Virus record (IMG/VR): IMGVR_UViG_3300045988_187204 | Source of the DNA: a virus | Lineage: Duplodnaviria > Heunggongvirae > Uroviricota > Caudoviricetes | Strand: one strand, 5' to 3' | DNA: 43,880 bases | Shown here: positions 1 through 43,880 of the stretch, piece by piece | Layout of the letters: every line of letters starts with the position of its first letter | Position numbering within the stretch: position 1 is the stretch's first letter | Translations under genes and position numbers: made by a program | The notes under the pieces: model-generated | What the model was told of the DNA's origin: nothing | What the model saw: only the letters and a program-made list of their open reading frames with translations | The model's database searches: none

Positions 1-426
1 ATGGTATTAGTTAGCATGTTAATGCTGACATTAGAAATTCATGCAGCGTCGGCTGCAACATCAGGAAATGTATCCTCTACCAGCGAGATGGACTGGACTC
101 CAGTGATGGACGCTATCATTCAGGTAGAGAGTAAGGGTGATCCGAAAGCTAAGAGCGGTAACTCTGTAGGTGTGATGCAGATCACTCCAATTTTAGTAGC
201 AGAATGTAATAATATTCTGAAGCGCAAGAAATCGAAGAAGCGCTACACTTTGGCTGATAGATATAATGTAGCTAAATCTAAAGAAATGTTTCTATTGATT
301 CAGAGTGTCTACAATCCTCTTAATAGTATCGAGCACGCAATCCGTTCATGGAATGGCGGTAATCATTTCAGTAAGAAGCGTACTCAGAGATATTTCGAGA
401 AGGTAATGAAACTTTTGAAAAAGTAA
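1..426 (+). CDS. Lytic transglycosylase-like (SLT/lysozyme-like) protein; ORF open at window start, probably 5'-truncated; likely outside the prophage
   Basis: ORF track 1..426; IIQVESKGDPKA...NSVGVMQITP resembles the catalytic Glu-Ser / G-x-MQ signature of SLT-family transglycosylases; hairpin plus T-run terminator immediately downstream. Confidence 0.45.
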   Translation: MVLVSMLMLTLEIHAASAATSGNVSSTSEMDWTPVMDAIIQVESKGDPKAKSGNSVGVMQITPILVAECNNILKRKKSKKRYTLADRYNVAKSKEMFLLIQSVYNPLNSIEHAIRSWNGGNHFSKKRTQRYFEKVMKLLKK

Positions 427-441
427 TTCTTTTTCCATAAG

Positions 442-481
442 GCCCGATTGTTCTGAAAAAGAGCAATCGGGCTTGCTTTTT
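442..481 (+). terminator. Rho-independent terminator after the SLT-like gene
   Basis: GCCCGATTG (442-450) / CAATCGGGC (464-472) 9-bp stem followed by TTGCTTTTT. Confidence 0.5.
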
Positions 482-563
482 ACTCGTTTTCGCCTCTTTT
501 ATGTACGTTTTGTTGCTATTCTGTTTAATAACTGTTAAATATATGCAGATTTCTGACAAAATG

Positions 564-595
564 TTTGGTGGGGTCGGAAAAAAGTCGTACCTTTG
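564..595 (+). promoter_or_regulatory. Bacteroidota sigma-A-type promoter for the tRNA gene
   Basis: TTTG at 564-567 and TACCTTTG at 588-595 with 20-nt spacing, about 30 nt upstream of the tRNA; matches the established Bacteroides -33 TTTG / -7 TAnnTTTG consensus. Confidence 0.45.
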
Positions 596-626
596 CACTC
601 GCAATTCAGAAATGAGTTGATTATAT

Positions 627-702
627 CGCGGTGTGGAGCAGTTGGTAGCTCGCCAGGCTCATAACCTGGAGGTCGCATGTTCGAGTCCTGCCGCCGCAAC
701 CA
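627..702 (+). tRNA. tRNA-Met (anticodon CAU), 76 nt with encoded CCA; initiator-like C1-A72 mismatch
   Basis: Cloverleaf folded by hand: acceptor CGCGGTG/CGCCGCA, D arm GAGC-AGTTGGTA-GCTC, anticodon arm CCAGG-CTCATAA-CCTGG with CAT at 660-662, variable loop AGGTC, T arm GCATG-TTCGAGT-CCTGC (one U-C mismatch), discriminator A, CCA 700-702. A CAU anticodon could also be tRNA-Ile2 (lysidine). Confidence 0.8.
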
Positions 703-818
703 ATATCGGGTAAGAAGTTGGAAACAACATTCTTATCCGATTTTCCGTTTTGGGGAGGGACGGAAGCGAAATACTTTATTGTTGAATATCATTGGCTGGC
801 AACGGACAATGAAAAAAA

Positions 819-1982
819 ATGACTGCAAAAGAAATTGATTTTTTGAGCTCGCGTGAAATAGTAGGTTTCACGCTGCCTGTGTTGCATACCAAGGGCGGTT
901 ACTGGTATGTTGACTTTACTGCCTTTGACCCTGTTTCGGGTCGGATGAAGCGCAAGAAATATATGCTTAATAGGTACAAGACTGACCACAAGAAGCGTAT
1001 GATGGGTACCTTGCTTATCCACAATATCACGGCAAAATTGACCGCTGGATGGAATCCTTGGGTGAATGCCGACAAGTCGAGACAATTCACCGAAATACCA
1101 ATTATCTTTAGTCGTTATCGTGATTATATTAAGTCGATGACCGACAAAAAGTCGATGAAGGAAAAGACCTCTATCGACTACCTCAGCCGCCTCAAGACTC
1201 TGGAGTCTTTCATCACTGAGTGCAAGAGTGTCAAATATGCCTATCAGATTGACCGTGCCTTCGCCATCGACTTCTTAGACCACCTGATGTATGACCGTGA
1301 TGTGAGTGCTACCACAAGAAACAACTATCGCTCTTGGCTTGTCTCCTTCGGCACTTGGCTTATGGATAGAAAATATATCAGCGAGAACCCTGCCATCGAC
1401 ATCAGAAACATCGCTCAGAAGGAGAAGTTCAGAGACCCTTTGACCGAGGGCGCGCTTAAGAAGCTGAAGACTTATCTCTATGATAACAACAGACATTTTC
1501 TCTTGGCTTGCCTCTTTGAATATTATACCTTTATCCGACCGAATGAGTTGACGCAGATAAGAATCAAAGATGTGTCGATTGCTGACCAGACGGTCTTTAT
1601 CAGTTCTGCCATCAGCAAGAACCGTAAGGACGGACTTGTGGCATTGAACGATGAAATCTTGAAGCTCATGATAGAGCTGAAGATATTTGAGCATCCGGGA
1701 CATTGTTTTATCTTTGGCAAGGGGTTGAAGCCTGGTGAGGAGCGAGCACCTTATAACCAACTGAGAGTAGAGTGGGGCAAGATGCGAGATGCTATTGGGT
1801 TTCCGAAGGAGTATCAGTTTTATAGCCTGAAGGACACTGGCATCAGGGATTTGGCGAACGCACAGGGTATCGTGGTCGCCAAGGATCAGGCACGCCACTC
1901 TGATATATCTGTGACGAATCGATATATCAAGAACCAGATGAAAGTGAACGAGGAGACCAAGCACTTCAAAGGTGGGCTTTAG
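819..1982 (+). CDS. int: Tyrosine site-specific integrase
   Basis: ATG at 819 checked; C-terminal ...ARHSDISVTNRYIK contains the H-x-x-R ... Y catalytic signature of tyrosine recombinases; sits immediately downstream of a tRNA gene. Confidence 0.85.
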   Translation: MTAKEIDFLSSREIVGFTLPVLHTKGGYWYVDFTAFDPVSGRMKRKKYMLNRYKTDHKKRMMGTLLIHNITAKLTAGWNPWVNADKSRQFTEIPIIFSRYRDYIKSMTDKKSMKEKTSIDYLSRLKTLESFITECKSVKYAYQIDRAFAIDFLDHLMYDRDVSATTRNNYRSWLVSFGTWLMDRKYISENPAIDIRNIAQKEKFRDPLTEGALKKLKTYLYDNNRHFLLACLFEYYTFIRPNELTQIRIKDVSIADQTVFISSAISKNRKDGLVALNDEILKLMIELKIFEHPGHCFIFGKGLKPGEERAPYNQLRVEWGKMRDAIGFPKEYQFYSLKDTGIRDLANAQGIVVAKDQARHSDISVTNRYIKNQMKVNEETKHFKGGL

Positions 1983-2039
1983 TCTCCTCGATGAGGTGGT
2001 GTCGTGGCTTCGCTGGTTTGTGTTTGATGAGTAGCGAAG

Positions 2040-3938
2040 TTACGACATCATATAAAAATATCCTGTATAGATAGGCTCAATCTGGTCATCCTTGACCTCC
2101 ATCTCTATTTTTTCGCATACGAATTTTTTGTTGTGTATGATGTATGTGTGAGATGGGTCAGGGATGGTATCAGATTTGAACTTGACCTGAAGGCAGTTTT
2201 TGTTGTCTATCTTGAGACCGCTGTCGTGGAGCTCACCCAAACAGGTTCCTGCTTGCCAAGCCTTGTTTAGGGATAGGGAAGCCATCAGAACGGTTGGAAA
2301 CGTGCCAATATTGCCAGGATCGAGAAACTCCATCCTATACATGGAATTGATGCGGCTGTCAGTCATGAACTGCGGCCATCTGGACTTCTCCCCTACCCAT
2401 GAGACGTTGCCATTGAGTGGGTGTTCGTATTTTTGAACTTTGCCAGGCACTATGAAAAACACATTCATGCACTCCTGGTCATCCTCGGAATCATCCAAGG
2501 TGGACTCATCATCGATGGCATCCTGTATGGAGACGTAGTTGTAGCCATCCTCGTCTGTGTCGCCCTCTTTGGCTTCGGCTTCTTTGTCGTTTGGCATAGA
2601 CAGGAGGCAGCGCCATTCGCTGTGTTTATCCTCAAAAAGAAAAGACCTAAAGCTAACATTTTCCACGACCTGTGCTGCTGGGGATATGTTGAGGTCTGTG
2701 TAATCATCGGAGGAGTTATCCCTTATCAGTGGCGACCAGACACCAGCCAACTGCCAGCTCTTGTTGCCGTCGGTATCCTCGACATATATATAATAATCGC
2801 TGCCCAGATGACGGATGATGGTGGTGCGCTTCTTCTTCTCGGACCATCCACTGGTAGTGGCAGGAAACTGAAAGTTGGTACCAACGGCTGTCTCGAACGA
2901 ATCGACTATATCGAAATTATCAAAAACTTTTTTGGGAATGACTTCGTAATCACCTCTGTTGGCTGAGTCGCCTAAGTTGTACTGCAGGTTGGCTGTCGAT
3001 GAGGTTGAGAACGAACCATCGGCATCGTAGTCGGTGGTGTACTCGTCGAGTGTCTCTATCTCTACGGAGTCGGCGGATGATAGCTCTGAGGACTTGATGA
3101 CCTGACAAGTCTTTTTGATGTCGTCGAAGTATATGGTGGCGTTGAAGAGCTTGCGGAACTCCTCGATGAAGGTGTAGCTAGTCCAATGAGGAAGGGCACG
3201 GCGAAGCTCTAGGGTCTTGAAGGCGGAGGCGATGTAGAGCAAGTTCCATGGAGAAACATCGAGGTCGTTGCGTGTGAGGGTGTAGCCCTCGTAGGCGATG
3301 ACTCGCTTGAAGATGTACATCAGGTTGGGCTGCACGGCGACGTTGCTGATGTATGGATCTTTGCTGCCTATGAAATTGCCCGTGCGGTCAACGCCCACGA
3401 AATTGGCTATCATGTCGTTGGTCTCGTCTCTGACTGGCATGAAGCACCACTTGCCCTGCTCGCCCAGAAACTTGCTCTGGTCGGCGACGAGCCTATAGAC
3501 GGATTGAACCTTGGGGATGTTTTTCCAGCCCTGTGAAAAACCTTTATCTACCGTATAGCCTGGTGCGGATGCCTTGCCGAAGTCTATCTCGTCGATGTAG
3601 TGCTTGGTCATCTTGTCGTTGAACTTGATGCGAGACTTGCCGCCCACTATCTGAAGCTTTATCTCAGAGTCGGTGACGCTGATGATGGTACCCACGCCAG
3701 AGAGTACCAGGCGACCGCTCACGTAAAGCTTGCAATCGTTGTAGGTCTGGGTGGATTTGGAGACATCGAAGCGGCTCACGTTGTGGAAAACTCGGCGGTT
3801 GGGCATTATTGCCATGGGGAAATTGATGTCGTAGGAGTATTCGCCATCGTCGGTGACGTATTGGTTGGCGTATGTGAGCTTGATGGATTGGCTGGCAGCC
3901 GGGTAGGCTGCCATGCCATTGATGATGCATGTTATCAT
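2040..3938 (-). CDS. Phage tail-associated structural protein downstream of the tape-measure gene (distal tail / minor tail candidate)
   Basis: 632-aa ORF with ATG at 3938, directly following the tape-measure gene on the same strand; no motif recognised. Confidence 0.45.
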   Translation of the reverse strand: MITCIINGMAAYPAASQSIKLTYANQYVTDDGEYSYDINFPMAIMPNRRVFHNVSRFDVSKSTQTYNDCKLYVSGRLVLSGVGTIISVTDSEIKLQIVGGKSRIKFNDKMTKHYIDEIDFGKASAPGYTVDKGFSQGWKNIPKVQSVYRLVADQSKFLGEQGKWCFMPVRDETNDMIANFVGVDRTGNFIGSKDPYISNVAVQPNLMYIFKRVIAYEGYTLTRNDLDVSPWNLLYIASAFKTLELRRALPHWTSYTFIEEFRKLFNATIYFDDIKKTCQVIKSSELSSADSVEIETLDEYTTDYDADGSFSTSSTANLQYNLGDSANRGDYEVIPKKVFDNFDIVDSFETAVGTNFQFPATTSGWSEKKKRTTIIRHLGSDYYIYVEDTDGNKSWQLAGVWSPLIRDNSSDDYTDLNISPAAQVVENVSFRSFLFEDKHSEWRCLLSMPNDKEAEAKEGDTDEDGYNYVSIQDAIDDESTLDDSEDDQECMNVFFIVPGKVQKYEHPLNGNVSWVGEKSRWPQFMTDSRINSMYRMEFLDPGNIGTFPTVLMASLSLNKAWQAGTCLGELHDSGLKIDNKNCLQVKFKSDTIPDPSHTYIIHNKKFVCEKIEMEVKDDQIEPIYTGYFYMMS

Positions 3939-3971
3939 AAACTAATCATAAATGAGGCTTGATGAAAACCG

Positions 3972-6900
3972 TTATTTGTTTGACTTCATTTTTTGATATT
4001 GGCTCCATTGGCGGTCGAAGCCATCGGGGCCGGTGATGACCACGTATGACTTGATGCCAGCATCGAGCTGTTGGTTGAGTCGGTCGATGGTGTTATGCAC
4101 GCTATCGAGGGATGCGCCCATCTGTTCGGTGTCGCCACCTGTGACGTTGACCACTGGGGCGACCACGGCTGCGCTGCCTGTGCCCATGGCACGGCTCACG
4201 TCTTGTGCGGTGAGCGAGGCGACAGTGTTGTTGCGCTGCGCCATATCGATGAGCTGCAGGGCAGGGAGGAGCTGAGGATTGTTGACGGCGTTGTGGTTGG
4301 CGACGAACTCGCCAGCGTGAACCACGCCAGCCTCTTTCTTGTAATTGCCAGGACCAGTGAAACCACCCTCGTAATAGCCAGCCGCCTCTGCCTGGTGCTG
4401 CTTTTTGATTGTTGCTATCTGGAGCATGCCCGCTGCGGTGGCGAGACCTGCGGCGATAGGACCAAGGATGTGACCCACCACTGGGATGGCTGCGGCTGAT
4501 GAGTAGGCGTTGATGGCAGCCATGGCGGTTGAAGCTATGGCTTGTGCGATCTCTATCTTCATCGCCTTTTTGTTGGCCTTGCTCTTGGCTGCAGCCACCT
4601 CTTTGTCTCGCTTCGCCTCGAGTCGCTTTTTCTTGGCTGAGTTGTTGCCAGCGGCAGAAATCTGCTTATCGTAGTTTTTCTCGATCTTGGCGACCTCTAG
4701 GTCTGAGCAGGCCTGAGAGTAGGCGGAGGCAGCGCCCATCATCGTGTTGATGCTGCTGAAGGCAGCGCCAGCGATGGAGGCTATCTCTTGATAGGTCTCT
4801 TTGTTCATCTGCTTTTTGGCATCTAGATAAGCCTGTTCGCTGATGTTGCCATCTCTACGTAGCTTGTCTAGATTATCGTTGACCATCTTTTGCTGTTGGA
4901 TGGCTGCGATGGCACCACCTGCGATTGTGGCGAGGTTGTCGCTGCCCATGGCATTACTGTTGTCGCCGTTGCCCTTGGTCATCTTTTTGGCGGTGTCGAG
5001 GGCGGTGTTGGCATCCTCTTTGCGCTGCTCGTCGGCGGTAGGCTTGTATGAGGCGTATTTGTTGGCGATGCCCATCTTTGTGCGCTGGTATTCCTCCTCT
5101 CTGATGAGACCTGCCTTGTAGATGGCTTCGAGCCCCTGCAGCTCTAGTTGCATCTGCTCTTCGTTGCCGAGCTTGCCGTATTCTTGGCGCAGCTGAAGGA
5201 GTTGTTCGTCGTGTTGCTTCTGAAGGTCGTATTTGCGTTGCTGTTGGGTCAGCTCTCGCTCTTTCTCGATCTGGGCGTACTCGTCAGATGAGGAGAGGTA
5301 GAGGGCTTGCTTTTTGTTGAGATAGTCCTGGTATGAGAGAAAGAGAGCCTCGTTGACGGCATCCTCATTGTGATAGAGGTTGGAGTCTTTGTTGTAGTAG
5401 TCTGCATTGAGCTTCATTTCTTTTTTCTGTCGCTCGGTCTCCAGGGCTTCGAGGTCGGCGGTCTGCTTCTTCTCGTAGTCGGCGGCGATATTCTCTTTCT
5501 CGGCGCTCAATCGCTTGTACTCTTCGCTCTCTGCCTCGCCATACTTTTTGAGGATGTCGAGGCGAGCCTGAAGCCCCTGCTCTTTGATATTCTTCATCTT
5601 CTCGTTGTATTCGGCGAGTCGAATCTGCCCCGTAGCGTAGAGTGTCTTGGCATCTAGCTCTTCGGCTTGGTTGGCTTTCTTGGCATCGTCTAGCTCTTTT
5701 TTCATGTCGGCCTTGCGCTTTGCCTCTGCCTTGCGAGCCGCAGCCTCACGCTTCTTTTTCTCCTTCTCGGCAGCCTTGCGCTCTTTCTCGGTCATGGTAT
5801 GACCAGAGGAAGGGGTGACGGGTGTCTCAGTAGTTGCGCTATTGTTTAGTAAATTCTTCTTTACAGTCTTGTTGTACTGTTTCTGTAAATTAACGTTTTT
5901 CTCTAATTGCTGATTATAGAAATTCTCTTCAGCATTGACTTTTTTTTGCAGGCTTAGGTTTGCCTGTAGTCTTTGCGTATGAATTTGCTTTTGCTTCTCG
6001 TTGCTCTTCAGTGCCTCGTTTTGTTCGATGAGCTGACCTGTCCATCCATCAGCCACGGCATTGCTCTCATATTGCTTAGGATGAGCCTTGCGCTCAGCAT
6101 CGACAGCCTTCAGAGAATATCGTATGCGGCTCTCTTTTTGTTTGAGTTTCAGTTTCTTTTTATTGATTTCCACTTTGCGTTCATAGATAGCTTCTGCCAT
6201 GGCAGCATTCTCTAGCTCCTTGATGTAGTTTTGGATGGCAATCTGATTGTCGTTATACAACTTGCCCTCTTTGGAGATAGAGGCGTGATATTCTGGGACG
6301 AGCTTTTGCATATTTGCGATAGCTTGCTTGCGCTCGTCAACGGTATAGGCATTGGAGTGGATAACCTTGTTGAGCATATCGACCTTGTTGCGCTCATCGA
6401 GGGTAGCATCAGACACTTTTTTGGCGAGGCTGGCTTGAGCCTCTGCCACAGCTCTGTTGTTTTTAGCCTCTTGCGTGTTGTTGCGCATCGCCTCATTGTA
6501 AGATGTTATGGCTTTGTATGCCCCATAGGCAGCCACGCCCACAACGGTGATTACCGTGGCGAGGGCAGCCCATGGATTGGTGAGACTGGCTAGGCGTGCC
6601 GCCCTCATCACCACGATGTAGCCCTGTATGCCTTTTGTGAGATAAGCCCATGTGGCTTGCAGTGCCACTAAGGCAGCACGCAAAAGGGTAGAAGTTGCAG
6701 CACAAGCTTTATCGACAGCTGAAGCGTATTGCACAGCGGCAGATTTAATCTTAATAGCGATTGTCTCCTTGTACCAGAGAGTAGTACAAACAGCGATGGC
6801 TGTTGACAGCACGGCTATTTGTTTGGCATAGGTGACGGTGAAGGTGATGAGTGTGGACATGACCTTTATAGTCAGGCTGAACGACGTGATGCCATATTTC

Positions 6901-8318
6901 ATGGCAGGGATGAGTTTCTCGCCAAGTTCGATGGTGAGGTCTTGGAATCGCTTCTTGGCCTTGTCTAGCTCTGCCTGAACTGTTGTGTTTTGGGTGTTGA
7001 ACTCATTGAGCACACTGGTACCATCGGCATAAGACTTGGTGGCGATGTCTTGTGCCTCCCTAACTTGGTCGAGGTGTGTAGCTACGGCGGAGAGCACGCC
7101 CACGGCACGGGTACCGTTGAGCTGCATCTCTTCGAACATCGGTGCCATCTCTGTGAAACCTCCCTTCGACTTCATCGCTTGCATGAACTTCATCAAGCCC
7201 TCGTTGGCGTTGGTCTTCATCAGGTTGGAGAACTCCTTGACCTGCATGCCCGCTATCTTGGCAAACTTGGCTGGCTCTTGGTACATTTTTGTGATGAGCT
7301 GTGAGAAGACTGTGGCGGAAGTCGCCTCCTCTTGCATGTTTTGGTCGAGGGCAGAGGCGAGACCCATCAGCTGTGCCTGGGTCATGCCGGCCTGGATGCC
7401 GACACCTGAGAGGTCGGCGGTGAAATCGACGATGTAGCCAGCGTTTGCAGATGAGCTTTGTGCCAGCTCATTGACGGCGGAACCTGTGGCGAGCATCGCA
7501 CCACGAAGGCCTTTGGTCTTATCCTCACCAAACATCTGGGCGAGCTTGCCGATTTTATCGACCGCCCCCTTGCCGAGGTCATCGCCGAGGGCGACATTGA
7601 TTTTGTCGGCACCATCAACGAACTCCTCGATCATCTCTTTGCTGGTGATGCCGAGGCGACCGGCAGAGCCAGCCAGCTCGTTGAGCTGCTCACGAGCTGT
7701 GCGGGTATCCATGCGCTTGAAGTCCTCGTTCATCTGATGAACCTGTTCGTCGGTCTGACCGGTGTATTTGCGCACGTCTGCCATCGACTCCTCCATGTCG
7801 GCATAGGCTTGGGCTGCAGCTCTCAAAGTAAGAGTGAGTGTGGTGAGACTGCCCAGTATCTGGGTGAAGGCACCCCAGTTTTTGTTAAGACCATCCCACA
7901 TTCTAGAGAACAAACTTCTGGAAGCTTTACCTTCGTCGTTGATGTGCTGCATCTCTGCTCGCACTTGCTTTAATTGCTTTTGCAGTTTTTTCCATTCGTC
8001 TGAGTTGCGCTTGATGGCACCGCTTTTCAACTCTCTGTTGAGAGCCTTGGCGACTAGTTGCAGCTCCTTGTATGATGCAGAAGAAAGATTGTTGAGAACT
8101 TGGTTAACCTTCTCTTGGCTAGTCATGTATGCTTTTGTCTCAGCCTTTAATCTCTTTATCTGTCGTTCGAGGGCTGTTGTTGACTCGCCCTTAGCATAAG
8201 CCTCGTCTCTGGCTTTTTGCACTTCTTTCAGCTTGTTTTGCAATTCGTTGAGTTTATCCTTAGCCTCTTTGGTGTCAAGAATAACTCTGCTAACATGGGT
8301 ATCTGTATTTGTTGCCAT
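3972..8318 (-). CDS. Tail tape measure protein
   Basis: 1448 aa; long K/E/A/Q-rich coiled-coil stretches, central hydrophobic block (…LSTAIAVCTTLWYK…AALATVITVVGVAAYGAYKAI…), Gly/Ala-rich C-terminal region; ATG at 8318 checked. Confidence 0.7.
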   Translation of the reverse strand: MATNTDTHVSRVILDTKEAKDKLNELQNKLKEVQKARDEAYAKGESTTALERQIKRLKAETKAYMTSQEKVNQVLNNLSSASYKELQLVAKALNRELKSGAIKRNSDEWKKLQKQLKQVRAEMQHINDEGKASRSLFSRMWDGLNKNWGAFTQILGSLTTLTLTLRAAAQAYADMEESMADVRKYTGQTDEQVHQMNEDFKRMDTRTAREQLNELAGSAGRLGITSKEMIEEFVDGADKINVALGDDLGKGAVDKIGKLAQMFGEDKTKGLRGAMLATGSAVNELAQSSSANAGYIVDFTADLSGVGIQAGMTQAQLMGLASALDQNMQEEATSATVFSQLITKMYQEPAKFAKIAGMQVKEFSNLMKTNANEGLMKFMQAMKSKGGFTEMAPMFEEMQLNGTRAVGVLSAVATHLDQVREAQDIATKSYADGTSVLNEFNTQNTTVQAELDKAKKRFQDLTIELGEKLIPAMKYGITSFSLTIKVMSTLITFTVTYAKQIAVLSTAIAVCTTLWYKETIAIKIKSAAVQYASAVDKACAATSTLLRAALVALQATWAYLTKGIQGYIVVMRAARLASLTNPWAALATVITVVGVAAYGAYKAITSYNEAMRNNTQEAKNNRAVAEAQASLAKKVSDATLDERNKVDMLNKVIHSNAYTVDERKQAIANMQKLVPEYHASISKEGKLYNDNQIAIQNYIKELENAAMAEAIYERKVEINKKKLKLKQKESRIRYSLKAVDAERKAHPKQYESNAVADGWTGQLIEQNEALKSNEKQKQIHTQRLQANLSLQKKVNAEENFYNQQLEKNVNLQKQYNKTVKKNLLNNSATTETPVTPSSGHTMTEKERKAAEKEKKKREAAARKAEAKRKADMKKELDDAKKANQAEELDAKTLYATGQIRLAEYNEKMKNIKEQGLQARLDILKKYGEAESEEYKRLSAEKENIAADYEKKQTADLEALETERQKKEMKLNADYYNKDSNLYHNEDAVNEALFLSYQDYLNKKQALYLSSSDEYAQIEKERELTQQQRKYDLQKQHDEQLLQLRQEYGKLGNEEQMQLELQGLEAIYKAGLIREEEYQRTKMGIANKYASYKPTADEQRKEDANTALDTAKKMTKGNGDNSNAMGSDNLATIAGGAIAAIQQQKMVNDNLDKLRRDGNISEQAYLDAKKQMNKETYQEIASIAGAAFSSINTMMGAASAYSQACSDLEVAKIEKNYDKQISAAGNNSAKKKRLEAKRDKEVAAAKSKANKKAMKIEIAQAIASTAMAAINAYSSAAAIPVVGHILGPIAAGLATAAGMLQIATIKKQHQAEAAGYYEGGFTGPGNYKKEAGVVHAGEFVANHNAVNNPQLLPALQLIDMAQRNNTVASLTAQDVSRAMGTGSAAVVAPVVNVTGGDTEQMGASLDSVHNTIDRLNQQLDAGIKSYVVITGPDGFDRQWSQYQKMKSNK

Positions 8319-8340
8319 AATTGAATATTTTATTTTATGG

Positions 8341-8348
8341 CAAAGGTA
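8341..8348 (-). promoter_or_regulatory. Putative -7 promoter element (TACCTTTG on - strand) upstream of the tape-measure gene
   Basis: + strand CAAAGGTA = reverse complement of TAnnTTTG; about 25 nt upstream of the start at 8318. Confidence 0.3.
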
Positions 8349-8360
8349 ATAAGGAGGAAA

Positions 8361-8403
8361 ATATAATAAAAATACGAGACCGTATGTATTGCGGTCTCGT
8401 ATT
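8361..8403 (-). terminator. Intrinsic terminator (- strand)
   Basis: Perfect 12-bp stem AATACGAGACCG (8371-8382) / CGGTCTCGTATT (8392-8403), 9-nt loop, U-rich tract on the - strand (+ strand ATATAATAAA at 8361-8370). Confidence 0.5.
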
Positions 8404-8744
8404 TACTTGGTTATCTCTTGCTCTTTTTTAAAGAACTCGTATGCAAGATTGTTTGCATCCCAAACAAGATATTTCTTGTTGGTGTTTCTGAGTGTCTGTT
8501 TATCACCTGTTATGGAGTTTGCTATCGTGACGCAGAAGAATCTGCCTCGCTTTACGATTTCGGTTGCCGTATTGTTTGGCGATGCCAGTCTTATAGGCTC
8601 GTCAAAATTCTCATCAAAAGTATCAAACAATGGTTCGGAAGCCACTGTGGCTGGGCAAGAACTATTGCCAAGCTTGTCGAGACCTTTGAGGAGTGCAACT
8701 GTTATAATCGCTAGTATCCAGCATCCAAATATAGTCGTAATCAT
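8403..8744 (-). CDS. Small membrane protein (N-terminal TM segment), function unknown
   Basis: ORF track 8403..8942; start refined to in-frame ATG at 8744 (MITTIFGCWILAIITVALL…). Confidence 0.4.
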   Translation of the reverse strand: MITTIFGCWILAIITVALLKGLDKLGNSSCPATVASEPLFDTFDENFDEPIRLASPNNTATEIVKRGRFFCVTIANSITGDKQTLRNTNKKYLVWDANNLAYEFFKKEQEITK

Positions 8745-8966
8745 AATTTGCAAGTTTATTATTATCTTTGTTGCAAATTTAATAATAATATTTGGAATAT
8801 GCAAGTATTTTGTGTTAAATCTTTGATTTGTTTTGCGGTATGGTGGAAAAATATTATATTTGCAGTGGCAATTTAATTTTAGAAAGTATGAATAAAGATT
8901 TTGCTTTAATATTGGTAAACATAATATGCGCCTTAACGGCATTTGTTTGTATGATAATCACTATTG

Positions 8967-9323
8967 TTATTTCATTAGTGAGATTATAATAGTAATACAC
9001 ATAGATGCGATTGTAATAATCGTGCAAATGATATTGATATATTCTTTGTATTCTTTCAGAAGTGTCAGTCTCTCCTGTCTTCTCTTCTGTTTGTTATAGC
9101 CTTTCTTGGCAGCATTCTCCCCTTGTGGTGTCAGCTTATAATAAGCTTCTCCCCACTCATAAACAAGTCCCTCGTCTTGAAGTGATTGTAGAACATCGTA
9201 TGGCTCAATGTCATATCCATACGTATCATTTATAGCACTGTGTACATCGTCTTTGTTAGGACTACCTTCTAAGAACTGGCTTAAAATGAAATCTGCGATT
9301 TCTATTTGCTTTTTAGTCATCAT
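8967..9323 (-). CDS. Small tail-anchored membrane protein, function unknown
   Basis: ORF track 8967..9407; start refined to ATG at 9323 (MMTKKQIEIADF…); C-terminal hydrophobic segment IICTIITIASMCITIIISL. Confidence 0.4.
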   Translation of the reverse strand: MMTKKQIEIADFILSQFLEGSPNKDDVHSAINDTYGYDIEPYDVLQSLQDEGLVYEWGEAYYKLTPQGENAAKKGYNKQKRRQERLTLLKEYKEYINIICTIITIASMCITIIISLMK

Positions 9324-9375
9324 AATCAAATAAAAACGGCTCGTGCATCGGGAGGGCAGTCCTTCAGCACGAGCC
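9324..9375 (-). terminator. Hairpin with U-tract (- strand) abutting the start codon of the 8967..9323 gene; terminator or 5' leader structure
   Basis: GGCTCGTGC (9338-9346) / GCACGAGCC (9367-9375) 9-bp stem; - strand flank GUUUUUAUUUG. Confidence 0.35.
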
Positions 9376-9506
9376 ATTAACAGCTGTATATCTTTATGTC
9401 TTGCCACTCATGAGACCTGCCCGAATCATGTTTGACATCATTGTCTTTAAATATGGTGCAAAGATAACGCTTTTATCTGAAAGCACCAAATGATTTTACG
9501 AAAACT

Positions 9507-10118
9507 TTATTTCACCACCTCTATGTATCTCGAGTAATCAATCTTGGAGTGGGGATTGTGGCTGACTATCTGCACCTGATAGCCCTTGGTGCCCCATCGC
9601 CACCAGAGGAACTTGTGGCGGTAGGTGCGGCTCACGATGGTCGTCAGGCTGTCTCGAGACGAGTACTGGCACTCTCGCTTGGGGATGTCGATATGGAGGG
9701 AGAGCCATTGGTCTCGGTAGGTGTAGATGGAATCGGGGATGCCGGAACCAGCCACGGCGGCGGTCGGTTCGGGCGTGAGATAGACCGTATCGGCGGTGGT
9801 TGACGAAGCTGTGTGGATAGACTGCACATCTTTGAGCCGCACTTTGAGGTCTTTGATGAGCTTGGTATCGGCGAGGTGGAGCTTTTGCAGCTCGTCGTAT
9901 TTCGACTGAAGGGCGTTGAATATGGCGACATTGAGAGTGTCTCTCACGTTGGCATATTCAATGTCGTAGTTGAGGTTGGCAACGTTGTAGCTCTGTCGGT
10001 CGAGGTCTGCCTGAAGCTGCTCGCACTTGTTGGCGGAGTGTATGAATGCGACTGCGGTCACGATGAGCAGGGCTGCCAGAAGCTGGATGATAATCTTGGG
10101 TGTAATCTTTTTTGTCAT
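9507..10118 (-). CDS. Lysis-associated type II membrane protein (spanin-like candidate)
   Basis: ORF track 9507..10205; start refined to ATG at 10118 (MTKKITPKIIIQLLAALLIVTAVAF…); N-terminal TM anchor then coiled-coil-like region; immediately downstream of the endolysin. Confidence 0.4.
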   Translation of the reverse strand: MTKKITPKIIIQLLAALLIVTAVAFIHSANKCEQLQADLDRQSYNVANLNYDIEYANVRDTLNVAIFNALQSKYDELQKLHLADTKLIKDLKVRLKDVQSIHTASSTTADTVYLTPEPTAAVAGSGIPDSIYTYRDQWLSLHIDIPKRECQYSSRDSLTTIVSRTYRHKFLWWRWGTKGYQVQIVSHNPHSKIDYSRYIEVVK

Positions 10119-10147
10119 TGTCTTTTTGAAAATGATTGGTGAGTGAG

Positions 10148-10573
10148 TTATGCGATGTCTTTGTATTCGTCGATGGCATTGAAGCAAGGACACATCTTCT
10201 TCCATTTGGACTTGTCCTTGCCCCAGATGTCACGATGGCCCATTATCTGGGCATCTGGGAATTGTTGCTTCAGTTTGTGGAGTAGCAAAACGAGGGCGTC
10301 TTTTTGCTCTGGTGTGCGGTTGTCGATAGCCTTGCCCTTAGCGTCGATGCCACCGATATAGGCGACGTTGATGGCTGTGGAGTTGTAGCCCTGCACGCCG
10401 TTGCTCACCTTTTCGATGGCTAGGAGTTGGTGGATGCCGCCGTTTGGGGCGATGACGTAGTGATAACCTGGATTGGTCCAGCCCTTGCGGCGGAACTCTG
10501 CCTTGAGGTCGTCGATGGACTGGCTTTGCGACCCTGCGGTGCAGTGAACGAAAATGCGTTTAATCTGTCTCAT
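10148..10573 (-). CDS. N-acetylmuramoyl-L-alanine amidase (Amidase_2/PGRP-type endolysin)
   Basis: ORF track 10148..10627; start refined to ATG at 10573 (MRQIKRIFVHCTAG…); motifs IFVHCTAG, GYHYVI, MGHRD typical of T7-lysozyme-like zinc amidases. Confidence 0.8.
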   Translation of the reverse strand: MRQIKRIFVHCTAGSQSQSIDDLKAEFRRKGWTNPGYHYVIAPNGGIHQLLAIEKVSNGVQGYNSTAINVAYIGGIDAKGKAIDNRTPEQKDALVLLLHKLKQQFPDAQIMGHRDIWGKDKSKWKKMCPCFNAIDEYKDIA

Positions 10574-10814
10574 TATTTTGCTTGTTATGATTGAACAATT
10601 TGTTTTTGATGTTGTTGAACTTGGCATCGATGGCGATGGCTACGCCGAAGATGGAGCCGGCATACATGAGCGACTGGGCAAAGTACCAGAGCACATTGTC
10701 GGTGACATCACGAGCCTGGGAGGTGAAGTAACTGATGTAAACCAGTATGATGGCGAGGAGGAGCACGGCGATGGCTGAGCCGTATTGTATCCATTCTTTA
10801 GTATTTCTCTGCAT
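10560..10814 (-). CDS. Holin candidate (two TM segments)
   Basis: ORF track 10560..10844; start refined to ATG at 10814 (MQRNTKEWIQYGSAIAVLLLAIILVYISYF…LMYAGSIFGVAIAIDA…); overlaps the endolysin start. Confidence 0.55.
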   Translation of the reverse strand: MQRNTKEWIQYGSAIAVLLLAIILVYISYFTSQARDVTDNVLWYFAQSLMYAGSIFGVAIAIDAKFNNIKNKLFNHNKQNNETD

Positions 10815-10841
10815 GGTGAATCTTGTTTTTGTTTTACAGTG

Positions 10842-10849
10842 CAAAGATA
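10842..10849 (-). promoter_or_regulatory. Putative -7 promoter element (TATCTTTG on - strand) for the lysis cassette
   Basis: + strand GTGCAAAGATA; same extended motif recurs upstream of many - strand genes (20700, 26063, 28748, 37676, 38817). Confidence 0.35.
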
Positions 10850-10861
10850 AGAAGGGTAGGG

Positions 10862-10901
10862 TGATAATAAAAATACGAGACCGCCCTAACGATCTCGTAT
10901 T
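10862..10901 (-). terminator. Intrinsic terminator (- strand) after the gene ending at 10915
   Basis: Stem AATACGAGACCG / CGATCTCGTATT (11 of 12 bp, same stem sequence as the 8371 hairpin), then U-rich tract on the - strand. Confidence 0.45.
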
Positions 10902-10914
10902 ATATGTTTAACTG

Positions 10915-11322
10915 TTAGACCTCTCTTGAGAGAATCTCCTTGGCTATCTCTTTGGCCTCTTTGCGCCACGACTGATAAGCCTCGAACTCTGCCTCGTGAG
11001 TCTCGTCGCCATCGCCACGGTTGGCTAGGATGGCCTCTACCTGGTTTTGGCTGTATCGGGTGCGAACCAAACCAGCGGTGAAATCGTCGTAGGTGGCTGC
11101 GGTCGCCTGAATCTTGGTCGAGCCATCAGGCTCTGTGCCCTCATAGCTGTAAGCAGTGACACCCTCGGAGTTTTCATCTTCTGACTGCTCTGAGGTATCG
11201 GAAGAGCCTGTAGCGGCCTCAGGGTGATAGTTTTCAACTTTCTGCTCACCAGTGTAGAGCAGATAATGGTTATCGTCATATTTGACGAAGCTCTTGCGAG
11301 CTAGATAATACTTCTTGTTCAT
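10915..11322 (-). CDS. Hypothetical acidic protein downstream of the DGR reverse transcriptase
   Basis: 135-aa ORF, D/E/S/T-rich (…SSDTSEQSEDENSEGVTAYSYEGTEPDGS…); 6-nt spacing from the RT stop suggests co-transcription. Confidence 0.45.
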   Translation of the reverse strand: MNKKYYLARKSFVKYDDNHYLLYTGEQKVENYHPEAATGSSDTSEQSEDENSEGVTAYSYEGTEPDGSTKIQATAATYDDFTAGLVRTRYSQNQVEAILANRGDGDETHEAEFEAYQSWRKEAKEIAKEILSREV

Positions 11323-11328
11323 AATTGA

Positions 11329-12972
11329 TCACGTGAATTTATAGAACTTCTTTTTGAATTTATTGTGAAGCTCTGCGACCACGGTGGAGAAGGGTAGCTC
11401 ATCACGACAGAAGTCGTTGAGGGCTTGGTCTATCAAGATCTTGGAGCCTGTATAGAGGTAGTGCTCCAGAGGTTGCCATACCTCGGTGCCGTCTGGCTCC
11501 AGGTGGTCGATGATGCGATAGCGTAGGGAGAGGCGCTTCTTGGGCACCTCTTTGGTGACCATGTGGGTGGAGCCGTCCGGGGCGGTCTCCTCTTGCTGGA
11601 TGGTCTCCTTCTCTATCACCGAGTCATCGACCTTGTAGTCTATCACTTGAACGAGGAACTTGTTCTCGTCCTGACCCTCACGGCAGATGATGTCCTCGAT
11701 GGACTGCTGCTGTGATTTCTCCATACCGTCAAAAGGCACGCGCGCACGGCGAGCCTTGACGAGTTTACCGAATCTTTCCATACCGATTTTCTTATATAAG
11801 TTTTTAGAGTTTGCGTGGATGCCCAGACCTAGGCGAGAGGCTGCCTTGAGCTGTATCTGGCGGTCTGTGAAGCCCGCCTTGCGTAAGTTGGCGATCTGTC
11901 TGCAGAGGTCGTGCTTGAACCGCTTGCGCAACAGGGCGTGGTCGGCGTAGATGATCTGACCGCAGAAGTCGATGCCATCGCAGGTGCGGTGGATACCCCA
12001 AGACTTATTGATGGATAGGTGCCAGTCACGGGCGAGGTGCATCACGGCAAGCTCTGCCATCAGCCTGAGGAACACCTTATCCTCGTGGAGGATGTAGATG
12101 TTGTCCATGAAGCGGTAATAATGGCGAAGACCTTGGCGGCAGAAGCGCTCGAACCTATCGTTGAGCGACTTCACTCCCCCGCATAGCAGTTGAGCTTGCT
12201 GCTGAGTGCGACAGGTAACGAGCATGTCGATCACGTAGCGAGCCTGCCAGTAACGGAACTTGTCGGTGTCTTGGAGAATGTCGAAGCATCGGAGTGCCAG
12301 GTAATCGAAGCGGGCGAGGAAGAGCTGACCCAAGAGTTGGGCGAGCTTGACGCCGAGCACGATGCCTGGATTGAAGCTATCGACCACCTCGTCGATGAAG
12401 GCGAGGAGCTTGCGGTCTTTGATCTTGCGGCGATATTCACTTTTGAGAAGAGCGTGGTCTATGCTCTGAAAATAATGGTGAATATCCATGGGCAAGCAGT
12501 AGAAGGTATCTTGCTGTGGCGAGTTGAAGATGTCTCGCTTGACAAGATTATAGAAATAATGGGTGCCCTTGCCCTTGGAACCAGCCGGACTGTGGCTGTA
12601 GAGTGTCTTGCGAAGGTTATCCTCTACAGGTTGCAGGGCAGCGTGCTGGATGACGTGGTCGATAACGGGCAGCTTGTTGACTTGGCGATGTTTTGGATAG
12701 TCGATATCTTTGGCGACATAGGCTGAGGTATGCCAAGTTTGTTGGGTGTAAGCATCGAGCATGCGTCCGATGTTATGGTCTAGGTTTGCCTCGAATTTTT
12801 GGACCGCACGGCGAGACATCTTTTGTCGGGCGTAGTCATAGAATGCCCGACGAAAGTTGTCTAGTGTCTCGACCTGTGGCGATATGTTGCCAAACCTTTT
12901 CATAAGCGGTGTAATGTCTGTGTTGAACGGTGTATAAACTGTGTATAGTCTGAATCGTCTGCTTTTGTACAC
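11329..12972 (-). CDS. Reverse transcriptase of a diversity-generating retroelement
   Basis: RT-like motifs in order: YFQSIDH (motif 2-like), GIVLGVKLAQLLGQLF (motif 4 with the DGR-typical [I/L]Gxxx[S/A]Q in place of QGxxxSP), RFMDNIYIL (motif C position), GIDFCGQII (motif 7-like); TR lies 140 bp upstream. Track start at 12972 is GTG; first in-frame ATG is at 12903. Confidence 0.85.
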   Translation of the reverse strand: MYKSRRFRLYTVYTPFNTDITPLMKRFGNISPQVETLDNFRRAFYDYARQKMSRRAVQKFEANLDHNIGRMLDAYTQQTWHTSAYVAKDIDYPKHRQVNKLPVIDHVIQHAALQPVEDNLRKTLYSHSPAGSKGKGTHYFYNLVKRDIFNSPQQDTFYCLPMDIHHYFQSIDHALLKSEYRRKIKDRKLLAFIDEVVDSFNPGIVLGVKLAQLLGQLFLARFDYLALRCFDILQDTDKFRYWQARYVIDMLVTCRTQQQAQLLCGGVKSLNDRFERFCRQGLRHYYRFMDNIYILHEDKVFLRLMAELAVMHLARDWHLSINKSWGIHRTCDGIDFCGQIIYADHALLRKRFKHDLCRQIANLRKAGFTDRQIQLKAASRLGLGIHANSKNLYKKIGMERFGKLVKARRARVPFDGMEKSQQQSIEDIICREGQDENKFLVQVIDYKVDDSVIEKETIQQEETAPDGSTHMVTKEVPKKRLSLRYRIIDHLEPDGTEVWQPLEHYLYTGSKILIDQALNDFCRDELPFSTVVAELHNKFKKKFYKFT

Positions 12973-13111
12973 TTGATAACCTTCGACCGGATGACCGTGT
13001 TGTCATCATCTACCAGCTGTCTTATTAATGTGTATGTATCGCCATGGGGCGAGGATTGACCCTGTAATCTCGAAGTGGGAGCAAACGACCCACGAAGAGA
13101 TATGTCTGTAA

Positions 13112-13233
13112 GTTGAGGGCGGCGCCGTAGTTCACATTGGCATTCGAGACAGCATTGTTCACGTTGAGCGTCGAAAGACCGCATTGACCACCATTGTTAG
13201 CGTTAGCACCACGAAGGCAGACACGAAAACCGG
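13112..13233 (-). repeat. DGR template repeat (TR)
   Basis: About 122 bp matching 13523-13644; across 13115-13233 all 12 differences are at TR adenines (sense strand), 0 of 97 non-adenine positions differ. Confidence 0.9.
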
Positions 13234-13267
13234 CACCTAGGGTCACACCCTGGTATCATAACCGCCG

Positions 13268-13275
13268 CAAAGGTA
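13268..13275 (-). promoter_or_regulatory. Putative -7 promoter element (TACCTTTG on - strand) upstream of TR-RT
   Basis: + strand CAAAGGTA at 13268-13275, about 35 nt upstream (- strand sense) of the TR. Confidence 0.35.
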
Positions 13276-13471
13276 ATAAAAATAATCGGTATGGAAGCAT
13301 GTCAAAGAGCTTTTTTGATGTTTTTATTGATATTTTTTTTGTCGCCGACCGCCACAGGCGGTAACTTAAGGCGAGCTACGCTCGCTGGGTGCTTCGGCTT
13401 CGCCGAGGGTGCTCAGGTCTCTTTTGCACACCCAGTAAACCGATGCACACCCAGCAAACTGATGTAGTCTT

Positions 13472-14944
13472 TTAGGCCGCCTCGTAATACACGGGTTCAA
13501 CGGACCACTCGGATGCTGCTTCGCAGAGGGCGGCGCCGAAGTCCACATTGGCATACGAGACAGCAAAGCTCACGTAGAGCGTCGAAAGACCGCACCGACC
13601 ACCACTGCAAGCGTTAGCACCACGAAGGCAGACACGAAAACCGGATGTAGCGCCGCTAGTATTCCAGAAATAGCTAGTCCAATAGGTTGACTCGGATGCG
13701 CCCGTGGCGGTCGGGAAGTTCTCCAGATGCTCCATCGAGAGCGTCTTGATAAAGCCTTCGCCCTTGGTCGGCGAGGTGCTGTAAGCCACCATGCCATCGG
13801 CGGAACCTATCGTCCACGTGCCGTAGATGGACGGTGCCACGAGATGGGTCACGGAAGTGTCCTCGTTGCAACGCACCTGCTCGTCATCCATGTGTCGCCA
13901 CAATAAGCCGAAGCCATTTTTGTAGCCGAAGAAGGATGGTATCTTGGCGGTATAGACCACGGTGCCATCGTCTTTTTTGACCTCGTAGCTCGCCTCGCCG
14001 CAAGCGTCGCCCAGCTCGATGCCGGCAGACATCGGCACGATAGGGCGATAGCCGTTGTAACCACCCCAATCAGGCATCTGTGTCACGCCAGCTCCGAGAC
14101 CACCCTGGTAGAGACCGTTGGCATCTTTTTGGCTGTTGATGGCATCCTGGTCGTAGTGGGTGCCGAAGATGACCCCGAAGAGCACGGCGATGGCAGAGGT
14201 GTGGCGCATGGTGGTGCAGAGCCAGCCTGTACCATTCTTGCGGGCTGCGGCACGCCAGTATTCGGTAGTCTGGTTGGTGGCAGCCTTGCCCAGCATGGTG
14301 CGGTTGGTGTTATCTAACGTTGAGTCGTTGTTGCCGCCTCGGTAGTCTGTGCCCTCGTTGATGTAGCTCACCAGCTTGCCTGTGCTGCGCTCTAGCGTGG
14401 CGAAGCCAGCGGCGGAGATGCTGCCCACAGGTATCTTGTAGTTGTACTCGCCAGGTATTGGCGTAGGGCTGACCATCTCGTAATGGAGTCTGCCCACGGT
14501 CTTGATGACCATGTACCACTCCTTGCCCCAGCCCCACTGGTAATGCCCCTCTGAGCCATCGAGCTTGGCTGTCTCGCCGGTGGCATACTTGTGGTGGTCT
14601 TTGGAGTCGAGCTTGCGACGGGAGTGGTCATTCTTGACCAGATAACAGCCCAGACCCAGCTCCGTTGGTAGGGTCTGCAGTAACTCTAGCGAGCCCACAT
14701 AAGTGGCGGCTTTAGGGGTTGCATTGTCGAGGTTCCACACTCGACCACACCAAGGATGCTGTCCCATTTGGACGGCGCTTTTGAGCGACATCTGCTCAGA
14801 CCTGCCGGATTTTTTGTCGAAGACCTCGACAATCTTGTCAGTGGCGCTCATGTCTGACTGTGGGAGGTCGTCAACCTGTTGACCTCCATCGAAAGCGGCT
14901 ATGATAGCCTTGAGCTTACTCTCTTCTTCTGATGTTAATGCCAT
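13472..14944 (-). CDS. DGR target (variable) protein; C-terminal variable region, likely receptor-binding virion protein
   Basis: ORF track 13472..14992; start refined to ATG at 14944 (MALTSEEESK…); C-terminus …GFRVCLRGANACSGGRCGLSTLYVSFAVSYANVDFGAA… is the VR (TR encodes …GFRVCLRGANANNGGQCGLSTLNVNNAVSNANVNYGAA…); C-lectin/FGE-like fold is inferred, not shown. Confidence 0.85.
   Translation of the reverse strand: MALTSEEESKLKAIIAAFDGGQQVDDLPQSDMSATDKIVEVFDKKSGRSEQMSLKSAVQMGQHPWCGRVWNLDNATPKAATYVGSLELLQTLPTELGLGCYLVKNDHSRRKLDSKDHHKYATGETAKLDGSEGHYQWGWGKEWYMVIKTVGRLHYEMVSPTPIPGEYNYKIPVGSISAAGFATLERSTGKLVSYINEGTDYRGGNNDSTLDNTNRTMLGKAATNQTTEYWRAAARKNGTGWLCTTMRHTSAIAVLFGVIFGTHYDQDAINSQKDANGLYQGGLGAGVTQMPDWGGYNGYRPIVPMSAGIELGDACGEASYEVKKDDGTVVYTAKIPSFFGYKNGFGLLWRHMDDEQVRCNEDTSVTHLVAPSIYGTWTIGSADGMVAYSTSPTKGEGFIKTLSMEHLENFPTATGASESTYWTSYFWNTSGATSGFRVCLRGANACSGGRCGLSTLYVSFAVSYANVDFGAALCEAASEWSVEPVYYEAA
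13523..13644 (-). repeat. DGR variable repeat (VR) inside the 3' end of the target gene
   Basis: Direct alignment with the TR (offset 411 bp); ends 17 codons before the stop at 13472. Confidence 0.9.
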
Positions 14945-14966
14945 AATAAAAATTATATTTAATCGA

Positions 14967-15731
14967 TTAAACAATGCGTAATTTATCACCAACTTTTCTA
15001 AGCTTGCCCGATGCCGACAGGCGAAGGCGAGGCTGGCGCACGGTGATGCTGACCTCTTGCCAGAGCGGTGTGTTGGCGGTGGGGATGACCCAGAACTTGG
15101 TGGTGCCCTCGCCCTTGATGATGAGGTTGCCGCTTGGGTCTGCCACGAGCGAGTCGCCCTCGGCTCGCTGGAAGAGCACGCTCTGAGGGAGGTAGCTCGG
15201 CAGGATCTGCACGGCGATGCGCTGAGCCACCTTGTTGCGTAGGCTTATCTCGGGGAGATAGGTCAGGTTCATGCGAGCTGGCGCGATGAAGCCTGTGGTT
15301 ATCTGAGCGGCGAGACCATCCATCTGCGCTATCTTGGCATCGGCTCGCTTGGATGCCGCGTCAGCCTCTGCAGCCTTGGTCTCTGCCAAGGCTGCCTGTG
15401 ATGCTGCAGCCTCGCCCTGCTCGCCAGCCGCCTTGGCTGCGCTCTGGGCGAGGTTAGCCGCCTTGTTGGCATCGTCGGCCGCACCCTGCGCTCTGACGGT
15501 CGGTGTCTTGTCGAGCCACAAGCGCCACTTGGCGTTGGTATCTGAAGGAGTCGTCGTGTTGCCATCCTCTAGGGAGGCGAAGACTCCTGACGATGTGTGA
15601 ACGATGTCGCCCTCGTCGTAGCCCTTGACGGTCTGGCCATCCTCATCTTGATAGGAGTAGCCCGACTGCCAGGTGCCCTGGTCGGTGAAGGCGACATTGC
15701 CCACGATAATGATGTTTGTGTTATCTGCCAT
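14967..15731 (-). CDS. Virion protein in the tail-fibre cluster (Ala/Gln-rich central segment), function unassigned
   Basis: 254-aa ORF, ATG at 15731; immediately upstream of the DGR target gene. Confidence 0.45.
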   Translation of the reverse strand: MADNTNIIIVGNVAFTDQGTWQSGYSYQDEDGQTVKGYDEGDIVHTSSGVFASLEDGNTTTPSDTNAKWRLWLDKTPTVRAQGAADDANKAANLAQSAAKAAGEQGEAAASQAALAETKAAEADAASKRADAKIAQMDGLAAQITTGFIAPARMNLTYLPEISLRNKVAQRIAVQILPSYLPQSVLFQRAEGDSLVADPSGNLIIKGEGTTKFWVIPTANTPLWQEVSITVRQPRLRLSASGKLRKVGDKLRIV

Positions 15732-15737
15732 AATGAT

Positions 15738-16580
15738 TTATACTTTAATGACTAACTTGTTTCTGCGCTTGACAACGTGTTCAGCGACATGACTGCCGTA
15801 GTCGATCATGAGGAGTTTGTTGCGCCGTTGACGGAACGCCGGATACATGGCACCGCCTCGGGCGATGACTCCTGTATCGACATAGGTGTGCTTGGAGAGA
15901 TCCCACTGCCACCAGTTGCCGTTGTCGCCCATCTTGGGTGGATGGTCGTTGAGCTCCTGGGCTAGGTTGGTCTGCTTCTCGCTCTCGGTGAGGGCTGTGA
16001 GCGTATCATCGATGCGCTTGTTCTCGGCGGTGACACGACCCGCCTCGGCGGCTATGCGAGCATTTTCGGCTGTCGCTCGCTTGGTCTCTGAATCCATGCG
16101 AGCTTGCTCTTGGGACTGTCGGGTCTGCTCGGCAGCTTGTCTCTTGGCCTCGTTGCTCTCAATGGCAGCCTTGGAAGAGAGCGTGGCTTCGGTCGCCTGT
16201 TTGGCAGCCTCGGTCTGCGACTTGCTGGCACTGACCGCATCCTCTACCTTTTTGCGTTCGGCGGTGAGGTCAGTTGTCGCCTTGTTGACGCTAGCCGCCG
16301 CATCGTTGGCTTTGCCTGCTGCGGTGTTGGCCTCCTCTGTCGCCTGTTTCGCCTCCTCGATGCGGATATCCACATCTTTAGTCAAGAGTGACAGCGGTGC
16401 GATGACTTGCTTTTGCACACCGTCTTTGCTGTAGAGGGCGGGCATCGTACTGATGCCATCGAGCGAGGTGGCGAGCTCGCAAGAGAAGATGTTCTTGCTG
16501 TGCCGCTGTAGATATTCGTTGAACTTAGGTAAGAGCCGGGCGCATAGCGCCTCGAACTCTGTGTCATTCTCTATGCCCAT
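15738..16580 (-). CDS. Coiled-coil virion protein (tail-fibre-associated candidate)
   Basis: 280-aa ORF, ATG at 16580; long A/E/K/Q-rich heptad-like region. Confidence 0.45.
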   Translation of the reverse strand: MGIENDTEFEALCARLLPKFNEYLQRHSKNIFSCELATSLDGISTMPALYSKDGVQKQVIAPLSLLTKDVDIRIEEAKQATEEANTAAGKANDAAASVNKATTDLTAERKKVEDAVSASKSQTEAAKQATEATLSSKAAIESNEAKRQAAEQTRQSQEQARMDSETKRATAENARIAAEAGRVTAENKRIDDTLTALTESEKQTNLAQELNDHPPKMGDNGNWWQWDLSKHTYVDTGVIARGGAMYPAFRQRRNKLLMIDYGSHVAEHVVKRRNKLVIKV

Positions 16581-16583
16581 AGG

Positions 16584-16880
16584 CTATGATTTTAAGATGT
16601 CCTGTTTCCACTCGGCAATCTTGGCGAAGACAGCCCCTGCCTCTTCATCGCTCAGCACGGCAGTGTTGATGCGACATGAGAGGTTGGTATCCATAAAGCT
16701 GATGTATCCAGCACCGCTCTCGGAGGCTGGTGCATCATCTTTGGACTCTGTACGTTTATAGACCTCACCGGAAAAAGAGACCTTGTCATCTCGCTTTGTC
16801 TTGGTGAACTTGACGAAAACGCCTGTAACAACCTCAATCTCCTGGATGTCGGTTGTCGTAACTGTTGACTCTACCTTCAT
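16584..16880 (-). CDS. Hypothetical small phage protein
   Basis: 98-aa ORF, ATG at 16880, tightly packed in the structural operon. Confidence 0.4.
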   Translation of the reverse strand: MKVESTVTTTDIQEIEVVTGVFVKFTKTKRDDKVSFSGEVYKRTESKDDAPASESGAGYISFMDTNLSCRINTAVLSDEEAGAVFAKIAEWKQDILKS

Positions 16881-16882
16881 AA

Positions 16883-17185
16883 TTAATCTTGCTCTATTAG
16901 TTTAACAATCTGACAATATACCCCTGGCACCAAGGAAGCCTTGGCGACCTCTTTGATCATGGTTAAGTCTTCGGTCGTACACTCGACCTCACTTGGTTTA
17001 GTGTGCATCTGCACACTCAGGTTGTAGGCTCTCTTAAGAGACTCATCATCAGCCTTGACGCTGTTATTGCTTCCGTTGAACAGATGAAGTCCGAGCACCT
17101 CATTCATCATCTGAGGCTGTCCGTTGCTGTCTGTCATCACCCCGCCCCTGTAGTTACGGATGGCGACCTTAAAATTTCTTTTCAT
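16883..17185 (-). CDS. Hypothetical small phage protein
   Basis: 100-aa ORF, ATG at 17185. Confidence 0.4.
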   Translation of the reverse strand: MKRNFKVAIRNYRGGVMTDSNGQPQMMNEVLGLHLFNGSNNSVKADDESLKRAYNLSVQMHTKPSEVECTTEDLTMIKEVAKASLVPGVYCQIVKLIEQD

Positions 17186-17203
17186 ATCTGTCTAAGTTTA
17201 AAA

Positions 17204-20200
17204 TTAATATGCGTGGTTCAGCTTGCGCGCTGTGTATTTGGTCGTGTAGTCACTCACCTTGTTGCCCATGGTTGAGTTATAGACCAGCAGGAACGTCGCA
17301 CTGTCGCCCTGTCCCATCTCTATGTAATCTTTGTTGCCGCAGTTCTCATCGAGAATCAAAGGTAACTCCTCTTTGTTCCATGCGTAGGAATCGCTTTTGT
17401 CTTTGATCTTGTTGCGCCCATAAATGAAGAAGTTTGTCGTGCCTGGCTCAGCGACCACCGTAAATGTCACGGCGAAGTTGGTAGATGAGCCACAGCCTAA
17501 TGCGCTGCGCACCTCAGACAGTGTTGGCAGCGTTATGCCGCTTGACGAGACGTAGCTGTAGATGAGCCAGACGTTATTCTCAGAAATCTTGGCATAGCCA
17601 TTATAGATGGTGTTTTTTGTGCTAAGCGCATATCTGCTATACTTATATCCACCTATCCATCCATTGAGTACGCCATTGCCAGCACCTGTGAAAGCAAAAT
17701 TATAGGCACCGTTTTTAGCCGAGAGTATGGCTGCGATATTGTAACCAAGCCCCCACCAGTCGCTGCTGTCCTCATTTTCGAATCGAGCCACCGCACGCTG
17801 TCCTGATGACGCTGGTAGTACGTTGCCACCGATGCCCGCAAAGCATTTATGGGTATCGTTGCGAAATATGATGTATGCATCATTGGTAAATGGGTCGTTT
17901 GTCAGACCCGTGCCCTGGATAGTGAATCCAGCGATCTTGCCCGCCAATGCCTCCATGGAGCCATCTTTGTTGATTTTGAAATTGCTGTTGGCCGTGACCA
18001 CACCGTTAAGGTTGATTTGGTCTGCCGTGATGGTGGCAGAGGAGATGCCGTTGGCAATCATTGTCTTGATGGTAGCCTCGGATAGAATCTTGCCATCGAC
18101 ACCCTCGATTTTTGTAGTCAGCGCATTGTAGTCTGCCGTCACAAGCAAGCCACCTTTGTTTTTGAGCGTGCCATCGGCATTGAATCGCTCGCTCATCAGG
18201 GCGTTGTAGTCAGCGGTGGTGATAAGATAGCTCGTATCTTTGAGCTTGCCATTGGCATCGAAACGAGCAACTGCCGAAGACCACGAATCGGCGTTTTGAC
18301 TGACCAACGATATAGTCGGACCATAATCGTTGCGTATGTCTGAGCCTACGCTGTCGGCGTGTCTCCTGGCTTCGGCAACGGAACTGTTGAGGGCATTGTA
18401 GTTGTCAGACATAGTCCCTTGCAAAGTGTTTTTGGCTGCATTCAGCTCGTCTTTTGTCGCAGCCTTGCCCACCGTGGTATTGATGCCATTGACCGTTATA
18501 TTTAACTCAGCGAGTGCCGCCTTGGTGCCGTTGGCAGTATTGGTGACGCTCTCGACACGTGCAGTGATGCTGTCGATGTCGGTGTAGATGCCAGAAATTT
18601 TCTCGTTTGTTCTATCCTGCCAGGTGTTGATGAGGTCGATGCGACCTGCCTCTATCTCTATTCTTGACGAGAGTGTTGTGTTGAGTTCGCCGTATCTCTT
18701 ATCGACATATAGGCGTATTGCCTCTTTCTCAGCGTCCAGCTCGATGCCGAGCTGAGTTGTGGTACCATTGACCTTGTCGATGTTTTGTCCCAGCAGCTTG
18801 ATGTTTTTGGCCGTCTGAAGTATTTGTGTCGAGACGGTCTTGCTCAGGTTGTCGAGCGGCTCGTCGGTGATGGTGAGCAGCGCGACGTAGATGTCTTCTG
18901 TATATCGGAGCACGAAGTCGCCGGTGCCATTCCACTTGCCATTTAGCTCTACCGTCTGCCACTCTGCCGAGTATGGCACGCTGACGCTCTGGGCTGACAG
19001 GTCGTTGGTCTTGCCTTCGACAGCCTTGCAACCCTCGAAGCCAAAGGTGAGGGTGCCAGCAGTCTTGGCGTAGATGCGAGCACTTATATATAAGGTGTCT
19101 TGCACCTCGGTGTAGTCATCGCCAGTGGTGTTCATGCCATCCTCGCCTTTTTCTGCCGATGGCTGGGTATATTCCTTGTGGGTACCGGGTTTGCGGATGA
19201 GATCATTGGCTTGTTTGATGCCGCTGTCCTGTATGTGCAGCATGTTGCGACCCTCGTTGTTGTCGATGCTCACTCGGTGGTTGCCACTCACGGTGGCGGC
19301 ACCATTGACCATGACAGGTAAGCCATTGGCATCGACCCAGAACTGGGACTCGTCTGTATCGTCGATGGTCCAGCCATCAATGAGCTGCTCATCGTTATAG
19401 CCTATCGCCGTCAGAAACTGACCGTTATGGAGGTAGTTGTTCTCCTCTGTCGCCTCGTAGGAGGTCTGTGCGAAGCGGGTGGCGAACTGGTTCTGCAGCA
19501 TCTGTATTTTGGTGTCGATGCTCTCACCTGTGCGGCGGAGCACGAAGTCGCCCGTGGCGTAGAGGTTCTGCAGGAACTCACCGAAGCCTGATAGTGCACC
19601 GAAGAGTGGATGGGTGATGCCCCGTAAGTTGCCGAGGCGACCTTTGAGCGCATTGTCTGGGTCTGTCTTGAGACCATAGATGATGTCCATGTAGGGCGTA
19701 TCGCTGCCCACAGTCATCATCTGTATGATGCCCTTGCGGTCGGGGTCGGTGAGGTTGTCGACCCTAACAAAAGTGTCTCGCTTGGTGATGAGCTGCTCTG
19801 CGGTGGCACCCTCCATCGATGAGGTGAAGTTCTTGAACTTGACCCATGCTTGCATATCCTCGCCACTGCCCTCGCTGCCCACCTCTGTCACGATAAGCTC
19901 GTATCGCTTGGTGACATAGTGATTGTTTTCGGTGGAGGGCATGCCATTGTACTGCTGCACCATCACGTAGTCATCCTTGCGGAATGGGTTGTACATCCTG
20001 CCCTCGTGGGTGTCGAGATAGACCCTGCCTGTCTCTGGATCGTAGTGGTCAACCTCTAGCATCGCCGTGAAGATGCGGTTGTCATTCTCGCCCAAGAGTT
20101 GGGAGATAATCATCTCGAAGATGCGCATGGTACCACGCACGATGAGATTATCGAGCTCTAGACCATACCTATTCTCTTGCACCCCGGCAGCGTTGGTCGT

Positions 20201-20683
20201 GGGGTTGTTGGCGAGTCGCCAGCCCTTGCCATCGAGGAAGCCCGAGACGAAGTCGGGAGAGCCTATGGTATCGTCAAAACGAGCAGCGCCCTTGACGTGC
20301 AGCGCACTGACTGTCGCCAAGCCCCACGCCAGGATCTCTTCGATGCAAAGCTTGTAACCCCCATTCTCTTTTGTGGCGAGGCAGAAGCCTTTTTGACCAG
20401 CCTCGGAGTAGTCATCAGTGGCGATGGAGTGGGCGATGATGTCGCCCTCTTTGGAGAAAGAAAAGAGGTTGCCTATCTTGATGCCCTTGAGAAAGGTGAT
20501 GAGCCCATGGGCTGTATCGTCGTTGATGGCGGAGAGTTTATCGTTGTCAGCAGAGGAAGCATAGTCGAGCAGGGACAGGAAGGCGTTGCCAATGCGGCTT
20601 GCCGTATTGGCGTGCTTGACTCTCTCGTCACGGATGCCCTCGAAAGCCTCTCTGATTTTGTTGATGTCTTTATTTTCTGCCAT
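17204..20683 (-). CDS. Large tail fibre / host-specificity-type structural protein
   Basis: 1159-aa ORF, ATG at 20683; size, Asn/Thr/Gly-rich C-terminal half and position beside the DGR target cluster; no catalytic motif recognised. Confidence 0.55.
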   Translation of the reverse strand: MAENKDINKIREAFEGIRDERVKHANTASRIGNAFLSLLDYASSADNDKLSAINDDTAHGLITFLKGIKIGNLFSFSKEGDIIAHSIATDDYSEAGQKGFCLATKENGGYKLCIEEILAWGLATVSALHVKGAARFDDTIGSPDFVSGFLDGKGWRLANNPTTNAAGVQENRYGLELDNLIVRGTMRIFEMIISQLLGENDNRIFTAMLEVDHYDPETGRVYLDTHEGRMYNPFRKDDYVMVQQYNGMPSTENNHYVTKRYELIVTEVGSEGSGEDMQAWVKFKNFTSSMEGATAEQLITKRDTFVRVDNLTDPDRKGIIQMMTVGSDTPYMDIIYGLKTDPDNALKGRLGNLRGITHPLFGALSGFGEFLQNLYATGDFVLRRTGESIDTKIQMLQNQFATRFAQTSYEATEENNYLHNGQFLTAIGYNDEQLIDGWTIDDTDESQFWVDANGLPVMVNGAATVSGNHRVSIDNNEGRNMLHIQDSGIKQANDLIRKPGTHKEYTQPSAEKGEDGMNTTGDDYTEVQDTLYISARIYAKTAGTLTFGFEGCKAVEGKTNDLSAQSVSVPYSAEWQTVELNGKWNGTGDFVLRYTEDIYVALLTITDEPLDNLSKTVSTQILQTAKNIKLLGQNIDKVNGTTTQLGIELDAEKEAIRLYVDKRYGELNTTLSSRIEIEAGRIDLINTWQDRTNEKISGIYTDIDSITARVESVTNTANGTKAALAELNITVNGINTTVGKAATKDELNAAKNTLQGTMSDNYNALNSSVAEARRHADSVGSDIRNDYGPTISLVSQNADSWSSAVARFDANGKLKDTSYLITTADYNALMSERFNADGTLKNKGGLLVTADYNALTTKIEGVDGKILSEATIKTMIANGISSATITADQINLNGVVTANSNFKINKDGSMEALAGKIAGFTIQGTGLTNDPFTNDAYIIFRNDTHKCFAGIGGNVLPASSGQRAVARFENEDSSDWWGLGYNIAAILSAKNGAYNFAFTGAGNGVLNGWIGGYKYSRYALSTKNTIYNGYAKISENNVWLIYSYVSSSGITLPTLSEVRSALGCGSSTNFAVTFTVVAEPGTTNFFIYGRNKIKDKSDSYAWNKEELPLILDENCGNKDYIEMGQGDSATFLLVYNSTMGNKVSDYTTKYTARKLNHAY

Positions 20684-20699
20684 ATTTTTTATTTTGATG

Positions 20700-20707
20700 C
20701 AAAGATA
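20700..20707 (-). promoter_or_regulatory. Putative -7 promoter element (TATCTTTG on - strand) upstream of the large tail-fibre gene
   Basis: + strand TGCAAAGATA about 15 nt upstream of the ATG at 20683. Confidence 0.3.
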
Positions 20708-20735
20708 GGTATGATGAGAACTATATAAAAATACG

Positions 20736-21194
20736 CTAGATCGGTGTGCCGAACATCTGCTTGAAGATGTCTGCCATCAGTCCCTGGTACTCATCGCCAT
20801 AGAAGTAGCCCTCCATGTCGTTGAGCTTCATGATGGAGGCGTAGTACTTGCGATTGAACCATGGACGGCGCTGTCGTGGCTCGCCGAGGTTGTGCTTGGC
20901 ACGGTACTCAGGGTCGAGGAACTCTAGGTCGCCGGGGTTGCCATGGTAATAGCCATTGCCTGTGCCCGTCTCTTGGTAGAGACCGTAGAGCAGGAACTTG
21001 TGGGCTATCTGGCGAGAGGAACCGCCAAAGGATGTGGCTTGGACAGAGCTGAAGAGGGCACCGGTATGTCGGATGCGATAGTGGATGATTTTCTCTTTCC
21101 AGATATGCACCATCTCCTCTGCCCATCCTCGCTCGTAGGCGTAGATGTCCTCTTGTGAGACGGGTTGCTTGATGTCATTCGTTCCATTCCTCAT
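20736..21194 (-). CDS. Hypothetical virion protein
   Basis: 152-aa ORF in the - strand structural operon. Confidence 0.4.
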   Translation of the reverse strand: MRNGTNDIKQPVSQEDIYAYERGWAEEMVHIWKEKIIHYRIRHTGALFSSVQATSFGGSSRQIAHKFLLYGLYQETGTGNGYYHGNPGDLEFLDPEYRAKHNLGEPRQRRPWFNRKYYASIMKLNDMEGYFYGDEYQGLMADIFKQMFGTPI

Positions 21195-21705
21195 AATTAT
21201 ACTCCAGGTCTAGTGGCTCGCTCACGTCAAGATGGAACTCGACGCCTGTGAGACCGTTGATGAAATAGGCACCTATCTCTCGGCTGTCTATCTGGTCGCT
21301 GAGGGTGTAGGTGTTATAGTTGTCTTGCCAGTTGTATTTGTCGATGACAATCTTGCTCAGGAACTGTCGGAATATCTTGCGGCAGGTGTTGAGCTTCTCT
21401 TGTCGGTCGTTCATGTCGAACTGTTTGTATCGCATGAGAATCCACACGGTATAGGTCATCACCTTGCGATAGCTGCCATCGCCGTTGATGGCGACGTTGC
21501 CCTCGTTGGTGTCGTCGATGACCACGAAGTTTTTGCTCTTCGCCATATTCTGTAGCATGCCCTCAAACGAGGCAGGGGTGCTGCAGGTGGTTGGAGTGAA
21601 GCCAAGCTCGGAGGTGAGCTTGTTTTGGCGGGTGAGGTCTCTAAAGTAAGAGAAGGCATCGAACCCCACCTGAGTGTCGGGAGTCTTAACATCTGTACTG
21701 ATCAT
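21175..21705 (-). CDS. Hypothetical virion protein
   Basis: 176-aa ORF; overlapping neighbours. Confidence 0.4.
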   Translation of the reverse strand: MISTDVKTPDTQVGFDAFSYFRDLTRQNKLTSELGFTPTTCSTPASFEGMLQNMAKSKNFVVIDDTNEGNVAINGDGSYRKVMTYTVWILMRYKQFDMNDRQEKLNTCRKIFRQFLSKIVIDKYNWQDNYNTYTLSDQIDSREIGAYFINGLTGVEFHLDVSEPLDLEYNYEEWNE

Positions 21706-22499
21706 GATTTTTGTTTTAATCGTTTGTCTAACTCGTCAGCCTCGCGAGCCTTGGCATCCAGTTCGGTGAGTGCTCGCCATACGTCTGAGTCTCTAATCTG
21801 CCCTTCTTTGGTGATGTCGCCGCCCGTGAGGGCACGGATCTGGGCGTTCATCGCCTCTATCATATCGTAGTCGCCATCAGCTGAAGCTGGCTTGAAGAGG
21901 TGTGGAAAACTTGTGGAAAAGTTTTGCTTGACCCACATGAACCACAGGAAGGCACCCATCACCTCGACTGGCGTACACTCGATATGTTCGGGTGGGTTGC
22001 CCTTGGCATCGAGATAGAGGTAGCGCATCATCTCTCTGAGCGGTGCGTCGCTCGACTGGTCTGACTGCAGAAACTGCTGGAAGTAGTTGTCGGCGATGAG
22101 GTAATGTTGAAATGGGTACTCGTGCAGCTCGATGTCGGCGGCTTGGAAAAGCCCGATATGATCGAGGCGGTTGTCTGCGCCCTTGCCGTCGAATATGTAG
22201 TCGAAGGCTTGGCAGAAGTCTTGCACTTGCCATAGCTGAAGGAAGAAGCGCACAGTCTTGCCACTGTCTAGCTGGGTTTGGCAGAGCCATCCGTCTTTTT
22301 TCTCGTTGAGCACCTCGATGCCGGCGAAGCGAGCGAAGAGGTAGGTGCGCACCTGCCACTCTTGCCACCCTTGGGTGAGGAGGTAGAGCACGTAGCGCAG
22401 CTGGTCTTGGGTGAGCTCGCCCCAGGAGTGAGGCACGTGGAGGTTGAGCGTGCCGTCAGCCAGCAAAGAAGAAGGTTGTGTCGTCAGCATTGTTTTCAT
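21702..22499 (-). CDS. Hypothetical virion protein
   Basis: 265-aa ORF; 4-nt overlap with the downstream gene. Confidence 0.4.
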   Translation of the reverse strand: MKTMLTTQPSSLLADGTLNLHVPHSWGELTQDQLRYVLYLLTQGWQEWQVRTYLFARFAGIEVLNEKKDGWLCQTQLDSGKTVRFFLQLWQVQDFCQAFDYIFDGKGADNRLDHIGLFQAADIELHEYPFQHYLIADNYFQQFLQSDQSSDAPLREMMRYLYLDAKGNPPEHIECTPVEVMGAFLWFMWVKQNFSTSFPHLFKPASADGDYDMIEAMNAQIRALTGGDITKEGQIRDSDVWRALTELDAKAREADELDKRLKQKS

Positions 22500-23301
22500 A
22501 AGCTATATTGTGGCTAGCCTTGTAGGCGGTGGAATCTCTATATTTGGCGAAGTCATCGATGTTATCGTCTATGAGGGAGAGTAGGCTGAAGAAGAGTTTG
22601 TCTCTCGCCCTGAGGTCGATGGAATCGCCGTTTTTTGTGATATGGCACCCGATGAAATCGTAGATGCGCATGATGGCGACCCGATGGGAGGTGGTCGGGA
22701 ACTGAGCCTTGCGCTCCTCTTCGAGCAACTGGTCTATCTGGGCATCGGAGAGTTCGCGGCGCAGGAAGGTCTCGGCTTGGTCTATCTCGCCCTTGTGCGC
22801 CACGAGGTCATCGAAGGTAAGCTTGCCGGGGATGCCGCAGAACTTGTTGAGGATGTATGGCGACCAAATGAAGGAGCGGATGGTGTTGAAGGCTTGCAAG
22901 CTGTCAGCCCAGCCCTCGACCTGTCGCAATCGGTTGATGACGTTGTGCTGGGCGTAGTCTCGCCTGTAGGCAAGCTCGTGCTCCATGGCATCGACACGAG
23001 CCTGTGAGGCTGGGGCGATGTTGTCGTTGGAGACCACCCCGAAGCCGTTGTCGGTCATGATGATGTCGTGGGAGTGGAGACTATCGAGGAAGGTGGCCAG
23101 TATGACATAGTCTCTGGCGTAGCGCTGCAGGGGCGAGTCTTCGGTCGAGACCGCTTGCTCGGCATCTGCGCCCACGACGGTGGCGATAAGATCGTCAAAA
23201 TGGTTCTCGAAGGATGGCTGCATCTTGGTGAAGACATCCTCGGAGGCTGCCGCCACGAATGGCAGCAGCTGCTCGAACTGGTTTATATCAATCTGTATCA
23301 T
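22456..23301 (-). CDS. Hypothetical virion protein
   Basis: 281-aa ORF. Confidence 0.4.
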   Translation of the reverse strand: MIQIDINQFEQLLPFVAAASEDVFTKMQPSFENHFDDLIATVVGADAEQAVSTEDSPLQRYARDYVILATFLDSLHSHDIIMTDNGFGVVSNDNIAPASQARVDAMEHELAYRRDYAQHNVINRLRQVEGWADSLQAFNTIRSFIWSPYILNKFCGIPGKLTFDDLVAHKGEIDQAETFLRRELSDAQIDQLLEEERKAQFPTTSHRVAIMRIYDFIGCHITKNGDSIDLRARDKLFFSLLSLIDDNIDDFAKYRDSTAYKASHNIAYENNADDTTFFFAG

Positions 23302-24694
23302 CTTGTTGCTTTGATTTTAGGTTGTTGGAAACTTGCTTGGCATCCTTGTTCTCGTCGAGGGTGGTGAGCATGATGAGCGGCACGTCTGGATAGACCTTCT
23401 GCTCCCAGTGGTTGAAGTAGATGACCACCCAGTGAACGGTCTCCATGAGGTCGTGGAACGCCTTCTCTATCGACTGCTTGAGGGTGAAGAGCTCTCGCTT
23501 GTCTGAGCCAGAGTTGTTGGTTTGGCTCTTGCCCGGTGTGGCGCCCACGAGATTAGGGTGGATGTTGTCGGCATAACACTGCATGTTGTTGCTCTCGGCG
23601 ATGTCGTCGCTGTAGTCACCGCCATCCTTTGAGGTGTCGATGCGCGTGATGCGCACCATCTTTACCTCTTTGCCATCAGGTGTGGTGTAATAGCCCGCTA
23701 TCCAGAGCTTGCCGCTATTCTCGATGCCTGAGATGAAGGAGCGGATTTTTTCTTTCTCCTTCAGCTTGCGCTCCTTTTGCTTTGCCTTGTCGGTGATGTG
23801 CTCCTCTTGGAAGATGCCACGCCAATAGTCGTTGTGTATCTCTACGAGGTAAGGGATGGCAGCGTGGTTTTTGAGCTTTGCCATCTTGCCGATGGCGATG
23901 AGCCGGGAGATGTCGTACCACTTGTCTCGGAAGATGGCGCTGTAGTAGGGCACGGGGTAGTATTGACTGCCAGGAGTAGGGAAGCGAGTCACGATGGCGA
24001 AGACTCTGTCTTTGCACTTTGCTCCACCCGTCTGTCTGGTCAGGGTCTGTCCGCTTTGACCGTCGAGCCCCATGCGCTGCTGTAGGTCGCCCAGTGGGTC
24101 TAGCTCGTCGAGGAGTGGCAGCACCTCGATGTTGTCGGGATTGACGGCATTGCGCCAGTTGGCATAGAGCACGTATTCGGAGCGACCGTTTTTGCTCTGG
24201 GTGAACCGACAGTAGCACGCCTCTTTGTGCCGTATGCCCACGATGCGATCGCCCTTTTTGTTGAGGATGATGGCTGAGACACAAAAGAAGAAGTACTTCA
24301 TGTCTGTGATTTGCTCGAGGAAGAAGCGCGAGAGGTTGTTGTGCATCTTGAAGAGGTTGACCTCTTTGTCTTGTGTCGGAAGCTTTGTCTTGATGTCGTT
24401 GTACTGGAAGCCCATGCCGTAGCAGGTGAGCACGTTGAAGAGCTTGTTTTGCGCCATCACGCTGCTCTCGCCGATGTTTTTGATGAGCTGGTAGGGCAGC
24501 TTGTTGTCTGCCCCGAAGGGGATGTAGGTGTATCTTTGCTTGTCCACCTCTACGGAGACGGTGGGTGTGGTACCATCATCATCGAAGATGGATGAGGACT
24601 CGACGAAGCCGCTGGTGGGCGACGAGGTCTGGTAATCGAGCACCTCGCCCATGGTGGCGTATGTGATGTCTATGTTATTGCTTTTGTCTGCCAT
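23288..24694 (-). CDS. Large virion morphogenesis protein (portal or tail-sheath-size candidate), function unassigned
   Basis: ORF track 23288..24865; start refined to ATG at 24694 (MADKSNNIDITY…), 468 aa. Confidence 0.45.
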   Translation of the reverse strand: MADKSNNIDITYATMGEVLDYQTSSPTSGFVESSSIFDDDGTTPTVSVEVDKQRYTYIPFGADNKLPYQLIKNIGESSVMAQNKLFNVLTCYGMGFQYNDIKTKLPTQDKEVNLFKMHNNLSRFFLEQITDMKYFFFCVSAIILNKKGDRIVGIRHKEACYCRFTQSKNGRSEYVLYANWRNAVNPDNIEVLPLLDELDPLGDLQQRMGLDGQSGQTLTRQTGGAKCKDRVFAIVTRFPTPGSQYYPVPYYSAIFRDKWYDISRLIAIGKMAKLKNHAAIPYLVEIHNDYWRGIFQEEHITDKAKQKERKLKEKEKIRSFISGIENSGKLWIAGYYTTPDGKEVKMVRITRIDTSKDGGDYSDDIAESNNMQCYADNIHPNLVGATPGKSQTNNSGSDKRELFTLKQSIEKAFHDLMETVHWVVIYFNHWEQKVYPDVPLIMLTTLDENKDAKQVSNNLKSKQQDDTD

Positions 24695-24699
24695 AATCT

Positions 24700-24960
24700 T
24701 TATAAGTATATTGAATGGTCGTTGTATCTGAAGATGAAAATGTCTCTCACCTTGCGTATCTGGTGGTTGACTGGGTTGTAGAGGGTGTGGGTGCCGTTTT
24801 GCCAGGATGAGGACTTGACGAGCCATCCCCTGTACTGGATGATGGAACCATCGCCGCCCTTCCAACAGTCGATGTCAACGGGCGAGCGGTCGATGCGCGA
24901 GATGTCGAGGGCACGGCGCAGCTCGTTGATGTGTATTGCCTTGGGTGTCTTGTCTGCCAT
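24700..24960 (-). CDS. Hypothetical small virion protein
   Basis: 86-aa ORF with ATG at 24960, ending 6 nt before the next gene start. Confidence 0.4.
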   Translation of the reverse strand: MADKTPKAIHINELRRALDISRIDRSPVDIDCWKGGDGSIIQYRGWLVKSSSWQNGTHTLYNPVNHQIRKVRDIFIFRYNDHSIYL

Positions 24961-24977
24961 ATATCTGAAGATGTTTT

Positions 24978-26039
24978 TTAGTTGAACGTATCGTCGAAGG
25001 AGTCGTCGAAGATGCGACCGCCCGTATTGTCGATGTTTTTGAACACGACATTCTGGACTCGCTGGGCATATTGGTAGCTGAAGGTGAACTCAGCCATGTC
25101 ATCCAGCTCGTTGGTGCGCTCGCTCTTGGAGTCGGTGAAGGTAATCTCTTTGTCCTGTGTGTAGTCACGGAACAGATAGATCTCATCGGAGCGCAGCAGG
25201 TCTTCGGCGAAGTGTGCCATGGACGGAGGAATAACACCTGTGTCGCCCTCGAAGGTGCGGGTCTCTTTGACGGAGTAGTTGATCTTTTTGCCGCTGATGA
25301 CGGCGCTCTTGCGCTCGAAGGTAGGTGCAATCTTCTTTTTGCCTAGGCAATAGAAGATCTCTTGGCACCCGAAGGAGTTGGTGAAGAGGAGCACCGGGTC
25401 GGCGACCGCCTCGGTATGGTCTATCTGGAAGTCTTGCACTCGCTTGCCCACGGTGACGGTGTAGGCGAAGAGGTCGCCACGGTCGGCATCGTAGTAACGG
25501 TCGGGCGAGACATCGAAGGTGGTGATGTTATTCACCGTATGGGTAGGGGTGGCATCGGCGGCGATATTGCCCTCCACGACCTTGCCGTCTTTGTAATATC
25601 GGGCTGTGACGGCGGCAGTGGTTCTGTCGGCACCTGCGGCATGGAGATATTCACGGTGTCCGAGCTGTGTGAGCTTGGCACCATCGAGGAGGGTGAGGAA
25701 GTATTGGTCGAGGAACGACTGGCACGACATGTTGATGTCAACGGTGGCGTAGTAGGCGGTGAACTCGCACGACCAGTTGGCGACATCGCTCTCGCCATTG
25801 TGCTCGACAATCTTGATGGCGCACTTGGCGACCACGGTCGTGCGCACGGCATCGGAGATGAGCGTGCCGAGGTCGTAGATGGTGATGGTGCCAGCCACTG
25901 GGTAGTAAGTCTCGCTGAGCAGCTCTTCGCCCTCGCAGGTGATGGTAACGGTAGCGCGCTCGCCACCTATCTTGAAGGAGAAGGAGTCGAGCGCACTGGT
26001 GAACAATGGCGAAGATGGTTGGTTGGTAACTGTAATCAT
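24978..26039 (-). CDS. Hypothetical virion protein
   Basis: 353-aa ORF, ATG at 26039; preceded by TGCAAAGATA at 26061-26070. Confidence 0.45.
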   Translation of the reverse strand: MITVTNQPSSPLFTSALDSFSFKIGGERATVTITCEGEELLSETYYPVAGTITIYDLGTLISDAVRTTVVAKCAIKIVEHNGESDVANWSCEFTAYYATVDINMSCQSFLDQYFLTLLDGAKLTQLGHREYLHAAGADRTTAAVTARYYKDGKVVEGNIAADATPTHTVNNITTFDVSPDRYYDADRGDLFAYTVTVGKRVQDFQIDHTEAVADPVLLFTNSFGCQEIFYCLGKKKIAPTFERKSAVISGKKINYSVKETRTFEGDTGVIPPSMAHFAEDLLRSDEIYLFRDYTQDKEITFTDSKSERTNELDDMAEFTFSYQYAQRVQNVVFKNIDNTGGRIFDDSFDDTFN

Positions 26040-26080
26040 ATCAATGTCTCATTAAAACGATGCAAAGATAGGAAGGAAGG

Positions 26081-26123
26081 GGAGAAAATAAAAATACCTG
26101 ATTGTCATCACGACAACCAGGTA
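26081..26123 (-). terminator. Intrinsic terminator (- strand) after the small-gene cassette
   Basis: Stem TACCTGATTGTC / GACAACCAGGTA (11 of 12 bp), loop ATCAC, U-rich flank on the - strand (+ strand GGAGAAAATAAAAA). Confidence 0.4.
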
Positions 26124-26216
26124 TCGACTCATGGAGCTGACCACGCCTTGTTAAGCCTAAGGCTCCATTCCGAGACTGTTTTATGTTGTAAATGAAAAAA
26201 AATGTGCTTGTCTTGC

Positions 26217-26528
26217 TTACTCTTCGGGCTGTGCGCAGTTGATTATCCAGACGAGTCTGCCACCCTCGACAGACTTCATCTTGAAGCCGTGCTCGACCAT
26301 GTACTCGGTGATGACGGGGATGGGAGCGACGACCATGCCGCTGATGGCCTCTTGTATATCTTTGGAGGATAGGAAGTCAACGCATTGGCTGTATGGGTCA
26401 TCGCCCGGTGTGTCGCCCTCGAAGTAAGCGTCGAGCGCCATGCGCACATAGTCGATCTTGCTCTCTTGCTCTGACTGTTGCTGCTCGTCGCTGTTAGCAC
26501 TGAAGCCCATCACACGCATACGTTTCAT
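26217..26528 (-). CDS. Hypothetical small acidic protein
   Basis: 103-aa ORF; 4-nt overlap with the upstream gene. Confidence 0.4.
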   Translation of the reverse strand: MKRMRVMGFSANSDEQQQSEQESKIDYVRMALDAYFEGDTPGDDPYSQCVDFLSSKDIQEAISGMVVAPIPVITEYMVEHGFKMKSVEGGRLVWIINCAQPEE

Positions 26529-26794
26529 GCCTCACCTCCTTTCGCCTCCAGTGCTATGTTGATGGTCTTGAAGAGCTTGCTCATGTGGTCGAAGTTGTTG
26601 AGCATGAGTAGCACTTTGTCGGCACCGCCGAGGTCTTCGACACAGTTGGTCACCACCTCGTCTGAGATAAGCACCTTTTTGACTTGCTCTAGGTACTCGA
26701 TGAAGTAGCTGAGCTGGTTGACATCCATCATTTCTACGAGCGCATTCCAGACCTCTGCTGTCATGTGCATATTTGTTGCGTTGTTTGTGTTCAT
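26525..26794 (-). CDS. Hypothetical small protein
   Basis: 89-aa ORF; 4-nt overlap with the upstream gene. Confidence 0.4.
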   Translation of the reverse strand: MNTNNATNMHMTAEVWNALVEMMDVNQLSYFIEYLEQVKKVLISDEVVTNCVEDLGGADKVLLMLNNFDHMSKLFKTINIALEAKGGEA

Positions 26795-27042
26795 GCTACG
26801 ACTCCTCCCATCAGATAACCACCAAAGAAAACCACTGCCATGAAGGCTGCGAAGCCTAGTGTGGCCTTGACCACCTCGCCGTAGGTCACGCTCTCGTCGC
26901 AGAGTGCGGTGAAGGTCTCGCTCTTGGTCTTGGCGAGCTTCTTGATTTCACACTTGAGGGTATTGATGCCCTCGTTGACGTTGATGCCTACAGGTCTCAC
27001 CTGCGCATCATTTAGTAAAATTGAATTCTGCATAATTGCCAT
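26791..27042 (-). CDS. Small tail-anchored membrane protein
   Basis: ORF track 26791..27081 starts at TTG; first in-frame ATG at 27042 (alternative at 27033); C-terminal hydrophobic segment LGFAAFMAVVFFGGYLMGGVV. Confidence 0.35.
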   Translation of the reverse strand: MAIMQNSILLNDAQVRPVGINVNEGINTLKCEIKKLAKTKSETFTALCDESVTYGEVVKATLGFAAFMAVVFFGGYLMGGVVA

Positions 27043-27117
27043 CTTTAACGCATATAGACCGACCTTGATGTATAAATACAATGGTGGCGGTCACATTCAC
27101 CGTTGCGTTAAAGATGG
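27039..27117. promoter_or_regulatory. Operator-like inverted repeat at the head of the small-gene cassette
   Basis: CCATCTTTAACGCA (27039-27052) and its exact reverse complement TGCGTTAAAGATGG (27104-27117), 51 bp apart; a third copy of ATCTTTAACGC at 27283-27293. Confidence 0.35.
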
Positions 27118-27420
27118 TAGCTTTCCCAGCGAAGGGCAAACGATATCTTACGGATCATGCAACCGCCATATTGAAAAGACCTTTTTCCCGCTGCCGGGAA
27201 AATGATACTTTATAGGCATAAAAAAAGCCCACGGCGTGAAGCCTAGGCGAAACAGTCGCCTTCACTGAGTAGATTACTACTATCTTTAACGCGTTGGCAA
27301 AAGTACGAAGAATAATTGGAACCGCCAAAAAAAAAGCGAGAAATTTTGAAATAAATGACTTTTTTATGTTTTAGAGCATAAAACAAAGGGGTTGAGGAAC
27401 GAAAAAGGAATGAAAAGGAA

Positions 27421-27454
27421 TAAAAAAGCCCCGGATGCTCACGCACCCGAGGCT
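27421..27454 (-). terminator. Intrinsic terminator (- strand) after the three-gene accessory operon
   Basis: Stem AGCCCCGG (27427-27434) / CCGAGGCT (27447-27454), 7 of 8 bp, then UUUUUA on the - strand. Confidence 0.4.
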
Positions 27455-27459
27455 GACAG

Positions 27460-27852
27460 TTATTTTTGGAAATAAACTTTTAAAGGGATTGAATTCTCCA
27501 CATTGCCAATTTTGAAAGAGAACTGATAGTTGCCCTCTGCAGGGAACTGGAGGTCGGAGAACTCAAAGATGAAGTTGCTGAAGAGAAACTCATCTGAAGG
27601 GTGTGGCTCAATCTTGGAATTGATGGGCTGGCCAAGAATCATCTTGCCAGTGCTCATCTCTGTAACCTCTGCCGAGAACTCTTGCTGAAGTTTGCTTTCC
27701 TCGCTGTTCATCTTAACTCTCGCTACCATGAAGAGGTTGTTCTTAGGCAGCGGTGCTTTTCTTACCACATAGTGGTCAAAAGTGCCCACGATGGTAAGTT
27801 TGCCGTCATTATCTTGTGCAAAGTCACACAATGCAAGAATATCTATGTTCAT
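27460..27852 (-). CDS. Hypothetical protein (accessory operon, gene 3)
   Basis: 130-aa ORF; 4-nt overlap with the upstream gene. Confidence 0.45.
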   Translation of the reverse strand: MNIDILALCDFAQDNDGKLTIVGTFDHYVVRKAPLPKNNLFMVARVKMNSEESKLQQEFSAEVTEMSTGKMILGQPINSKIEPHPSDEFLFSNFIFEFSDLQFPAEGNYQFSFKIGNVENSIPLKVYFQK

Positions 27853-28289
27853 TTTATATGTCCTTTAATGTTAGACTCGATAGCCGAGTGTTTGAAAAGT
27901 TTTTTATAATTGTCGAATGAATATTTGAGTTTGCTCACCGTGCGCTTGTTTGTGCTCACTAGGTTGGCTCCATGTCTGCCAGAGATGCCTTCCTTGGTAT
28001 TGAACTTCAGAGAATTTCTTTTGGAGTCAACCCAAAGCCTGATGGCATCGCCTTGTATCTTGTCACCCACATTGCCATGGACGTTGAGATCTTCTCGTAT
28101 TTTCTTGTCCTCTTCGTTGAGCTCAAGAGCTTCGGTGATTTCTACGGAACTATTTCGGTCTAGTTCGTATAATGTCATCTTTTTGCCCGTGATAGGTTCC
28201 TCTTTGAGTCCCTTCCACTCAGCCCTTCTGGCAATGACATCAGCTTTTTTGCCCTCTATGATTTCACCTTCTTTGATATATATAGCCAT
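27849..28289 (-). CDS. Hypothetical protein (accessory operon, gene 2)
   Basis: 146-aa ORF; 1-nt overlap with the upstream gene. Confidence 0.45.
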   Translation of the reverse strand: MAIYIKEGEIIEGKKADVIARRAEWKGLKEEPITGKKMTLYELDRNSSVEITEALELNEEDKKIREDLNVHGNVGDKIQGDAIRLWVDSKRNSLKFNTKEGISGRHGANLVSTNKRTVSKLKYSFDNYKKLFKHSAIESNIKGHIK

Positions 28290-28717
28290 TATTGGATACT
28301 TTTTTGCATTGATTTTTCACTGAAAGAGAATACCTCAGCCATATCATCAGGCGAGGTGATGCTCATGAGCGATGGGCTGACCTCAAGAGCCACCTCAATG
28401 TCTTCAATGGAAGCATCTTTATCTTGTTTGATGATGTACTTATCCTCATGCTCTTCAATCTCTTTATCAAACTCTTCTTCGGTAATATTGCCGTCAAGCA
28501 TTTCGCAATATAGTTTGAAGTAGTTGCGCTCACGTGTGCGGTTGTTAACGGCACGAGTCATCAACTCCTTGAGTCTGTCGGCAGTACTGATGTTGAAAAA
28601 GTTAGCCTTATTGGTAACACCAGCGAATGCAACCTTGCCAGTACCTTTGTCTTGTATAGCCACAACAGGGCTGCCATCAGTTTGGTATGTTGTATATATA
28701 GTCGTTGTATTGCTCAT
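28289..28717 (-). CDS. Hypothetical protein (accessory operon, gene 1)
   Basis: 142-aa ORF; TGCAAAGATA -7-like element at 28748-28755 just upstream. Confidence 0.45.
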   Translation of the reverse strand: MSNTTTIYTTYQTDGSPVVAIQDKGTGKVAFAGVTNKANFFNISTADRLKELMTRAVNNRTRERNYFKLYCEMLDGNITEEEFDKEIEEHEDKYIIKQDKDASIEDIEVALEVSPSLMSITSPDDMAEVFSFSEKSMQKSIQ

Positions 28718-28945
28718 AATTCACATCCTGTTTATATTAACACGGTGCAAAGATACGGCTATTTTTTGTAAATCGCAAATTTAATGATAAATTTAACAAC
28801 AAAAATTGCAATAAAGATTGGAAAATGGTATATAAAGAATGCTCGACCGCTTTTTGGCTCTTGCCAGACGCTTTCGCCGCAGGCGAAAATTTTTGGAAAA
28901 TGAGGGGGAAGGTTTTAGCCTTCCCCTTACCTTATTATATATATA

Positions 28946-29629
28946 TTATAGCTTTCCTTTGTCGTGGTAGCTGTAGAAGCCATCCTCAGCCAAGATGATA
29001 TGGTCCATCAAGAAAAGTCTCATCACCTCGCACGCCTTGGCTATCTTCTGCGTGAGCATATCGTCCGCCTTGCTCGGCTGCGTGCTGTTCGATGGGTGGT
29101 TGTGTGCCACGGCGATGATGGTTGCATTGTTGAGCACGGCTTCTTTCATTATCAGTCGAACGTCCACCGCTGTCTCGGTGATGCCTCCCTCGCTGAGCTT
29201 GGTGCACTTTATCAGCCTAAAGTTTTGGTTCATCAGCACTACCCAAAAGCCCTCTGTCTCATTGCAGCCTATCATTGGGCGAAGATAGTTGTAGAGTGCC
29301 AGGCTGCTGCCTAGGTCGGTGTTTCTCGCTACCTTTTCCATTTGGTAGCGTCTGCCTAGCTCGATGGCTGCCTGTAGGGCTATCGCCTTGCAGTCTCCAA
29401 TTCCTGGTACCACTTCCAGGTCTTCTATTCTCGCCTTGCCGATGTTGCGAAGCGAGTTGCCCATGATGTTATAAATCTGTCGTGCCTGCTCTTGGCTGTC
29501 CTTGGTACCTGCCCCTCTGTTGATTACCAAAGAAATCAAGTCAACGTTGGTAAGGGTGTCGAAACCTTGGTTATAGGCTCTGTACTGCGGTCTCTCCTCC
29601 ATACAAAGATTGTTATAATTTTGTCTCAT
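28946..29629 (-). CDS. RadC-like JAB/MPN-domain protein
   Basis: 227-aa ORF, ATG at 29629; C-terminal …TIIAVAHNHPSNSTQPSKADDMLT… carries the JAMM-like H-x-H-P-S…D signature of the RadC family. Confidence 0.75.
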   Translation of the reverse strand: MRQNYNNLCMEERPQYRAYNQGFDTLTNVDLISLVINRGAGTKDSQEQARQIYNIMGNSLRNIGKARIEDLEVVPGIGDCKAIALQAAIELGRRYQMEKVARNTDLGSSLALYNYLRPMIGCNETEGFWVVLMNQNFRLIKCTKLSEGGITETAVDVRLIMKEAVLNNATIIAVAHNHPSNSTQPSKADDMLTQKIAKACEVMRLFLMDHIILAEDGFYSYHDKGKL

Positions 29630-29644
29630 ATCTTTTGTTATTTG

Positions 29645-30169
29645 TTAGTTATACATTCTCTTTGTTCTCGCTAGGAACATCGCTCCCATCACTTGTGCGC
29701 CACATTCGGCTAGCTCGTTGGCGAACTCTCGGGCGGTCGCTCCGCTCGTCACCACGTCGTCGAAGATGATGACTTTCTTTCCGCTGAAGTACTCTCTATC
29801 GAGTGCCACTCTGTAGTCGAAGCTCTCACACACTCTGTCTGTGCTGAAGTGCTTGGCTGTGCGCTCTCCATAGATGGAAATGTGCTCGTTTCCGTTCTGT
29901 ACCTTTGCGCCTTGGCTCACCTTTTGGGCGAAGCGAGAAAAGCGCTTGGTGTACTTCTTTGAGTTGGCTGCTGGAGCGCAAACCATCACGAAGTCGCTGG
30001 CTTTGTCGCCATAGGTGTTGACGAAAGAGCTGACCACCATATCGGCAGCTGCGTCTGTCGCCCACTGCTTTCCATCCTTGAAGGCAAAGATGAAGTTTCT
30101 CACTTGCTCTGCTTGTGCTGAGCGGTCGAAACGCTTGGAGCTGTACTCGTAATAATTGAAAGTTTTCAT
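29645..30169 (-). CDS. Phosphoribosyltransferase-domain protein (ComF-like type I PRTase fold)
   Basis: 174-aa ORF, ATG at 30169; …KKVIIFDDVVTSGATAREFANEL… is a typical PRPP-binding loop. Confidence 0.65.
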   Translation of the reverse strand: MKTFNYYEYSSKRFDRSAQAEQVRNFIFAFKDGKQWATDAAADMVVSSFVNTYGDKASDFVMVCAPAANSKKYTKRFSRFAQKVSQGAKVQNGNEHISIYGERTAKHFSTDRVCESFDYRVALDREYFSGKKVIIFDDVVTSGATAREFANELAECGAQVMGAMFLARTKRMYN

Positions 30170-30437
30170 ACGCTTAAAATTTTTATTCTAGCCAGAGGGA
30201 GGAAGGAGCTTTTTTATTTGAACTCGTCTTTGCCTGCCCGTCTGAGAGTTTTTTTTATTCTGTCCGTCGGTCGTTTTTGTCGCTTTTTACGGTGCGATGC
30301 AGACGAGCGGAGAAGAGGTATGAAAGCCAAGGAATTTTGCAAAAAGTTTATGGAAAACCGTCATCTCTGATTGCGGAAGGCTGCCGAAAAGTTTTTGGAA
30401 AATAGATTTATCGGTACTTGGTGCATGCCGTCCGCCG

Positions 30438-30445
30438 TACCTTTG
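30438..30445 (+). promoter_or_regulatory. Putative + strand promoter -7 element inside the 0.9-kb ORF-free region
   Basis: GTACCTTTGCAC at 30437-30448, identical to the 12-mer in the tRNA promoter (587-598); -33 element not obvious. Confidence 0.3.
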
Positions 30446-31067
30446 CACCCGAAAAAGAGATAATGACCGATGGATAACCGATAAAGGGAAAAGCTCTCGG
30501 ACAGGAAAAGCGGGCAAAGAAAAGGCTCTGCCTTACCTTGGTGGTTAAGCCTTAGCGACGTTTGAGCGCCATCACGGTCACCACCGCTTGAAAATTCGCA
30601 AATTTTAACCCTAGCGTATGAAATGAAAGATGGAAAATTTGCGTCATCAAAAACACCATGTTTTTCAGACTTCAGGAGGAAAAACATACCTTGGAGCGAT
30701 GAAATCGCAGCATTTGGCAGGCTTCGACCCCGAGGTTGAAGATGCCAAATGTGTCGTTTTACGACAGGTTTTCCACACCCACGGATTGGAAAACCCCGAT
30801 TTTATCGTGGTTTTAGGGATTCAAAGGGAAAATAATTCCCCTTTGTCGGCGATAGCACCCCCCACCGCCCTACGCCCGAGCGCGCCTTCCGCCCCCTTGG
30901 AAAAGACGGAATATGTAAAAGACCGTTAACGTTTTTGTAGGAATGTAAAAAGCCAAAAGGCACGAAAAAAGGGAACACGCTTCGCAGCGCACTCCCCTTA
31001 TCTGCGGTCAAGCAAGAATGCCAGCCACCTAACTTATATAAGAATCGTACTATCTAAAGAAATCAAA

Positions 31068-32669
31068 CTATAGCATGGAACCCGTGGCGATGTAGCCATC
31101 AGCCTGAGGGTATTTCTCCATGCCAATCATGAGCGTGTCGTAGGCATCGGAGCCATCGGTGCGAGCCTCCAACTTATCCTCCTCGGTCTCAGCCAGCTTC
31201 TCGCCTCGCTTATCCTTCTTGCCGTTGTAGACCCCGGCCAGGCGGATGGAGATGAGCAGGTCTTCGTTGTTCTCGCTGTTGATCATCGAGCGATGCTCAG
31301 CCTTGCCGAGGAACATGCGGTTGAGCAGAAGCATCTTTTCGAGATGTCCCATCGGGTTGCCCAGATAGACCTCGTTGACATACCAGCCATGGTCGGTGAG
31401 GTAGTCGGTGATGAAGGTATGGAAGTCATCGTTCATCAGGGCGTAGTTGTTGCCCACGAAGGTGGAGTCGTAGTAGAAGTTGACCTCTTTGCACCGATGG
31501 TACTCATAGTACTGCATGAACTTGTCGAGCAGGGCTGGCAGCTTCTCCTCATACTTCACGAAGATGCTCTTGAGGCAGCGTGCCTCGCCCCGCAGGTTGT
31601 CTTGTCCGACGGCTATCCAGTTGATGAGGGCGTTGGCATCGAAGGCGATGCAGAGCGGACGGTCGGGGTCAACGTCGGCATCCATTCTGGAATCTACATG
31701 CTTGAGCTTGTCGATGTCGTAGCCCAAGCCATCGAGGTAGGCGAGGTTGGGCGCCGTGTATAGGTTGGCATCCCTGAGGTTGGAGTAGAAGCCATCGAGC
31801 GAGATGGAAGGTCGCTTGCACATGATGGAGGTCTGGAAGGTGAGGGCAGGGAGGTCTCGCTTCATCTGCTTGATGAACTCCATGCCGAGCACCTCGATGT
31901 TATAGACCGATGAGTACTCTTTATAGAAGAGTGCCTTGGAGCGCAGTTGCGCCAGGAGCTGACCAATCTCTCGGAGTCGGCGCTGGGCATAGCCTGAGAC
32001 ATGGCCCGAGGTCTTGATGCGGTTGCGTATGTCATACTCCTCTACCACGAGCGAGGCGATGGCGTCGATGAGCAGCTGGTCGCAGTCTTTCTTGTAGTTG
32101 AGGAACCAGGAGCCCTTCTTGGTCACGGGCATATCAGAGGTGATGAGCATGCCATGGTGGTAGTAGTGCTGGCCGAAGAGGTTGACGTTGCCTCGATTGG
32201 CAGGGAAGGTCTCGTCTTTGAGCTGTTCGAAGTTGATGAACTTCGCCTCGTCGATGTCGAGGTAGTCGAGCGAGAGGGAGTTGGAGGTACCCTTGCGGTC
32301 TTGCGAGATGATGGTACCGATGGAGCCGTTATAGAAAGAGATGGTGTTCTCCCAGTTGCTGGGCGGTATGACCGGGTCGGGCCATCCCAGTTTTTTGGGA
32401 GGCTTGACCCCGATGAGATAATGCTTGCCCCGGTGGAAGCCCCATCGCTCCCAGTGCTGAAGCATCGACGGTATGGTGTTGGTGAGGCATCGCTTGGTGT
32501 TGGCGGATACGAAGCCGCCGTTGCTGCCAGGCATGCGCTGCATGTTGCGCAGGTTGAAGGTGGCGTGGAGAATGCTCTTGCCGATGCCTCGACCGCCCAC
32601 GACCACGTTGTCGCGGGCGGAGATGAGGTTGACCTCCATCTGGGCTGGGTTGAGATATTGATCTATCAT
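31068..32669 (-). CDS. terL: Terminase large subunit
   Basis: 533-aa ORF, ATG at 32669; N-terminal Walker A …VVVGGRGIGKS… and Walker B-like …LDYLDIDEA…; ATGA start/stop overlap with the upstream gene. Confidence 0.75.
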   Translation of the reverse strand: MIDQYLNPAQMEVNLISARDNVVVGGRGIGKSILHATFNLRNMQRMPGSNGGFVSANTKRCLTNTIPSMLQHWERWGFHRGKHYLIGVKPPKKLGWPDPVIPPSNWENTISFYNGSIGTIISQDRKGTSNSLSLDYLDIDEAKFINFEQLKDETFPANRGNVNLFGQHYYHHGMLITSDMPVTKKGSWFLNYKKDCDQLLIDAIASLVVEEYDIRNRIKTSGHVSGYAQRRLREIGQLLAQLRSKALFYKEYSSVYNIEVLGMEFIKQMKRDLPALTFQTSIMCKRPSISLDGFYSNLRDANLYTAPNLAYLDGLGYDIDKLKHVDSRMDADVDPDRPLCIAFDANALINWIAVGQDNLRGEARCLKSIFVKYEEKLPALLDKFMQYYEYHRCKEVNFYYDSTFVGNNYALMNDDFHTFITDYLTDHGWYVNEVYLGNPMGHLEKMLLLNRMFLGKAEHRSMINSENNEDLLISIRLAGVYNGKKDKRGEKLAETEEDKLEARTDGSDAYDTLMIGMEKYPQADGYIATGSML

Positions 32670-33295
32670 AGTGCTTTGTCCTCCTTGACTTCTTCTGTAG
32701 GTGTATATTCCAAGAGCTGTTCGTCGTAGTCCTCGGCCTCGATCTTGACGAGATCCATGGAGTTGTCGGTGTATTTCTTGACGAGCTTCTTGATGGTCTG
32801 CATCACGTTAGGGATGCGCTTGAGACCCAAGTGTCGTGGGTCGGTGGTAGGGATGAAGACCTGAGGCTGAATCTGGTCGTAGCCGTTGTCGGTAGGATCC
32901 TCTTTGTCGAGCAGGTGATATTTGCCGTATGCAGCTGCGGCGGCAGCCATGGCTCGGGCATCGCCCATGGAGTCGGCCTTGTCGTAGGTGCGCTGTATCA
33001 TCTGGTCGAAGCGATAGCGGGCGAAGTCTTTTGACACTTTTTGCAGGTTGCCCAATATGAGCTTGATGAGGTGCAGGTCGTTGTAAGCCATCATGCGCTG
33101 CACCTTGTAGTCGTGCATATCTTTATAGACCAGCTCTTGGTCGCTCTTGCGAGGGTTGATGAGCCACCAGGCATAGAGGGCACGGATGCGCAAAATGCGG
33201 TCGCGCACTGGGGCGGGCACATTTTGCGCATCCATCTCTTCGGGTGTGCGGTCCATCAGTTCGATGATGGCATCGATGTTGGCGGGTTCTCTCAT
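32666..33295 (-). CDS. Hypothetical protein upstream of terL (terminase small subunit candidate)
   Basis: 209-aa ORF translationally coupled to terL; assignment by position only. Confidence 0.3.
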   Translation of the reverse strand: MREPANIDAIIELMDRTPEEMDAQNVPAPVRDRILRIRALYAWWLINPRKSDQELVYKDMHDYKVQRMMAYNDLHLIKLILGNLQKVSKDFARYRFDQMIQRTYDKADSMGDARAMAAAAAAYGKYHLLDKEDPTDNGYDQIQPQVFIPTTDPRHLGLKRIPNVMQTIKKLVKKYTDNSMDLVKIEAEDYDEQLLEYTPTEEVKEDKAL

Positions 33296-33573
33296 ATTCT
33301 AATCTCCTCTAACATTTGGTTCAGATATTCGTGTGTGCGCTGCACCGCCTGTGGCGAGCCAGCCGCAGCCAGGTCTAGCTCGTTTTTGCGTATCTGCTGG
33401 CGCACCGTCGCCATGCCCAAGTAATAGACACGGTGAAGCTCGGAGTCGGGCTTCAGTATCTCGTCACGCAGATCGTCCTCGCTAATATCCAAAAGGACGG
33501 ACATCTCGGATATCGGAGTCAACGTCTCCGCGAAGTCTTGCACTTTTTTGAGTAATTCCTGAGAAATTTCCAT
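33292..33573 (-). CDS. Hypothetical small protein (start uncertain)
   Basis: 93-aa ORF overlapping the upstream gene; an internal ATG at about 33504 would reduce the overlap. Confidence 0.3.
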   Translation of the reverse strand: MEISQELLKKVQDFAETLTPISEMSVLLDISEDDLRDEILKPDSELHRVYYLGMATVRQQIRKNELDLAAAGSPQAVQRTHEYLNQMLEEIRI

Positions 33574-34057
33574 TGATTCTTAAGCTTTGAGTGTCACAAT
33601 GAAGGGTATATCCGCCGAAGAGGTCGGCGAAGACCTGCGGGTCGGTGGTGATGATGGTTGACTCGTCACGGCTGCCGTAGGTCTGGTTTTGCGAGGTGAC
33701 GACCGACACGACGTGCTGGTCGTTGCGGAAGAGTGTCACCTTGGAGTGGTTTTGCCCCAGGAACACATCGTCGAAGCAGGTCTGCATCATGCGCCACAGC
33801 TGCACGGTCTTTTTGCTCGCCTTGACATCGAGCAGCATCGTTGCCGACAGGATGCTGCCCGACTGGCGCATCAGGCGGAAGCCTCGCAGGAACTCCTCGG
33901 AGGTGGAGTAGGAAGACACCCACACATCTGCAGGGCCTATCTGGGAGAGAATCCACTTGATGAGACCGAGGGTGTGGAGGTGCCGCCCGAAGTAGGCTTG
34001 CGTCTGGGCATCGGCGATGGGACGGAGCAGGTCACTGACCTTGACCTTGGTCGGCAT
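33482..34057 (-). CDS. Hypothetical protein
   Basis: 191-aa ORF. Confidence 0.4.
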   Translation of the reverse strand: MPTKVKVSDLLRPIADAQTQAYFGRHLHTLGLIKWILSQIGPADVWVSSYSTSEEFLRGFRLMRQSGSILSATMLLDVKASKKTVQLWRMMQTCFDDVFLGQNHSKVTLFRNDQHVVSVVTSQNQTYGSRDESTIITTDPQVFADLFGGYTLHCDTQSLRINGNFSGITQKSARLRGDVDSDIRDVRPFGY

Positions 34058-34775
34058 TGGCGGCTAGCTTAGCCTTGGCTACACGGTCACGGTCGGCATT
34101 GGTAACCTGGTATGAGTCGTAGGTGAGCATGTCGGCACGATAGCGCTTGTCGAGGTCGGAGAGTATCTTGAGAAGCTCGTATCGGTCGCATGGCTCAAGG
34201 CGCTCCATCGTCTTGAGCGTCTCGAAGGTCGATTTAATCTGCTTGTATCGCTTGGCGTTGGCATCCCAGAGAGCGGCAACCTCGGCAGGAAGGAACTCAT
34301 GGTCGCTGCGCTTGCCCTTGCGGATGACCGCCACGCCATCGCTCTCGGAGGAAGGCAGCTCGGCATCATCGGTCGAGCCATCATCGTCGATGGAATCGGC
34401 ATTTTTTGCGATTTCATTGCCATTTTCGTCGGTTTCATCGGTCTTTTTGGTCGTTTTCTCGGTCGTATCGGTCGTTTCTTCGGTCGTTGCCACAGGTACG
34501 CCCTCACTGATGATGGCTTGCGCCTCTGGTATGACGATGGCATCCATCTGCTTGACCTCTTCGATGGTCATGCCATCGAGACGAATCTTCAGGAACTTAT
34601 TCAGCTCATACTCGATGTTGGTGCGATAAACCTGTGGCTGTCGGGTGGCACGGAAATGGTAGAAGCGATTGCGGTTGAGACGGAAGAGCATGTCTGCGCC
34701 CTTGATGATGTCAGCGTCGCTCTCGTGCTTGGCATTGAGCCACGCCTGTATCTGTTTGGTGAATTGATGATCCAT
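34032..34775 (-). CDS. Hypothetical acidic protein with a Thr/Glu/Asp-rich low-complexity centre
   Basis: ORF track 34032..34907; start refined to ATG at 34775 (MDHQFTKQIQAWL…). Confidence 0.4.
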   Translation of the reverse strand: MDHQFTKQIQAWLNAKHESDADIIKGADMLFRLNRNRFYHFRATRQPQVYRTNIEYELNKFLKIRLDGMTIEEVKQMDAIVIPEAQAIISEGVPVATTEETTDTTEKTTKKTDETDENGNEIAKNADSIDDDGSTDDAELPSSESDGVAVIRKGKRSDHEFLPAEVAALWDANAKRYKQIKSTFETLKTMERLEPCDRYELLKILSDLDKRYRADMLTYDSYQVTNADRDRVAKAKLAANADQGQGQ

Positions 34776-34891
34776 ATATAAGAATGTTTTTGATGAAAAG
34801 AACAAAGGTGGCTCAGGCACGAAGCGAGAGCCACCTAAGCTTTGAAGTTTAAACCGTATGTAGTTATGCAAAAATTTGGGCAAATGAACGT

Positions 34892-35488
34892 TTATGCCGC
34901 CTCCCATACAGAGCCATCGGAACCCTTGATGTCTCCGGACTCAGTCTCGATCTTGCCAGGATAGAACGGTGTAGGGCAGAAGTCTGTCGCCTCGGTGTTG
35001 ACGGTCGTGGTGCAAGCATCGGTCACGCCGCTGCCCGATGCCTGGCTGACGGTAATCTTAGGTGCGAATGCCTCGCAGCCGATGAGACGGGCACGACCCT
35101 TGCGGTCTTGCACCATCATGATGAGCTCGTCGTTGATAGCCATGGTAGCGAAGCCACTGATGTCCTCGTCGGTACCACCCACCACGAACTCGCCTTTGTT
35201 GAGGAACGTAGCGGAAGGTGCCTCGCCCTGAGTCTCTGCAGTAAAATTGCTCTTGGCATCTACGAGGTCGAGACTGTGCCACTTGGCATCGCTCGCCAAG
35301 GTGAAGTCGCCTGTATATTGAGCCAGCTTGGCCGGGTCTGTGGTCTTGTCATCAGCTGCTGGCAATGTTGGCCAAGTCAGGATCTGACTCTTGAGGATGA
35401 AGAATACACGAGGTTTAATGCCTGGGGCTATGCGAGCCCCAGGACATTTTTTGACTGATTTATATAAATCTTTTGTAGTACAAGCCAT
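34892..35488 (-). CDS. Hypothetical virion protein downstream of the capsid gene (decoration / head-tail joining candidate)
   Basis: 198-aa ORF. Confidence 0.4.
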   Translation of the reverse strand: MACTTKDLYKSVKKCPGARIAPGIKPRVFFILKSQILTWPTLPAADDKTTDPAKLAQYTGDFTLASDAKWHSLDLVDAKSNFTAETQGEAPSATFLNKGEFVVGGTDEDISGFATMAINDELIMMVQDRKGRARLIGCEAFAPKITVSQASGSGVTDACTTTVNTEATDFCPTPFYPGKIETESGDIKGSDGSVWEAA

Positions 35489-35521
35489 AATTTAATCTCC
35501 TATATATAATAAGGTGAAACT

Positions 35522-36625
35522 TTACTCCTTGCCCTCATCGTCAGTGTCGCTTGAAGACGTATCCACTGGGTCGCCACTGGCAGTGTTGCTTGCAGCCTCT
35601 GCGAGCGAAGTCTTCTGGATGAGCGGTGTGGTACCATCGTTGGTGATGACAAGAAGGCGCTCTTTGTTGATGCTCTCGTACTGGCAGCCGAAGAACTTGG
35701 TGGCGATGAAGTCGAGCTTCCAAGGGTGGTATTTTTCCACGCTGATCTTCTCCTCGTCGCTGTTGTTTGCCTCGTTGACACCCACGAGCATGTTGTTGCG
35801 AGTGGTGAGCTGGAAGAATGGCGCATTCTTCTTGTTGACGAGCGGTACCATCTCTACGTTGTCGAAGCCCTCGATGGTGTTGTGGTTGTAACCTGTATTG
35901 TATGGCACATTGCCAAACTTTTTGAGGTAGTTGCGGTTGTAGAGGTTGATGAACGCCTGTGGCACGTAGAGATAAAGCTTCTCTTCGCCAATCAGCTCTT
36001 CGTCAGCCGACTCGCAGATGGCCTGAGCGAAGTCAACGGCGTTGTCGTCGCTGATGGAAGCGTCGCTGCCCAGAATGTCTGAGACCTTGATGAGGTTGCC
36101 GAGTTCGCTAGACAGCTTGGCATTGGTCAACTCAGTCTTGGCGATGGTATCGAAACCATTGAAAAGGTCTTTTGAACCCTTGCCCTGGTCGTTGCGCACG
36201 GCATCGAAGAGGTGGAGGTTGAGATTCTTGCCCAGCTTGAGCGCAAGCAACTGCAGCACCTGAAGGGTGATTGGCACGTTCTTAAGCGCTTCGCCATTCA
36301 TGGCGTTGGCACCCCAGATAGTGGAATAAACCGAGTTAGGGGAGAACTTGATGTCAACGTTGCCGAGGTACACCTGCAGGGTACGAGGTGTAATCTTAAC
36401 GCCACCATCGCCCACACGGTTCTCGTCGTATGGACCGAGCTCAGCGTTGCCGAGCAACTCGCCCACGGTCTCTGAAACTCTGATGCCCGGGCGCAGGGTC
36501 ATATATTTGAGCGACTGAGCCAAGCCCTTTGTCGGCATCGTAATCAACTGCGAACGGTAAGTTTTCGCAGTGTTCTGCAGCTGTACATCGACATCTGCAG
36601 GCGCAATGAATTTATTATCTGCCAT
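35522..36625 (-). CDS. Putative major capsid protein
   Basis: 367-aa ORF, ATG at 36625, starting 1 nt after the protease/scaffold stop; assignment by size and position, no motif confirmation. Confidence 0.5.
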   Translation of the reverse strand: MADNKFIAPADVDVQLQNTAKTYRSQLITMPTKGLAQSLKYMTLRPGIRVSETVGELLGNAELGPYDENRVGDGGVKITPRTLQVYLGNVDIKFSPNSVYSTIWGANAMNGEALKNVPITLQVLQLLALKLGKNLNLHLFDAVRNDQGKGSKDLFNGFDTIAKTELTNAKLSSELGNLIKVSDILGSDASISDDNAVDFAQAICESADEELIGEEKLYLYVPQAFINLYNRNYLKKFGNVPYNTGYNHNTIEGFDNVEMVPLVNKKNAPFFQLTTRNNMLVGVNEANNSDEEKISVEKYHPWKLDFIATKFFGCQYESINKERLLVITNDGTTPLIQKTSLAEAASNTASGDPVDTSSSDTDDEGKE

Positions 36626-36626
36626 A

Positions 36627-37652
36627 TTATGCGAACTGATTTAAAGCATCCAACACTTGATCTGAGCAGAAATCCTCGACCTTGGTGTCATCGACAGCAG
36701 TGTGCGTGTCGCCACCAGGCTCTCCCTCCAGATCCTTCACTTTATCCTTCAGGTCATCTCTCTCCTTTTCGAGATTCTTGACCTGAGTCTCTAACTCCTT
36801 CTTCTCATCCTTGACCTTCTGAAGCTCTGTGTCTTTGTCGGTCACGGCCTTGGAGTCGGCAGCAATCTTATCCTCCAGCTTCTGCATCTGCTCCTGAGAG
36901 ATGGTGCAGTCCTTGGCTGAATCCTCTGCCTCAATGCCCTCGATGTTGAGGACATTGTTGATGTGAGTCCATTTTTTAATCATATTAATAATTTTGTTTT
37001 GAGATTTATCTTTACCGAAAATTCGGTCGATGAAGCTTGGCTTTTTATCATACCAAGAGTTGACGACCTCAGGGAGCACCGGAAGGTTGTTGTACTTGAT
37101 GAAGTCTTGTGTCTGCTCTGTGATGTCAGCAGGTTTGCCATCCATGGACTCATCGACGAGACCCAGTTCGATGCACTCATCGACGGTGTGCCACTTTGCC
37201 TCGGACATCACCTTGACGATGTCCTCGTGCTTCTTGCCCGAGCGATCGCAGTAAACGTTGGCGATGATGTTGTCGATTTTCTGCTGGTTCTCTTGCTGTT
37301 TTTGAAGCTGCTCGATGAGCGAGCCTATCTGCTCCTCGTTGAGCGCAGACCACACAAACTGCTCGGTAGAGCACTTGTGTACCAGGAGCAAGCTATATTT
37401 GCTCATGCGAATCTTGCTGGCACCCATCGCACAGATGGTGGCAGCAGAGGCAGAGAAGCCCGCCTGGAAGTCAACGGTCACATCGCCATGGGACTTGAAC
37501 ATCTGGCAGATGGCGAGACCTGCGGAGACCTCACCACCCAAGGAGTCGATGGCAACATCGACGTGCTTGTCTTTGTTAGCCTTGAGAATGTCGCGGACCA
37601 TGAGTTTTGTCCACGAGCCAATATATCCAGTGATAGAAATTTGGTACTTCAT
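36627..37652 (-). CDS. Prohead serine protease (ClpP/S49-like) fused to a C-terminal scaffold-like coiled coil
   Basis: 341-aa ORF, ATG at 37652; …DSLGGEVSAGLAI… and …FSASAATICAMGAS… resemble Clp-type protease active-site regions; K/E/D-rich C-terminal coiled coil. Confidence 0.6.
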   Translation of the reverse strand: MKYQISITGYIGSWTKLMVRDILKANKDKHVDVAIDSLGGEVSAGLAICQMFKSHGDVTVDFQAGFSASAATICAMGASKIRMSKYSLLLVHKCSTEQFVWSALNEEQIGSLIEQLQKQQENQQKIDNIIANVYCDRSGKKHEDIVKVMSEAKWHTVDECIELGLVDESMDGKPADITEQTQDFIKYNNLPVLPEVVNSWYDKKPSFIDRIFGKDKSQNKIINMIKKWTHINNVLNIEGIEAEDSAKDCTISQEQMQKLEDKIAADSKAVTDKDTELQKVKDEKKELETQVKNLEKERDDLKDKVKDLEGEPGGDTHTAVDDTKVEDFCSDQVLDALNQFA

Positions 37653-37675
37653 ATATCTTTGCGATTTTTACGGCG

Positions 37676-37683
37676 CAAAGATA
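37676..37683 (-). promoter_or_regulatory. Putative -7 promoter element, part of an inverted repeat immediately upstream of the protease gene
   Basis: + strand ATATCTTTGCG (37654-37664) and CGCAAAGATAT (37675-37685) form an inverted repeat; TATCTTTG in - strand sense about 24 nt upstream of the ATG. Confidence 0.3.
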
Positions 37684-37712
37684 TATAATAATGTATAAGG
37701 ATAAAAAAACTT

Positions 37713-38132
37713 TTATTGGATGATTTGGAGCGGTTTTATCACGTCAGACCATGTCACGGTATAAGTGATGAGCGATGAGTCTGTGTGCGAGCTTGGCATA
37801 TTTTCGGTGCGAGTGAGCACCGGGAAGGGACGCTGGTCTCTGCCCAGAAGATAGGCGCACCCATCGGCGGTAGTCACCTTGTAGGCGAGCGGGTGAACCT
37901 CTGAGTCTATCTGCTCGCTCGACTTGAAGGTGAGCTTTGAAGTGAAAATGCGAACCTTGGACTCAATTTTGTCGGTGATTTCACAACTCGACGGCATTTT
38001 GCACTTTATCTGCTGGAAGACTGCACTTGCAGGAATGATGCAAAGATTTTTGGCTGGGAAGATGACAGCCTTGAGGTCATCGGCTCTCACGACCTCAATC
38101 TTGATGATGTTTTTGATGTATGACATAAGCAT
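37713..38132 (-). CDS. Hypothetical protein
   Basis: 139-aa ORF, ATG at 38132. Confidence 0.4.
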   Translation of the reverse strand: MLMSYIKNIIKIEVVRADDLKAVIFPAKNLCIIPASAVFQQIKCKMPSSCEITDKIESKVRIFTSKLTFKSSEQIDSEVHPLAYKVTTADGCAYLLGRDQRPFPVLTRTENMPSSHTDSSLITYTVTWSDVIKPLQIIQ

Positions 38133-38211
38133 GAAAATTTATCTTTTTGTTTGGAATCGACGGATATTTCGGTTTTGTTCGGAGTTGTTTGCAGAGACGG
38201 AAAAATTTGTA

Positions 38212-38796
38212 TTAATCTTTGCTAAATCTTGTTGTAGATATTAAATTTACGCCTCTTTTTGCGTGTTGATCACGCATTCTGTAGAAACATTGGCGTACGG
38301 TATCCTCGTAATCGATGCCAATGCCATGCTGTTCGCACCATGCCGAAATGAGCGATGAAAGCTTGCATGAGCGGTCGGCGATGTCTTTGAGCGAAGCCCA
38401 GAGATCCATCTTGAAGAGGTCGGAAATCATCTCTTTGACGGCACGTCTGGCACGTGGCCCGAGGTAGTTGTACTCTCGCACAGGCTTAGCCTTGGAGTCA
38501 GGCAGCTCGATGGCAAGATACTCTTCGGGATGGGTGAGCCATCGGCTCTGCTCGAACTCCTCGTCGTGGAAGGTATGCTTGACACTTTGGTGCAGTTGGC
38601 TGGCATCAGCCTGCTGCATCTCTTGGATGTTCTCTTGGTCGATAGGCGATAGGTTGACAACGGGAGGTCTGCTGGTGAACTTGCGGAGCACAGCCACCTC
38701 GTTGCCGATGGCAGGGAAGACCACTGGGTTGCCATAAGCTCGGTAAGCCCATTGTCTGATGTGGGTAGGAACTTTGATGTAAACAATTGGATTCAT
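38212..38796 (-). CDS. Hypothetical protein
   Basis: ORF track 38212..38808 starts at TTG; first in-frame ATG at 38796 (MNPIVYIKV…); CAAAGATA -7-like element at 38817-38824. Confidence 0.4.
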   Translation of the reverse strand: MNPIVYIKVPTHIRQWAYRAYGNPVVFPAIGNEVAVLRKFTSRPPVVNLSPIDQENIQEMQQADASQLHQSVKHTFHDEEFEQSRWLTHPEEYLAIELPDSKAKPVREYNYLGPRARRAVKEMISDLFKMDLWASLKDIADRSCKLSSLISAWCEQHGIGIDYEDTVRQCFYRMRDQHAKRGVNLISTTRFSKD

Positions 38797-38940
38797 ATAG
38801 CTATGCAATTTTCGTGCAAAGATACAAAGAAAATTTGAAATAACTAACGATAATCGGTAAAAACTAACTTTTATCAGTAAATTTGGTGTGATATAATTTC
38901 GTCCGAAAAGTTTGTATTTTTGTATCGTACAAACAAGGCT

Positions 38941-39190
38941 CTGTAACTAGCTGATAATCAATACTATTTTTGTGATACAATTTTCTGATACAGAAATTGT
39001 AACTCTTTAGCTTTTGTAACTTGGGGTTTTGTCGAGGTCGAAGACCTGTAGGAGAAGGGGCTTGTTACAAACTTGAAAAACTTTGTAACCGAGTTGTAAC
39101 GCAACTTTGTAAACATCGGCATGGCGGCTTAACTCACTCTTTTTTAGTTATTTACATCTTTTGCTAACATTATGTTACAGAGTTACAAAG
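38941..39190. repeat. Iteron-like array of TTGTAAC / GTTACAA heptamers (candidate replication origin or multi-site operator)
   Basis: TTGTAAC at about 38997, 39014, 39083, 39094 (plus TGTAAC at 38942 and TTGTAAAC at 39107); GTTACAA at about 39064 and 39183; small palindromes TTGTA-tcg-TACAA and TTGT-gat-ACAA nearby. Confidence 0.45.
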
Positions 39191-39334
39191 GATTTGTATA
39201 AAATAAAAGAAAGGGGTGTGGGGAAAACGATGGCACGGGGCGTGAAGGAGGTTAGAAAAGGCCCATCGAGACACCCAGGACACCCCCATTGGCCAATGGA
39301 GGGGTAGCGAGACGAAACATCGCCCATGGCAACG

Positions 39335-39369
39335 AAAAAAGGGAGCGACGGCCAATGCGCATCGCTCCC
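39335..39369 (-). terminator. Intrinsic terminator (- strand) downstream of the primase-helicase gene
   Basis: Stem GGGAGCGA (39341-39348) / TCGCTCCC (39362-39369), then six U on the - strand (+ strand AAAAAA at 39335-39340). Confidence 0.45.
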
Positions 39370-39501
39370 TCGTAACATGGGAAAAGAATTATAAATCAGC
39401 AAAAATCTGCCTATGAAATCAGCCCTCGTCTGCTTGCAAAAATAGTGAAAAATTGCTTGAAAATTTAGCCGAAAATATTTGCATAATTCAGATATTTTTT
39501 G

Positions 39502-39509
39502 TACCTTTG
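39502..39509 (+). promoter_or_regulatory. Putative + strand promoter facing into the 3' end of the primase gene (antisense)
   Basis: TTTG at 39478-39481 and TACCTTTG at 39502-39509, 20-nt spacing; same GTACCTTTGCAC 12-mer as the tRNA promoter. Confidence 0.35.
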
Positions 39510-39550
39510 CACTATAACTTGGGGCTATCTATTCTATTATATATGGATGG

Positions 39551-42504
39551 CTAGAAAGGTTTATCACTATCTTTATCTACCTTGCTCCAGTCAATGGTAG
39601 ATTGATATTCACCCCCAGCTGCAGGGACATCAGCCTTGGCAGCTTGTTTATCCTCTTTTTTATCATCACTCTTCTTGCTTCGGAGATAGATCATCTCGAC
39701 AGGGCTGCCGTCTGGGTTAGCTGGATCGCGTCTGATGATGCGGTGCTGGCTGTTGCAGAGATCAGCTGGGTTCAGCTCTTGGATGTATGGACACAGCTCG
39801 ACGAAGGCTCTGAGCTTTTTGGTGAAGCTCTGTGTGGTCGCCTTGTTGATGCCTGAGAACTGCTTGAAGTCATTGAACGCACGCTCTCTCACGATAAATG
39901 TATCGAGTCGCTCGCTCTCTTCTGAGAAGTAGGATGCAGCCCAGTCTTCGAAGTTGACACCCATGTCGGCCTTGAACTTGCGCTTGATGATGTTATCCAT
40001 CGGTGGCATGATCTTGATAGGTTCGCCAGCCAAGGAGAGATAGAAACGACAGCACTGCAGGAAAAAGTTGATGTCAGCATTCCACTCATCCTCAGTGTAT
40101 GTCTTTGAGAAGAGATCTTCGTCGAAGTCATCACGGATGCTTCGGGTCTCTTGGTAATCATTCTCCTCTGTGCGCTGATGGTAATAGTCGGAGAACACCA
40201 TATAGAGCAGTCTCGCCTCTGAGGAAGGGTCGAAGTCTGCCGGCACGTAGTTGGTGGTGAAGGCAATCTTCGGGCTATCCTCGAAAGGAATTGTGAAGCT
40301 CTGGTTGTTCTTTGGGTTGACTGTCATATCTGAAGTAATGTTATCGTAAAATAAACCTGTGTTGAGATAGCGGTCACAGTCATCGAGGAGCAGCATCTGG
40401 GTGTGCTGTGTCACCTGATCGAAGACGTGTGGGTTGTCCATCAGCTTAGGGTTGCGTCCGGAAAGCTTGACTGTTTTCATCAGCAGTGAAAGCGTCTTGA
40501 AGAAGAAACTCTTACCGGAACGGCCGTTGCACTCGTTGTTTTCACCAATCTTGTTGTCCATCGCCATCGGAGCCCAAGCCCTGGATGGTGCCTTGTAATG
40601 ATGGAGCATGTAGCCGAAGGTGAAAATCTTGTTTATCAAGTTCTGCTTTTGCTCTTGTATCTCGTTGTCGGCAAGCCCTTCGCCAGCGATGTCGAAGAGG
40701 TGTGCCTTGTGGTATGCCTCTTTCTCCTCGATGCTCTTGTCCTCAAAAGCATACTCTAGCTCTTTGCGCCAGTAGGTGCGAGAGGCGTTGATGAGATAGC
40801 CGAAGAAGTGGGACTTCACGTTCTTGACCTCGATGTCGAACTTCGGCCTGCCATCCTCGTCGATGGTTCGTGTGATGGAGAACATGTCATCCAACTTCTT
40901 GAAGTTGTGGTTGATGACATTCTCTTGCCAAACATAGTTTTTGAGCGAGCTGCCCTCACGCTGGTACTCGTTTAGTCCATCTTTGGTGACCTCGACGCTG
41001 ACACGAGGGAAGAAGAACAACTGCGAGTGGTTGGTGTAGCTGGTGAAGTCTAGCGTAATCTCTTGGAGCGAGTCGAGCGCCGATGCCGACAGCTTTGGCG
41101 TGTTGAGCACCAAGTTAAGGATGTCACGCTTCTCAGCTCTCTCGATGACCCATTGGCGGCAGAACTCACGGATGTCTCTCGTGGTGATGAGCTTGACGAT
41201 GTTGCCCGTGATGCGAACATATTTGGTGATGGTCGAGTTGTCATCGTGCAAGGTATAGAAACCATTGAGACGAAGAAAATTGTAGAGGCACGCCGTGTCG
41301 ATGTAGTGGTCCCAGGTGTTAGCCTTTTTGTTGAGCTTGCTCACCCAAAATCGGGCTGGCATCGCCAGTGTCATGAGGTTGCGGAAGTCTTTGCGAGTAT
41401 TGCGCAGCTCCATCCAGTCTCGCAGGTCTTTGCGCCCCTTGCCACGGTTGTCGTGGTAGGTGCGAAGCCAAGAAGGCAACCATATCGTATGGATGTCGAT
41501 GAAGCGCAGGGCAAGCTCTGTGCCCTTGGCGATGCCCGTCTCGTCGATGTCGGGTATATTGTAGAGCACCTCGACATACTTCATAATCTCTCGGTACTCC
41601 TCGTCGCTGAGCTTGTAGGTCTCGGAGTTGAACCATAACGGGTTGTAGCCCATGGAACGGCAGCAGAGACTGTCACGCTCGCCACTGCAGATGAAAGCCT
41701 CGGGAAGTTTCTTCTCCTTGTAAGGCTTGGACTCGTCTGTGTTGGTCTTGTTGTACTCAGCCTCTTCACGGCGGTTGAACTCGTGATAGGCAGCCTTCAG
41801 CTCAGCTAGGCCATTGATGTATTGCTTAGGCTTGATGCCGTCTGGGGTGTAAGAGAATCGCCACTGCTTTTGGTAGTTGAGAGGCTCATATATCTTGTAG
41901 AACTTAACCTCAGGCTTGTCGCCTTCAGCTGGGCGAACCAAGCACTCACGCATAAAGATAGGGTAGTGCTCGTTGCTGTGCTTAATCTTGACCTTGCGGT
42001 CTTTGACGTATCCTATCCACTTGGCGGAATGCCAGTTGAGTGCATCGACGTGCTCTTGCTTGACGTTTGGACCCAGTACCTTCAGTTCATCCTCGGTGAA
42101 CTTCTCGTTCAGCTCGAAAGGTCTGGTACCATCTTTCTCGTTGATGGTGGCATCACGCTCTGTGAATGTAGGCTTGTTGACCTCTTTTTTGAGTTCATCG
42201 CTAACGTTGTATTCGGAAGCCAGTCTCAGGATGGCATCAGGAAAGCGGTCGATGCACTTCTCTCTCATGTAGAGGTCGATAGGTGACTCGGCAGAGCCGT
42301 CGCCGCCGAAGTCAGTCACTCGCCAGCAGTCTTTGAACTTTTTGAGACTGCAGGAAGGTGTTTTCTCATTGCGGATGGCAAAGTGCTTTTTAGGCGTGCC
42401 AGTCGTGCAATATTTCTGGACGCATTCTTTTGCGTCCGGGTATAGTGAGATGATGATGTCGAGACCATCATCTGTAGCTTGATAAATTTGTTCTGCTTTG
42501 ATCA
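39551..42504 (-). CDS. DNA primase / SF3-type helicase (P4/D5-like replication protein)
   Basis: ORF track 39551..42535 starts at TTG; first in-frame ATG at about 42504 (MIKAEQIYQ…); C-terminal half has Walker A …NECNGRSGKSFFFKTL… and Walker B …QMLLLDDCD…. Confidence 0.7.
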
Positions 42505-42567
42505 TAATTCTTTTCCATTGTAAATTTGCTTGCAAAATTATTGCAAAGCGAGTTCAAAACAAAATAC

Positions 42568-42687
42568 TTATTTTTTGTCGCATAGAGCCTTTGGCTCATA
42601 CTCGACGTATCTGTGGAGAGGGTGGCAGTATCTGCCATTGATGCAGTTGCTGCCATCCTCGCACTTTTGGCATTTAATCGGTGGCAT
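42568..42687 (-). CDS. Possible 39-aa Cys-rich micro-protein (zinc-ribbon-like), not in the ORF track
   Basis: Hand translation MPPIKCQKCEDGSNCINGRYCHPLHRYVEYEPKALCDKK; ATG at 42687, stop at 42568; between the 103-aa gene and the primase gene. Confidence 0.25.
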   Translation of the reverse strand: MPPIKCQKCEDGSNCINGRYCHPLHRYVEYEPKALCDKK

Positions 42688-42985
42688 CGACTTTTATATC
42701 AAAAGTGTCGTTGTGTAGCAACATCTTGGTATGAACATAAATTGGTTTTTGTTCATCCTCATCCCATCCAACCTCTCGGAAGTCTCTGCCATCGATATAG
42801 CATTCGGTGGCGTATCCTTTGTCGGTCCACTCTACGATATGGTCTTTGTCGAACTCGTCTCTTGCTGGCACTGTAGCCAGAACACGAGTGCCAAACTTGC
42901 TGTAGCTAATCTCGTGTATAGTGACGTTAGGGTATTTCTCGATGATTGCCTCCTCGATAGATTTTGTCTTAGTCTTCTTTTTCAT
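42674..42985 (-). CDS. Hypothetical early protein
   Basis: 103-aa ORF. Confidence 0.4.
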   Translation of the reverse strand: MKKKTKTKSIEEAIIEKYPNVTIHEISYSKFGTRVLATVPARDEFDKDHIVEWTDKGYATECYIDGRDFREVGWDEDEQKPIYVHTKMLLHNDTFDIKVDATD

Positions 42986-43175
42986 TGTTCTTCATTCTGA
43001 ATTTAACAATACCTGCCACGATGCCGTCTTCTTGGTCATCGTAGAACATATTTAAATCTGTTGTGCCCTTATGGAGTGTACCATAGGACACGTCAACGGC
43101 AACGCTGGCATCCTCGAAATCTTTGAGGATGGCTTGAAGCTGTTTGCTGTTGCATCTGACTGTCATTTTTCCCAT
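42969..43175 (-). CDS. Hypothetical small early protein
   Basis: 68-aa ORF. Confidence 0.35.
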   Translation of the reverse strand: MGKMTVRCNSKQLQAILKDFEDASVAVDVSYGTLHKGTTDLNMFYDDQEDGIVAGIVKFRMKNNEKED

Positions 43176-43381
43176 GATCCATCATTGATAATTTGCTCGA
43201 TGACCTCTCTGTCGATGGCACGCCAAGTATTGGTGCGCATCTTATTGTAGATGGTGTTCTGGCTCATCTCTAGCTTTAGCTGCAGTGTGGCCATGAACTT
43301 GCTTCTCTTTTTGCGTGGTATCTCATTATACCATGCGAGGATGATATTTTCATCATCATTTTTTTTGTTTTTTTCTTGCAT
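43163..43381 (-). CDS. Small basic DNA-binding-type protein (Cro/excisionase-like candidate), first gene of the leftward operon
   Basis: 72-aa Lys/Arg-rich ORF divergent from the HTH regulator; TAACTTTG -7-like element at 43410-43417 (- strand sense). Confidence 0.4.
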   Translation of the reverse strand: MQEKNKKNDDENIILAWYNEIPRKKRSKFMATLQLKLEMSQNTIYNKMRTNTWRAIDREVIEQIINDGSWEK

Positions 43382-43502
43382 ATTCCAATATTTATTATTA
43401 ATTTTGTTGCAAAGTTAGTAATAAAAATCGGAAAATACTAACGAAAGTAAGTAAAAACACCTATGATAATAGGTTAAATATTATTAATTAAATTAGGTAA
43501 TT

Positions 43503-43880
43503 ATGTTTAATGGTCAGATAATCAGAAAGTTAATGTCGGATGCTGGCTTAACTAAAAAAGAGTTTGAAAGACGTATGTTCGGTAGTAAATCGACCGACCT
43601 CAACCATTTGGAAAAAGCGAAGAATCTTCGCAGTGACACTCTCGAACGTCTGCGTGAGGTGTTGAAGTGCTCTATGGATGACTTCTTTACAGCACCCTCA
43701 TGGGCTGAGAACGGAAAGGGGACAGTCGTAGGCTCTAACAATGTGCTGTCAACAGTAGCCATCGGCAACGAAGTGATGGAAGCCCAATATCTCAAGGAGT
43801 TGCTCTTGGAGAAGGACAAACGCATCAGCACTTTGGAAAATTATATCAAGCTTCTGGAGACTAACTTAAATAAGGACTAA
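43503..43880 (+). CDS. XRE-family helix-turn-helix transcriptional regulator (prophage repressor candidate)
   Basis: 125-aa ORF ending at the window edge with stop TAA; N-terminal …IRKLMSDAGLTKKEFERRMFGS… is HTH-like; on the + strand like the integrase, opposite to all lytic genes. Confidence 0.55.
   Translation: MFNGQIIRKLMSDAGLTKKEFERRMFGSKSTDLNHLEKAKNLRSDTLERLREVLKCSMDDFFTAPSWAENGKGTVVGSNNVLSTVAIGNEVMEAQYLKELLLEKDKRISTLENYIKLLETNLNKD

Follow-up and report, generated by a model that had tools for sequence, protein, structure and literature searches.

The stretch of DNA analysed here, referred to as the window, is 43,880 bp long and runs from the first base of an ATG to the last base of a stop codon. 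It is cut at gene boundaries, yet it is not a complete phage genome. At its left end lies a gene of the host, Segatella copri, for a secreted lytic transglycosylase with an SLT domain (1-426, + strand; Pfam SLT, 33.9 bits). A terminator scan places a terminator-like hairpin with a 15-pair stem, also of the host, just after this gene (440-474, +). Farther along the host DNA, sequence reading reveals a likely tRNA promoter of the Bacteroidota type (564-595, +), composed of TTTG, 20 nt and TAccTTTG. Bacteroides promoters follow a -33/-7 consensus that this motif matches, and it is likely to drive the tRNA gene that follows. The same putative promoter motif, GTACCTTTGCAC, recurs at two further intergenic sites.

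The sole tRNA gene that ARAGORN detects in the window is a tRNA-Met(CAT) at 627-702 (+), with the anticodon cat at position 34. On the evidence of ARAGORN, the Rfam tRNA model and a comparison of alleles, it is assigned as an initiator tRNA-fMet gene that is intact but chimeric. Bases 627-683 are host DNA, 684-700 are an att core shared by phage and host, and 701-702 (C75 and A76) come from the phage. The core is the 17-mer AGTCCTGCCGCCGCAAC; its copy at 684-700 (+) covers tRNA nucleotides 58-74 and is identical at attL, attB, attR and attP. It spans the end of the T loop, the 3' strands of the T stem and acceptor stem, A73 and C74. Downstream is the phage P' arm of attL (701-818, +), which includes a look-alike of the tRNA terminator, a hairpin at 705-741 followed by a U run. 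The gene for a 387-residue tyrosine integrase (819-1982, +; Pfam PF00589 and PF02899, PHROG integrase at 9e-31) starts 117 nt after position 702. The rest of the window (1983-43880) is prophage body, as judged from an ORF map with Pfam and PHROG matches; its genes include those for a tail fibre, a tape measure protein, lysis proteins and a Clp-type prohead protease, among others. A diversity-generating retroelement (DGR) is also present in the phage. The last gene in the window encodes a helix-turn-helix (HTH) protein of the Cro/CI type (43503-43880, +; Pfam).

Attachment sites and the position of strand exchange

The boundary between host and phage is set by chromosomes that lack the phage. 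When compared with loci from named S. copri genomes, bases 1-700 are 98.9-100% identical. The SLT protein is also found upstream of the tRNA at phage-free sites (as the exact protein in L002, a metagenome contig), and 1-426 is left chromosomal flank rather than phage DNA. The phage-free order SLT-tRNA-terminator-TetR-FabG-RluA is seen in L002 and in six loci that are named S. copri or match it (L033, L057, L074, L076, L088 and L134, with L074 coming from the complete chromosome of strain G8). In these empty sites the equivalent of base 700 directly joins the first base of the right flank, at 6873|6872 in L033 and at 1276|1277 in L074, and integrase sequence is absent from all six S. copri loci. 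Because phage-free S. copri loci join base 700 to the right flank, bases 1-700 are S. copri chromosome and everything from 701 on is phage DNA.

Aligning attL (the window), attB (L002) and three attR sites leaves a single block common to all, the 17-mer core. To its left, attL agrees with attB, both carrying the 5' part of the tRNA, and attR is phage sequence; to its right, attR agrees with attB and attL is phage sequence. The attR site can be followed in L022, the last 3 kb of which are 99.97% identical to the window. There, the stop codon of the HTH gene is followed by 89 nt of phage DNA ending in CCAACTCGTT, by a second copy of the core (10468-10484), by AATGATCGGGTAAGAAGTTGGTGAACAACATCTTATCCGATTTTTTTGTGCCC, and then by the TetR gene; the trailer after this core is the trailer of the empty sites. 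Within the window itself, no relevant second copy of the tRNA 3' end of at least 12 nt was found. The attR site of the window should lie approximately 90-106 nt past its end, judging from contigs with an identical HTH protein and DNA that is 99.97% identical. Thirteen contigs show the phage left arm ending in the same sequence as in L022, then the core, then a host-type trailer that varies with the host lineage. In contigs that extend beyond the far end of the prophage, the flank that follows is TetR-FabG-RluA and not SLT. In the assembly collection, 423-487 blocks contain the integrase and the end genes of the prophage, and 726 contain the host SLT gene beside it.

The first-pass annotation had taken an integrase 117 bp downstream of the CCA end as the layout of integration at a tRNA 3' end, and had proposed searching for a direct repeat at the other junction and comparing an empty allele. 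The attL, attR, attB and attP comparison bears this out. The repeat lies about 90 nt past the end of the window, outside it as had been expected, the flanks are contiguous in the six S. copri loci and L002, and the core falls inside the tRNA (nt 58-74) and not away from it.

An attP-type junction was recovered once, in L159, a 1,084-bp human-gut contig that carries, in order, the HTH gene, the P arm, the core, the trailer, the P' arm and the start of int. It was found by a looser search with the P arm and core, which also yielded two attR sites; an exact search for an attP junction of the window type returned nothing from IMG/VR or the JGI metagenomes. L159 comes from a slightly different strain, and its terminator (trailer) segment is of the host type rather than the window's version. 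It is only suggestive of excision, since two prophages in tandem would produce an identical junction.

The start of the window's P' arm is an imperfect copy of the host trailer (CAATATCGGGTAAGAAGTTGGAAACAACATTCTTATCCGATTTT in the window, AATGATCGGGTAAGAAGTTGGTCAACAACATCTTATCCGATTTT in the host). Both trailers form hairpins followed by U runs, with folding energies of -20.1 kcal/mol (z -5.5) for the phage and -21.9 kcal/mol (z -6.1) for the host. The phage hairpin would end transcription of the tRNA before int.

This resemblance invites a different placement of the crossover, in which strands are exchanged beyond the tRNA, where a 64-bp homology (…TCTTATCCGATTTT) ends, and the terminator segment of attL is host DNA. 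The attP of L159 and the attL of L004, a related prophage with a host-type trailer segment, both have a terminator segment identical to that of S. copri attB; in these strains the identity block is about 64 bp long and the crossover cannot be placed within it. For the phage type in the window, the trailers speak against a downstream exchange. At attL, the same trailer (CAATATCGGG…) occurs across host lineages whose native trailers are unrelated, and it is identical (CAATATC...) in hosts with T52 and in hosts with C52. At attR, trailers track the host lineage: that of L157 equals the trailer of the empty site L054, and those of L028, L029 and L031 equal the trailers of the empty sites L143 and L123. 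Both patterns meet on one contig, ERZ1035006 NODE_64, where the attL (L015) has a phage-type trailer and the attR (L157) has the host trailer of the L054 type. Because attL trailers are constant and attR trailers are host-specific, strand exchange is placed within 684-700 or at its edges, at least for the phage type of the window, and an exchange at the far end of the homology is very improbable. The host-type trailers of L159 and L004 therefore indicate that phage strains differ in their trailer segment, which may have been exchanged with the copy in the host. In the reconstructed 224-bp attP, a search for arm-type sites gave no direct repeats of at least 8 nt; a lone 7-nt inverted pair, 36 bp apart, is treated as a chance occurrence.

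Taken with the tRNA evidence below, these junctions make it very probable that the window is a segment of the S. copri chromosome carrying an integrated temperate phage of approximately 43.3 kb, and strongly favor integration by a tyrosine integrase at the 3' end of the S. copri initiator tRNA-fMet gene in a manner that restores the tRNA. The phage would integrate by site-specific recombination at this 3' end, and the 17-bp core is common to its attP and the host attB. In the recombined arrangement, the 5' three-quarters of the tRNA and its promoter belong to the host and everything from 701 to the phage. The phage DNA restores a complete tRNA, adding C75-A76 and a hairpin terminator that mimics that of the host, with the integrase gene next in line. 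The layout is that of textbook integration at a tRNA site and leaves knowledge of such integration unchanged.

Class and condition of the initiator tRNA

The CAU anticodon, the C1-A72 opposition, the A29-U41 pair and a single U-C mismatch in the T stem had all been listed in the first-pass annotation, and sequence reading, ARAGORN and Rfam agree on each of them. The acceptor stem (CGCGGTG/CGCCGCA) opens with C1 opposite A72 (C627 and A698), followed by G2:C71, C3:G70, G4:C69, G5:C68, a U6.G67 wobble and G7:C66. The D stem is GAGC/GCTC and includes A11:U24. The anticodon stem, CCAGG/CCTGG, contains A29:U41, G30:C40 and G31:C39, and the T stem, GCATG/CCTGC, carries the U52.C62 mismatch. The discriminator is A73, and CCA is encoded at 700-702. 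On 627-702, the Rfam tRNA covariance model scores 56.6 bits (gathering score 29; E 1e-9) and flags only 1:72 and 52:62 as non-standard pairs.

The class of this tRNA, Met or Ile2, had been left as a question, and its sequence answers in favor of initiator fMet, as distinct from elongator Met and Ile2. All of the initiator marks are present, namely C1 opposite A72, A11:U24, G2:C71, C3:G70, G4:C69 and A73. Three of these, G2:C71, C3:G70 and G4:C69, are determinants for the formylase, and A11:U24 is listed alongside them as an initiator mark. A BLAST search of 5,426 complete E. coli genomes returned full-length matches of 83% identity (median, 4 per genome), the best of which is one of three tandem tRNA-Met genes adjoining amiC, the initiator operon metZWV. 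In E. coli, initiator tRNAs are encoded by four genes, metZWV and metY (PMC5389676).

An elongator tRNA-Met, or a tRNA-Ile2 that carries lysidine, would show the same CAU anticodon, which all three classes share, and the strict rule of three G-C pairs at 29-31:39-41 is indeed broken at 29:41 by A:U. That breach is not disqualifying, because recognized initiators in alpha-proteobacteria and some mycoplasmas are documented to have an au/GC/GC stem naturally (Shetty et al. 2016, PMC5389676), and a relaxed rule of three consecutive purine:pyrimidine pairs holds here. The likeness to those initiators extends to the replacement of the first G-C pair of the anticodon stem by A:U with the purine:pyrimidine triplet kept; the differences are that they belong to other lineages and that the tRNA of Prevotella-type Bacteroidales also has a 52:62 position that is always unpaired. 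Elongators pair 1:72, and the Watson-Crick pair at that position in elongator tRNA-Met and tRNA-Ile2(CAU) is replaced here by C1 opposite A72. With A11:U24, G2:C71, C3:G70 and G4:C69 also in place, and with E. coli matches that number four per genome at the median and peak in the metZWV cluster, an elongator or Ile2 identity is very improbable.

The tRNA is intact, with its 3' end rebuilt by phage DNA, which settles another question left by the first-pass annotation. The attL and attB tRNAs have the same bases through C74. The native S. copri gene ends in A73, C74, A and A, that is, without an encoded CCA, and the lysogen reads A73, C74, C75, A76. Empty-site S. copri alleles carry the same bases at A29:U41 and U52.C62, and A29:U41 and an unpaired 52:62 recur in 117 related genomes among the matches listed. 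The damage or ambiguity that had been implied by these two features is not supported, as both are the norm of the lineage. The tRNA presumably remains functional in the lysogen.

The breadth of that norm comes from a pattern scan with one genome per species, which gave at least 120 loci. From these, 117 full-length matches were analysed, each from a different species-level genome, mostly of Prevotella, Segatella and Prevotellaceae; the pattern fixed about 50 other tRNA positions, making this a conditional sample. Among the matches listed, A29:U41 is present in 117 of 117, and the whole 29-31:39-41 triplet is A:U, G:C, G:C in every one. At 52:62, 108 have U.C and 9 have C.C, and none of the 117 matches listed has a pair there. 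Elsewhere the stems vary with pairing retained: among the same listed matches, 6:67 is A-U in 92, U.G in 12, G-C in 11 and C-G in one, and 7:66, which covaries as 6:67 does, is G-C in 113 and U-A in 4. The initiator marks are similarly stable among the matches listed, with C:A at 1:72 in 116 of 117 genomes, A11:U24 and G2:C71 in all 117, and C3:G70 and G4:C69 in 116 of 117, the exception for these last two being a truncated gene in L078. Because compensatory changes occur elsewhere while 52:62 stays unpaired, the pattern argues that the gene is functional and the mismatch conserved. The normal Prevotella-type initiator tRNA appears to have A29:U41 and to leave 52:62 unpaired, a state unrelated to integration. 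Four other initiator tRNAs, found on human faecal contigs, have three G-C pairs in the anticodon stem and a T stem without mismatches, as in the canonical form.

Decay of the gene into a damaged, chimeric pseudogene, with U52.C62 and A29-U41 arising from the joining of host and phage or after insertion, is extremely unlikely: position 62 does lie inside the att core and position 52 outside it, and energy-based folding by itself fails to form the T arm, but uninterrupted alleles carry identical bases, A29:U41 and the unpaired 52:62 are kept in the 117 related genomes among the matches listed with pairing elsewhere held by compensatory changes, and the covariance score of 56.6 bits is far above the threshold of 29. 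The identical empty-site alleles and the conservation across the lineage rule it out. The minimum-energy structure, which lacks a T arm (z 0.06), is judged uninformative, since tRNAs seldom fold better than their shuffles and a covariance model is the appropriate test. That test, which the first-pass annotation had proposed, does not score the gene as a pseudogene.

The integrase, the prophage and known systems

The integrase matches the Pfam Phage_integrase family (PF00589) at 44.6 bits over a cut-off of 27.1, and its SAM-like N-terminal domain (PF02899) is matched as well. A phmmer search of the PDB sequences with the single protein gave no match; the Xer structures came within reach only with a profile built from five sequences. 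The underlying alignment, of the window's integrase and four relatives, shows no variation at R240, K267, H360 or Y369. By profile alignment, R240 falls on Arg I, H360 on His III and Y369 on the Tyr nucleophile in solved Xer proteins (4a8e, and XerD in 1a0p). The region of K267 matches the Lys-beta motif gKggKDR of the XerC-like 4a8e and is gapped relative to XerD. The usual box II, H-x-x-R, is replaced: Y335-S-L-K338 stands opposite the H-x-L-R of three solved Xer proteins, and this Y-S-L-K box, with Lys in place of Arg II, is invariant in the integrase clade. The protein would thus act as a tyrosine integrase with a variant active site, the many clean integrations pointing to its competence.

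Among annotated proteins, the nearest to the integrase come from prophages of Porphyromonas gingivalis, whose integrases share 31-34% identity with it across 96-99% of its length. At the DNA level, GenBank phages gave only two partial matches, at 76-78% identity, when 24 kb of the phage were compared with them by megablast. The P. gingivalis prophages are reported to insert in tRNA-Ser genes (candidate family 'Ludisviridae') or tRNA-Pro genes (candidate family 'Nixviridae'), bounded by repeats of at least 13 bp (Matrishin et al. 2023, PMC10367356). Like the window's phage, they are prophages of Bacteroidales, 42-50 kb in length, with the integrase at a genome end, short bounding repeats and a box II that also reads Y-S-L-K. 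Their records begin with a stretch resembling a tRNA 3' end and a hairpin about 140 bp before int, the same layout as in the window. They differ from it in their target, tRNA-Ser or tRNA-Pro as opposed to initiator Met, and in the genus of the host. A literature search for tRNA-Met prophages of S. copri found nothing relevant.

Integration at tRNA 3' ends by tyrosine integrases is well known from the P4, P22, HP1 and mycobacteriophage L5 types, and Williams reportedly distinguished, in 2002, sublocation classes of integration within tRNA genes. As in the classical systems, attP in the present phage holds a 3' segment of the tRNA with an identity block from the T loop to the 3' end, the gene is regenerated, and the integrase gene adjoins attP. 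The differences are that the perfect identity is short (17 bp), with an inexact copy of the host terminator after it, and that the phage copy adds an encoded CCA to a host gene that lacks one. A further parallel is offered by some mycobacteriophages, which are reported to require phage-encoded tRNA genes for establishing lysogeny (PMC10865867). Integration at a tRNA gene and a tie between lysogeny and tRNA function are common ground; the window's phage differs in having no complete tRNA gene of its own, its target being rebuilt at attL.

That the tRNA is phage cargo, the SLT protein a phage lysin and the window a complete permuted phage genome with nothing integrated has hardly any likelihood: the window is bounded by an ATG and a stop codon, many phages carry tRNA-Met genes, and SLT-like enzymes occur in phages (the SLT protein here has a weak PHROG match of unknown function), but phage-free S. 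copri genomes have SLT, tRNA and TetR-FabG-RluA side by side at 98.9-100% identity, phage-specific sequence starts exactly after 700, host genes other than SLT lie beyond the far end of the phage, and L159 has only the core, and neither SLT nor the 5' part of the tRNA, where the HTH gene is joined to int. The empty sites refute it.

Implications for the phage and its hosts

Integration at the initiator tRNA gene sets an exact left boundary for a widespread prophage and names its host as S. copri, a gut bacterium. This would be of use for prophage annotation and for strain typing in gut metagenomes. The 17-bp core may in addition predict the host range. Its G67 is found in 13 of the 117 sampled species among the matches listed, 12 with a U6.G67 stem and one with C6-G67; among the matches listed, T is the base at position 67 in most of the other Prevotella-type genomes. 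For recombinase specialists, the integrase clade in which Lys replaces Arg II may be of interest. In lysogens, the essential initiator tRNA is left undamaged.

The tRNA itself raises a broader point. Tentatively, and at less than even likelihood, an initiator tRNA that departs from two nearly universal rules may have become fixed in the Prevotella/Segatella type of Bacteroidales, with A:U at 29:41 and always a pyrimidine-pyrimidine opposition (U.C or C.C) at 52:62. The canonical form is retained by other gut bacteria from the same samples. A literature search for A29:U41 or an unpaired 52:62 in initiator tRNAs of Prevotella or Bacteroidota found no report of such a deviation. Ribosomes of the Prevotella group already initiate without Shine-Dalgarno pairing. 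If the deviation is real, a lineage-wide deviant initiator could be of interest to translation specialists, as it could mark a lineage-specific adjustment of initiator selection, whether in the IF3 and P-site checks, in rejection by EF-Tu or in modification of the T arm.

The initiator tRNA gene within and beyond Segatella

The initiator tRNA gene at 627-702 carries an A29:U41 pair, as do all 117 Prevotella/Segatella-type genomes among the matches listed (L032-L151, genome loci from a tRNA pattern scan), a sample that depends on the search pattern used to collect the loci. Positions 52 and 62 are never paired in the same set, being U.C or C.C in 117 of 117 genomes among the matches listed. The other gut initiator tRNAs, L153-L156, have the canonical form, and a literature search found no report of A29:U41 or of an unpaired 52:62 in the Prevotella/Segatella initiator tRNA. 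In one Prevotellaceae genome (L078, a RUG11590 contig), the gene is interrupted after position 66 (…GAGTCCTGCC|AGTTCTTTGACC…), which may represent another insertion or an assembly break.

The best-scoring initiator copies from E. coli (H52-H58) carry CTCGTCAGGCTCATAACCCGA, with A at position 29 facing C41. An example is the third metZWV gene of strain 510016, found at 401-477 of locus L152. The textbook base at position 29 of the E. coli initiator is G, and these copies presumably rank at the top because they have A at that position.

Surroundings of the integration site

In the metagenome contigs L003, L004 and L010, a second, related prophage type sits at the S. copri tRNA site that the window's phage uses. 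This type encodes a tail gene of 630/631/623 aa and another of 1446 aa; its P' arm, CCGTTTTAGAAACGGG..., is distinct from that of the window, and its trailer segments, just 3' of the tRNA, are unlike the window's. Directly past the tRNA terminator, some host lineages carry native DNA similar to the phage P' arm (...AGGGACGAAATCGAACGAAATACTTT at L027 10500-10570 vs AGGGACGGAAGCGAAATACTTT in the window), and such DNA also lies downstream of the tRNA in loci L116 and L108. It looks like a remnant left behind by a related prophage that integrated earlier, or like the sequence from which the phage arm derives. On the other side of the site, assemblies end 430-650 bp upstream of the SLT-domain gene (1-426) in many independent contigs (the starts of L003-L011 and L014-L021), and these recurrent breaks suggest a repeated or variable element in the S. 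copri DNA that directly precedes the window.

Integrase, retroelement and putative promoters of the prophage

Residues 335-338 of the integrase (819-1982) read Y-S-L-K at the place of the Xer H-x-L-R. This motif is invariant across a clade comprising the window phage, P. gingivalis phages and Riemerella phages, so that Lys occupies the Arg II position and Tyr the His II position. The clade retains Arg I, Lys-beta, His III and Tyr.

The minus-strand region 11329-14992 is a complete diversity-generating retroelement. Its 119-nt template repeat (13115-13233) and the variable repeat (13526-13644), the latter within the C-terminal part of an ORF for a tail protein (13472-14992; PHROG tail protein, 4e-59), differ at 13 positions, all 13 falling on template adenines. 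The reverse transcriptase ORF (11329-12972) is recognized by PHROG (1e-54) and has no Pfam match at E <= 0.01; an Rfam RT-17 RNA (12955-13056, 59.9 bits) is positioned between it and the template repeat.

The window also contains a family of intergenic repeats of about 50 nt each, patterned …TGCAAAGATA…AATAAAAATACG, at 8325-8391, 10826-10892, 20684-20735 and 26061-26113. Since they contain TAnnTTTGCA, the -7 promoter box of Bacteroidota, on the minus strand, the repeats are probably promoters of phage operons.

Follow-up and report, generated by a model that had tools for sequence, protein, structure and literature searches.

The DGR described here lies in a 43,880-nucleotide stretch of phage DNA (the window) and has no Avd gene, and its reverse transcriptase (RT) is directly followed by a small acidic gene. 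Our preferred reading, to which we give a probability of roughly 55%, is that this gene encodes a partner of the tail fibre rather than a substitute for Avd, and that the role of Avd is possibly filled in cis by an OB-like domain of the RT. Because the acidic gene follows tail-fibre genes even where there is no retroelement, a role as fibre partner is more probable for it than one as a new DGR helper. The phage itself is a temperate siphovirus closely related to Segatella copri prophages. According to the ORF list of the window, the whole cassette is encoded on the minus strand, on which a tail-protein target with the variable repeat (VR) is followed by a gap, the template repeat (TR), the RT and the 135-aa acidic ORF:

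13472..14992, minus strand: DGR target gene, a 506-aa tail protein with a variable C-terminus (phrog_5302 'tail protein', E 4e-59)
13526..13644, minus strand: VR, a 119-nt direct repeat of the TR, 90% identical
13234..13471, minus strand: non-coding gap from the target stop to the TR start, 238 nt, with no Avd gene
13115..13233, minus strand: TR, forming the repeat pair with the VR
11329..12903, minus strand: DGR reverse transcriptase, 524 aa from its likely start (phrog_1423 match)
12174..12180, minus strand: interrupted poly-G tract GGGGGAG within the RT gene, read from the sequence
12100..12111, minus strand: RT motif C, F-M-D-N in place of Y-x-D-D, read from the sequence
11332..11736, minus strand: C-terminal extension of the RT, a predicted beta-rich, OB-like domain
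10915..11322, minus strand: 135-aa acidic ORF, member of a large unnamed phage family (from homologues, model and contexts)
10872..10901, minus strand: intrinsic-terminator-like hairpin (stem and T-rich tail) closing the target-TR-RT-ORF unit

Because the TR and VR differ at adenines only and the RT is of the DGR type, the locus is a genuine DGR with the layout target(VR)-gap-TR-RT. Specifically, the two 119-nt repeats have 12 mismatches, every one at a TR adenine, as expected of a DGR; both repeats terminate in GGCGCCGCCCTC, a shared GC-rich, IMH-like 3' end, and diverge beyond it. Also as in other DGRs, the target is a protein-coding gene and carries the VR at its 3' end, 54 nt separating the end of the VR from the stop codon. 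The RT ORF is open from a GTG (12972..11329, 547 aa), and translation likely starts at the ATG at 12903, giving 524 aa. Residues 22-416 of the 547-aa ORF match phrog_1423 ('reverse transcriptase', E 1e-54), and a Pfam search of this ORF gave no match. Its 247 homologues are mostly 510-550 aa long and extend down to 36% identity at 98-100% coverage. The protein aligns with DGR RTs, but its motifs deviate from the DGR type, reading LGVKLAQ instead of the finger motif [IL]GxxxSQ and FMDN instead of the YxDD of motif C.

No Avd or HRDC gene was found in the window, in agreement with the original prediction that the locus may be avd-less. None of its 35 small ORFs matched PF05635 (which we take to be the Avd-like Pfam family, 23S_rRNA_IVP), HRDC or other accessory families at E <= 0.05, and none of the NCBIfam families listed (25 of 37) was Avd-like. 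Similarly, the 135-aa ORF matched neither the PF05635 profile nor the HRDC domain of Pfam. The gap between VR and TR had been described as 225 bp long and as holding no convincing ORF. The second part of this description stands: the gap is touched only by ORFs of 56, 58 and 66 aa, which run into either the TR or the last part of the target gene and match no family; in the relatives, no consistent gene is called in the gap and no conserved ORF was found there. The length does not, the untranslated stretch being 238 nt (13471-13234), because the smaller figure takes as its boundary the start of an ORF, a spurious one of 73 aa that reads through the TR. By eye, the gap contains GC-rich inverted repeats, and TAccTTTG just upstream of the TR is a candidate Bacteroidota -7-like box.

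An avd-less layout is already known and is not new. In the survey of Wu et al. (2018), architecture A, which is TR-RT without an accessory gene, accounts for 29% of DGRs, and lineage 3 is without avd and must use a different mechanism (PMC5758913); crAssphage LMMB has the avd-less layout target-TR-RT (PMC7290462). The present locus shares the one-strand order target(VR)-TR-RT and the lack of avd and HRDC with architecture A1/lineage 3, crAssphage LMMB and Hankyphage p00 (BK010646), the likeness to architecture A1/lineage 3 being one of gene order and missing accessory gene. Also shared with these systems are a target that encodes a phage tail protein with a diversified C-terminus and a small hypothetical ORF after the RT. 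The RTs differ, however: that of the window (524 aa) has an extra OB-like domain of ~130 aa and F-x-D-N, whereas those of Hankyphage (434 aa) and of a 108-kb contig (L099; 382 aa) lack the domain and have Y-C-D-D.

Judged by its sequence relatives, the 135-aa ORF is a real gene, because it has 91 close homologues (down to E 6e-17) and its family comprises 573 representative clusters at E <= 0.001. It had been predicted to be strongly acidic and to start 6 nt after the RT stop, and both are correct: the protein has 27 D+E versus 15 K+R and a pI of 4.63 (4.72 +/- 0.27 in the family, at lengths of 123-142 aa), and 6 nt separate the RT stop TGA (11331-11329) from its ATG (11322-11320). The ORF has no Pfam or PHROG match, including to the DUF4376 profile (PF14301), and searches of Pfam, PHROGs and NCBIfam with it and 104 family members returned only phrog_11557 and phrog_19239, both of unknown function. 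In the predicted model, a beta hairpin and a disordered acidic linker are joined to three helices, the helical part having a pLDDT of 80-94. Avd is reported to be built from four-helix bundles, and this fold is absent from the model. Foldseek with the model gave no match with E < 4 in the PDB and only uncharacterised phage proteins in BFVD, one of them from the crAss-like phage cr50_1. Of the distant family members, P0150 gave MT835875 as its sole tblastn match among phage records, and a search for related loci with the single proteins P0150 and P0101 found nothing. The terminator-like hairpin is a strong one, a 13-bp stem followed by a T-rich tail; it lies 14 nt past the acidic-ORF stop, and a hairpin of other sequence is at the equivalent place in 131/194 related loci. 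Because the terminator is 3' of the acidic ORF in this clade, the ORF is probably on the same transcript as the RT, and the 135-aa gene is the last gene of the transcription unit. Beyond it in the window are genes for a holin-like membrane protein, an amidase and a DUF6549 protein.

The co-occurrence of the family with DGR RTs, which the original prediction had proposed as a check, is found in most but not all loci. Among 196 loci fetched by similarity to the acidic family, a set that is not exhaustive and forms 30 sequence clusters at 60% identity, the acidic ORF is directly 3' of a DGR RT in 174, starting within a few nt of the RT stop, and 18 of the 30 clusters are exclusively RT-linked. 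The RTs concerned are 30-100% identical and come from LoVEphage (L009), 108-kb contigs (L099-101) and Alistipes and Segatella prophages; in two loci (L187/L188) the acidic ORF instead lies between TR and RT, in the order target-TR-ORF-RT. Approximately 10 of the 30 clusters, however, contain an RT-less locus (L096/L104, L116, L097/L098, L170, L172/L175, L185/L190/L192/L195/L196, L189, L191 and L197), in which the gene immediately upstream of the acidic one encodes a phrog_5302 or phrog_14959 tail protein, the acidic gene starting 2-160 nt past it. Using a clade-specific RT HMM, a second HMM and phmmer with nine diverse RTs, we detected no RT in these loci within 6 kb even at E <= 1 (positive controls, 1e-38 to 1e-108), and no TR/VR pair was found within the same distance. 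One cluster combines an RT-less locus (L170) with an RT-linked one (L182). The outcome that the original prediction had named as its refutation, a conserved unrelated phage protein, is largely what is seen, given the RT-less copies, although the family tracks RTs in most loci. Its constant upstream neighbour, with or without an RT, is the phrog_5302 or phrog_14959 tail protein, whereas the downstream genes vary (lysis genes in the window, thyA and a methylase in L090, a tape measure gene in L094). The fusion partner is CBM_5_12 in some members (P0405 and the L170 and L182 ORFs) and a DUF4376-like module in others (P0107, P0108, P0380 and L184; a likeness with only 46% probability in hhalign), and these fusions point to the cell surface.

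From this gene neighbourhood, we suggest that the 135-aa protein would work with the receptor-binding tail protein, as a small partner that assists in assembly or serves as a distal adaptor; in DGR-bearing phages the TR-RT unit lies between the tail gene and the partner gene. For the nucleic-acid handling done by Avd in Bordetella phage BPP-1, this long RT may then rely on its own OB-like C-terminal domain, acting in cis. Tail-fibre assembly proteins and small proteins of the DUF4376 type, the latter presumably linked to fibres, resemble the acidic gene in being small, modular and directly downstream of a receptor-binding tail protein, and the DUF4376-like and CBM_5_12 fusions are a further likeness to such small post-fibre genes. 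This likeness concerns a possible mode of action and not family membership, as no sequence or fold similarity of the acidic protein to a named tail-fibre assembly family was found. The 135-aa gene resembles that of Avd of BPP-1 (bAvd) in its size and in lying next to the RT, with which it is probably co-transcribed. However, Avd is basic (pI ~9.5) and forms a pentameric barrel (PMC5758913), whereas the 135-aa protein is acidic with a model of hairpin, linker and three helices that has no Avd match; moreover, the Avd gene lies between target and TR, whereas the 135-aa gene comes after the RT.

We regard it as highly improbable that an existing Avd escaped detection, be it through excessive divergence, very small size, or a location in the gap or at another site of the phage or host genome. 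Such an oversight would be consistent with the very poor conservation of Avd sequences (Wu 2018; PMC5758913), with one weak match among the window's small ORFs to the four-helix-bundle family Cytochrom_B562 (E 0.006) and with a 146-aa ORF of unknown family between VR and TR in one related locus (L102). The profile searches and the short, overlapping and inconsistent gap ORFs argue against it, as does the genome-wide search for avd in avd-less DGRs, which found none (Wu 2018; PMC5758913). It is also very unlikely that the acidic ORF is linked to neither fibre nor DGR and lies there by chance, whether as part of a lysis cassette, as a moron, or as the gene of an acidic anti-defence protein that mimics DNA. 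DNA mimicry is frequent among small acidic proteins of phages, and the holin-like, amidase and DUF6549 genes come next in the window; however, the terminator parts the acidic ORF from the lysis genes, and across lineages it is the upstream tail protein that stays constant while the downstream genes differ. A lysis-cassette role was rejected because of the intervening terminator and these variable downstream genes.

The alternative closest to the original prediction, which had considered a different accessory factor, sees in the acidic protein a genuine accessory factor for the avd-less DGRs of Bacteroidota phages and a functional analogue of Avd or CH1, with a role for example in assembly of the RT-RNA complex or in delivery of cDNA to the target. 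We consider this possible but rather unlikely. The evidence for it is largely what also counts against a fibre partner: the tight linkage to the RT (174/196 loci and 18/30 clusters exclusively, across diverse RTs and phage types), the TR-ORF-RT placement in L187/L188, a position typical of accessory genes, the 6-nt spacer past the RT stop and the common terminator, and the precedent of CH1, a small acidic flanking protein that Wu et al. (2018) proposed as an accessory gene of avd-less DGRs (PMC5758913). The window ORF fits the description of CH1 in being small, acidic, without a Pfam or PHROG match and next to the RT of an avd-less DGR. Compared by description, CH1 (architecture E, lineage 3a) is likewise small, acidic and motif-free, flanks DGRs without avd, HRDC and MSL, and has nearly the same pI (4.7 +/- 0.2) as the acidic family, but it is longer (160-169 aa). 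In Hankyphage, which has a related RT, the ORF after the RT encodes an acidic DUF4376 protein of 161 aa (E 1e-6), which we infer to be CH1, and hhalign detected no relation between it and the acidic family. This unrelated ORF at the equivalent position argues against an accessory factor, as do the acidic character of the protein, its predicted model without a nucleic-acid-binding fold, and its fusions to carbohydrate-binding and DUF4376-like modules. In addition, intact and conserved copies directly follow tail genes in ~10 clusters where neither an RT nor a TR/VR pair lies within 6 kb; a different accessory factor is therefore not the best reading of the gene. A more far-reaching version, in which the family is an unrecognised and widespread accessory of avd-less phage DGRs that physically couples the OB-like/F-x-D-N RT to the variable tail protein or to the gene encoding it, with poly-G slippage switching the cassette, seems to us speculative and unlikely.

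How DGRs without Avd work has been a question since Wu et al. 2018, and the present locus narrows the candidates without giving the answer: the obvious suspect, the small acidic gene after the RT, also occurs where the RT is absent, and a second candidate is the extra domain of the RT itself, which is confidently modelled and whose predicted structure resembles single-strand binders.

Within the RT, the D and N of motif C reach 90% conservation or more among 42 members of the clade, and sister RTs retain DD, suggesting an unusual active site. In many relatives the RT is split at a variable poly-G tract. Specifically, the tract homologous to that of the window ranges from G5 to G9, and the other lengths split the RT exactly there, suggesting on/off control of the RT; no description of homopolymer switching in a DGR RT turned up in a literature search. 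If confirmed on reads, both observations would be of interest to DGR specialists, the Segatella copri prophages in question being very common in the gut.

The diversity-generating retroelement (DGR) cassette of the window lies entirely on the minus strand, where a 506-aa ORF is followed by a gap, a 547-aa ORF and a 135-aa ORF:

14992..13472, minus strand: target gene, 506-aa ORF; phrog_5302 'tail protein', E 4e-59
13526-13644, minus strand: variable repeat (VR), 119-nt direct repeat with the TR
13115-13233, minus strand: template repeat (TR), 119-nt direct repeat with the VR
12972..11329, minus strand: reverse transcriptase (RT) gene, 547-aa ORF; phrog_1423 'reverse transcriptase', E 1e-54
11322..10915, minus strand: acidic 135-aa ORF, 6 nt past the RT stop
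10901-10872, minus strand: strong terminator-like hairpin; the acidic ORF is the last gene before it

Aligned on the coding strand, the two repeats differ at 12 positions, and because the RT-proximal copy has an A at all 12, they carry the TR/VR signature of a DGR. The VR ends 54 nt before the stop of the target ORF. The 547-aa ORF matched no Pfam model, and the RT likely starts at the ATG at 12903, giving 524 aa. Between the target stop and the TR (13471-13234) there are only ORFs of 56-66 aa that overlap the TR or the end of the target gene, in agreement with the original prediction that the VR–TR gap contains no convincing ORF. Its description of a gap without room for Avd, a DGR helper protein, also stands, while the length of 225 bp was counted from a spurious ORF reading through the TR.

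To search for an Avd gene, 35 small ORFs from the whole window, gap region included, were scanned against Pfam and NCBIfam at E <= 0.05. The Pfam scan matched 23 families in all, none of them 23S_rRNA_IVP (Avd) or HRDC, and the NCBIfam scan gave no four-helix-bundle family among the matches listed (25 of 37 families). We suspect that a weak Pfam match to Cytochrom_B562 (E 0.006) stems from a 254-aa, alanine-rich protein encoded upstream of the target. Gene calling on related contigs placed no consistent gene between VR and TR. Because neither an Avd profile match nor a consistent VR–TR gene in relatives was found, the element is, as had been proposed, avd-less within the reach of profile searches. 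Such elements have been described before: remote avd genes were sought in the genomes of avd-less DGRs and none were found (Wu et al. 2018, PMC5758913), and crAssphage LMMB has the same target-VR-TR-RT layout with no avd (PMC7290462). The window DGR belongs to this already known avd-less kind. We note that in one phage with a homologue of the acidic ORF after its RT (L102), a 146-aa ORF of unknown family (4058-4498) occupies the classical Avd position between VR and TR; it had no Avd profile match.

The 135-aa ORF contains 27 acidic and 15 basic residues (pI 4.63), confirming the reported acidity and placement just after the RT, and matches nothing in Pfam or PHROG. A word-indexed search returned 91 homologues of 120-142 aa, and when 1.84 billion representatives were searched with a profile, 573 clusters passed E <= 0.001, almost all of them 90-150 aa long; judged by sequence, the ORF is clearly a genuine gene. 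In an IMG/VR contig that the window matches (L010, IMGVR_UViG_3300045988_187506) it is 100% identical and the neighbouring genes are 96-100% identical. Many distant members of the acidic family have just the C-terminal 60 residues in common, with the motif Y..lVsAiIR.rYS.D.VEAI..N......H..E...lQ.WR..AK, and acidity runs through the whole family, with a pI of 4.72 +/- 0.27 in close members and 4.86 +/- 0.75 in 104 diverse members. In an AlphaFold model built with a 53-sequence alignment (mean pLDDT 63), an N-terminal beta hairpin of low confidence is joined through a disordered acidic linker to a C-terminal part of three confidently predicted helices (pLDDT 80-94). Foldseek with this model found nothing in the PDB (best E 4.3) and matched solely uncharacterised phage proteins in BFVD. 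A scan of the 104 members gave no named family; six members matched phrog_11557 and one matched phrog_19239, neither of which has a known function, and there were no other matches. Judged by profile, charge and predicted fold, the 135-aa protein is not an Avd, and the original prediction was correct in this respect.

From IMG/VR, ENA, Logan, JGI and GTDB genomes we assembled 196 loci with an acidic-family member, chosen for their similarity to the family and retrieved together with 6-7 kb of flanking sequence. Their classification relied on a TR/VR detector and, for the RT, on an HMM and nine diverse queries. In 174 of these the RT ORF ends where the acidic-family gene begins, and this junction persists as RT identity falls from 100% to about 30%. 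It is seen in several phage backgrounds, including prophages of Segatella copri, Prevotella, Alistipes and Bacteroidales (L105-L115), LoVEphage (L009), contigs of 108-125 kb whose RVT_1 RT has 382 aa (L099-L101) and a phage whose giant target has 2338 aa (L102/L103). What lies downstream of the acidic-family gene varies from locus to locus: a holin and an amidase in the window, a tape measure gene in L094, and thymidylate synthase plus a methylase in L090. Co-occurrence with DGR RTs, which had been put forward as a check, is thus widespread but incomplete: when the family proteins were clustered at 60% identity, about 10 of the 30 clusters included loci without an RT for at least 3 kb upstream, and one cluster holds the RT-less L170 together with the RT-linked L182. 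In the RT-less loci the gene begins 2-160 nt past a large protein, which is phrog_5302 in L096, L104 and L116 and phrog_14959, a giant Hankyphage-type tail protein, in L097, L172, L175, L191 and L197. No RT was detected in these loci even at E <= 1 (controls 1e-38 to 1e-108) and no TR/VR pair was detected; because the loci carry just 6-7 kb flanks, they may still have a remote RT. One of them, L104, has an iteron-like array of 11-nt repeats (TGCGAGAAC-type; 8101-8221) within 890 nt that are devoid of genes and follow the tail genes.

Longer family members bear additional C-terminal modules. P0405 and the ORFs of L170 and L182 have a carbohydrate-binding CBM_5_12 module (PF02839, precomputed), and P0107, P0108, P0380 and the L184 ORF have a module resembling DUF4376; comparison of the latter with a Hankyphage ORF (hhalign probability 46% over a VNGF..G..W core) is no more than suggestive. 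In some proteins, then, the acidic-family part is fused to a module that may be of the DUF4376 type. That Hankyphage ORF (161 aa; 40044-40529 in p00, L117) follows a giant target, VR, TR and 434-aa RT, overlaps the RT stop, matches DUF4376 (E 1e-6, above Pfam's cut-off) and is acidic (pI 5.0), and no relationship to the acidic family was found. It fits 'conserved hypothetical gene 1' (CH1), a proposed DGR accessory gene, in size and charge (160-169 aa, pI 4.7; PMC5758913), as well as in coming from a DGR that was listed in 12 duplicate copies forming one set, and it is probably the CH1 'accessory gene' of Wu et al. 2018. The post-RT slot of avd-less phage DGRs is taken by two unrelated small acidic families.

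Our working hypothesis, to which we assign a probability of roughly 55%, is that the 135-aa protein is a fibre partner that would serve in assembly or as a distal adaptor. The partner that the family keeps throughout is a receptor-binding tail protein of the kind diversified by DGRs, the RT being present in most lineages but not all, and the TR-RT unit would sit between the fibre gene and its partner gene. The clean junctions between tail gene and family gene in about 10 clusters are more readily explained as the ground state than by repeated precise losses of TR-RT, and a protein needed by the RT alone should decay once the RT is lost. These points favour a fibre partner, as do the acidic charge, the absence of any fold known to bind nucleic acid and the fusions to modules that bind carbohydrate or are associated with fibres.

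Other observations favour an RT cofactor. Just a few nucleotides part the RT stop from the start of the gene; in L187 (5430-7827) and L188 the gene lies inside the cassette, between TR and RT (order target-VR-TR-family gene-RT); and in the window clade it is the final gene ahead of the strong terminator, with a hairpin of other sequence at the equivalent position in 131 of 194 loci. We nevertheless consider such a cofactor rather unlikely, given the clusters in which the gene directly follows a tail gene and the properties of the protein itself; the different accessory factor envisaged originally is possible but not the best-supported reading.

Part of Avd's role may instead be covered by the RT. 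In its clade (247 homologues, mostly of 510-550 aa) the protein continues at the C-terminus for about 130 aa past the RT match, and this extension was modelled confidently with 43 sequences (pLDDT 89). The scores for the extension are weak but share a consistent theme, so a putative nucleic-acid-binding domain acting in cis is a reasonable candidate, although such replacement is not general because the 382-aa RT of L099 has neither the domain nor an Avd. Motif C of the window RT (12100-12111, minus strand) reads F-M-D-N, in contrast to Y-x-D-D in sister DGR RTs, with D and N at least 90% conserved across the long-RT clade, and the finger motif is LGVKLAQ rather than IGxxxSQ. Because VRs in loci of the FMDN-type clade differ from their TRs at adenines only, this RT has evidently been active, as read from the repeats.

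The RT gene also contains a G-run, GGGGGAG at 12180-12174 (minus strand), which varies from G5 to G9 in relatives. Across the homologous site in L001-L089 and L105-L160, in-frame lengths leave the RT intact and with any other length the gene breaks into two ORFs precisely at that codon; 10-12 A-type VR differences persist in split-RT loci L106, L109 and L110, and sub-clade L053-L068 is without the tract. The tract may act as a slippage-based on/off switch for the DGR, but the length variation could also reflect mixed populations or assembly. A literature search found no report of homopolymer on/off switching in DGR RTs. In L052, an insertion of roughly 2 kb (4119-6149) lies exactly at the poly-G site and encodes a 562-aa protein, by eye a putative transposase.

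LoVEphage (MW660583) carries a DGR at 2414-6210, with the VR (3570-3687) in a tail collar fibre gene, the TR at 3857-3974, and an RT split into several ORFs followed by an acidic-family member; its record labels the DGR genes merely as hypothetical proteins or 'RT_G2_intron'. The host of the window phage is probably Segatella, since close relatives of this phage occur as prophages in genomes of Segatella copri and Prevotella (L105-L110). In the window, a lysis cassette (9507-10844, minus strand) separates the DGR from the gene for the 1448-aa tape measure protein, which is an unusual position; the cassette encodes a 94-aa membrane protein (phrog_8278), an Amidase_2 endolysin and a DUF6549 protein. 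Small ORFs elsewhere in the window encode a RadC-like JAB protein, a phosphoribosyltransferase or ComF-like protein, an SLT transglycosylase and a Cro/C1 HTH protein.

Follow-up and report, generated by a model that had tools for sequence, protein, structure and literature searches.

The diversity-generating retroelement (DGR) of BPP-1 (Mtd, Avd, TR, Sp RNA and bRT) combines a phage tail protein that has a C-type-lectin fold and a C-terminal variable repeat (VR) with, in order, a template repeat (TR), a structured spacer RNA and a reverse transcriptase (RT). Its mutagenesis is confined to adenines and reaches ~50% of those in the TR, which has an AAY codon design and an A-free GC-rich 3′ end. 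Avd occurs in ~74% of DGRs and is required in the BPP-1/Bordetella system; Avd-less DGRs are a recognized architecture (Architecture A; Wu et al. 2018, PMC5758913), described from Lineage 3/3A of Bacteroides and relatives together with the accessory CH1 and RTs with C-terminal extensions. C-lectin-fold tail/adhesin proteins are also diversified by the gut Bacteroidales phages Hankyphage (PMC6199706), Bacuni (PMC8143477), crAss-like (PMC7290462) and Quimbyvirus (PMC8008677).

We analysed a 43,880-nt stretch of phage DNA (the window) whose repeat pair, RT and tail protein share all of the above fold, gene-order, mutagenesis, codon and repeat-end features with BPP-1. The element is very probably a DGR of a temperate, siphovirus-like Segatella/Prevotella copri phage, with a mechanism as proposed below. 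DGRs of this kind are already known; what is unusual is the RT lineage, which has an FxDN motif, lacks Avd and carries an extra SSB-like domain. Judged by description, the element resembles the avd-less DGRs of Wu et al. (PMC5758913) in the absence of avd and in its Bacteroidales hosts.

TR and VR differ only at template adenines

The TR (13115..13233, − strand) and VR (13526..13644, − strand) match base for base at an offset of 411 bp, as a preliminary description of this DNA had reported, and an ungapped alignment over these 119 nt returned its counts unchanged: all 12 differences lie at a + strand T of the TR (an A on the − strand), with 12 of 22 such positions and 0 of the other 97 changed. 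The chance that 12 random differences would all land on T is 6.8 × 10−11 (hypergeometric). Read in the sense direction, the changes comprise six A>T and six A>G; 11 are at codon positions 1 or 2 and one is at position 3, and 18 of the 22 TR adenines sit in AAC/AAT (AAY) codons. The translated peptides, ANANNGGQCGLSTLNVNNAVSNANVNYGAA for the TR and ANACSGGRCGLSTLYVSFAVSYANVDFGAA for the VR, are exactly those quoted previously. The repeat had been delimited as 13112–13233/13523–13644; its core stands, but the edge does not, given that the two edge differences (13113–13114 versus 13524–13525; AAC versus TGC) are the same in six related contigs and hence lie outside the mutagenized tract. No other repeat of this kind occurs within the window.

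The probability that the pair is an ordinary duplication that diverged through point mutation, gene conversion or base editing is negligible. Nothing speaks for such an origin beyond the existence of a repeat, and it has to contend with the confinement of all 12 differences to one base (P = 7 × 10−11 when rounded), the recurrence of the A-only pattern in 86 independent TR/VR pairs, the adjoining DGR-type RT and the DGR-type fold of the target; deaminase-type editing is excluded because both A>T and A>G are among the changes. We rejected this origin on the A-only differences, the invariant TR beside variable VRs and the clade-wide adenine bias.

Variation among related phages

Comparison of six contigs (95.6–98.8% identical over 9.8–15.6 kb) revealed an invariant TR (122/122 positions identical, 0 differences) and 13–17 differences each in the VR. 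VR divergence reached 10.7–13.9% between near-identical contigs, against about 2% in the rest of the target; RT divergence was 0.3–1.6%, rising to 9.7% in L083, the contig that diverges most. Relatives that are ~98.7% identical differ within the VR only at A-templated sites. Across the clade, 86 unique TR/VR pairs beside F-x-D-N RTs (see below) differed at 1,066 of 2,066 adenines and 15 of 8,308 other bases in a first scan; under unbiased scoring, 47.8% of A, 0.79% of C, 0.43% of G and 0.71% of T positions differed. This adenine rate agrees with published values of ~50% for bRT and Bacteroides DGRs, given as misincorporation or as mutational density (PMC7826257; 10.1101/2024.11.15.621889). At eight clade loci no TR/VR pair was found in the flank, and two others (L023 and L100) had many non-adenine mismatches.

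These sequence comparisons indicate recent mutagenic homing in this phage lineage, where the invariant TR and adenine-divergent VRs bear out the earlier statement of mutagenic homing and recent activity. In the individual genome, as opposed to its lineage, the element could be a recently silenced relic whose VR pattern records past activity only: a single assembled sequence carries no sign of ongoing activity, and related genomes often have an RT frameshifted at a poly-G tract yet retain pristine A-only TR/VR pairs. We consider silencing rather unlikely, as the element retains an intact RT, acidic ORF, TR, RT-17 RNA and promoter box, its poly-G tract (12176–12180, + strand coordinates; RT on −) is interrupted (G5-A) and in frame, non-adenine TR/VR mismatches are zero and the ~98.7% identical relatives vary at A-templated VR sites only. 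The poly-G frameshift alleles with pristine repeats suggest on/off control of DGR activity in those relatives; the RT of Quimbyvirus, which is frameshifted and apparently still active (PMC8008677), provides a precedent for such alleles.

A reverse transcriptase with an F-x-D-N motif

PHROG, PDB and homologue comparisons place a 524-aa RT at 11329..12903 (− strand). The end of the ORF is as first described (11329..12972), and the start moves from GTG 12972 to ATG 12903 on the basis of homologues. Reverse transcriptase profiles, proposed previously as a check of this ORF, gave a divided answer: there was no Pfam match, with RVT_1 (PF00078) missing the protein even at E ≤ 10, whereas PHROG 1423 (1.4 × 10−54), the Bordetella DGR RT structure 8UB7 (1.3 × 10−11; the closest solved relative) and, weakly and below cut-off, the NCBIfam group II RT (1.8 × 10−8) all matched. 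Precomputed PF00078 matches exist for only ~20 of 120 homologues, mainly distant ones, and DGR surveys pre-screened with this family (for example, PMC6199706) would miss the lineage. As in bRT, equivalents of R74 (in PKHR, 12685–12696) and I181 are kept; motif A reads MDIHHYF (12469–12489) and motif 4 reads LGVKLAQ (12337–12357; all + strand coordinates, RT on −). The DGR-type motif 4 noted earlier therefore retains L, G and Q of [I/V/L]GxxxSQ but has Ala in place of Ser; most clade members have the SQ form (LGVKLSQ).

The most unusual feature of the protein, absent from the preliminary description, is motif C, F-M-D-N (12100–12111, + strand coordinates, RT on −; residues 265–268). It aligns to YMDD of bRT (Y213–D216) in the 8UB7 comparison and has Asn where bRT has D216, the second YxDD aspartate and a listed catalytic residue. 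FMDN thus departs from RTs in general, YxDD not being a DGR-specific criterion; the text of PMC5758913 makes no mention of a catalytic-motif variant. F-x-D-N is present in 108 of 118 homologues and is conserved across a clade of Bacteroidales phage and prophage RTs; synonymous codons alternate at each of its Phe, Asp and Asn positions (Asn, AAC 70/AAT 35), indicating purifying selection. Some relatives that share this cassette instead have YADD, LADD or FADD. The Tyr>Phe and Asp>Asn substitutions usually go hand in hand (YADD to FxDN), FADD and LADD intermediates being rare, which suggests coordinated active-site remodelling, possibly adjusting how the enzyme uses metal or how faithfully it copies.

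We infer from these sequences that the F-x-D-N RT is probably competent and performs the mutagenesis in cis. A catalytically dead RT-like protein, with a canonical YxDD DGR RT from elsewhere in the host acting in trans, would fit the listing of the second Asp as catalytic in bRT, the failure of Pfam to recognize the protein and the frequent presence of canonical DGR RTs in Bacteroidales genomes (loci L058–L079). Such an arrangement is nevertheless very unlikely: the window encodes one RT only; TR, RT-17 RNA and RT stay tightly linked, with A-only divergence, at some 90 loci across many hosts; purifying selection acts on the RT, with synonymous turnover at F, D and N as well; the D138 and D215 equivalents are invariant; and the BPP-1 RT recognizes its own flanking RNA, making promiscuous service in trans improbable. 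An RT that apparently mutagenizes adenines at ~50% with Asn at a position listed as catalytic offers a natural experiment on which active-site features polymerization and selective infidelity require.

Unlike bRT (328 aa, and stated to be without extra RNA/DNA-binding subdomains), the window RT continues into a C-terminal extension (residues 380–524, ~145 aa; 11332..11766, − strand), an independent β-rich domain with a long β-hairpin that weakly resembles SSB/OB folds. Wu et al. (PMC5758913) likewise describe RT extensions of up to ~150 aa without a recognizable motif. RTs of Hankyphage, Bacuni, crAss-like phages and Quimbyvirus match only residues 1 to ~373, at 24–30% identity, and the annotated phage collection contains a single close relative, the unannotated fragment MT835875.1.

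A proposed TR–RT transcription unit

A Bacteroidetes-type −7 box, TAccTTTG (13268..13275, − strand), lies 34 nt upstream of the TR. TAnnTTTG is found ≤90 nt upstream of the TR in 56 of 58 unique loci, mostly at 25–47 nt, against a background of 0.044 per 90 nt; its match to the consensus suggests that the box acts as a promoter. A predicted promoter of its own, ~30 nt upstream, sets this TR apart from that of BPP-1, and the avd:Sp 'stop' duplex of BPP-1 therefore cannot exist here in that form. The unit that contains the TR, RT and acidic ORF is closed by an intrinsic terminator (10872..10901, − strand; 13-bp stem and T-run).

The TR–RT spacer contains a structured RNA, Rfam RF03020 'RT-17' (12955..13056, − strand), matched over its full length by the covariance model at 59.9 bits (gathering threshold, 40.4). 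It recurred at the corresponding place in 5 of 9 related loci and subsequently in 7 of 9, YADD relatives among them. Alignment of 26 clade spacers showed that 84.8% of cells pair, compared with 21–39% in slid controls; compensatory changes occur at 10 of 12 pairs, and 0 of 500 shuffles attained the score. Weinberg et al. (2017, PMC5737381) listed RT-17 as an orphan motif 'near RT genes' and connected only RT-10 with a DGR; the spacer RNA here thus differs from the RT-10 of BPP-1, and the orphan motif gains a function and context as a DGR TR–RT spacer. By analogy with the BPP-1 spacer RNA, RT-17 may act in scaffolding/priming. Four iterated heptamers, TACACAG, TACACCG, AACACAG and TACACCG (12907..12945, − strand), immediately precede the RT start; 63 unique spacers contain a mean of 3.0 copies per 90 nt, compared with 0.25 in shuffles, mostly spaced by 11–12 nt.

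An acidic ORF and no detectable Avd

Searches of the 25 window ORFs yielded no four-helix-bundle or Avd-type Pfam match—although a very divergent Avd could escape Pfam owing to its poor conservation—and no ORF lies between target and TR. The element is thus 'complete', as it had been called, only as an Avd-less architecture, which distinguishes it from BPP-1 and from Hankyphage (PMC6199706) and Bacuni phages (PMC8143477), which have an Avd-like ORF. It instead has, 6 nt downstream of the RT, an acidic ORF (10915..11322, − strand; 135 aa, pI 4.6) that is absent from BPP-1 and encodes a candidate accessory protein without Pfam, PHROG or PDB matches. This ORF is present in 71 of 71 clade loci (gap to RT, 0–44 nt; 123–141 aa; pI 4.2–5.9), with other neighbours varying, and it also follows the RT in YADD/FADD relatives at 26–37% RT identity. 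PMC5758913 likewise describes a small, acidic accessory ORF restricted to avd-less DGRs; compared by description, however, that ORF (CH1) is longer (160–169 aa). CH1-like ORFs (156–164 aa; putative CH1) upstream of short YADD RTs at loci L058–L077 had no detectable similarity to the 135-aa ORF (E > 0.02).

The SSB-like domain of the RT and/or the acidic ORF might stand in for the missing Avd. It is possible, though less likely than not, that the acidic protein instead serves the variable tail protein, as a structural partner or as a chaperone of its assembly, and that the RT works alone with its RNA. Genes that follow tail-fibre genes often encode assembly factors, all loci examined contain the ORF and the target family together and the acidity of the encoded protein makes it unlikely to bind RNA as Avd does. 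Because RT, target and acidic ORF always co-occur, linkage to the RT is inseparable from linkage to the target; nevertheless, the ORF lies 0–44 nt after the RT, within the unit that runs from the TR promoter box to the terminator rather than adjoining the target, and stays with the RT across the YADD, FADD and FxDN forms. The SSB-like domain, the acidic ORF and a defined RNA are candidates for components of the Avd-independent route noted by Wu et al.

Target protein and VR boundary

The target gene, with coordinates here set at 13472..14944 (− strand; 490 aa), a small correction, encodes a tail-associated variable protein. The C-lectin/FGE-type fold proposed earlier for its C terminus was confirmed; this is the fold of DGR variable proteins, and the VR encodes residues 434–473 within it, ending 51 nt before the stop codon. 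Thermus aquaticus TaqVP (PDB 5VF4) shares only 17% identity, leaves the N-terminal ~200 residues unmatched and, unlike the target, is a bacterial protein rather than a phage tail protein. The target may be a receptor-binding protein.

The repeat ends in the A-free GC-rich block GGCGCCGCCCTC, which precedes a hairpin (CTGC-GAA-GCAG; 13516..13526, − strand) that straddles the 3′ boundary of the VR and is absent from the TR, a candidate IMH/hairpin-type target-recognition element. Perfect stems of at least 4 bp occur at this boundary in 37 of 47 unique clade loci, compared with 11 of 47 TR flanks, and two loci with another C-terminal peptide have 8-bp versions. The hairpin might direct homing; its stem is short (4–5 bp) and overlaps conserved coding sequence, and is thus weak evidence for a recognition element.

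Proposed mechanism and distribution

In the mechanism that we propose, a transcript would start at the Bacteroidetes-type promoter, span the TR, the RT-17 spacer RNA, the RT gene and the small acidic ORF, and end at the terminator. [quoted passage not shown] The roles of the Asn, the extra RT domain and the acidic ORF would be those of a broader scheme, which we advance tentatively and with rather less than even confidence: the F-x-D-N clade would perform a mechanistically distinct, Avd-independent mutagenic retrohoming with two of three catalytic carboxylates (D140 and D267, then Asn268), in which the SSB/OB-like domain and RT-17 position template and nascent cDNA, the acidic partner replaces or regulates the role of Avd and, in part of the clade, the slippery poly-G tract in the RT gene toggles diversification.

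The lineage is abundant both in gut metagenomes and among the prophages of Segatella copri, one of the major species of the human gut; we counted 439 stretches from IMG/VR and 189 from genomes that encode relatives, and thousands of different sequences belong to the target clusters.

Adenine-specific divergence of the repeats

Pairwise alignment on the + strand places the template repeat (TR; 13115–13233) against the variable repeat (VR; 13526–13644) of the diversity-generating retroelement (DGR) at an offset of 411 nt without gaps. All 12 differences across the 119 nt fall at + strand T of the TR, that is, at adenines in the sense of the − strand genes (12 of the 22 T positions and 0 of the 97 other bases; P = 6.8e-11 for chance placement), in agreement with the preliminary description, whose TR and VR peptides were also exact. 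In the gene sense, the changes from TR to VR are six A>T and six A>G, and AAC/AAT codons hold 18 of the 22 TR adenines. The mutagenised tract is 13115–13233; the two further differences noted at the repeat edge, where the TR has AAC and the VR has TGC, lie outside it, because they are unchanged in six related contigs. A repeat search of the window found no second repeat pair of the TR/VR kind.

Five contigs that are 95.6–98.8% identical to the window over 9.8–15.6 kb carry exactly the same TR (122 nt), and their VRs differ from that of the window at 13–17 positions (10.7–13.9%), nearly all of them adenine-templated; the remainder of the target gene is ~2% different and the reverse transcriptase (RT) 0.3–1.6% (9.7% in L083, the most divergent contig). 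The cassette was found again in ~90 loci. Among 86 unique TR/VR pairs adjoining RTs of the same clade (Bacteroidales phage and prophage enzymes with motif C F-x-D-N), 1,066 of 2,066 TR adenines were changed, as against 15 of 8,308 other bases. The TR/VR scan led to the same conclusion under a heavier penalty on non-A mismatches and under equal penalties; under base-blind scoring of the clade pairs, 47.8% of A, 0.79% of C, 0.43% of G and 0.71% of T were changed. This fraction of about half of the adenines matches that reported for bRT, the RT of the Bordetella phage BPP-1 DGR, in vitro (PMC7826257) and for Bacteroides DGRs in vivo (10.1101/2024.11.15.621889). Adenine-specific, directional flow of information from TR to VR operates in this phage lineage, and the original reading of the region as a DGR was essentially right, given the population variation of the VR, the relatives of the RT and the clade-wide adenine-only pairs. 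A DGR as such is an already known kind of element.

Two related loci (L023 and L100) have TR/VR pairs with about as many non-adenine as adenine mismatches (16–17 and 10–13), and in eight further clade loci the VR is absent from the fetched flank; all ten are presumably decaying or rearranged elements.

Cassette and host phage

The cassette genes all lie on the − strand. The target (13472..14944; 490 aa), a tail-associated protein with the VR at its C terminus, is separated from the TR by an intergenic region of 238 nt, and a spacer of 208 nt separates the TR from the RT gene (11329..12903; 524 aa). The RT had been given a start at an upstream GTG; comparison with homologues points instead to the ATG at 12903. 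Six nucleotides past the RT follows an ORF for an acidic protein (10915..11322; 135 aa, pI 4.6) and after it an intrinsic terminator (10901–10872). Pfam matched no family in the target, the TR ORF or the neighbouring genes, NCBIfam gave no match for the target, and profile searches with the target against PDB sequences and Pfam returned chance-level matches only. We infer that the target is a receptor-binding tail protein.

Taken as a whole, the window belongs to a temperate tailed phage and has genes for an integrase (819–1982, +), a tape-measure protein, a head protease and an amidase. IMG/VR holds ~44-kb contigs that are 98.7% identical to the window across the region compared, and prophages in Segatella copri isolate genomes encode RTs 87–88% identical to that of the window; a near-identity DNA search against annotated phages matched only two unannotated fragments. 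In related prophages, a tmRNA gene (L028:11276–11672) and two tRNA genes (L003:10526–10692) lie ~2–3 kb downstream of the cassette and are plausible integration sites of these temperate phages. The window also encodes a PF00156 phosphoribosyltransferase-domain protein (29645–30169, −; Pfam E = 4.5e-7, above the gathering score) and has a 51-nt AT-rich inverted repeat (8755–8805/43375–43425; 82% complementary, 34.6 kb apart). The latter pair, which was scored as a 46-nt direct repeat too, is situated near both ends of the − strand gene block and may represent divergent regulatory sequence or be tied to attachment or genome ends.

A reverse transcriptase with an F-x-D-N motif

The expectation that the RT ORF would match RT profiles was borne out by PHROG 1423 'reverse transcriptase' (1.4e-54) and by bRT (PDB 8UB7, a 328-aa chain), its best solved relative, and failed for Pfam, in which no family matched even at E ≤ 10; NCBIfam gave only sub-threshold matches to group II RT and Drt2. 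Alignments to the DGR RTs of annotated phages (crAss-like, Bordetella-like and others) cover no more than residues 1 to ~373, at 24–30% identity. The YMDD motif occupies residues 213–216 in 8UB7 numbering, in line with the catalytic D215/D216 given for bRT, and it aligns with F-M-D-N in the window RT (residues 265–268; + strand 12100–12111), which therefore has Asn in place of the D216 equivalent. R74 and I181 of bRT, which promote adenine mutagenesis (PMC7826257), correspond to the Arg of PKHR and the Leu of LGVKLAQ.

F-[AMV]-D-N was present in 108 of 118 homologues, and the equivalents of D140 and D267 are invariant. Among the RTs of the fetched loci, all those at ≥31% full-length identity carry F-x-D-N, except that of L028, which has YADD, the motif C of short canonical Bacteroidales DGR RTs. 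Across unique genes, the codons for Phe, Asp and Asn each occur in both synonymous forms (Asn: AAC 70, AAT 35), and the F-x-D-N sequences form one clade with only two DD members in a rough neighbour-joining tree. On this comparative record, F-x-D-N is not a defect peculiar to this one genome. Relatives with YADD, LADD and FADD motifs carry the same cassette and likewise show adenine-only divergence. Comparison gives good support to the F-x-D-N RT encoded in cis as the enzyme behind the mutagenesis; the motif-C Asn would change metal use or catalytic efficiency with activity kept. The RNA polymerases of non-segmented negative-strand viruses have GDN where others use GDD.

An exhaustive search of 1.84 billion representatives gave 3,329 matches at E ≤ 1e-3, of which only 54 reach E ≤ 1e-30, so the long-form RT lineage is narrow in sequence space, though abundant in samples. 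The searchable literature gave no description of the motif variant (FADN, YADN, FMDN, YxDN, or YxDD variants in DGRs). The clade may be among those catalogued by Roux et al. (2021) with no remark on it, because their custom HMMs were iterated and RTs of up to 650 aa were accepted. The escape of the F-x-D-N RT from Pfam is part of what sets the element apart from known DGRs, and its combination with a fused SSB-like domain, the lack of the accessory protein Avd, the acidic ORF and the RNA motif RT-17 is apparently undescribed.

Two relatives have other layouts. An intermediate (L162:7924–9679) has a 447-aa RT with F-A-D-D that is recognised by Pfam RVT_1; RT-17 lies upstream of it and a homologue of the acidic ORF (E = 2.5e-53) downstream, and the TR/VR pair is adenine-only (10/0). 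In a 35%-identical relative with a canonical LADD motif (L160:1–1707; ENA contig, 1.7× coverage), the RT core stops after the thumb, and the C-terminal domain is encoded apart from it by a 130-aa ORF that has its own ATG and is followed by an acidic ORF homologue; a natural split or a sequence error at low coverage might explain this layout. The 'YADNI' in the window ORF at 23288–24865 is a chance motif, the ORF being without RT homology.

A G tract in the RT sense strand (codons 241–243; + strand C-run 12176–12180) varies in length among close relatives. Intact RT genes have G7 (the 85–89% identity group), G8 (the 64% group) or tracts of the same total length with an interruption, and the window has G5-A. 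In 9–10 loci, including two cultured S. copri isolates, one or two Gs gained or lost produce a frameshift exactly at the tract (L019, L026, L027, L140, L144, L147–L149 and L151), and the TR/VR pairs of these loci remain clean, with mismatches at adenines and at no other base. RT fragments that end at residue 243 or begin at 247–266 form protein clusters of their own. The variation could reflect a slipped-strand on/off switch, programmed slippage or a plain mutational hotspot.

An element without detectable Avd

The window DGR has no detectable Avd: no ORF of any kind separates target and TR, and no Avd-type or four-helix-bundle match was found among 25 small or neighbouring window ORFs. A 93-aa ORF (33292–33573) with a faint match to cytochrome b562, a four-helix protein, was considered as a remote Avd and rejected because it is acidic (pI 4.6) and 20 kb from the cassette. 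Neighbouring canonical DGR loci, tried as a source for an Avd profile, were Avd-less as well. According to Wu et al. (2018; PMC5758913), 29% of DGRs are without an accessory gene, 'Lineage 3' has no avd (3A being restricted to Bacteroides and relatives), ~20% of RTs bear extensions of up to ~150 aa, and CH1, a small acidic accessory, is exclusive to avd-less elements.

The acidic ORF was present in 71 of 71 clade loci, 0–44 nt after the RT stop, among otherwise variable neighbours; its linkage to the RT is not separable from linkage to the tail protein because the target family co-occurs in all loci. It also follows the RT of YADD/FADD relatives (26–37% RT identity), including some in which no RT extension can be recognised. 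It had no match in Pfam, PHROGs or PDB (profile searches against PDB sequences and Pfam gave chance-level matches only) and is not detectably related to CH1-like ORFs of neighbouring canonical loci. The SSB-like domain (RT residues 380–524) and/or the acidic protein would make up for Avd.

Upstream of the short YADD DGR RTs in canonical Bacteroidales loci, which have no Avd (L058–L077, ~5880–6800), are two paralogous acidic ORFs (156–164 and 121–132 aa) that have a 'VEDA..TGRP' motif in common and fit CH1 of Wu et al. (2018; PMC5758913) in size and charge. RT-17 also lies ahead of the RT in two of these loci (L058 and L068).

RT-17 RNA in the spacer

The TR–RT spacer contains a full-length match to the Rfam motif RT-17 (RF03020; 12955–13056; 59.9 bits against a threshold of 40.4). 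Weinberg et al. (2017; PMC5737381) reported the orphan motifs RT-1 to RT-19 from the vicinity of RT genes, tied only RT-10 to a DGR, as the BPP-1 TR–RT spacer, and speculated that further ones might be parts of DGRs. RT-17 occupied the same position in five of nine, then seven of nine, related loci tested, among them loci with YADD or FADD RTs and two with short canonical RTs of Bacteroidales DGRs. This distribution suggests that RT-17 is the spacer RNA of a wider Avd-less lineage in Bacteroidales. With the Rfam structure imposed on 26 diverse clade spacers, 84.8% of cells were paired, compared with 21–39% in slid controls, compensatory changes occurred in 10 of 12 pairs, and 0 of 500 shuffles attained the observed score; from the raw MAFFT alignment of the spacers, RNAalifold had recovered the first hairpin only. 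Comparison thus gives good support for RT-17 belonging to the element, where it would scaffold and prime like the BPP-1 Sp RNA. In a search for duplexes between the TR 3′ end and the spacer, CCCTC:GAGGG-type pairing recurred immediately 5′ of RT-17 in roughly half of the loci, at inconsistent positions; it is a hypothetical priming duplex.

Between RT-17 and the RT start codon lie four iterated heptamers [GTA]ACAC[CTA][GA] (12907–12945, −). Across 63 unique clade spacers they average 3.0 copies per 90 nt, compared with 0.25 in shuffles, with a spacing of mostly 11–12 nt, about one helical turn.

Proposed transcription unit and VR boundary

A Bacteroidetes −7 box (TAnnTTTG) lies ≤90 nt upstream of the TR in 56 of 58 unique loci, mostly at 25–47 nt; given this box and the terminator past the acidic ORF, TR, RT-17, RT and acidic ORF would form one transcription unit. 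The VR 3′ boundary has a short hairpin (CTGC-GAA-GCAG; 13516–13526) that is present in 37 of 47 loci and missing from most TR flanks. In BPP-1, a hairpin is needed for target recognition; by analogy, the one here might perhaps mark the VR as recipient.

An intergenic module is repeated in the window at 8325–8391, 10826–10892, 20684–20735 and 26061–26113 (repeat families D2/D4). Its reverse complement holds a −7 box TAnnTTTG (+ strand ...CAAAGATA...) adjoining AATAAAAATACG, and at 10872–10901 the module shares sequence with the terminator that follows the acidic ORF. These modules are probably terminator–promoter junctions of − strand operons.

Follow-up and report, generated by a model that had tools for sequence, protein, structure and literature searches.

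The window analyzed here (the whole stretch of DNA under study, 43,880 nt of IMGVR_UViG_3300045988_187204) belongs to a phage assigned to gut Segatella/Prevotella. On its minus strand it carries a DGR cassette composed of a tail-protein target gene ending in a variable repeat (VR), a template repeat (TR), a structured RNA and a reverse transcriptase (RT) gene (Table 1). The RT protein matched PHROG 1423 'reverse transcriptase' (E 7e-54), and its best sequence match in a profile search against the PDB was the Bordetella phage enzyme bRT (8ub7_A, E 7.5e-35). An AF2 model (pLDDT 86) retrieved the same structure as its top Foldseek match (E 5.7e-16, TM 0.76 on the target). The protein belongs to the DGR RT clade, having the palm/fingers/thumb fold, motifs 1–7 and DGR RTs as its nearest known relatives; this assignment rests on features other than the Y/F-x-D-D of motif 5. 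A first-pass annotation had called the gene a DGR RT, and both the relationship to bRT, its best solved relative, and the adjoining adenine-only TR/VR pair support that call. The start codon is the ATG at 12903, where the homologues also begin. The upstream GTG at 12972 is an unlikely start, since the homologues begin at the ATG and the RT-17 RNA overlies the GTG.

Table 1. Features of the DGR cassette in the window (all on the minus strand).
Feature	Position	Strand	Remarks
RT gene, DGR-type	11329..12903	-	ORF call; 524 aa + stop; carries the 55-aa insertion and a C-terminal extension
C-terminal domain, OB-like	11332..11742	-	residues 388–524 (137 aa); long beta-hairpins and a small alpha/beta unit
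N299, RT motif 6 (polymerase motif D region, L-S-I-N-K-S-W)	12007..12009	-	invariant in the family; co-varies with N268
RT motif 5 (polymerase motif C)	12100..12111	-	F265-M266-D267-N268 replacing Y-x-D-D; codons TTC ATG GAC AAC
Helical insertion	12130..12294	-	about 55 residues (~204–258) between motifs 4 and 5; missing in bRT and most DGR RTs
GGGGGAG	12174..12180	-	interrupted form of a G7 homopolymer; length-variable in related phages (G6, G8, G9, out of frame)
RT motif 4, L-G-V-K-L-A-Q	12337..12357	-	'AQ' variant of the DGR signature (I/V/L)GxxxSQ; counted as a match
RT motif 3 (polymerase motif A), D140-I-H142-H143-Y-F	12469..12486	-	D140, retained catalytic Asp; H142 co-varies with N268
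RT-17 RNA motif (Rfam RF03020)	12955..13056	-	spacer between TR and RT start codon; full model matched
TR	13112..13233	-	122 nt, 24 adenines; direct repeat, the sole other copy of the VR sequence in the window
DGR target gene, tail protein	13472..14992	-	ORF; VR-encoded C-terminus; PHROG 5302 'tail protein', E 4e-59
VR	13523..13644	-	122 nt, 3' end of target gene; 14 mismatches to TR

The window RT has the fold and motif order of BPP-1 bRT (8UB7), with an identity of about 22%. Their sizes and accessory requirements differ: bRT has 328 residues and requires a separate Avd protein, whereas the window RT has 524 residues, with an insertion and a C-terminal domain, and no Avd-like gene was found. 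Profile positions 203–260 are unmatched in bRT (residues 201–208), helices are predicted at 206–257 in the AF2 model, and the spacing of motifs 4 and 5 is about 80 residues compared with 31 in canonical representatives. The C-terminal domain is without a solved homologue, and the downstream 135-aa ORF has no relative in the PDB. An apparent set of 53 copies of the C-terminal motif in a 7945-aa protein (P0142) was rejected as 7.5-bit chance matches to a cadherin-like repeat. Pfam detected no Avd or HRDC domain in the neighbouring ORFs, the target gene or the RT; a divergent accessory protein is possible, and the gap between the target-gene stop and the TR, only about 240 nt, leaves no room for a gene.

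The RNA next to the RT gene scores 59.9 bits against RF03020, above the gathering score of 40.4, and is placed likewise in loci L038, L045, L064, L074, L094 and L123. TR, RT-17 RNA and RT gene are physically linked across loci. BPP-1 also has a structured RNA between TR and RT, in its case RT-10.

The motif C site and its conservation

Reading of the minus strand places F-M-D-N within HYYRFMDNIYIL, as the first-pass annotation had it; its number for the Asn, codon 291, had been counted from the GTG, and from the ATG the residue is N268. The flanking LGVKLAQ (motif 4) and GIDFCGQII (motif 7), by which the site had been located, both align to the corresponding bRT motifs. In the profile alignment, the family's RFvDN falls on R-Y-M-D215-D216 of bRT, whose catalytic residues are D138, D215 and D216, such that F265-M266-D267-N268 corresponds to Y213-M-D215-D216. 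In the AF2 model, D267-N268 lies at the turn of a predicted hairpin (E261-265/E268-273). No [YF]xDD occurs anywhere in the 524-aa protein; the look-alike IIYADHALL is present as described before, and the sole D-D is K-V-D426-D427.

Motif 5 with both aspartates is the single classical DGR feature that the window RT lacks. Among 39 diverse homologues, R264, F265, D267 and N268 are invariant, as are D140, H142, H143 and F145 of motif 3 (D140 aligning to bRT D138), the fingers residues K71/R73, and G184, K186 and Q189 of motif 4. Position 188 is S or A in the family, and the naturally occurring variants of SQ given in PMC3521204 include AQ. The hallmark of inactive RT-like pseudo-enzymes, loss of the motif A Asp and/or of the first motif C Asp, is not seen here, D140 and D267 being invariant.

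R-F-x-D-N was found in 120 of 121 homologues (35–92% identity). At the 121 related loci every readable RT copy has the Asn, that is, all intact RTs of the 80 viral loci and all 41 genome loci, the latter including cultured Segatella copri, Prevotella merdae and P. lacticifex. The residue is encoded by AAC in 52 loci and by AAT in 21, and the dN/dS of the RT family (0.03–0.12) denotes strong purifying selection. Loss-of-function alleles do occur, as frameshifts and nonsense codons and not as motif C changes; poly-G length variants and nonsense alleles affect about 10% of loci. The first-pass annotation had offered a sequencing error, a very recent inactivation or a genuinely divergent active site as explanations and had asked for relatives to be checked for D or N. 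With the Asn so widespread, both of its codons in use and purifying selection on the gene, the first two fall away and the third stands. Judged from this conservation, F-M-D-N is a real, non-canonical active site of a large enzyme family.

TR/VR pairs and adenine mutagenesis

The element follows the genetic logic of BPP-1: the TR lies beside the RT, and the cognate VR occupies the 3' end of the tail/receptor-binding gene, differing from the TR only at adenines (14/14 mismatches in the window, hypergeometric P = 2.3e-12). By base-neutral scoring, a TR/VR pair was found in 106 of the 121 related loci, where 1146 of 1239 mismatches fall at TR adenines, a base making up only 19% of the TR. The share of TR adenines changed in the related loci is 48%, and the density reported for canonical DGRs is ~50%. 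Every subclade carries a TR sequence particular to it, together with a VR that is mutated only at the adenines of that TR, and the hosts of these loci range from Prevotellaceae to Rikenellaceae and Muribaculaceae. A second RT was not found within the window.

The window shares an identical TR with loci L001–L004 and L061, and their VRs vary at 23 columns, 21 of which are TR adenines. L001 and L003 differ at 28 of 13,572 bases, and 15 of these differences are within the 122-nt VR. Adenine-specific TR/VR pairs also accompany the YMDN enzymes at L125, L126 and L129; two further proteins, P0190 and P0267, were left out of the test because their contigs are too short upstream. From these genome comparisons, the DGR element looks active, with population-level signs of ongoing adenine mutagenesis.

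Recurrence of the Asp-to-Asn change

Canonical Bacteroidota DGR RTs, from crAss-like phages and Bacteroides prophages ('IGNYLSQ / YADD'), belong to the same clade and host phylum as the window RT, are 25–30% identical to it over the RT domain and have the same TR/VR signature. Three positions set the two groups apart: the canonical enzymes have [R/K] at D+2 of motif 3, Asp-Asp in motif 5 and Lys in motif 6, whereas the window family has His, Asp-Asn and Asn. The change is not confined to the long enzymes, as Y-x-D-N was found in nine canonical-length DGR RT representatives. Parsimony on a neighbour-joining tree, which is without support values, gives ~10 D/N changes. The share of DN enzymes among the representatives may be slightly inflated, since the ranking profile itself contains Asn. 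MAFFT alignments underlie the tree and the coupling counts; when canonical RTs were fitted to the family profile with hmmalign, motif C came out in the wrong place in many rows.

The three positions appear to change together. His at motif 3 D+2 occurs in 18 of 24 DN representatives compared with 13 of 98 DD ones (Fisher p = 8.5e-9), and Asn at the position of N299 in 23 of 24 compared with 20 of 98 (Fisher p = 4.5e-12); 59 of the 98 DD representatives have Lys there. Although some DD enzymes also have H-H in motif 3, the association of His at D+2 with Asn is strong. H-N-N is the state of five independent DN lineages, whereas their nearest DD neighbours are R/K-D-K. Among the relatives of one representative (P0184), 106 of 118 DD proteins have [R/K]-D-K, and the only two DN proteins have H-N-N. 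General polymerase architecture would place residues 142, 268 and 299 close together. What the alignments would add to current knowledge is thus that the D-to-N change is recurrent in DGR RTs and coupled to two pocket residues, in motifs 3 and 6.

The DD sisters within the insertion-bearing clade (P0078, P0125, P0126, P0129, P0132 and locus L123) resemble the window RT in length, 55-aa insertion and C-terminal domain, and have the same cassette layout with an A-mutated VR (and RT-17 RNA in L123), but they keep [YLF]-A-D-D where the window family has D-N. Their triads include H-D-N (P0078, P0126), H-D-K (P0132) and R-D-R (P0125). These intermediates suggest that the His and Asn changes came first, making the D-to-N change permissible.

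Interpretation of the divergent active site

We consider it probable, from the comparisons above, that the gene encodes a functional DGR RT with a naturally remodelled active site. Since F-M-D-N is the conserved state of a family apparently still rewriting its target, the second 'catalytic' Asp seems dispensable in this class. Of the carboxylates, the two that are universally required are retained, D140 in motif 3/A and, in motif 5/C, the first Asp (D267); N268 stands in place of the second Asp, and H142 and N299 occupy pocket positions that are basic in most relatives. The enzyme would copy a TR transcript, which probably includes the RT-17 RNA as a spacer or priming structure, and the resulting cDNA, mutagenised at adenines, would replace the VR sequence in the tail-protein gene. 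From polymerase chemistry, catalysis may proceed on a two-carboxylate, two-metal site, in which N268 would serve at most as a neutral ligand or hydrogen-bonding residue, and the replacement of R/K-D-K by H-N-N would keep the electrostatic balance of the pocket. The likely price is a reduced catalytic efficiency or an altered metal preference, which a DGR can tolerate because only a ~120-nt cDNA is needed.

Simpler explanations of the anomaly carry almost no weight. A single GAC-to-AAC transition would suffice for a sequencing or assembly error or a very recent inactivation in this one genome, but the same residue recurs, with both Asn codons, in hundreds of independent assemblies, isolate genomes included, which makes such an event extremely improbable. 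It is just as hard to credit that motif C has been misassigned and that another part of the protein holds the true catalytic box. The 55-aa insertion just before the site and the lack of a Pfam match would fit such an error, but the same placement emerges from the HMM alignment to bRT, from the beta-hairpin of the model and from Foldseek; [YF]xDD is absent, and D-D occurs only in the C-terminal domain.

Two other explanations accept the Asn as genuine. The RT could be a conserved pseudo-enzyme without catalytic activity, such as a scaffold that binds RNA, with the VR diversified in trans by an RT that the host or some co-resident element supplies. In its favour, retroviral RTs are taken to need both aspartates of the equivalent pair, the window RT also lacks the putative motif 6 Lys, Pfam RVT_1 gives the protein no score, and TR/VR patterns are a record of past events. 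We nevertheless regard a dead enzyme as quite unlikely: D140, D267, motif 4 and K71/R73 are still invariant, the phage has no other RT in the window searched, TR, RT-17 RNA and RT gene stay linked, and the family's true loss-of-function alleles are of another kind. Every host from Prevotellaceae to Rikenellaceae and Muribaculaceae would moreover have to supply a compatible RT, given the subclade-specific TRs and VRs mutated only at the adenines of their own TR. It is also unlikely that the enzyme is active but the Asn, instead of being neutral and compensated, has been selected as an attenuator, one that keeps the cost of hypermutation down by lowering activity or processivity or by altering metal dependence. 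In support of this, DN has persisted across deep divergence, and the length-variable poly-G and nonsense alleles look like further off-switches; against attenuation, TR adenines are changed as often as in canonical DGRs, and the coupled H142/N299 changes look compensatory and not purely attenuating.

The L polymerases of Mononegavirales have G-D-N in motif C, where other RNA-dependent RNA polymerases have G-D-D, and are active. Like the window RT, they are right-hand polymerases with a natural Asn after the metal-binding motif C Asp; the analogy is mechanistic only, since L is an RNA-dependent RNA polymerase and not an RT, with no homology to the window RT beyond the palm fold. The HIV-1 RT double mutant D185N + D186N, in which polymerase activity is abolished, counts against a dispensable second Asp. 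Single D186 mutants are reportedly dead as well; for the single D186N our literature search found only double mutants. The same search found no report of cDNA synthesis by any Y/F-x-D-N RT; queries for YxDN-type boxes in RTs returned only unrelated acronyms, and 'second aspartate' led to Toprim/transposase text. The group II intron-like G2L4 RT offers a precedent for natural changes in the motif 5 box that retune function, with Y-I-D-D in place of Y-A-D-D (10.1101/2022.03.14.484287); there the variable 'x' residue is changed and both aspartates are kept, whereas the window RT has lost the second.

A broader proposal is plausible but tentative, and we would doubt it slightly sooner than endorse it. 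It holds that the third catalytic Asp is not universally required and that DGR RTs may repeatedly (~10 times) have evolved a fully functional two-carboxylate site through three coupled replacements: His for R/K in motif 3, Asn for Asp in motif 5 and Asn for Lys in motif 6. The largest radiation of such enzymes would be that of the Segatella/Prevotella phage clade, which would work without Avd by means of its built-in OB-like C-terminal domain and RT-17 RNA.

Changing YMDD to SMAA, or DD to NN, is the standard way of making dead-enzyme RT controls. Textbooks and surveys hold both aspartates of Y-x-D-D to be invariant and essential in RTs, including DGR RTs, with both stated to be 100% conserved in 155 DGR RTs (PMC3521204); the large DGR surveys are silent on variants of motif 5. 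A large DGR family, abundant in human-gut and rumen phages, carries D-N together with population-level signs of adenine mutagenesis. Real, active DGRs will be lost to motif filters that insist on YxDD, and Pfam RVT_1 already misses the window RT. An Avd-independent architecture of RT, OB-like domain and RT-17 RNA could offer a simpler chassis for DGR-based directed-evolution tools. The window element would be a variant of a known DGR system in which the active site is what is new, and the recurrence of H-N-N makes for a specific hypothesis, open to testing, about which active-site residues act as a unit. If the broader proposal is true, the second Asp and the motif 6 Lys would form an electrostatic unit that can be swapped as a block, and the H-N-N enzymes would amount to an experiment of nature that bears on how RT catalysis depends on metal use, proton transfer and fidelity.

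Placement of F-M-D-N as motif C

The open reading frame of the reverse transcriptase (RT) gene extends from a GTG at 12972 to 11329 on the minus strand. Translation almost certainly begins downstream of this GTG, at the ATG at 12903, because the homologues all open there with M-x-R-x-G and a structured RNA covers the upstream part. Counted from this ATG, the F-M-D-N motif comprises F265, M266, D267 and N268, encoded by TTC ATG GAC AAC within ...LRHYYRFMDNIYILHEDK... No [YF]xDD occurs throughout the protein, and its sole Asp-Asp (K-V-D426-D427) lies in the C-terminal domain; the first-pass annotation, which had reported these codons and the lack of a Y-x-D-D, is therefore confirmed as written.

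Pfam gives the RT protein no score, and PHROG 1423 ("reverse transcriptase") matches it with an E-value of 7e-54. For a profile built from 39 diverse homologues (alignment A1), the best solved relative was bRT, the RT of the Bordetella phage BPP-1 diversity-generating retroelement (DGR) (8ub7_A, E 7.5e-35), followed by group II intron RTs. In the profile alignment, "rhyyRFvDnivilHeDk" falls on bRT "RHWARYMDDIVVLGDD", residues 208 onward. The catalytic aspartates of bRT are D138, D215 and D216 (bRT structure paper), so that D140 of the window RT corresponds to D138, D267 to D215 and N268 to D216. The AlphaFold2 model (pLDDT 86) contains the classical β-hairpin (261–265/268–273) with D267-N268 in its turn, and the top Foldseek match is again bRT (E 5.7e-16, TM 0.76 normalised to bRT); profile, model and structure search thus agree with the earlier reading of F-M-D-N as motif C of a DGR RT. 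Unlike in bRT, a helical insertion of ~55 residues separates motifs 4 and 5 of the window RT, which also has a C-terminal domain of 137 residues; ~20% of DGR RTs bear uncharacterised C-terminal extensions (published DGR survey).

The element is a DGR, and its RT belongs to the DGR RT clade by every criterion tested save the Y-x-D-D box and the accessory gene. Both aspartates of motif 5 (motif C) were reported as 100% conserved across 155 DGR RTs (PMC3521204), the only explicit statement on aspartate conservation found in the journals searched. The later large DGR surveys searched do not discuss motif 5, and a text search covering some of the journals returned no mention of Y/F-x-D-N in an RT context.

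Coordinates of the DGR cassette and neighbouring features in the window
Feature	Coordinates	Strand	Remarks
tRNA-Met gene	627-702	+	immediately upstream of integrase gene
tyrosine-integrase-like gene	819-1982	+	PHROG 1 integrase
135-aa ORF	10915-11322	-	acidic; directly downstream of RT
RT gene	12903-11329	-	524 aa
N299 codon	12009-12007	-	motif 6; invariant
F-M-D-N codons	12111-12100	-	motif 5 (motif C)
N268 codon	12102-12100	-	motif 5; invariant
interrupted poly-G tract	12174-12180	-	GGGGGAG
H142 codon	12480-12478	-	motif 3; invariant
RT-17 RNA (Rfam RF03020)	12955-13056	-	59.9 bits, gathering score 40.4; TR-RT spacer
template repeat (TR)	13233-13112	-	122 nt; directly upstream of RT
TACCTTTG box	13268-13275	-	candidate, read by eye; ~35 nt upstream of TR
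variable repeat (VR)	13644-13523	-	variable TR copy; 3' end of tail-protein gene (PHROG 5302)

Conservation and recurrence of the asparagine

The first-pass annotation had raised a sequencing error and a very recent inactivation as sources of the asparagine, and had asked whether homologous prophages carry aspartate instead. A search of 5.8 billion proteins gave 260 relatives; when the query and 120 listed matches were aligned with MAFFT, 120 of the 121 sequences read R-F-[A/V/M]-D-N, the single exception being P0078 (R-L-A-D-D). RF[M/A]DN is present in every intact RT among 80 loci of 329 IMG/VR relatives, and all 41 bacterial-genome loci are likewise D-N, including cultured strains (Segatella copri OF03-3 and iAP1412, Prevotella merdae and P. 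lacticifex); in the lone frameshifted bacterial-genome copy the motif is readable in the shifted frame. Intact RTs carry D-N in all loci fetched; AAC encodes the asparagine at 52 loci and AAT does so at 21. N268 is invariant down to 35% identity, together with D140, H142, H143, G184, K186, Q189, R264, F265, D267 and N299, and the dN/dS of the RT gene is 0.03–0.12. A sequencing error and a recent inactivation are both excluded by these comparisons. The D-N state is old and stable, and apparently functional. The family is common in Bacteroidales phages of the human gut and rumen.

Lesions do occur elsewhere in the gene. In most of the S. copri-phage relatives, the Gly-Gly codons ~20 codons upstream of F-M-D-N make up a G7 homopolymer; in the window and in L001–L004 this tract is interrupted. 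Out-of-frame tract lengths truncate the RT in seven loci (G8 in L061, L065 and L070; G9 in L068; G6 in L069 and L090, the latter being isolate S. copri iAP1412; a -1 allele in L072). Such lengths come either from sequencing error in the homopolymer or from an ON/OFF switch of the DGR that works by strand slippage. Five related phages (L020, L039, L056, L060 and L073) have in-frame nonsense codons, several of them TGG to TAG/TGA, and their VRs are still A-mutated; genuine RT inactivation therefore occurs in the family, but never at motif C.

D-N is also found beyond these close relatives. A wider survey searched 1.84 billion cluster representatives with a profile that itself contains Asn; D-N frequency and the number of origins are based on 150 representatives and on neighbour-joining trees without support values. 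The insertion-bearing clade mixes D-N members with D-D ones (P0125, P0126, P0129, P0131, P0132 and, from the first search, P0078). Y-x-D-N occurs in nine DGR RT representatives of canonical length, with a 31-residue motif 4-to-5 spacing (P0179, P0184, P0189, P0190, P0201, P0211, P0213, P0223 and P0267). Fitch parsimony on an unsupported neighbour-joining tree of 122 representatives counted 11 D/N changes, one of them a regex artefact at P0192, leaving about ten, with D at the root.

Diversification of the variable repeat and organisation of the cassette

The TR and VR of the window, which has no further copy of this sequence, differ at 14 positions, each of which is an adenine in the TR (24 of its 122 nt are A; hypergeometric P = 2.3e-12). 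A TR/VR pair of this kind is present in 106 of 121 related loci; with all mismatches scored alike, whatever the base, 1146 fall at TR adenines and 93 at the other three bases, A making up 19% of the TR. Across these loci 48% of TR adenines are changed, the same density as published for DGRs of the canonical type in Bacteroides and Bordetella. The TR is identical in the window and in five near relatives (L001–L004 and L061); the six VRs vary at 23 columns, 21 of which are TR adenines. L001 and L003 have 28 differences over 13,572 bases, 15 of them within the 122-nt VR. Three independent Y-M-D-N enzymes encoded on long-enough contigs are each accompanied by a TR/VR pair with adenine-biased mismatches (14/15, 22/30 and 12/13).

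This adenine-specific turnover is strong comparative evidence that the VR is currently diversified in phages bearing the F-x-D-N enzyme, and by the same comparison the window RT would be catalytically active. No second RT is encoded in the window. Alternatively, a host RT acting in trans may diversify the VR. Rare non-A changes break the otherwise A-only patterns: the L001 VR (5260-5381) has one change at a TR cytosine (TR GCCAAT, VR GACTCT), and across the six close relatives one of the variable columns falls on a TR thymine.

No Avd- or HRDC-like gene was found in the cassette. The candidate TACCTTTG box fits the Bacteroidota -7 promoter consensus, TAnnTTTG, and stands where the promoter of a TR-RT-17-RT transcript would be expected. 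Five relatives and the D-D sister locus L123 also have RT-17, which scored below the gathering score in the F-V-D-N loci tested (L099, L104 and L116) and in L079 (F-A-D-N). As it lies exactly in the TR-RT spacer, it corresponds in position to the spacer RNA of BPP-1, RT-10. Those who described the RT motifs showed that RT-10 takes this place in BPP-1, and guessed that further RT motifs are parts of other DGRs. RT-17, hitherto an orphan motif "near RT genes", can be assigned to the DGR clade of the window. The 135-aa ORF has no relative in Pfam, PHROG or PDB, and small ORFs occupy the position after the RT in L123 too (126 aa) and in L125 (115 aa). The tRNA-Met gene adjoining the integrase-like gene suggests that the window represents a prophage that either integrated at a tRNA attachment site or carries one. 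Among cultured hosts, S. copri strains are the closest.

Coupling of motifs 3, 5 and 6

A column-by-column comparison of 24 D-N and 98 D-D representatives revealed two further positions that track the motif 5 state. At window position 299 (motif 6, h-L-x-h-N-x-x), Asn is found in 23/24 D-N versus 20/98 D-D proteins, 59 of the latter having Lys (Fisher p 4.5e-12). At position 142 (motif 3, catalytic Asp +2), His is found in 18/24 versus 13/98, with Arg/Lys in 54/98 D-D proteins (p 8.5e-9). The same triad at positions 142-268-299, H-N-N, is present in P0179, P0184, P0201, P0213 and P0223, whereas the nearest D-D neighbours of each are R/K-D-K. A dedicated search with P0184 found [R/K]-D-K in 106 of 118 D-D relatives and only two D-N proteins, P0184 itself and P0271 (83% identical), both H-N-N. 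D-D sisters of the window clade have intermediate triads (H-D-N in P0078 and P0126, H-D-K in P0132, R-D-R in P0125), which suggests that the basic residues were lost first, making the D-to-N change acceptable.

In established polymerase biochemistry, right-hand polymerases universally need the motif A carboxylate and the first motif C carboxylate, for two metal ions. The acidic residue next in motif C is not universal among them: Mononegavirales L proteins have G-D-N. Motif D supplies a Lys, the proposed general acid. We hypothesize that in most DGR RTs of this neighbourhood the second Asp, the motif 3 Arg/Lys and the motif 6 Lys together make up a charged cluster, and that in H-N-N enzymes neutral or titratable residues replace this whole cluster. 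D140 and D267 would then carry catalysis, and the Asn and His residues, if in contact in space, might give hydrogen bonds or weak metal/phosphate contacts. A slower or metal-shifted enzyme may be tolerable for a DGR, because cDNA is needed over only ~120 nt. The recurrent H-N-N triad provides a specific, testable structural hypothesis.

Follow-up and report, generated by a model that had tools for sequence, protein, structure and literature searches.

Two mobile cassettes, one with PRTase and RadC genes and one with three coupled genes, in an accessory region next to terL of a Segatella copri prophage

ComFC, DprA, RadC and SsbB are competence proteins of naturally transformable bacteria. A distinct PRTase group with ComFC-like features has been described from phages and conjugative elements (Iyer, Burroughs, Anand, de Souza, Aravind 2017, PMC5512222). 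According to the part of that article drawn on here, RadC JAB domains occur in the same kinds of invasive elements, and some polyvalent proteins carry PRTase/RadC domains. The invasive-element PRTases are mainly from Proteobacteria and Verrucomicrobia and often fused to MuF, and nucleotide production or sensing at DNA entry was proposed as their function. ShosT and PsyrT, the nearest profile matches of the PRTase studied here, are host-defence toxins and not counter-defence proteins (PMC11961720, PMC12961424).

The window analyzed here, a stretch of 43,880 nt (IMG/VR record IMGVR_UViG_3300045988_187204), comes from a very common Segatella copri gut prophage. Its accessory region, bounded by the terL terminator and the conserved genes that come next, is a hot spot for insertions. 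The hot spot contains two dispensable, horizontally mobile cassettes, A and B, which are independent of each other (Table 1). The five minus-strand ORFs, the two terminators and the promoter of Bacteroides type all lie where a preliminary description had placed them. The two self-contained transcription units of that description are real: terL, RadC and the trio of cassette B each end in a terminator, and the promoter of the trio is perfect. The region had, however, been taken as one accessory block, and it really consists of two separate cassettes with different histories. The functional units also extend past the previously given limits (27460 to 30169) and reach from 27427 to about 30588. 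ORF-free flanks of 898 and 378 nt are indeed present, but they harbour conserved non-coding elements. Among the described systems, the account of invasive-element PRTase/RadC domains in the part of PMC5512222 drawn on here is the best fit to the window. The window PRTase differs from the proteins in that account in being a stand-alone protein of Bacteroidales phages. The fixed position after terL, the coupling with RadC and the 5' leader shared with conjugative elements are not mentioned in that part of the article.

Table 1. Features of the accessory region, with window coordinates
Feature	Position	Strand	Description	Basis
terL-unit intrinsic terminator	30962..30999	-	14-bp hairpin 30968-30999, then U6	
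Conserved non-coding block	30589..30961	-	hairpin-rich, between terL terminator and cassette A	fold statistics and conservation
Cassette A	28821..30588	-	mobile unit: 5' non-coding region, PRTase, RadC, terminator	presence-absence breakpoints
Leader	30181..30300	-	A-rich, conserved, directly 5' of PRTase start codon	nucleotide conservation and profile
PRTase	29645..30169	-	single-domain, 174 aa, pI 9.2	PF00156, 4.5e-7
RadC	28946..29629	-	227 aa, N-terminal UPF0758/HhH region and JAB domain	PF04002, 1.2e-35
Terminator 3' of RadC	28905..28926	-	hairpin, T-rich tail on both strands	terminator scan
Cassette B	about 27348-28820	-	promoter, three coupled genes, terminator	
Cassette B promoter	28748..28779	-	canonical Bacteroides-type, TTTG-N20-TAtcTTTG	pattern search and direct sequence reading
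g142	28289..28717	-	142 aa, pI 4.6, acidic	
g146	27849..28289	-	146 aa, pI 9.4, basic, all-beta	
DUF6941 protein	27460..27852	-	130 aa, pI 5.0, Ig-like beta sandwich	PF22091, 6.1e-21
Cassette B terminator	27427..27454	-	strong intrinsic, 12-bp stem, 8 G-C pairs, T6	terminator scan

PRTase-RadC is missing in six contigs of close relatives (L102, L109, L123-125 and L132), where terL is followed directly by the trio. Comparison with these contigs places the breakpoints of cassette A at window positions 30589 (30482) and 28820 (28851). Many other relatives contain PRTase-RadC without the trio. The GC3 values are 0.76-0.81 in core genes, 0.65 in PRTase/RadC and 0.46-0.55 in the trio, and the GC content of cassette B is below that of the backbone. 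The proposal of moron-type cargo is borne out for both cassettes by presence/absence and deviant composition, but PRTase-RadC is not typical variable cargo, since it keeps its place after terL in most phage lineages and brings a conserved leader of its own. Of the features of a moron, cassette B has a canonical promoter and a terminator; cassette A has a terminator and a conserved leader, with no recognisable promoter.

Some or all of the five proteins could belong to the virion or its assembly machinery, for instance as a packaged internal protein or an Ig-like decoration protein, which would make the block a part of the structural module. The block does lie between terL and further conserved genes of the morphogenesis region, and fusions of PRTase domains with MuF head proteins occur in other phages, as stated in the part of PMC5512222 drawn on here. 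This explanation is nevertheless extremely improbable, as the trio occurs elsewhere at very different genome positions, including integrase-adjacent ones, the cassettes carry their own promoter and terminators, and no structural-protein homology was found for any of the five proteins (no PHROG structural matches). Furthermore, each cassette is missing in close relatives whose module is otherwise retained, in agreement with the earlier suggestion that nothing here is needed for virion assembly. Both cassettes most likely serve conflicts with the host or with rival elements, not virus-particle building. The candidate roles named earlier, anti-defence or nucleic-acid processing, are still plausible.

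The terL terminator forms the upstream boundary of the accessory region. Its RNA fold has an energy of -22.2 kcal/mol (z = -3.05), and the hairpin is also present in the fold of 30589-31067. The adjoining non-coding block folds more stably than all of its shuffled versions (z = -3.69; 0 of 100 shuffles fold equally well). It is nearly invariant among relatives, including those without PRTase-RadC, and shows compensatory change in 7 pairs. This block is phage backbone and not part of the cassette. A 99-aa plus-strand ORF within it is interrupted by stops or frameshifts in relatives.

The A-rich leader of cassette A shares 75-80% nucleotide identity between phages whose PRTases share only 35-50% amino acid identity. 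The leader profile was detected upstream of the PRTase gene in 89 of 99 loci, and an unbiased seed scan found the PRTase gene downstream of all 50 assessable full motifs. In phages, the leader is thus strictly tied to the PRTase gene (50/50). In conjugative/mobilizable elements, the motif lies 5' of genes encoding the PRTase, DUF2958 and an orphan N6-methylase. No consensus secondary structure was supported for the leader and no Rfam family was found for it; the two weak matches from an E-value-mode scan of 26700-31200 are spurious and lie elsewhere. A pattern search retrieved no canonical TTTG/TAnnTTTG promoter for cassette A.

The PRTase scores 29.7 bits against PF00156 (gathering cut-off 26.3) and is a member of the PRTase superfamily, within a ShosT/PsyrT/ComF-like clade. 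Its PRPP loop, FDDVVTSGAT, is intact. Residues F136, D137, D138, T141 and G143 are invariant in an alignment of six sequences (the window, L020, L029, L044, L045 and L046), which also reveals family-specific conserved N-terminal motifs (R13, R24, FKDG, C64xP66, K72 and R76). Among PADLOC profiles, the PRTase matches ShosT (PDLC03962, 1.6e-9), PsyrT (9e-9) and retron PRTase_III-A (2.4e-4). The short ShosT model PDLC03962 spans residues 9-171, whereas the long ShosT model and the solved ShosT (E 0.04) align with the window PRTase at the PRPP loop only. The PRTase domain belongs to the same clade as those of PsyrTA/RqlHI and type III-A retrons, but a RecQ-like helicase fusion is lacking, and neither a reverse transcriptase nor an msr-msd lies beside the PRTase gene.

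The TIGR00201 comF model covers the whole domain in a ComF-like manner (1.6e-7), with 31.5 bits against a cut-off of 233.55. The PRTase falls outside the ComF/ComFC family: the alignment begins at model position 43 and the zinc-finger region is absent. The first 60 residues of the PRTase contain no Cys pairs, and no helicase gene is adjacent. In element-borne clusters, a ComF-like PRTase, a DprA-superfamily SLOG protein, RadC and SSB are found together, which resembles the competence machinery. In contrast to that machinery, the window PRTase has no N-terminal zinc finger, there is no ComFA helicase, and the genes belong to mobile elements rather than a competence regulon.

An ordinary auxiliary metabolic gene for purine/pyrimidine salvage during phage replication, with RadC as an unrelated neighbour, would also have an intact PRPP loop, and weak matches to orotate, adenine and hypoxanthine PRTases were obtained from NCBIfam and PDB. 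These matches are, however, confined to the PRPP loop (residues about 113-169), and all equivalog scores are far under their cut-offs (e.g. 23.9 vs 150). Full-length similarity goes to ShosT, PsyrT and ComF, the N-terminal motifs are family-specific, and the linkage with RadC or SLOG genes is consistent. A salvage function is therefore very improbable.

The RadC gene starts 15 nt past the PRTase stop codon. The protein matches PF04002 with 122.5 bits (cut-off 22.1) and the UPF0758_N domain PF20582 with 45.7 bits (cut-off 27.1; 7.2e-12). It exceeds the TIGR00608 cut-off (152.9 vs 133.85) and is just short of that of NF000642 (175.5 vs 180). The JAMM metal site, E...HxH...S..D, is intact (HNHPSNSTQPSKAD). 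E126, H176, H178 and S180 are invariant in an alignment of eight element-borne RadCs, seven from phages and one from a conjugative-element-like locus (L065). No ShosA/DprA match was found for the window RadC in PADLOC.

Of the 14 phage lineages with an upstream terL, 12 show the order terL, gap, PRTase, RadC, even where TerL identity is as low as 24-28%. In conjugative/mobilizable elements, the PRTase gene is followed by a YpsA/DprA-type SLOG gene in L060, L062, L065 and L070. The SLOG partners of L060, L065 and L070 are PF06908 YpsA proteins (1e-17 to 1e-22), and that of L062 was detected by tblastn only. The ShosA model matches only the L060 partner, and weakly (6.4e-3). These SLOG-type loci also contain genes for SSB, DUF2958, a T4SS coupling protein, a Toprim primase and a Mob_Pre relaxase, and an orphan N6-methylase gene likewise lies beside the PRTase module in conjugative/mobilizable elements. 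PRTases without RadC or SLOG were found in L046/47, L067, L072/73 and L141, which argues against an obligate toxin-antitoxin pair.

Cassette A shares with Shosta (ShosTA) a PRTase core with a catalytic DD/PRPP loop, for which ShosT is the best PADLOC match, and a two-gene arrangement with a DNA-processing partner. The conjugative-element homologues additionally have a DprA-superfamily (YpsA SLOG) protein next to the PRTase. Several differences are also obvious. Where Shosta has a DprA-like ShosA, the window has RadC (HhH and JAB) as the partner. The solved ShosT, of 424 aa, contains an N-terminal pyrophosphatase domain (PMC11961720) that is missing from the 174-aa window PRTase. The window module resides on phages and conjugative elements under a dedicated leader.

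Cassette A could accordingly be a Shosta-like type IV toxin-antitoxin or abortive-infection system that protects the lysogen or enforces its own retention. The PRTase would then be a PRPP-dependent toxin hitting purine metabolism and DNA replication, and RadC would replace the DprA-like ShosA as a DNA-bound neutraliser. ShosT toxicity requires the DD motif and PRPP binding, and ShosA works without ShosT contact (PMC11961720, PMC12961424). The PADLOC ShosT profile also matches PRTase homologues (6.5e-13 and 1.1e-14) whose following gene encodes a YpsA/DprA-superfamily SLOG protein, SLOG being the partner class of ShosA and PsyrA. In L065, PRTase, RadC and SLOG genes are consecutive. The toxin-like gene comes first and its partner second, with a 15-nt spacer between them, and the module lies in a hot spot of presence/absence variation where relatives have HicAB. 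These points make such a system possible, although it is on the unlikely side. The PRTase of several lineages has neither neighbour, RadC is common on its own, and the same position is kept across very divergent phages. The leader is common to establishment-type genes of conjugative elements (orphan methylase, DUF2958). Moreover, the window has no DprA-like partner, its PRTase has no pyrophosphatase domain, and a canonical lysogen-type promoter is absent.

As judged from these comparisons, cassette A would most likely act as a PRPP-dependent DNA-entry or conflict module that is Shosta-like in parts. We infer that it represents, in phages, a module built around the PRTase that belongs to the entry/establishment genes of Bacteroidales conjugative/mobilizable elements. 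Such a module would serve the element itself, in conflicts around DNA entry and replication. The PRTase is predicted to bind PRPP through its intact loop and may then, in a ShosT- or ComFC-like way, perturb or sense nucleotide or single-stranded-DNA metabolism. The HhH region of RadC would contact DNA, and the JAMM zinc site may process a nucleic-acid- or nucleotide-linked substrate, so directing or limiting the action of the PRTase. The common leader would place the module under the same control as other entry genes. The host-defence role of ShosT and PsyrT counts against this reading. The position of the cassette in the late/structural phage region, with no canonical promoter, also speaks against it, as do the lack of a supported leader structure, the missing ShosT pyrophosphatase and ComFC zinc-finger domains, and the restriction of similarity with the solved ShosT to the PRPP loop.

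A related and quite improbable idea is that the PRTase and its exchangeable partner respectively write and erase a phosphoribosyl mark, as a PRPP-based counterpart of DarT/DarG that phages and conjugative elements use at DNA entry. With PRPP as donor, the PRTase would attach ribose-5-phosphate to a nucleotide-like signal or to a base of DNA that is single-stranded or entering. RadC, as a JAMM hydrolase with a deaminase-like fold and an HhH DNA-binding region, could remove the mark, and the YpsA SLOG protein, from the LOG phosphoribohydrolase superfamily, could be an alternative eraser. The A-rich leader would be a dedicated cis-regulatory element. If true, this would account for the failure to identify an acceptor base for ShosT.

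Cassette B has its own -7 element and terminator, as proposed before, and its promoter pattern has only 4 full matches on this strand of the window, this site included. The genes were previously given as three unknown coupled genes. This holds for g142, g146 and the coupling, but the 130-aa protein belongs to a known family, DUF6941, with 75.5 bits against PF22091 (gathering cut-off 27) over residues 5-126. Its invariant N-terminal motif is DFAQDN..KLTIVGTF. The stop-start overlaps at the junctions, TAATG for g142/g146 and ATGA for g146/DUF6941, indicate translational coupling. The three proteins are acidic, basic and acidic in order, and none has a TM segment.

The g142 protein consists of a variable N-terminus, a conserved motif AVNNRTRERNYF, an acidic linker and an HTH-like C-terminus. 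Its family comprises 244 cluster representatives at E <= 1e-3; HTH matches in the family are weak and come from single members, and no sequence relatives were found in PDB. The g146 protein has numerous invariant charged residues, and no fold relative was found. Neither g142 nor g146 has a match in Pfam, PHROG, NCBIfam or PADLOC, and all three proteins gave 0 families at E <= 0.1 against PADLOC-DB v2.0.0. No domain indicating an activity was detected in cassette B, the DUF6941 fold being a generic Ig-like one.

The gene order of the trio is kept in 46 of 52 g142-family loci, with identity down to 33-58%, and all retrieved contexts are phages. In other Bacteroidales phages, the trio is located before ClpP-MCP, between the lysis genes and integrase (L097) or beside HicAB. 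The corresponding slot in relatives of the window holds HicAB, a membrane protein, an HTH-like protein or almost nothing instead. Cassette B resembles prophage moron/HicAB cargo in its own promoter and terminator, variable presence, lower GC and HicAB slot. It differs in having three genes, two without family annotation and one of these, g146, without a fold relative, and no recognisable toxin or antitoxin domain.

From these sequence features, the most likely role of cassette B is exclusion or defence in a toxin-antitoxin-like manner. The cassette would be transcribed in the lysogen from the housekeeping-type promoter as a tripartite system, with g142 as a putative HTH-like acidic regulator or neutraliser, g146 as a basic all-beta effector and the Ig-like DUF6941 protein as an adaptor or sensor. 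A counter-defence (anti-immunity) operon, whose small acidic proteins inhibit or mimic host immune components, appears unlikely. The g142 and DUF6941 proteins are indeed small, acidic and cytoplasmic, PADLOC matches are lacking, only phage contexts were retrieved, and in L141 a PRTase homologue is located about 1 kb upstream of the trio. However, a canonical housekeeping promoter with its own terminator is typical of lysogen-expressed morons, and both the L097 site and the slot or neighbourhood shared with HicAB argue against counter-defence. The strict three-gene order, coupling and acidic/basic pair are likewise closer to toxin-antitoxin/defence operons than to single-protein inhibitors.

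Collectively, the two mobile and dispensable cassettes may be explained as an element-serving entry/conflict module (cassette A) and a toxin-antitoxin-like exclusion/defence unit (cassette B). We give this combined explanation a probability of roughly 0.45.

The exact PRTase sequence is present in 6317 blocks of a public assembly collection, with Segatella copri as host, which places these cassettes among the more frequent accessory genes in the virome of the human gut. PRTase effectors are a recurrent component of Shosta, PsyrTA and retrons. The minimal 174-aa PRTase, which swaps RadC and SLOG partners and moves between phages and conjugative elements, is a compact natural experiment bearing on how the enzyme acts and how its partner undoes this. 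To our knowledge, Bacteroidales mobile elements have no described counterpart of the ssDNA promoters known from enterobacterial plasmids. The leader common to orphan methylase and DUF2958 genes hints at a joint regulatory programme for the entry genes of these elements. Cassette B, being conserved, mobile and unannotated, with two families that have no Pfam entry, is a reasonable candidate for a new Bacteroidales exclusion/defence system.

Two cassettes, each mobile independently of the other and equipped with its own signals, occupy a hot spot downstream of the terL terminator. Cassette A consists of an A-rich 5' leader, a PRTase gene, radC and a terminator; cassette B is a trio of genes (g142, g146 and the gene of a DUF6941 protein) with its own promoter and terminator. 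The preliminary description had treated these genes as one moron-type accessory block between terL and the structural operon. That block is real and its reading largely right, but it was drawn too coarsely: the genes form two cassettes, not one block. The five minus-strand genes lie where they had been placed, the terminators and the trio promoter bear out the transcription units, and profile searches agree with the PRTase and RadC labels and add DUF6941 for the 130-aa protein. For g142 and g146, no match was found in Pfam, PHROGs, NCBIfam or PADLOC. The terL gene stops at 31068, ahead of its hairpin. The PRTase and RadC genes are separated by a 15-nt spacer, while the g142/g146 and g146/DUF6941 junctions read TAATG and ATGA. 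Full matches to the promoter type found 5' of the trio number four on the minus strand of the whole window; a pattern search found no Bacteroides-type promoter 5' of the PRTase gene.

Features of the two cassettes, their surroundings and compared loci (L handles: other phages or conjugative-element-like loci)
Sequence	Feature	Coordinates	Strand	Remarks
Window	tRNA-Met	627-702
Window	Integrase	819-1982
Window	Reverse transcriptase, 547 aa	11329-12972	-	PHROG 1423, 1.4e-54
Window	Rfam RT-17 RNA	12955-13056	-	59.9 bits; gathering score 40.4
Window	Promoter and four-hairpin stretch	27175-27329	-	looks like a small-RNA unit
Window	Second canonical Bacteroides promoter	27298-27329
Window	Terminator 3' of trio	27427-27454		12 bp
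Window	DUF6941 protein, 130 aa	27460-27852	-	PF22091
Window	g146	27849-28289	-	no profile match
Window	g142	28289-28717	-	no profile match
Window	Perfect Bacteroides promoter 5' of trio	28748-28779	-	TTTG-N20-TAtcTTTG
Window	Hairpin terminator 3' of RadC	28905-28926
Window	RadC, 227 aa	28946-29629	-	PF04002 + UPF0758_N
Window	PRTase, 174 aa	29645-30169	-	PF00156
Window	Leader	30181-30300
Window	16-nt direct repeats	30342-30357; 30387-30402		TTTTCCAWAAACTTTT on gene strand
Window	Hairpin-rich non-coding block	30589-30965	-	z = -3.69
Window	99-aa ORF	30630-30929	+	probably not a gene
Window	terL terminator	30968-30999		14-bp hairpin + U6
L004	HicA/HicB-like pair in trio slot	11472-12165		sequence-based identification
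L029	HicA/HicB-like pair in trio slot	7468-8156		sequence-based identification
L033	HicA/HicB-like pair in trio slot	9071-9749		sequence-based identification
L138	HicA/HicB-like pair adjoining diverged trio	2841-3507		sequence-based identification
L060	Extra leader motif copy	3830-3960		conjugative-element-like locus
L065	Extra leader motif copies	2508-2638; 11599-11734		conjugative-element-like locus
L064	Gene after PRTase(-RadC)	9353-9952
L067	Gene after PRTase(-RadC)	7965-9248

The comparison set comprised 47 loci with the same or a related PRTase and 52 loci with a g142 relative. The trio occurs or is missing as a unit, with breakpoints at about window 28820-28846 and 27329-27347. In relatives its slot is occupied by a HicA/HicB pair, by a membrane protein of 158 aa or by an HTH-like protein of 85 aa, or is nearly empty. 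In phages where PRTase identity is only 85% and TerL identity 92%, the trio is 99-100% identical and has therefore moved recently. In six loci (L102, L109, L123, L124, L125 and L132) the trio directly follows terL without PRTase-RadC. Breakpoints against these six loci at window 30589 (30482) and 28820 (28851) place cassette A at about 28821-30588, including about 420 nt of 5' non-coding DNA. Core genes have a GC3 of 0.76-0.81, compared with 0.65 for PRTase/RadC and 0.46-0.55 for the trio. Since relatives without PRTase-RadC exist, the view of these two genes as conserved core was dropped. Neither cassette is needed for the virion, as had been proposed; related loci lacking the trio or PRTase-RadC were found.

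The non-coding block that separates cassette A from the terL terminator is almost invariant in relatives, including those without PRTase-RadC, and shows compensatory change at 7 pairs; it may serve as a packaging site or encode a non-coding RNA. The 99-aa ORF called here as a gene in public assemblies was rejected, since in-frame stop codons or shifts of the frame interrupt it in L033, L039, L102, L119, L126 and L129.

The best full-length matches of the PRTase are PADLOC ShosT (1.6e-9), PsyrT (9e-9) and the retron III-A PRTase, and two homologues from conjugative elements match PADLOC ShosT at 6.5e-13 and 1.1e-14. TIGR00201 comF is matched at 1.6e-7 across residues 21-168, far under the cut-off. 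Matches to metabolic PRTases and to solved ShosT are confined to the PRPP loop. In an alignment of six PRTases (the window, L020, L029, L044, L045 and L046), F136-D137-D138 and T141/G143 are invariant, as are the family-specific R13, R24, F30-K31-D32-G33 (FKDG), C64, P66, K72 and R76. The protein has neither a zinc finger nor a pyrophosphatase domain. RadC scores above the TIGR00608 cut-off and retains E126, H176-x-H178, S180 and the downstream S..D. The toxin ShosT binds PRPP, depends on its DD motif for toxicity and has no known acceptor, and the DprA-like ShosA binds ssDNA and RecA and neutralises ShosT without binding it (PMC11961720, PMC12961424). A Shosta-like toxin/neutraliser defence pair is the main rival reading of cassette A, which we consider less probable than the preferred one given below; the partner is DprA-like in Shosta and RadC here.

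In a degenerate-pattern scan with one genome per species, the PRTase family has 26 members, exclusively from Bacteroidales. After removal of near-duplicates, the order terL, gap of about 0.8-1.5 kb, PRTase, RadC was found in 12 lineages and the same order without RadC in 2. The PRTase precedes a SLOG-type gene in 4 lineages (with RadC between in one) and has no recognisable partner in a few (L072/73, L141). The terL-gap-PRTase-RadC order persists down to 24-28% TerL identity. The SLOG partners in L060, L065 and L070 are PF06908 YpsA proteins by Pfam scan, and the fourth, in L062, was detected by tblastn only. SLOG-partnered PRTase copies are located in conjugative or mobilizable elements, and their loci carry a T4SS coupling protein, Toprim primase, Mob_Pre relaxase and SSB, together with DUF2958, DUF1281_C, an orphan N6-methylase and HipA. 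The PRTase module is thus widespread and old in Bacteroidales mobile elements and optional in any single one. The product of the gene that follows PRTase(-RadC) in other phages weakly resembles ParB_N or is a DnaQ-type exonuclease carrying a BRCT domain, so that DNA-processing enzymes cluster at that position.

The leader spans about 120 nt before the PRTase start and is 75-80% identical where the PRTases share only 35-50% of their amino acids. Of 99 loci, 89 match its profile within 150 nt 5' of the PRTase gene. When 2.9 million viral contigs were scanned with an unbiased seed, the full motif turned up in 54 loci, with a PRTase gene no more than 400 nt downstream in all 50 assessable ones, and in none of the 26 seed-only matches was a PRTase gene found downstream. 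The leader contains three A-tracts, then G(C/G)TC-type blocks, at a spacing of about 40 nt. RNAalifold found no consensus pairs in MAFFT or profile-based alignments, on both strands and in subsets; single-sequence folding z-scores are about -1.7, and small hairpins between the A-tracts change register among lineages. For these reasons the leader is not called a riboswitch or ssDNA promoter, and a structured RNA was rejected for want of consensus pairing. A small ORF was also rejected, the 42-aa basic ORF over the leader being out of frame in L044. No Rfam relative or canonical promoter was found, and Rfam isrL and SQ1002 matches are terminator-level noise, far under gathering scores. The leader is nevertheless a real element. 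Copies of the motif also lie 5' of DUF2958 genes and of the orphan N6-methylase in L060 and L065/L066, which points to common control of entry-type genes through this element and may tie the phage PRTase module to the regulatory programme of such genes in conjugative elements. The plasmid leading-region paper has no mention of DUF2958, phosphoribosyl (PRTase), ComF, DprA, YpsA or Bacteroid-. Further 5' in cassette A lie the two 16-nt direct repeats, 45 nt apart. A GTTTTCCA core is found again at the corresponding position of the L050-L053 lineage, and the repeats may serve as an operator.

Our preferred reading, put at a probability of roughly 45%, is that cassette A would serve the element itself by acting on the metabolism of nucleotides or ssDNA in connection with DNA entry and replication. 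It draws on the intact catalytic motifs of PRTase and RadC, the variable partner (RadC, SLOG, both or neither), the linkage to SSB, orphan methylase and DUF2958 with a leader shared with them, and the retention of the module across very divergent phages. Iyer et al. 2017 (PMC5512222) reported that phages and conjugative elements carry RadC JAB domains as well as a distinct group of PRTases resembling ComFC; they called the PRTase role enigmatic and proposed nucleotide production or sensing at DNA entry.

For cassette B, a word search recovered 75 homologues of g146, down to 50% identity, and g142 has 244 cluster representatives at E <= 1e-3. In the g142 protein the AVNNRTRERNYF helix is conserved, and there is an acidic linker as well as a C-terminus with weak HTH matches in single members; its family profile found nothing significant among PDB sequences. 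A Ferruginibacter chromosome carries DUF6941 by itself, and a literature search found no mention of DUF6941. The three-gene order is retained in 46 of the 52 g142-family loci, even at 33-58% identity and at varied positions: 5' of ClpP and a capsid gene (L094, L135), between lysis genes and integrase (L097), beside HicAB (L138) and, in L141, about 1 kb downstream of a PRTase homologue. Together the three genes of cassette B make up a conserved unit that has gone unannotated. The predicted pI values are 4.6 (g142), 9.4 (g146) and 5.0 (DUF6941), and none of the proteins has a TM segment. The HicA/HicB-like pairs in four loci mark the trio site as a hot spot for toxin-antitoxin and defence genes. 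The favoured reading of cassette B is an exclusion or defence unit of toxin-antitoxin-like type, expressed in the lysogen, as suggested by the housekeeping promoter and terminator, the slot or neighbourhood in common with HicAB, and acidic/basic coupling as in a toxin-antitoxin pair; the rival reading of the same trio is a counter-defence operon. Downstream of the trio slot, backbone sequence begins with the second promoter. It precedes 118 nt that fold into four hairpins (z = -3.55) and end in terminator-like stems; this unit is conserved in relatives.

The window is a prophage, with tRNA-Met, integrase, tape-measure protein, head protease and reverse transcriptase, and its host is Segatella copri by a 100% match. 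The RT-17 RNA abuts the start of the reverse transcriptase gene, and the two form a retroelement inside the prophage, possibly a diversity-generating one; an RVT_1 gene is also present in relatives such as L097. Among 50,697 GenBank phage records searched by tblastn, the PRTase matched unannotated faecal metagenome contigs only and g146 matched none. In the public assembly index, 6317 blocks list the exact PRTase sequence, most of them from human gut metagenomes, and the prophage carrying it is very abundant. Cassette A is of a kind already known from comparative genomics; against the work consulted, its new features are the replacement of Shosta's DprA-like partner by RadC, the constant placement after terL in phages of Bacteroidales, and the leader that is shared. 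Both cassettes offer good starting points for experiments on a very abundant gut prophage, and current understanding is not overturned.

Follow-up and report, generated by a model that had tools for sequence, protein, structure and literature searches.

What does the ORF-free span beside the terminase gene of this phage encode, if it encodes anything at all? We analyzed a stretch of 43,880 nucleotides of viral DNA (the window), in which positions 30170-31067 form a span of about 0.9 kb bounded by the start codon of a PRTase-like gene and the stop codon of terL. The terL assignment is based on tblastn hits to proteins annotated as the large subunit of terminase (34% identity, E = 4e-81) and is also backed by a weak PHROG match. 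The original prediction had treated this span as a single gene-free region. It is indeed gene-free, but it is not one unit, since it merges the stretch upstream of the PRTase-like gene, a promoter, a widely conserved element and the terL terminator. The span and its neighbors comprise the following features.

29645-30169, - strand: PRTase-like gene
30170-30415: conserved non-coding sequence that separates the PRTase start codon from the + strand promoter
30416-30448, + strand: predicted Bacteroides-type sigma-A promoter (ACTTGG at 30416-30421, a 16-nt spacer and TACCTTTG at 30438-30445)
30449-30596, + strand: family-specific 5' segment of the predicted transcript, part of a swappable left module
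About 30597-30940, with a tail to 31009, + strand: conserved element of about 350-560 bases
30965-30997, - strand: intrinsic terminator of terL, read from the sequence
31068-32669, - strand: terL

The reading that we favor, with a probability of roughly 50%, is that the region is a gene for a new, large and highly structured + strand phage non-coding RNA. This reading rests on comparisons of sequences. The conservation of the region was far above chance, as 30590-31067 aligned at 71 to 95% nucleotide identity in all 56 loci in which TerL is at least 92% identical. The only match (126 nt, 75%) from a blastn search of 50,697 phage records involved the promoter region and came from a faecal contig lacking annotation. 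The element itself was found in hundreds of gut and rumen Bacteroidales phages, and its cultured carriers include Segatella salivae DSM 15606, S. maculosa DSM 19339, Bacteroides ilei, B. mediterraneensis, Phocaeicola acetigenes and P. intestinalis.

We then considered the coding potential of the span, in which the longest ORFs are the following.

30630-30929, + strand: longest + strand ORF, 99 aa
30361-30687, - strand: longest - strand ORF, 108 aa

Both ORFs occur in the window and in its closest relatives, as would be expected if one of them encoded a small protein. We find this scarcely credible. In relatives with 75 to 90% nucleotide identity the ORFs were truncated, frame-shifted or differently started, and indels of 1, 2 and 4 nt, which are not multiples of three, disrupted the frames and starts of both. 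Neither ORF had a match in Pfam or PHROGs. Moreover, the most conserved blocks of the element are read in different frames in different phages, and no frame can link the two invariant blocks, because the spacer between them is 29, 30 or 31 nt long. These results agree with the earlier statement that 30170-31067 contains no credible gene. The 99-aa ORF had been dismissed at that time for its low complexity; the proper ground is that its frame is not conserved.

The universal core and the invariant blocks of the conserved element are listed below, with the adjoining features.

30747-30940, + strand: universal core (TTCCAC box, hairpins, 18-mer, spacer, 11-mer and U-run), covariance model R1
30859-30876, + strand: invariant 18-mer CCCCCACCGCCCTACGCC
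30877-30907, + strand: variable spacer, 29-31 nt
30908-30918, + strand: invariant block GGAATATGTAA, which is GCGGAATATGT in most families
30932-30936, + strand: T-run, 3' of GGAATATGTAA
31000-31009: third conserved block ATCTGCGGTC, which is GCATCCGCGGT in the GGCAAGT family, beyond the terminator hairpin

A cmsearch with R1 detected the core at 30747-30940 on the + strand (61.4 bits, E = 1e-12). The 18-mer was constant in all 46 sequences of alignment A1 except at two transition sites (C/T and A/G). A single copy is present in the window, at least 120 viral contigs contain it, and its combination with GGAATATG was present in 30 Bacteroidales species genomes and at least 120 metagenome contigs. 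The GC-rich stretch noticed originally at 30857-30900 is genuine, being this 18-mer plus its spacer. In other families, a phage-specific motif (GACTTGCC, GACTTTCC, GGCAATTGCC or CTAATTAGC) is present once or twice in the spacer, and its complement is found again upstream; these upstream copies and those in the spacer did not show fine-scale covariation within families. The block at 31000-31009 may belong to the 3' tail of the RNA. No targets complementary to the invariant blocks were found within the window, and a full-text literature search for the 18-mer or its complement yielded no paper.

Evidence for an RNA came from the helices that can be formed by the + strand of the element.

30597-30606 with 30634-30643, + strand: 5' hairpin 1 (CGCAAATTTT/AAAATTTGCG), an inverted repeat
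30658-30666 with 30679-30687, + strand: 5' hairpin 2 (ATGTTTTTC/GAAAAACAT), an inverted repeat
30690-30820, + strand: multi-helix domain, from RNAalifold and pair counts
30696-30707 with 30797-30808, + strand: long-range helix enclosing four hairpins
30710-30719/30743-30752, 30721-30726/30731-30736, 30753-30757/30761-30765 and 30767-30775/30787-30795, + strand: the enclosed hairpins
30769-30776, + strand: conserved TTTTCCAC box

The two 5' hairpins were paired at 93.8% and 98.1% in alignment A1, with U·G variants on the + strand. Across the window family, 93.8% of the cells were paired, compared to 42 to 54% when the partners were slid by 1 to 3 columns, the A1 structure having been derived from A1's own sequences (n = 46). 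The partners of the long-range helix lie about 90 nt apart, and this helix was seen in the + strand fold only. Its pair 30696/30808 (columns 109/221) was G·U in 18 sequences and C-G in 18, and the pair 30701/30803 was G·U in 41 of 46 sequences. Alignment A3, which contains 62 diverse members and was fitted to the structure of the covariance model, displayed compensatory change at 21 of the 21 modelled pairs, with changes on both sides. In this alignment 78.5% of the cells were paired, compared to 37 to 44% with slid partners, and the covariation score was 0.319, compared to 0.107 in shuffled alignments (none of 500 reached the observed score) and at most 0.087 with slid partners. One pair passes through the series G-C, G·U and A-U, and several members have a hairpin with a GAAA tetraloop immediately 5' of the 18-mer.

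Whole-region RNAalifold energies were nearly equal for the two strands. Since these energies were not decisive, we employed counts of G·U and A·C pairs instead. In the best hairpins of 41 cluster representatives, obtained with a strand-neutral hairpin finder, there were 18 G·T and 1 A·C on the + strand; the corresponding count in A3 was 61 G·U and 31 A·C. The folding-energy z-score was -5.41 for the + strand and -3.69 for the - strand. Raw folding energies favored the G-rich - strand in most members, which we attribute to base composition and did not use. Hairpins of single-stranded DNA would also tolerate G·T, and this counts against the RNA reading.

The exact 12-mer GTACCTTTGCAC that the original prediction had reported at 30437-30448 on the + strand is present, and it contains the -7 box TACCTTTG (30438-30445), which fits TAnnTTTG. 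Further exact copies of GTACCTTTGCAC lie 29 nt upstream of tRNA-Met (627-702), at positions 587-598, and at 39501-39512. With one mismatch allowed there were 6 sites, compared to 0.16 expected, and 0 of 100 shuffles reached 6. The -7 box is thus identical to that of the tRNA-Met promoter. Bacteroides sigma-A promoters have a -33 TTTG some 17 to 21 nt upstream, whereas the predicted promoter has CTTGG: its -33-like box is a conserved ACTTGG, with TTG at 30418-30420, 17 nt before the TA, and not a full TTTG. Transcription would start at about 30450-30456. A sigma-70 promoter scan was uninformative, as this phage is of the Bacteroidetes type. In relatives, the -7 box was TACCTTTG or TAAATTTG, so that the boxes are conserved and the two free positions vary. 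The CTAATTAGC family has an equivalent ACTTGG/TACCTTTGCAG promoter 380 to 426 nt upstream of the 18-mer; its left flank has no overall similarity to that of the window, and the first bases of the predicted transcript, GAAAAAGAGATAA, resemble those in this family. A conserved promoter speaks for a defined 5' end both in this family and in that of the window. Among 56 representative members, however, just 14 had a canonical + strand promoter, which counts against the RNA reading, and none was found within 700 nt in the families that do not have one. The RNA of those families, which are the majority, would consequently need an unrecognised promoter.

The sequences to the left of the element are less widely shared. 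The segment 30449-30596 was conserved only in loci with the same left module, and recombination breakpoints at about 30589-30591 form sharp joints to different cargo modules. The stretch 30170-30415, which contains two 16-nt direct repeats (30342-30357 and 30387-30402), was at least 81% identical, without a conserved ORF, in relatives having the same module. This stretch possibly serves the PRTase-RadC genes as a leader or promoter, or it contains upstream control sites of the + strand promoter; no canonical - strand TAnnTTTG box was found in it. A perfect 9-nt complement between 30373-30381 and 30884-30892 is probably due to chance, because it is unconserved and lies upstream of the promoter.

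These joints, and the presence of a terminator, raise the question of whether the span is no more than the usual regulatory DNA between genes where modules meet, consisting of terminators, promoters and recombination scars of the hotspot, with no dedicated product. The span does contain a genuine - strand terminator of terL, which a simple terminator scan missed: an 11-bp stem (30971-30997), in which three pairs are G·U on the - strand, and then U6 (the complement of 30965-30970). The A·C mismatches and the A-run that it presents on the + strand were kept in 46 of 46 relatives. In addition, most families have a - strand promoter for the next operon at the left edge in place of the + strand one, and the cargo modules join sharply at about 30589-30591. 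We did not find a convincing + strand terminator, which counts against an RNA gene. However, control DNA leaves unexplained about 350 nt conserved across phages whose TerL proteins are only 51 to 60% identical, the two invariant blocks 29 to 31 nt apart, and nested compensatory helices without U-tracts. The interval from -200 to +50 around the 18-mer was also devoid of promoter boxes on both strands in 56 of 56 representatives. We therefore regard this explanation as unlikely.

A replication origin is more improbable still. It is suggested by iteron-like direct repeats, which are 21 to 22 bp apart in the GGCAAGT and GGAAAGT families, by the GC-rich block, and by the DnaA-box-like TTTTCCACA (30769-30777), which fits TTWTNCACA, a relaxed form of the DnaA box. 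However, this box differs between families (TTCCACT, TTGCACG and TTCCATA), the element is linked to no replication gene but always to terL, and the strand-biased helices speak against a purely DNA function. The genome also has a better candidate for an origin.

38826-39550: second ORF-free region, with about ten TTGTAAC/GTTACAA repeats

The linkage to terL is relevant to the main rival of the RNA gene. In each of the 71 loci with at least 5.5 kb of flank, the element and a terL homologue were convergent. This perfect linkage, together with the invariance of the GC-rich core and the phage-specific repeats on its flanks, makes it necessary to consider that the conserved core is a cos or pac packaging site acting as double-stranded DNA. 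In that case the conserved TerL nuclease would cut at the GC-rich 18-mer, alone or together with GGAATATGT, the flanking repeats would be TerS sites, and the RNA-like helices would be incidental or would derive from an overlapping transcript. The head protease and terS-terL genes are all transcribed towards the element, which thus lies at the end of the head-and-packaging operon, and upstream of terS there is no non-coding gap able to hold the site. The 367-aa ORF after the protease gene is presumably the major capsid gene. Around the core, forward copies of the repeat are found at -211, -181, -159, -138 and -128 and inverted copies at +27 and +36. Their spacings (10, 21, 22 and 30 bp) are near whole helical turns, although this phasing argument is post hoc and weaker in other families. 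The repeat motif differs between phage families; its copies occur in both orientations, some of them palindromic (GGCAATTGCC and CTAATTAGC), at fixed positions on either side of the core. Such a pattern is typical of protein-binding DNA sites, and an invariant GC-rich 18-mer beside terminase genes resembles a cohesive-end site; both count against the RNA reading. The repeats could equally well be partners in RNA-RNA pairing. Furthermore, the swappable cargo hotspot adjoins the element, and cargo hotspots are known at the cos-proximal regions of P2 and P4.

Several observations are difficult to reconcile with a packaging site. The sequence of the helices varies while pairing is kept, G·T outnumbers A·C by 18:1 on one strand, GNRA loops occur, and one helix joins segments about 90 nt apart. 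Strand-biased covarying helices of this kind count against a packaging site, because double-stranded DNA sites do not evolve in this way. A conserved promoter is directed into the element, and no satellite-like locus with the element but without terL was found. Contig ends, used as a proxy for virion ends, showed no common position near the element; they were scattered at 10, 40, 48, 53 and 127 nt downstream and 67 to 290 nt upstream. On balance, we consider a packaging site a real but doubtful possibility.

We return to the non-coding + strand RNA, which had been one of the original suggestions, beside a transcript expressed in lysogeny and the packaging site, and is strengthened by the retention of the promoter boxes, the compensatory helices, the G·U bias on the + strand and the absence of a conserved frame. 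Host RNA polymerase would start at the Bacteroides promoter with its -7 box at 30438-30445 and proceed rightwards, opposing the head-and-terminase operon. The RNA would be about 480 to 560 nt long and would terminate somewhere from the U-run at 30932-30936 to the region of the terL terminator (to about 31010). Its portion 30597-30940 is predicted to fold into the two 5' hairpins, the multi-helix domain closed by the long-range helix, and further hairpins. On the 3' side of the helices lie the variable spacer and, at either end of it, the 18-mer and GGAATATGTAA, both of which are probably unpaired. We propose that these single-stranded blocks bind a partner common to all these phages, either the terminase/portal machinery or a host factor, and that the phage-specific complementary 7-10-mers form long-range or intermolecular RNA pairings. 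If so, the RNA would act in or regulate the packaging module and would not be a simple antisense RNA. The production of the RNA, its start, its end and its function are all inferred. A bolder version, which we consider improbable, is a packaging RNA for tailed phages of the classical TerS/TerL type, in which the 18-mer and 11-mer would bind the terminase-portal complex and the RNA would oligomerise through the complementary or palindromic 7-10-mers. Functionally, such an RNA would correspond to phi29 pRNA, or to an assembly like that of ROOL/GOLLD but of identified partner, and it would belong to a lineage that is very common among gut Bacteroidales phages.

Under either reading, CCCCCACYGCCCTRCGCC-N(22-42)-GGAATATG is a compact marker of the phage lineage and of the neighboring cargo hotspot. 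If the element is an RNA, it represents a new and abundant class among the few large, ornate bacterial and phage RNAs of unsolved function. If it is cos/pac, it identifies the signal by which a widespread family of temperate Bacteroidales phages is packaged, which would be useful for prophage delimitation, transduction studies and phage engineering.

How does the element compare with known systems? A search for literature on Bacteroides phage cos sites or terminase-linked structured RNAs found nothing relevant. In lambda, cosN is shared between phages and cosB is specific, and P1 pac has hexamer clusters. Like lambda cos (cosQ-cosN-cosB) and P1 pac, the element adjoins the terminase genes and has a GC-rich core common among phages, with short flanking repeats that differ between phages, as do the R sites of cosB and the P1 hexamers. 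Another short block, about 30 bp away from the core, is conserved as well. Unlike these sites, it lies downstream of and convergent with terL, not upstream of or inside terS, and it has strand-biased covarying helices and a predicted promoter reading in.

Among RNAs, the element had no match in Rfam 15 (4227 families, including GOLLD, ROOL, C4, pRNA, 6S and the radC motif). At the gathering threshold, the whole window gave only tRNA and RT-17, both outside the region. A search of 30100-31150 with E up to 10 gave only a chance match to BSnc120 (14.5 bits, compared to a threshold of 114), and 14 diverse loci carrying the element gave no hits. Because no catalogued RNA family matches, the element is probably a new RNA gene. 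The C4 RNAs of P1/P7 and the CI immunity RNA of P4 resemble it in that specificity resides in short same-strand complements of repeats that differ between heteroimmune phages. However, the Rfam C4 model did not match, the element is several times larger, and there are no + strand genes downstream of it to regulate. The pRNA of phi29 is likewise a structured phage RNA tied to packaging, with phage-specific complements for intermolecular pairing; the packaging role is inferred in the present case. The pRNA model did not match either, and these phages, with an apparently conventional TerL and a putative TerS, are not phi29-like.

The element also resembles GOLLD and ROOL, which are ornate non-coding RNAs of large size found in phages and prophages (Weinberg 2017, PMC5737381). 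Like these RNAs, the element is hundreds of nucleotides long, has many conserved helices, invariant unpaired blocks and an unknown function, and is borne by phages and prophages of gut and rumen bacteria. GOLLD and ROOL form homo-oligomers (cryo-EM study, PMC12286853); the self-complementary or paired short motifs of the element could support oligomerisation, which is speculation here. In contrast to both, the element matches neither Rfam model in sequence or structure, its hosts are Bacteroidales, and it is fixed beside terL and not beside tRNA genes. If it is an RNA, this fixed genetic partner, the terminase operon, distinguishes it from GOLLD and ROOL and offers a concrete starting point for experiments.

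We examined the region between the PRTase-domain gene and terL. Its borders are as follows:

29645-30169, - strand: PRTase-domain gene (Pfam Pribosyltran), left border of the gene-free region
30971-30997, - strand: hairpin whose A·C mismatches on the + strand are G·U on the - strand, followed by U6 on the - strand and hence the terL terminator
31068-32669, - strand: terL, right border of the gene-free region

The terL product matched annotated terminase large subunits (34% identity, E = 4e-81, tblastn), with a weak PHROG match. The original prediction held that 30170-31067 contains no credible gene, and our analysis agrees. The only ORFs of about 100 aa, 30630-30929 (+) and 30361-30687 (-), had no match in Pfam or PHROGs. 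Among relatives, these 99-aa and 108-aa frames were cut short, shifted or re-started, and indels of 1, 2 and 4 nt were common in the region. We therefore rejected a protein-coding reading of both ORFs and consider the region non-coding yet under constraint.

A TerL scan retrieved 72 viral loci. Positions 30590-31067 were kept at 71 to 95% nucleotide identity in every one of the 56 loci whose TerL shares 92% identity or more. Conversely, 30170-30590 and the PRTase gene form a module that can be exchanged, its sharp breakpoints falling at about 30589-30591; in other phages its place is taken by a SocA/Panacea antitoxin gene, a DUF2335 gene or unknown genes. A cargo hotspot directly adjoins the conserved element (28946-30590 in the window; about 8100-10500 in loci L006, L012, L045, L048 and L050). 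Its content varies between otherwise near-identical phages: PRTase plus a RadC-like JAB protein, SocA/Panacea antitoxin plus a small membrane protein, DUF2335, or a 338-aa unknown protein. Within the module, about 270 nt (30170-30436) are conserved and non-coding, upstream of the PRTase-RadC genes and behind the strong terL terminator. T-runs occur in this stretch, as does a pair of 16-nt direct repeats (30342-30357 and 30387-30402), and a canonical promoter box was not found on its - strand.

The most conserved block of the element is the 18-mer CCCCCACYGCCCTRCGCC (30859-30876), which we found in at least 120 viral contigs, including many that are not closely related. A stricter pattern, 18-mer-N(22-42)-GGAATATG, occurred in at least 120 gut and rumen metagenome contigs and in 30 species-representative genomes, 29 of them Bacteroidales (Phocaeicola, Bacteroides, Segatella/Prevotella, Muribaculaceae, Paraprevotella and Porphyromonadaceae). 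The sole other match (CAVCRI010000224.1), binned as Lachnospiraceae, carries an element of the window family, and its TerL shares 96% identity with that of the window; its label is probably a binning error. The carriers share an architecture, all on the + strand:

5' region of the element, + strand: phage-specific 7- to 10-mer in several copies
3' of this repeat region, + strand: TTTTCCAC-like box
After the box, + strand: long hairpin of 9 to 24 bp
Between long hairpin and 18-mer, + strand: one or two short hairpins, often CUGC-GAAA-GCAG
Directly after the 18-mer, + strand: spacer of 29 to 31 nt with one or two inverted copies of the phage-specific motif
After the spacer, + strand: GCGGAATATGT, then a U-rich stretch
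After the U-rich stretch, + strand: block GCATCCGCGGT; window version ATCTGCGGTC at 31000-31009

In the family with spacer motif GGCAAGT (e.g., L139, L201 and L222), about 500 nt of extra non-coding sequence lie between the core and the next gene (+90 to +630 relative to the 18-mer), so that the entire non-coding unit nears 900 nt. Within this extra stretch lie the conserved GCATCCGCGGT block and a hairpin whose G·U pairs favour the - strand.

The element has a fixed genomic partner. A TerL homologue lay on the 11-mer side, on the opposite strand, at 63 of 69 loci found with the 18-mer alone and at 71 of 71 found with the stricter pattern and at least 5.5 kb of flank. On the coding strand, the order was terS-terL-[element]-PRTase-RadC or terS-terL-PRTase-RadC-[element]. 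In the window, transcription runs towards the element through the genes for the head maturation protease (36627-37652), a presumed major capsid protein (a 367-aa ORF) and a 191-aa protein, and through terS and terL; the stretch upstream of terS is coding. Within 33296-34057 (-), the 191-aa protein encoded upstream of terS has an HxK motif like that of PLD-family nucleases (NHSKV) and weakly matches a PHROG 'endonuclease'. Its gene is separated from terS by a gap that a small unlisted ORF occupies.

For the structure, RNAalifold was applied to an alignment of 46 distinct window-family sequences. It returned a long-range helix (30696-30707 with 30797-30808) enclosing four hairpins. In this alignment 93.8% of cells were paired, compared to 42 to 54% with partners slid by 1 to 3 columns, a control that flatters the structure because the latter was derived from the same sequences. 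The column pair 109/221 (30696 with 30808) was G·U in 18 sequences and C-G in 18, and + strand G·U was frequent elsewhere (41/46 at 30701/30803 and 38/46 at 30721/30736). We also used a covariance model built from 17 sequences of a family other than the window's. With this model, the element was recovered in the expected orientation from 60 of 64 representative sources, and the window matched at 30747-30940 (61.4 bits, E = 1e-12). In a 62-sequence alignment fitted to the model, which inflates the figures somewhat, both sides changed at 21 of 21 modelled pairs, 78.5% of cells were paired (37 to 44% when slid), and the covariation score was 0.319; shuffles scored 0.107, none of 500 reaching the observed value, and sliding lowered the score to 0.087 or less. 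Pairing was already at 80.6% in the raw MAFFT alignment of the seed sequences, where sliding left no more than 47%.

Strand was assessed with a hairpin finder for which G·T and A·C are equivalent. Across 41 cluster representatives, + strand hairpins contained 18 G·T and 1 A·C, which we estimate at about 12 independent cases versus 1; one pair ran from G-C (L222) through G·U (L201, L327 and L277) to A-U (L233 and L205). The model alignment held 61 G·U versus 31 A·C. Folding z-scores of the window sequence were -5.41 on the + strand and -3.69 on the - strand, and only the + strand fold contained the long-range helix.

The original prediction had also pointed to a promoter-like 12-mer, and the exact sequence GTACCTTTGCAC is indeed present at 30437-30448 (+), with both flanking genes on the - strand. 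Within this 12-mer lies TAnnTTTG, the -7 promoter box of Bacteroidetes. Further exact copies lie at 587-598, 29 nt before tRNA-Met, and at 39501-39512; allowing one mismatch, the window has six sites, with 0.16 expected. In 22 distinct sequences from relatives sharing the left module, the box was retained as TACCTTTG or TAAATTTG, with T, A and TTTG fixed and the two free positions varying, and an ACTTGG box (30416-30421) lay at a constant distance upstream. A second, distantly related family, with spacer motif CTAATTAGC, a TerL 52 to 60% identical to the window's and a left flank without overall similarity, had an equivalent arrangement (aACTTGGcatacg...TACCTTTGCAG then GAAAAGGCGTAAC) 380 to 426 nt upstream of the 18-mer. 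Among 56 representatives, 14 had a + strand box at -334 to -426, and in most of the remainder the box was on the - strand, at -204 to -393, where it would serve the next operon to the left; from -200 to +50, both strands were free of boxes in all 56. Together, these data give good support, in the window, to a predicted promoter directed into the element; such a promoter is not universal across families.

Several promoter-like sites lie elsewhere in the window. The tRNA-Met (627-702), with the same 12-mer promoter, adjoins a tyrosine integrase (819-1982, Pfam Phage_integrase), and 587-1982 is probably the prophage attachment end. The copy at 39501-39512 (+) points into the 3' end of a 994-aa gene (39551-42535, -), a hint of a transcript that is antisense or non-coding. 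Operons on the - strand repeat a promoter-like module (8325-8391, 10826-10892, 20684-20735 and 26061-26113) comprising a canonical box TATCTTTGCA (+ strand reading TGCAAAGATA) and a conserved ATAAAAATACG about 30 nt away, which may be a shared late-promoter architecture. A diversity-generating retroelement occupies 11329-14992 (-), with an Rfam RT-17 RNA match at 12955-13056. A 119-nt repeat pair (13115-13233 and 13526-13644, 90% identical), whose second copy is in the 3' end of ORF 13472-14992, looks like template and variable repeat. The adjacent 547-aa ORF (11329-12972) should be the reverse transcriptase; unexpectedly, it had no Pfam match at E up to 0.01.

The main rival, a cos or pac packaging site, draws on the phage-specific motifs, which flank the invariant core on either side at fixed positions. 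GGCAAG copies are forward at -211, -181, -159, -138 and -128 and inverted at +27 and +36, with more near +145 and +285; GGAAAGT copies are forward at -220, -190, -158 and -137 and inverted at +26 and +34. The palindrome GGCAATTGCC recurs at -197, +24, +76 and +255, and CTAATTAGC at -133, +26 and +161. Palindromes and direct repeats at near-whole helical turns are typical of DNA-binding proteins, and a GC-rich invariant core with flanking specificity repeats beside terminase genes recalls the layout of lambda cosN/cosB or P1 pac. However, contig ends near the element were scattered, and the motifs are equally readable as RNA pairings: of the upstream copies in the GGCAAGT family, one is located in the loop of a hairpin and another makes up one strand of a stem that includes a G·U pair, and in minimum-energy folds GGCAAGUC pairs with GACUUGCC. 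Fine-scale covariation between motif copies was not seen within families, and a search for a carrier of the element lacking terL, such as a satellite, found none. We judge a packaging site less likely than an RNA gene, and the two are not mutually exclusive. A replication origin is unlikely since a better candidate exists at 38826-39550, a second ORF-free region of 725 nt. There, about ten TTGTAAC/GTTACAA repeats (38939-39190) represent a possible origin, and a terminator-like - strand hairpin lies at about 39340-39370.

The observation stands, and the feature is out of the ordinary. Its most likely reading, to which we assign a probability of roughly one half, is a new, large, structured + strand RNA gene, driven in the window phage by a consensus host-type promoter. 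As a working guess, the invariant blocks could bind a conserved partner in the packaging module, and the phage-specific motifs could mediate RNA-RNA contacts. No Rfam family matched the element, GOLLD, ROOL, C4, pRNA and 6S included. A full-text literature search for the 18-mer found no paper, and text searches found no terminase-linked RNA or cos site described for such phages. In kind, the element is likest to the large ornate phage RNAs GOLLD and ROOL, but it shares no relationship with them, and its fixed genomic partner is a different one.
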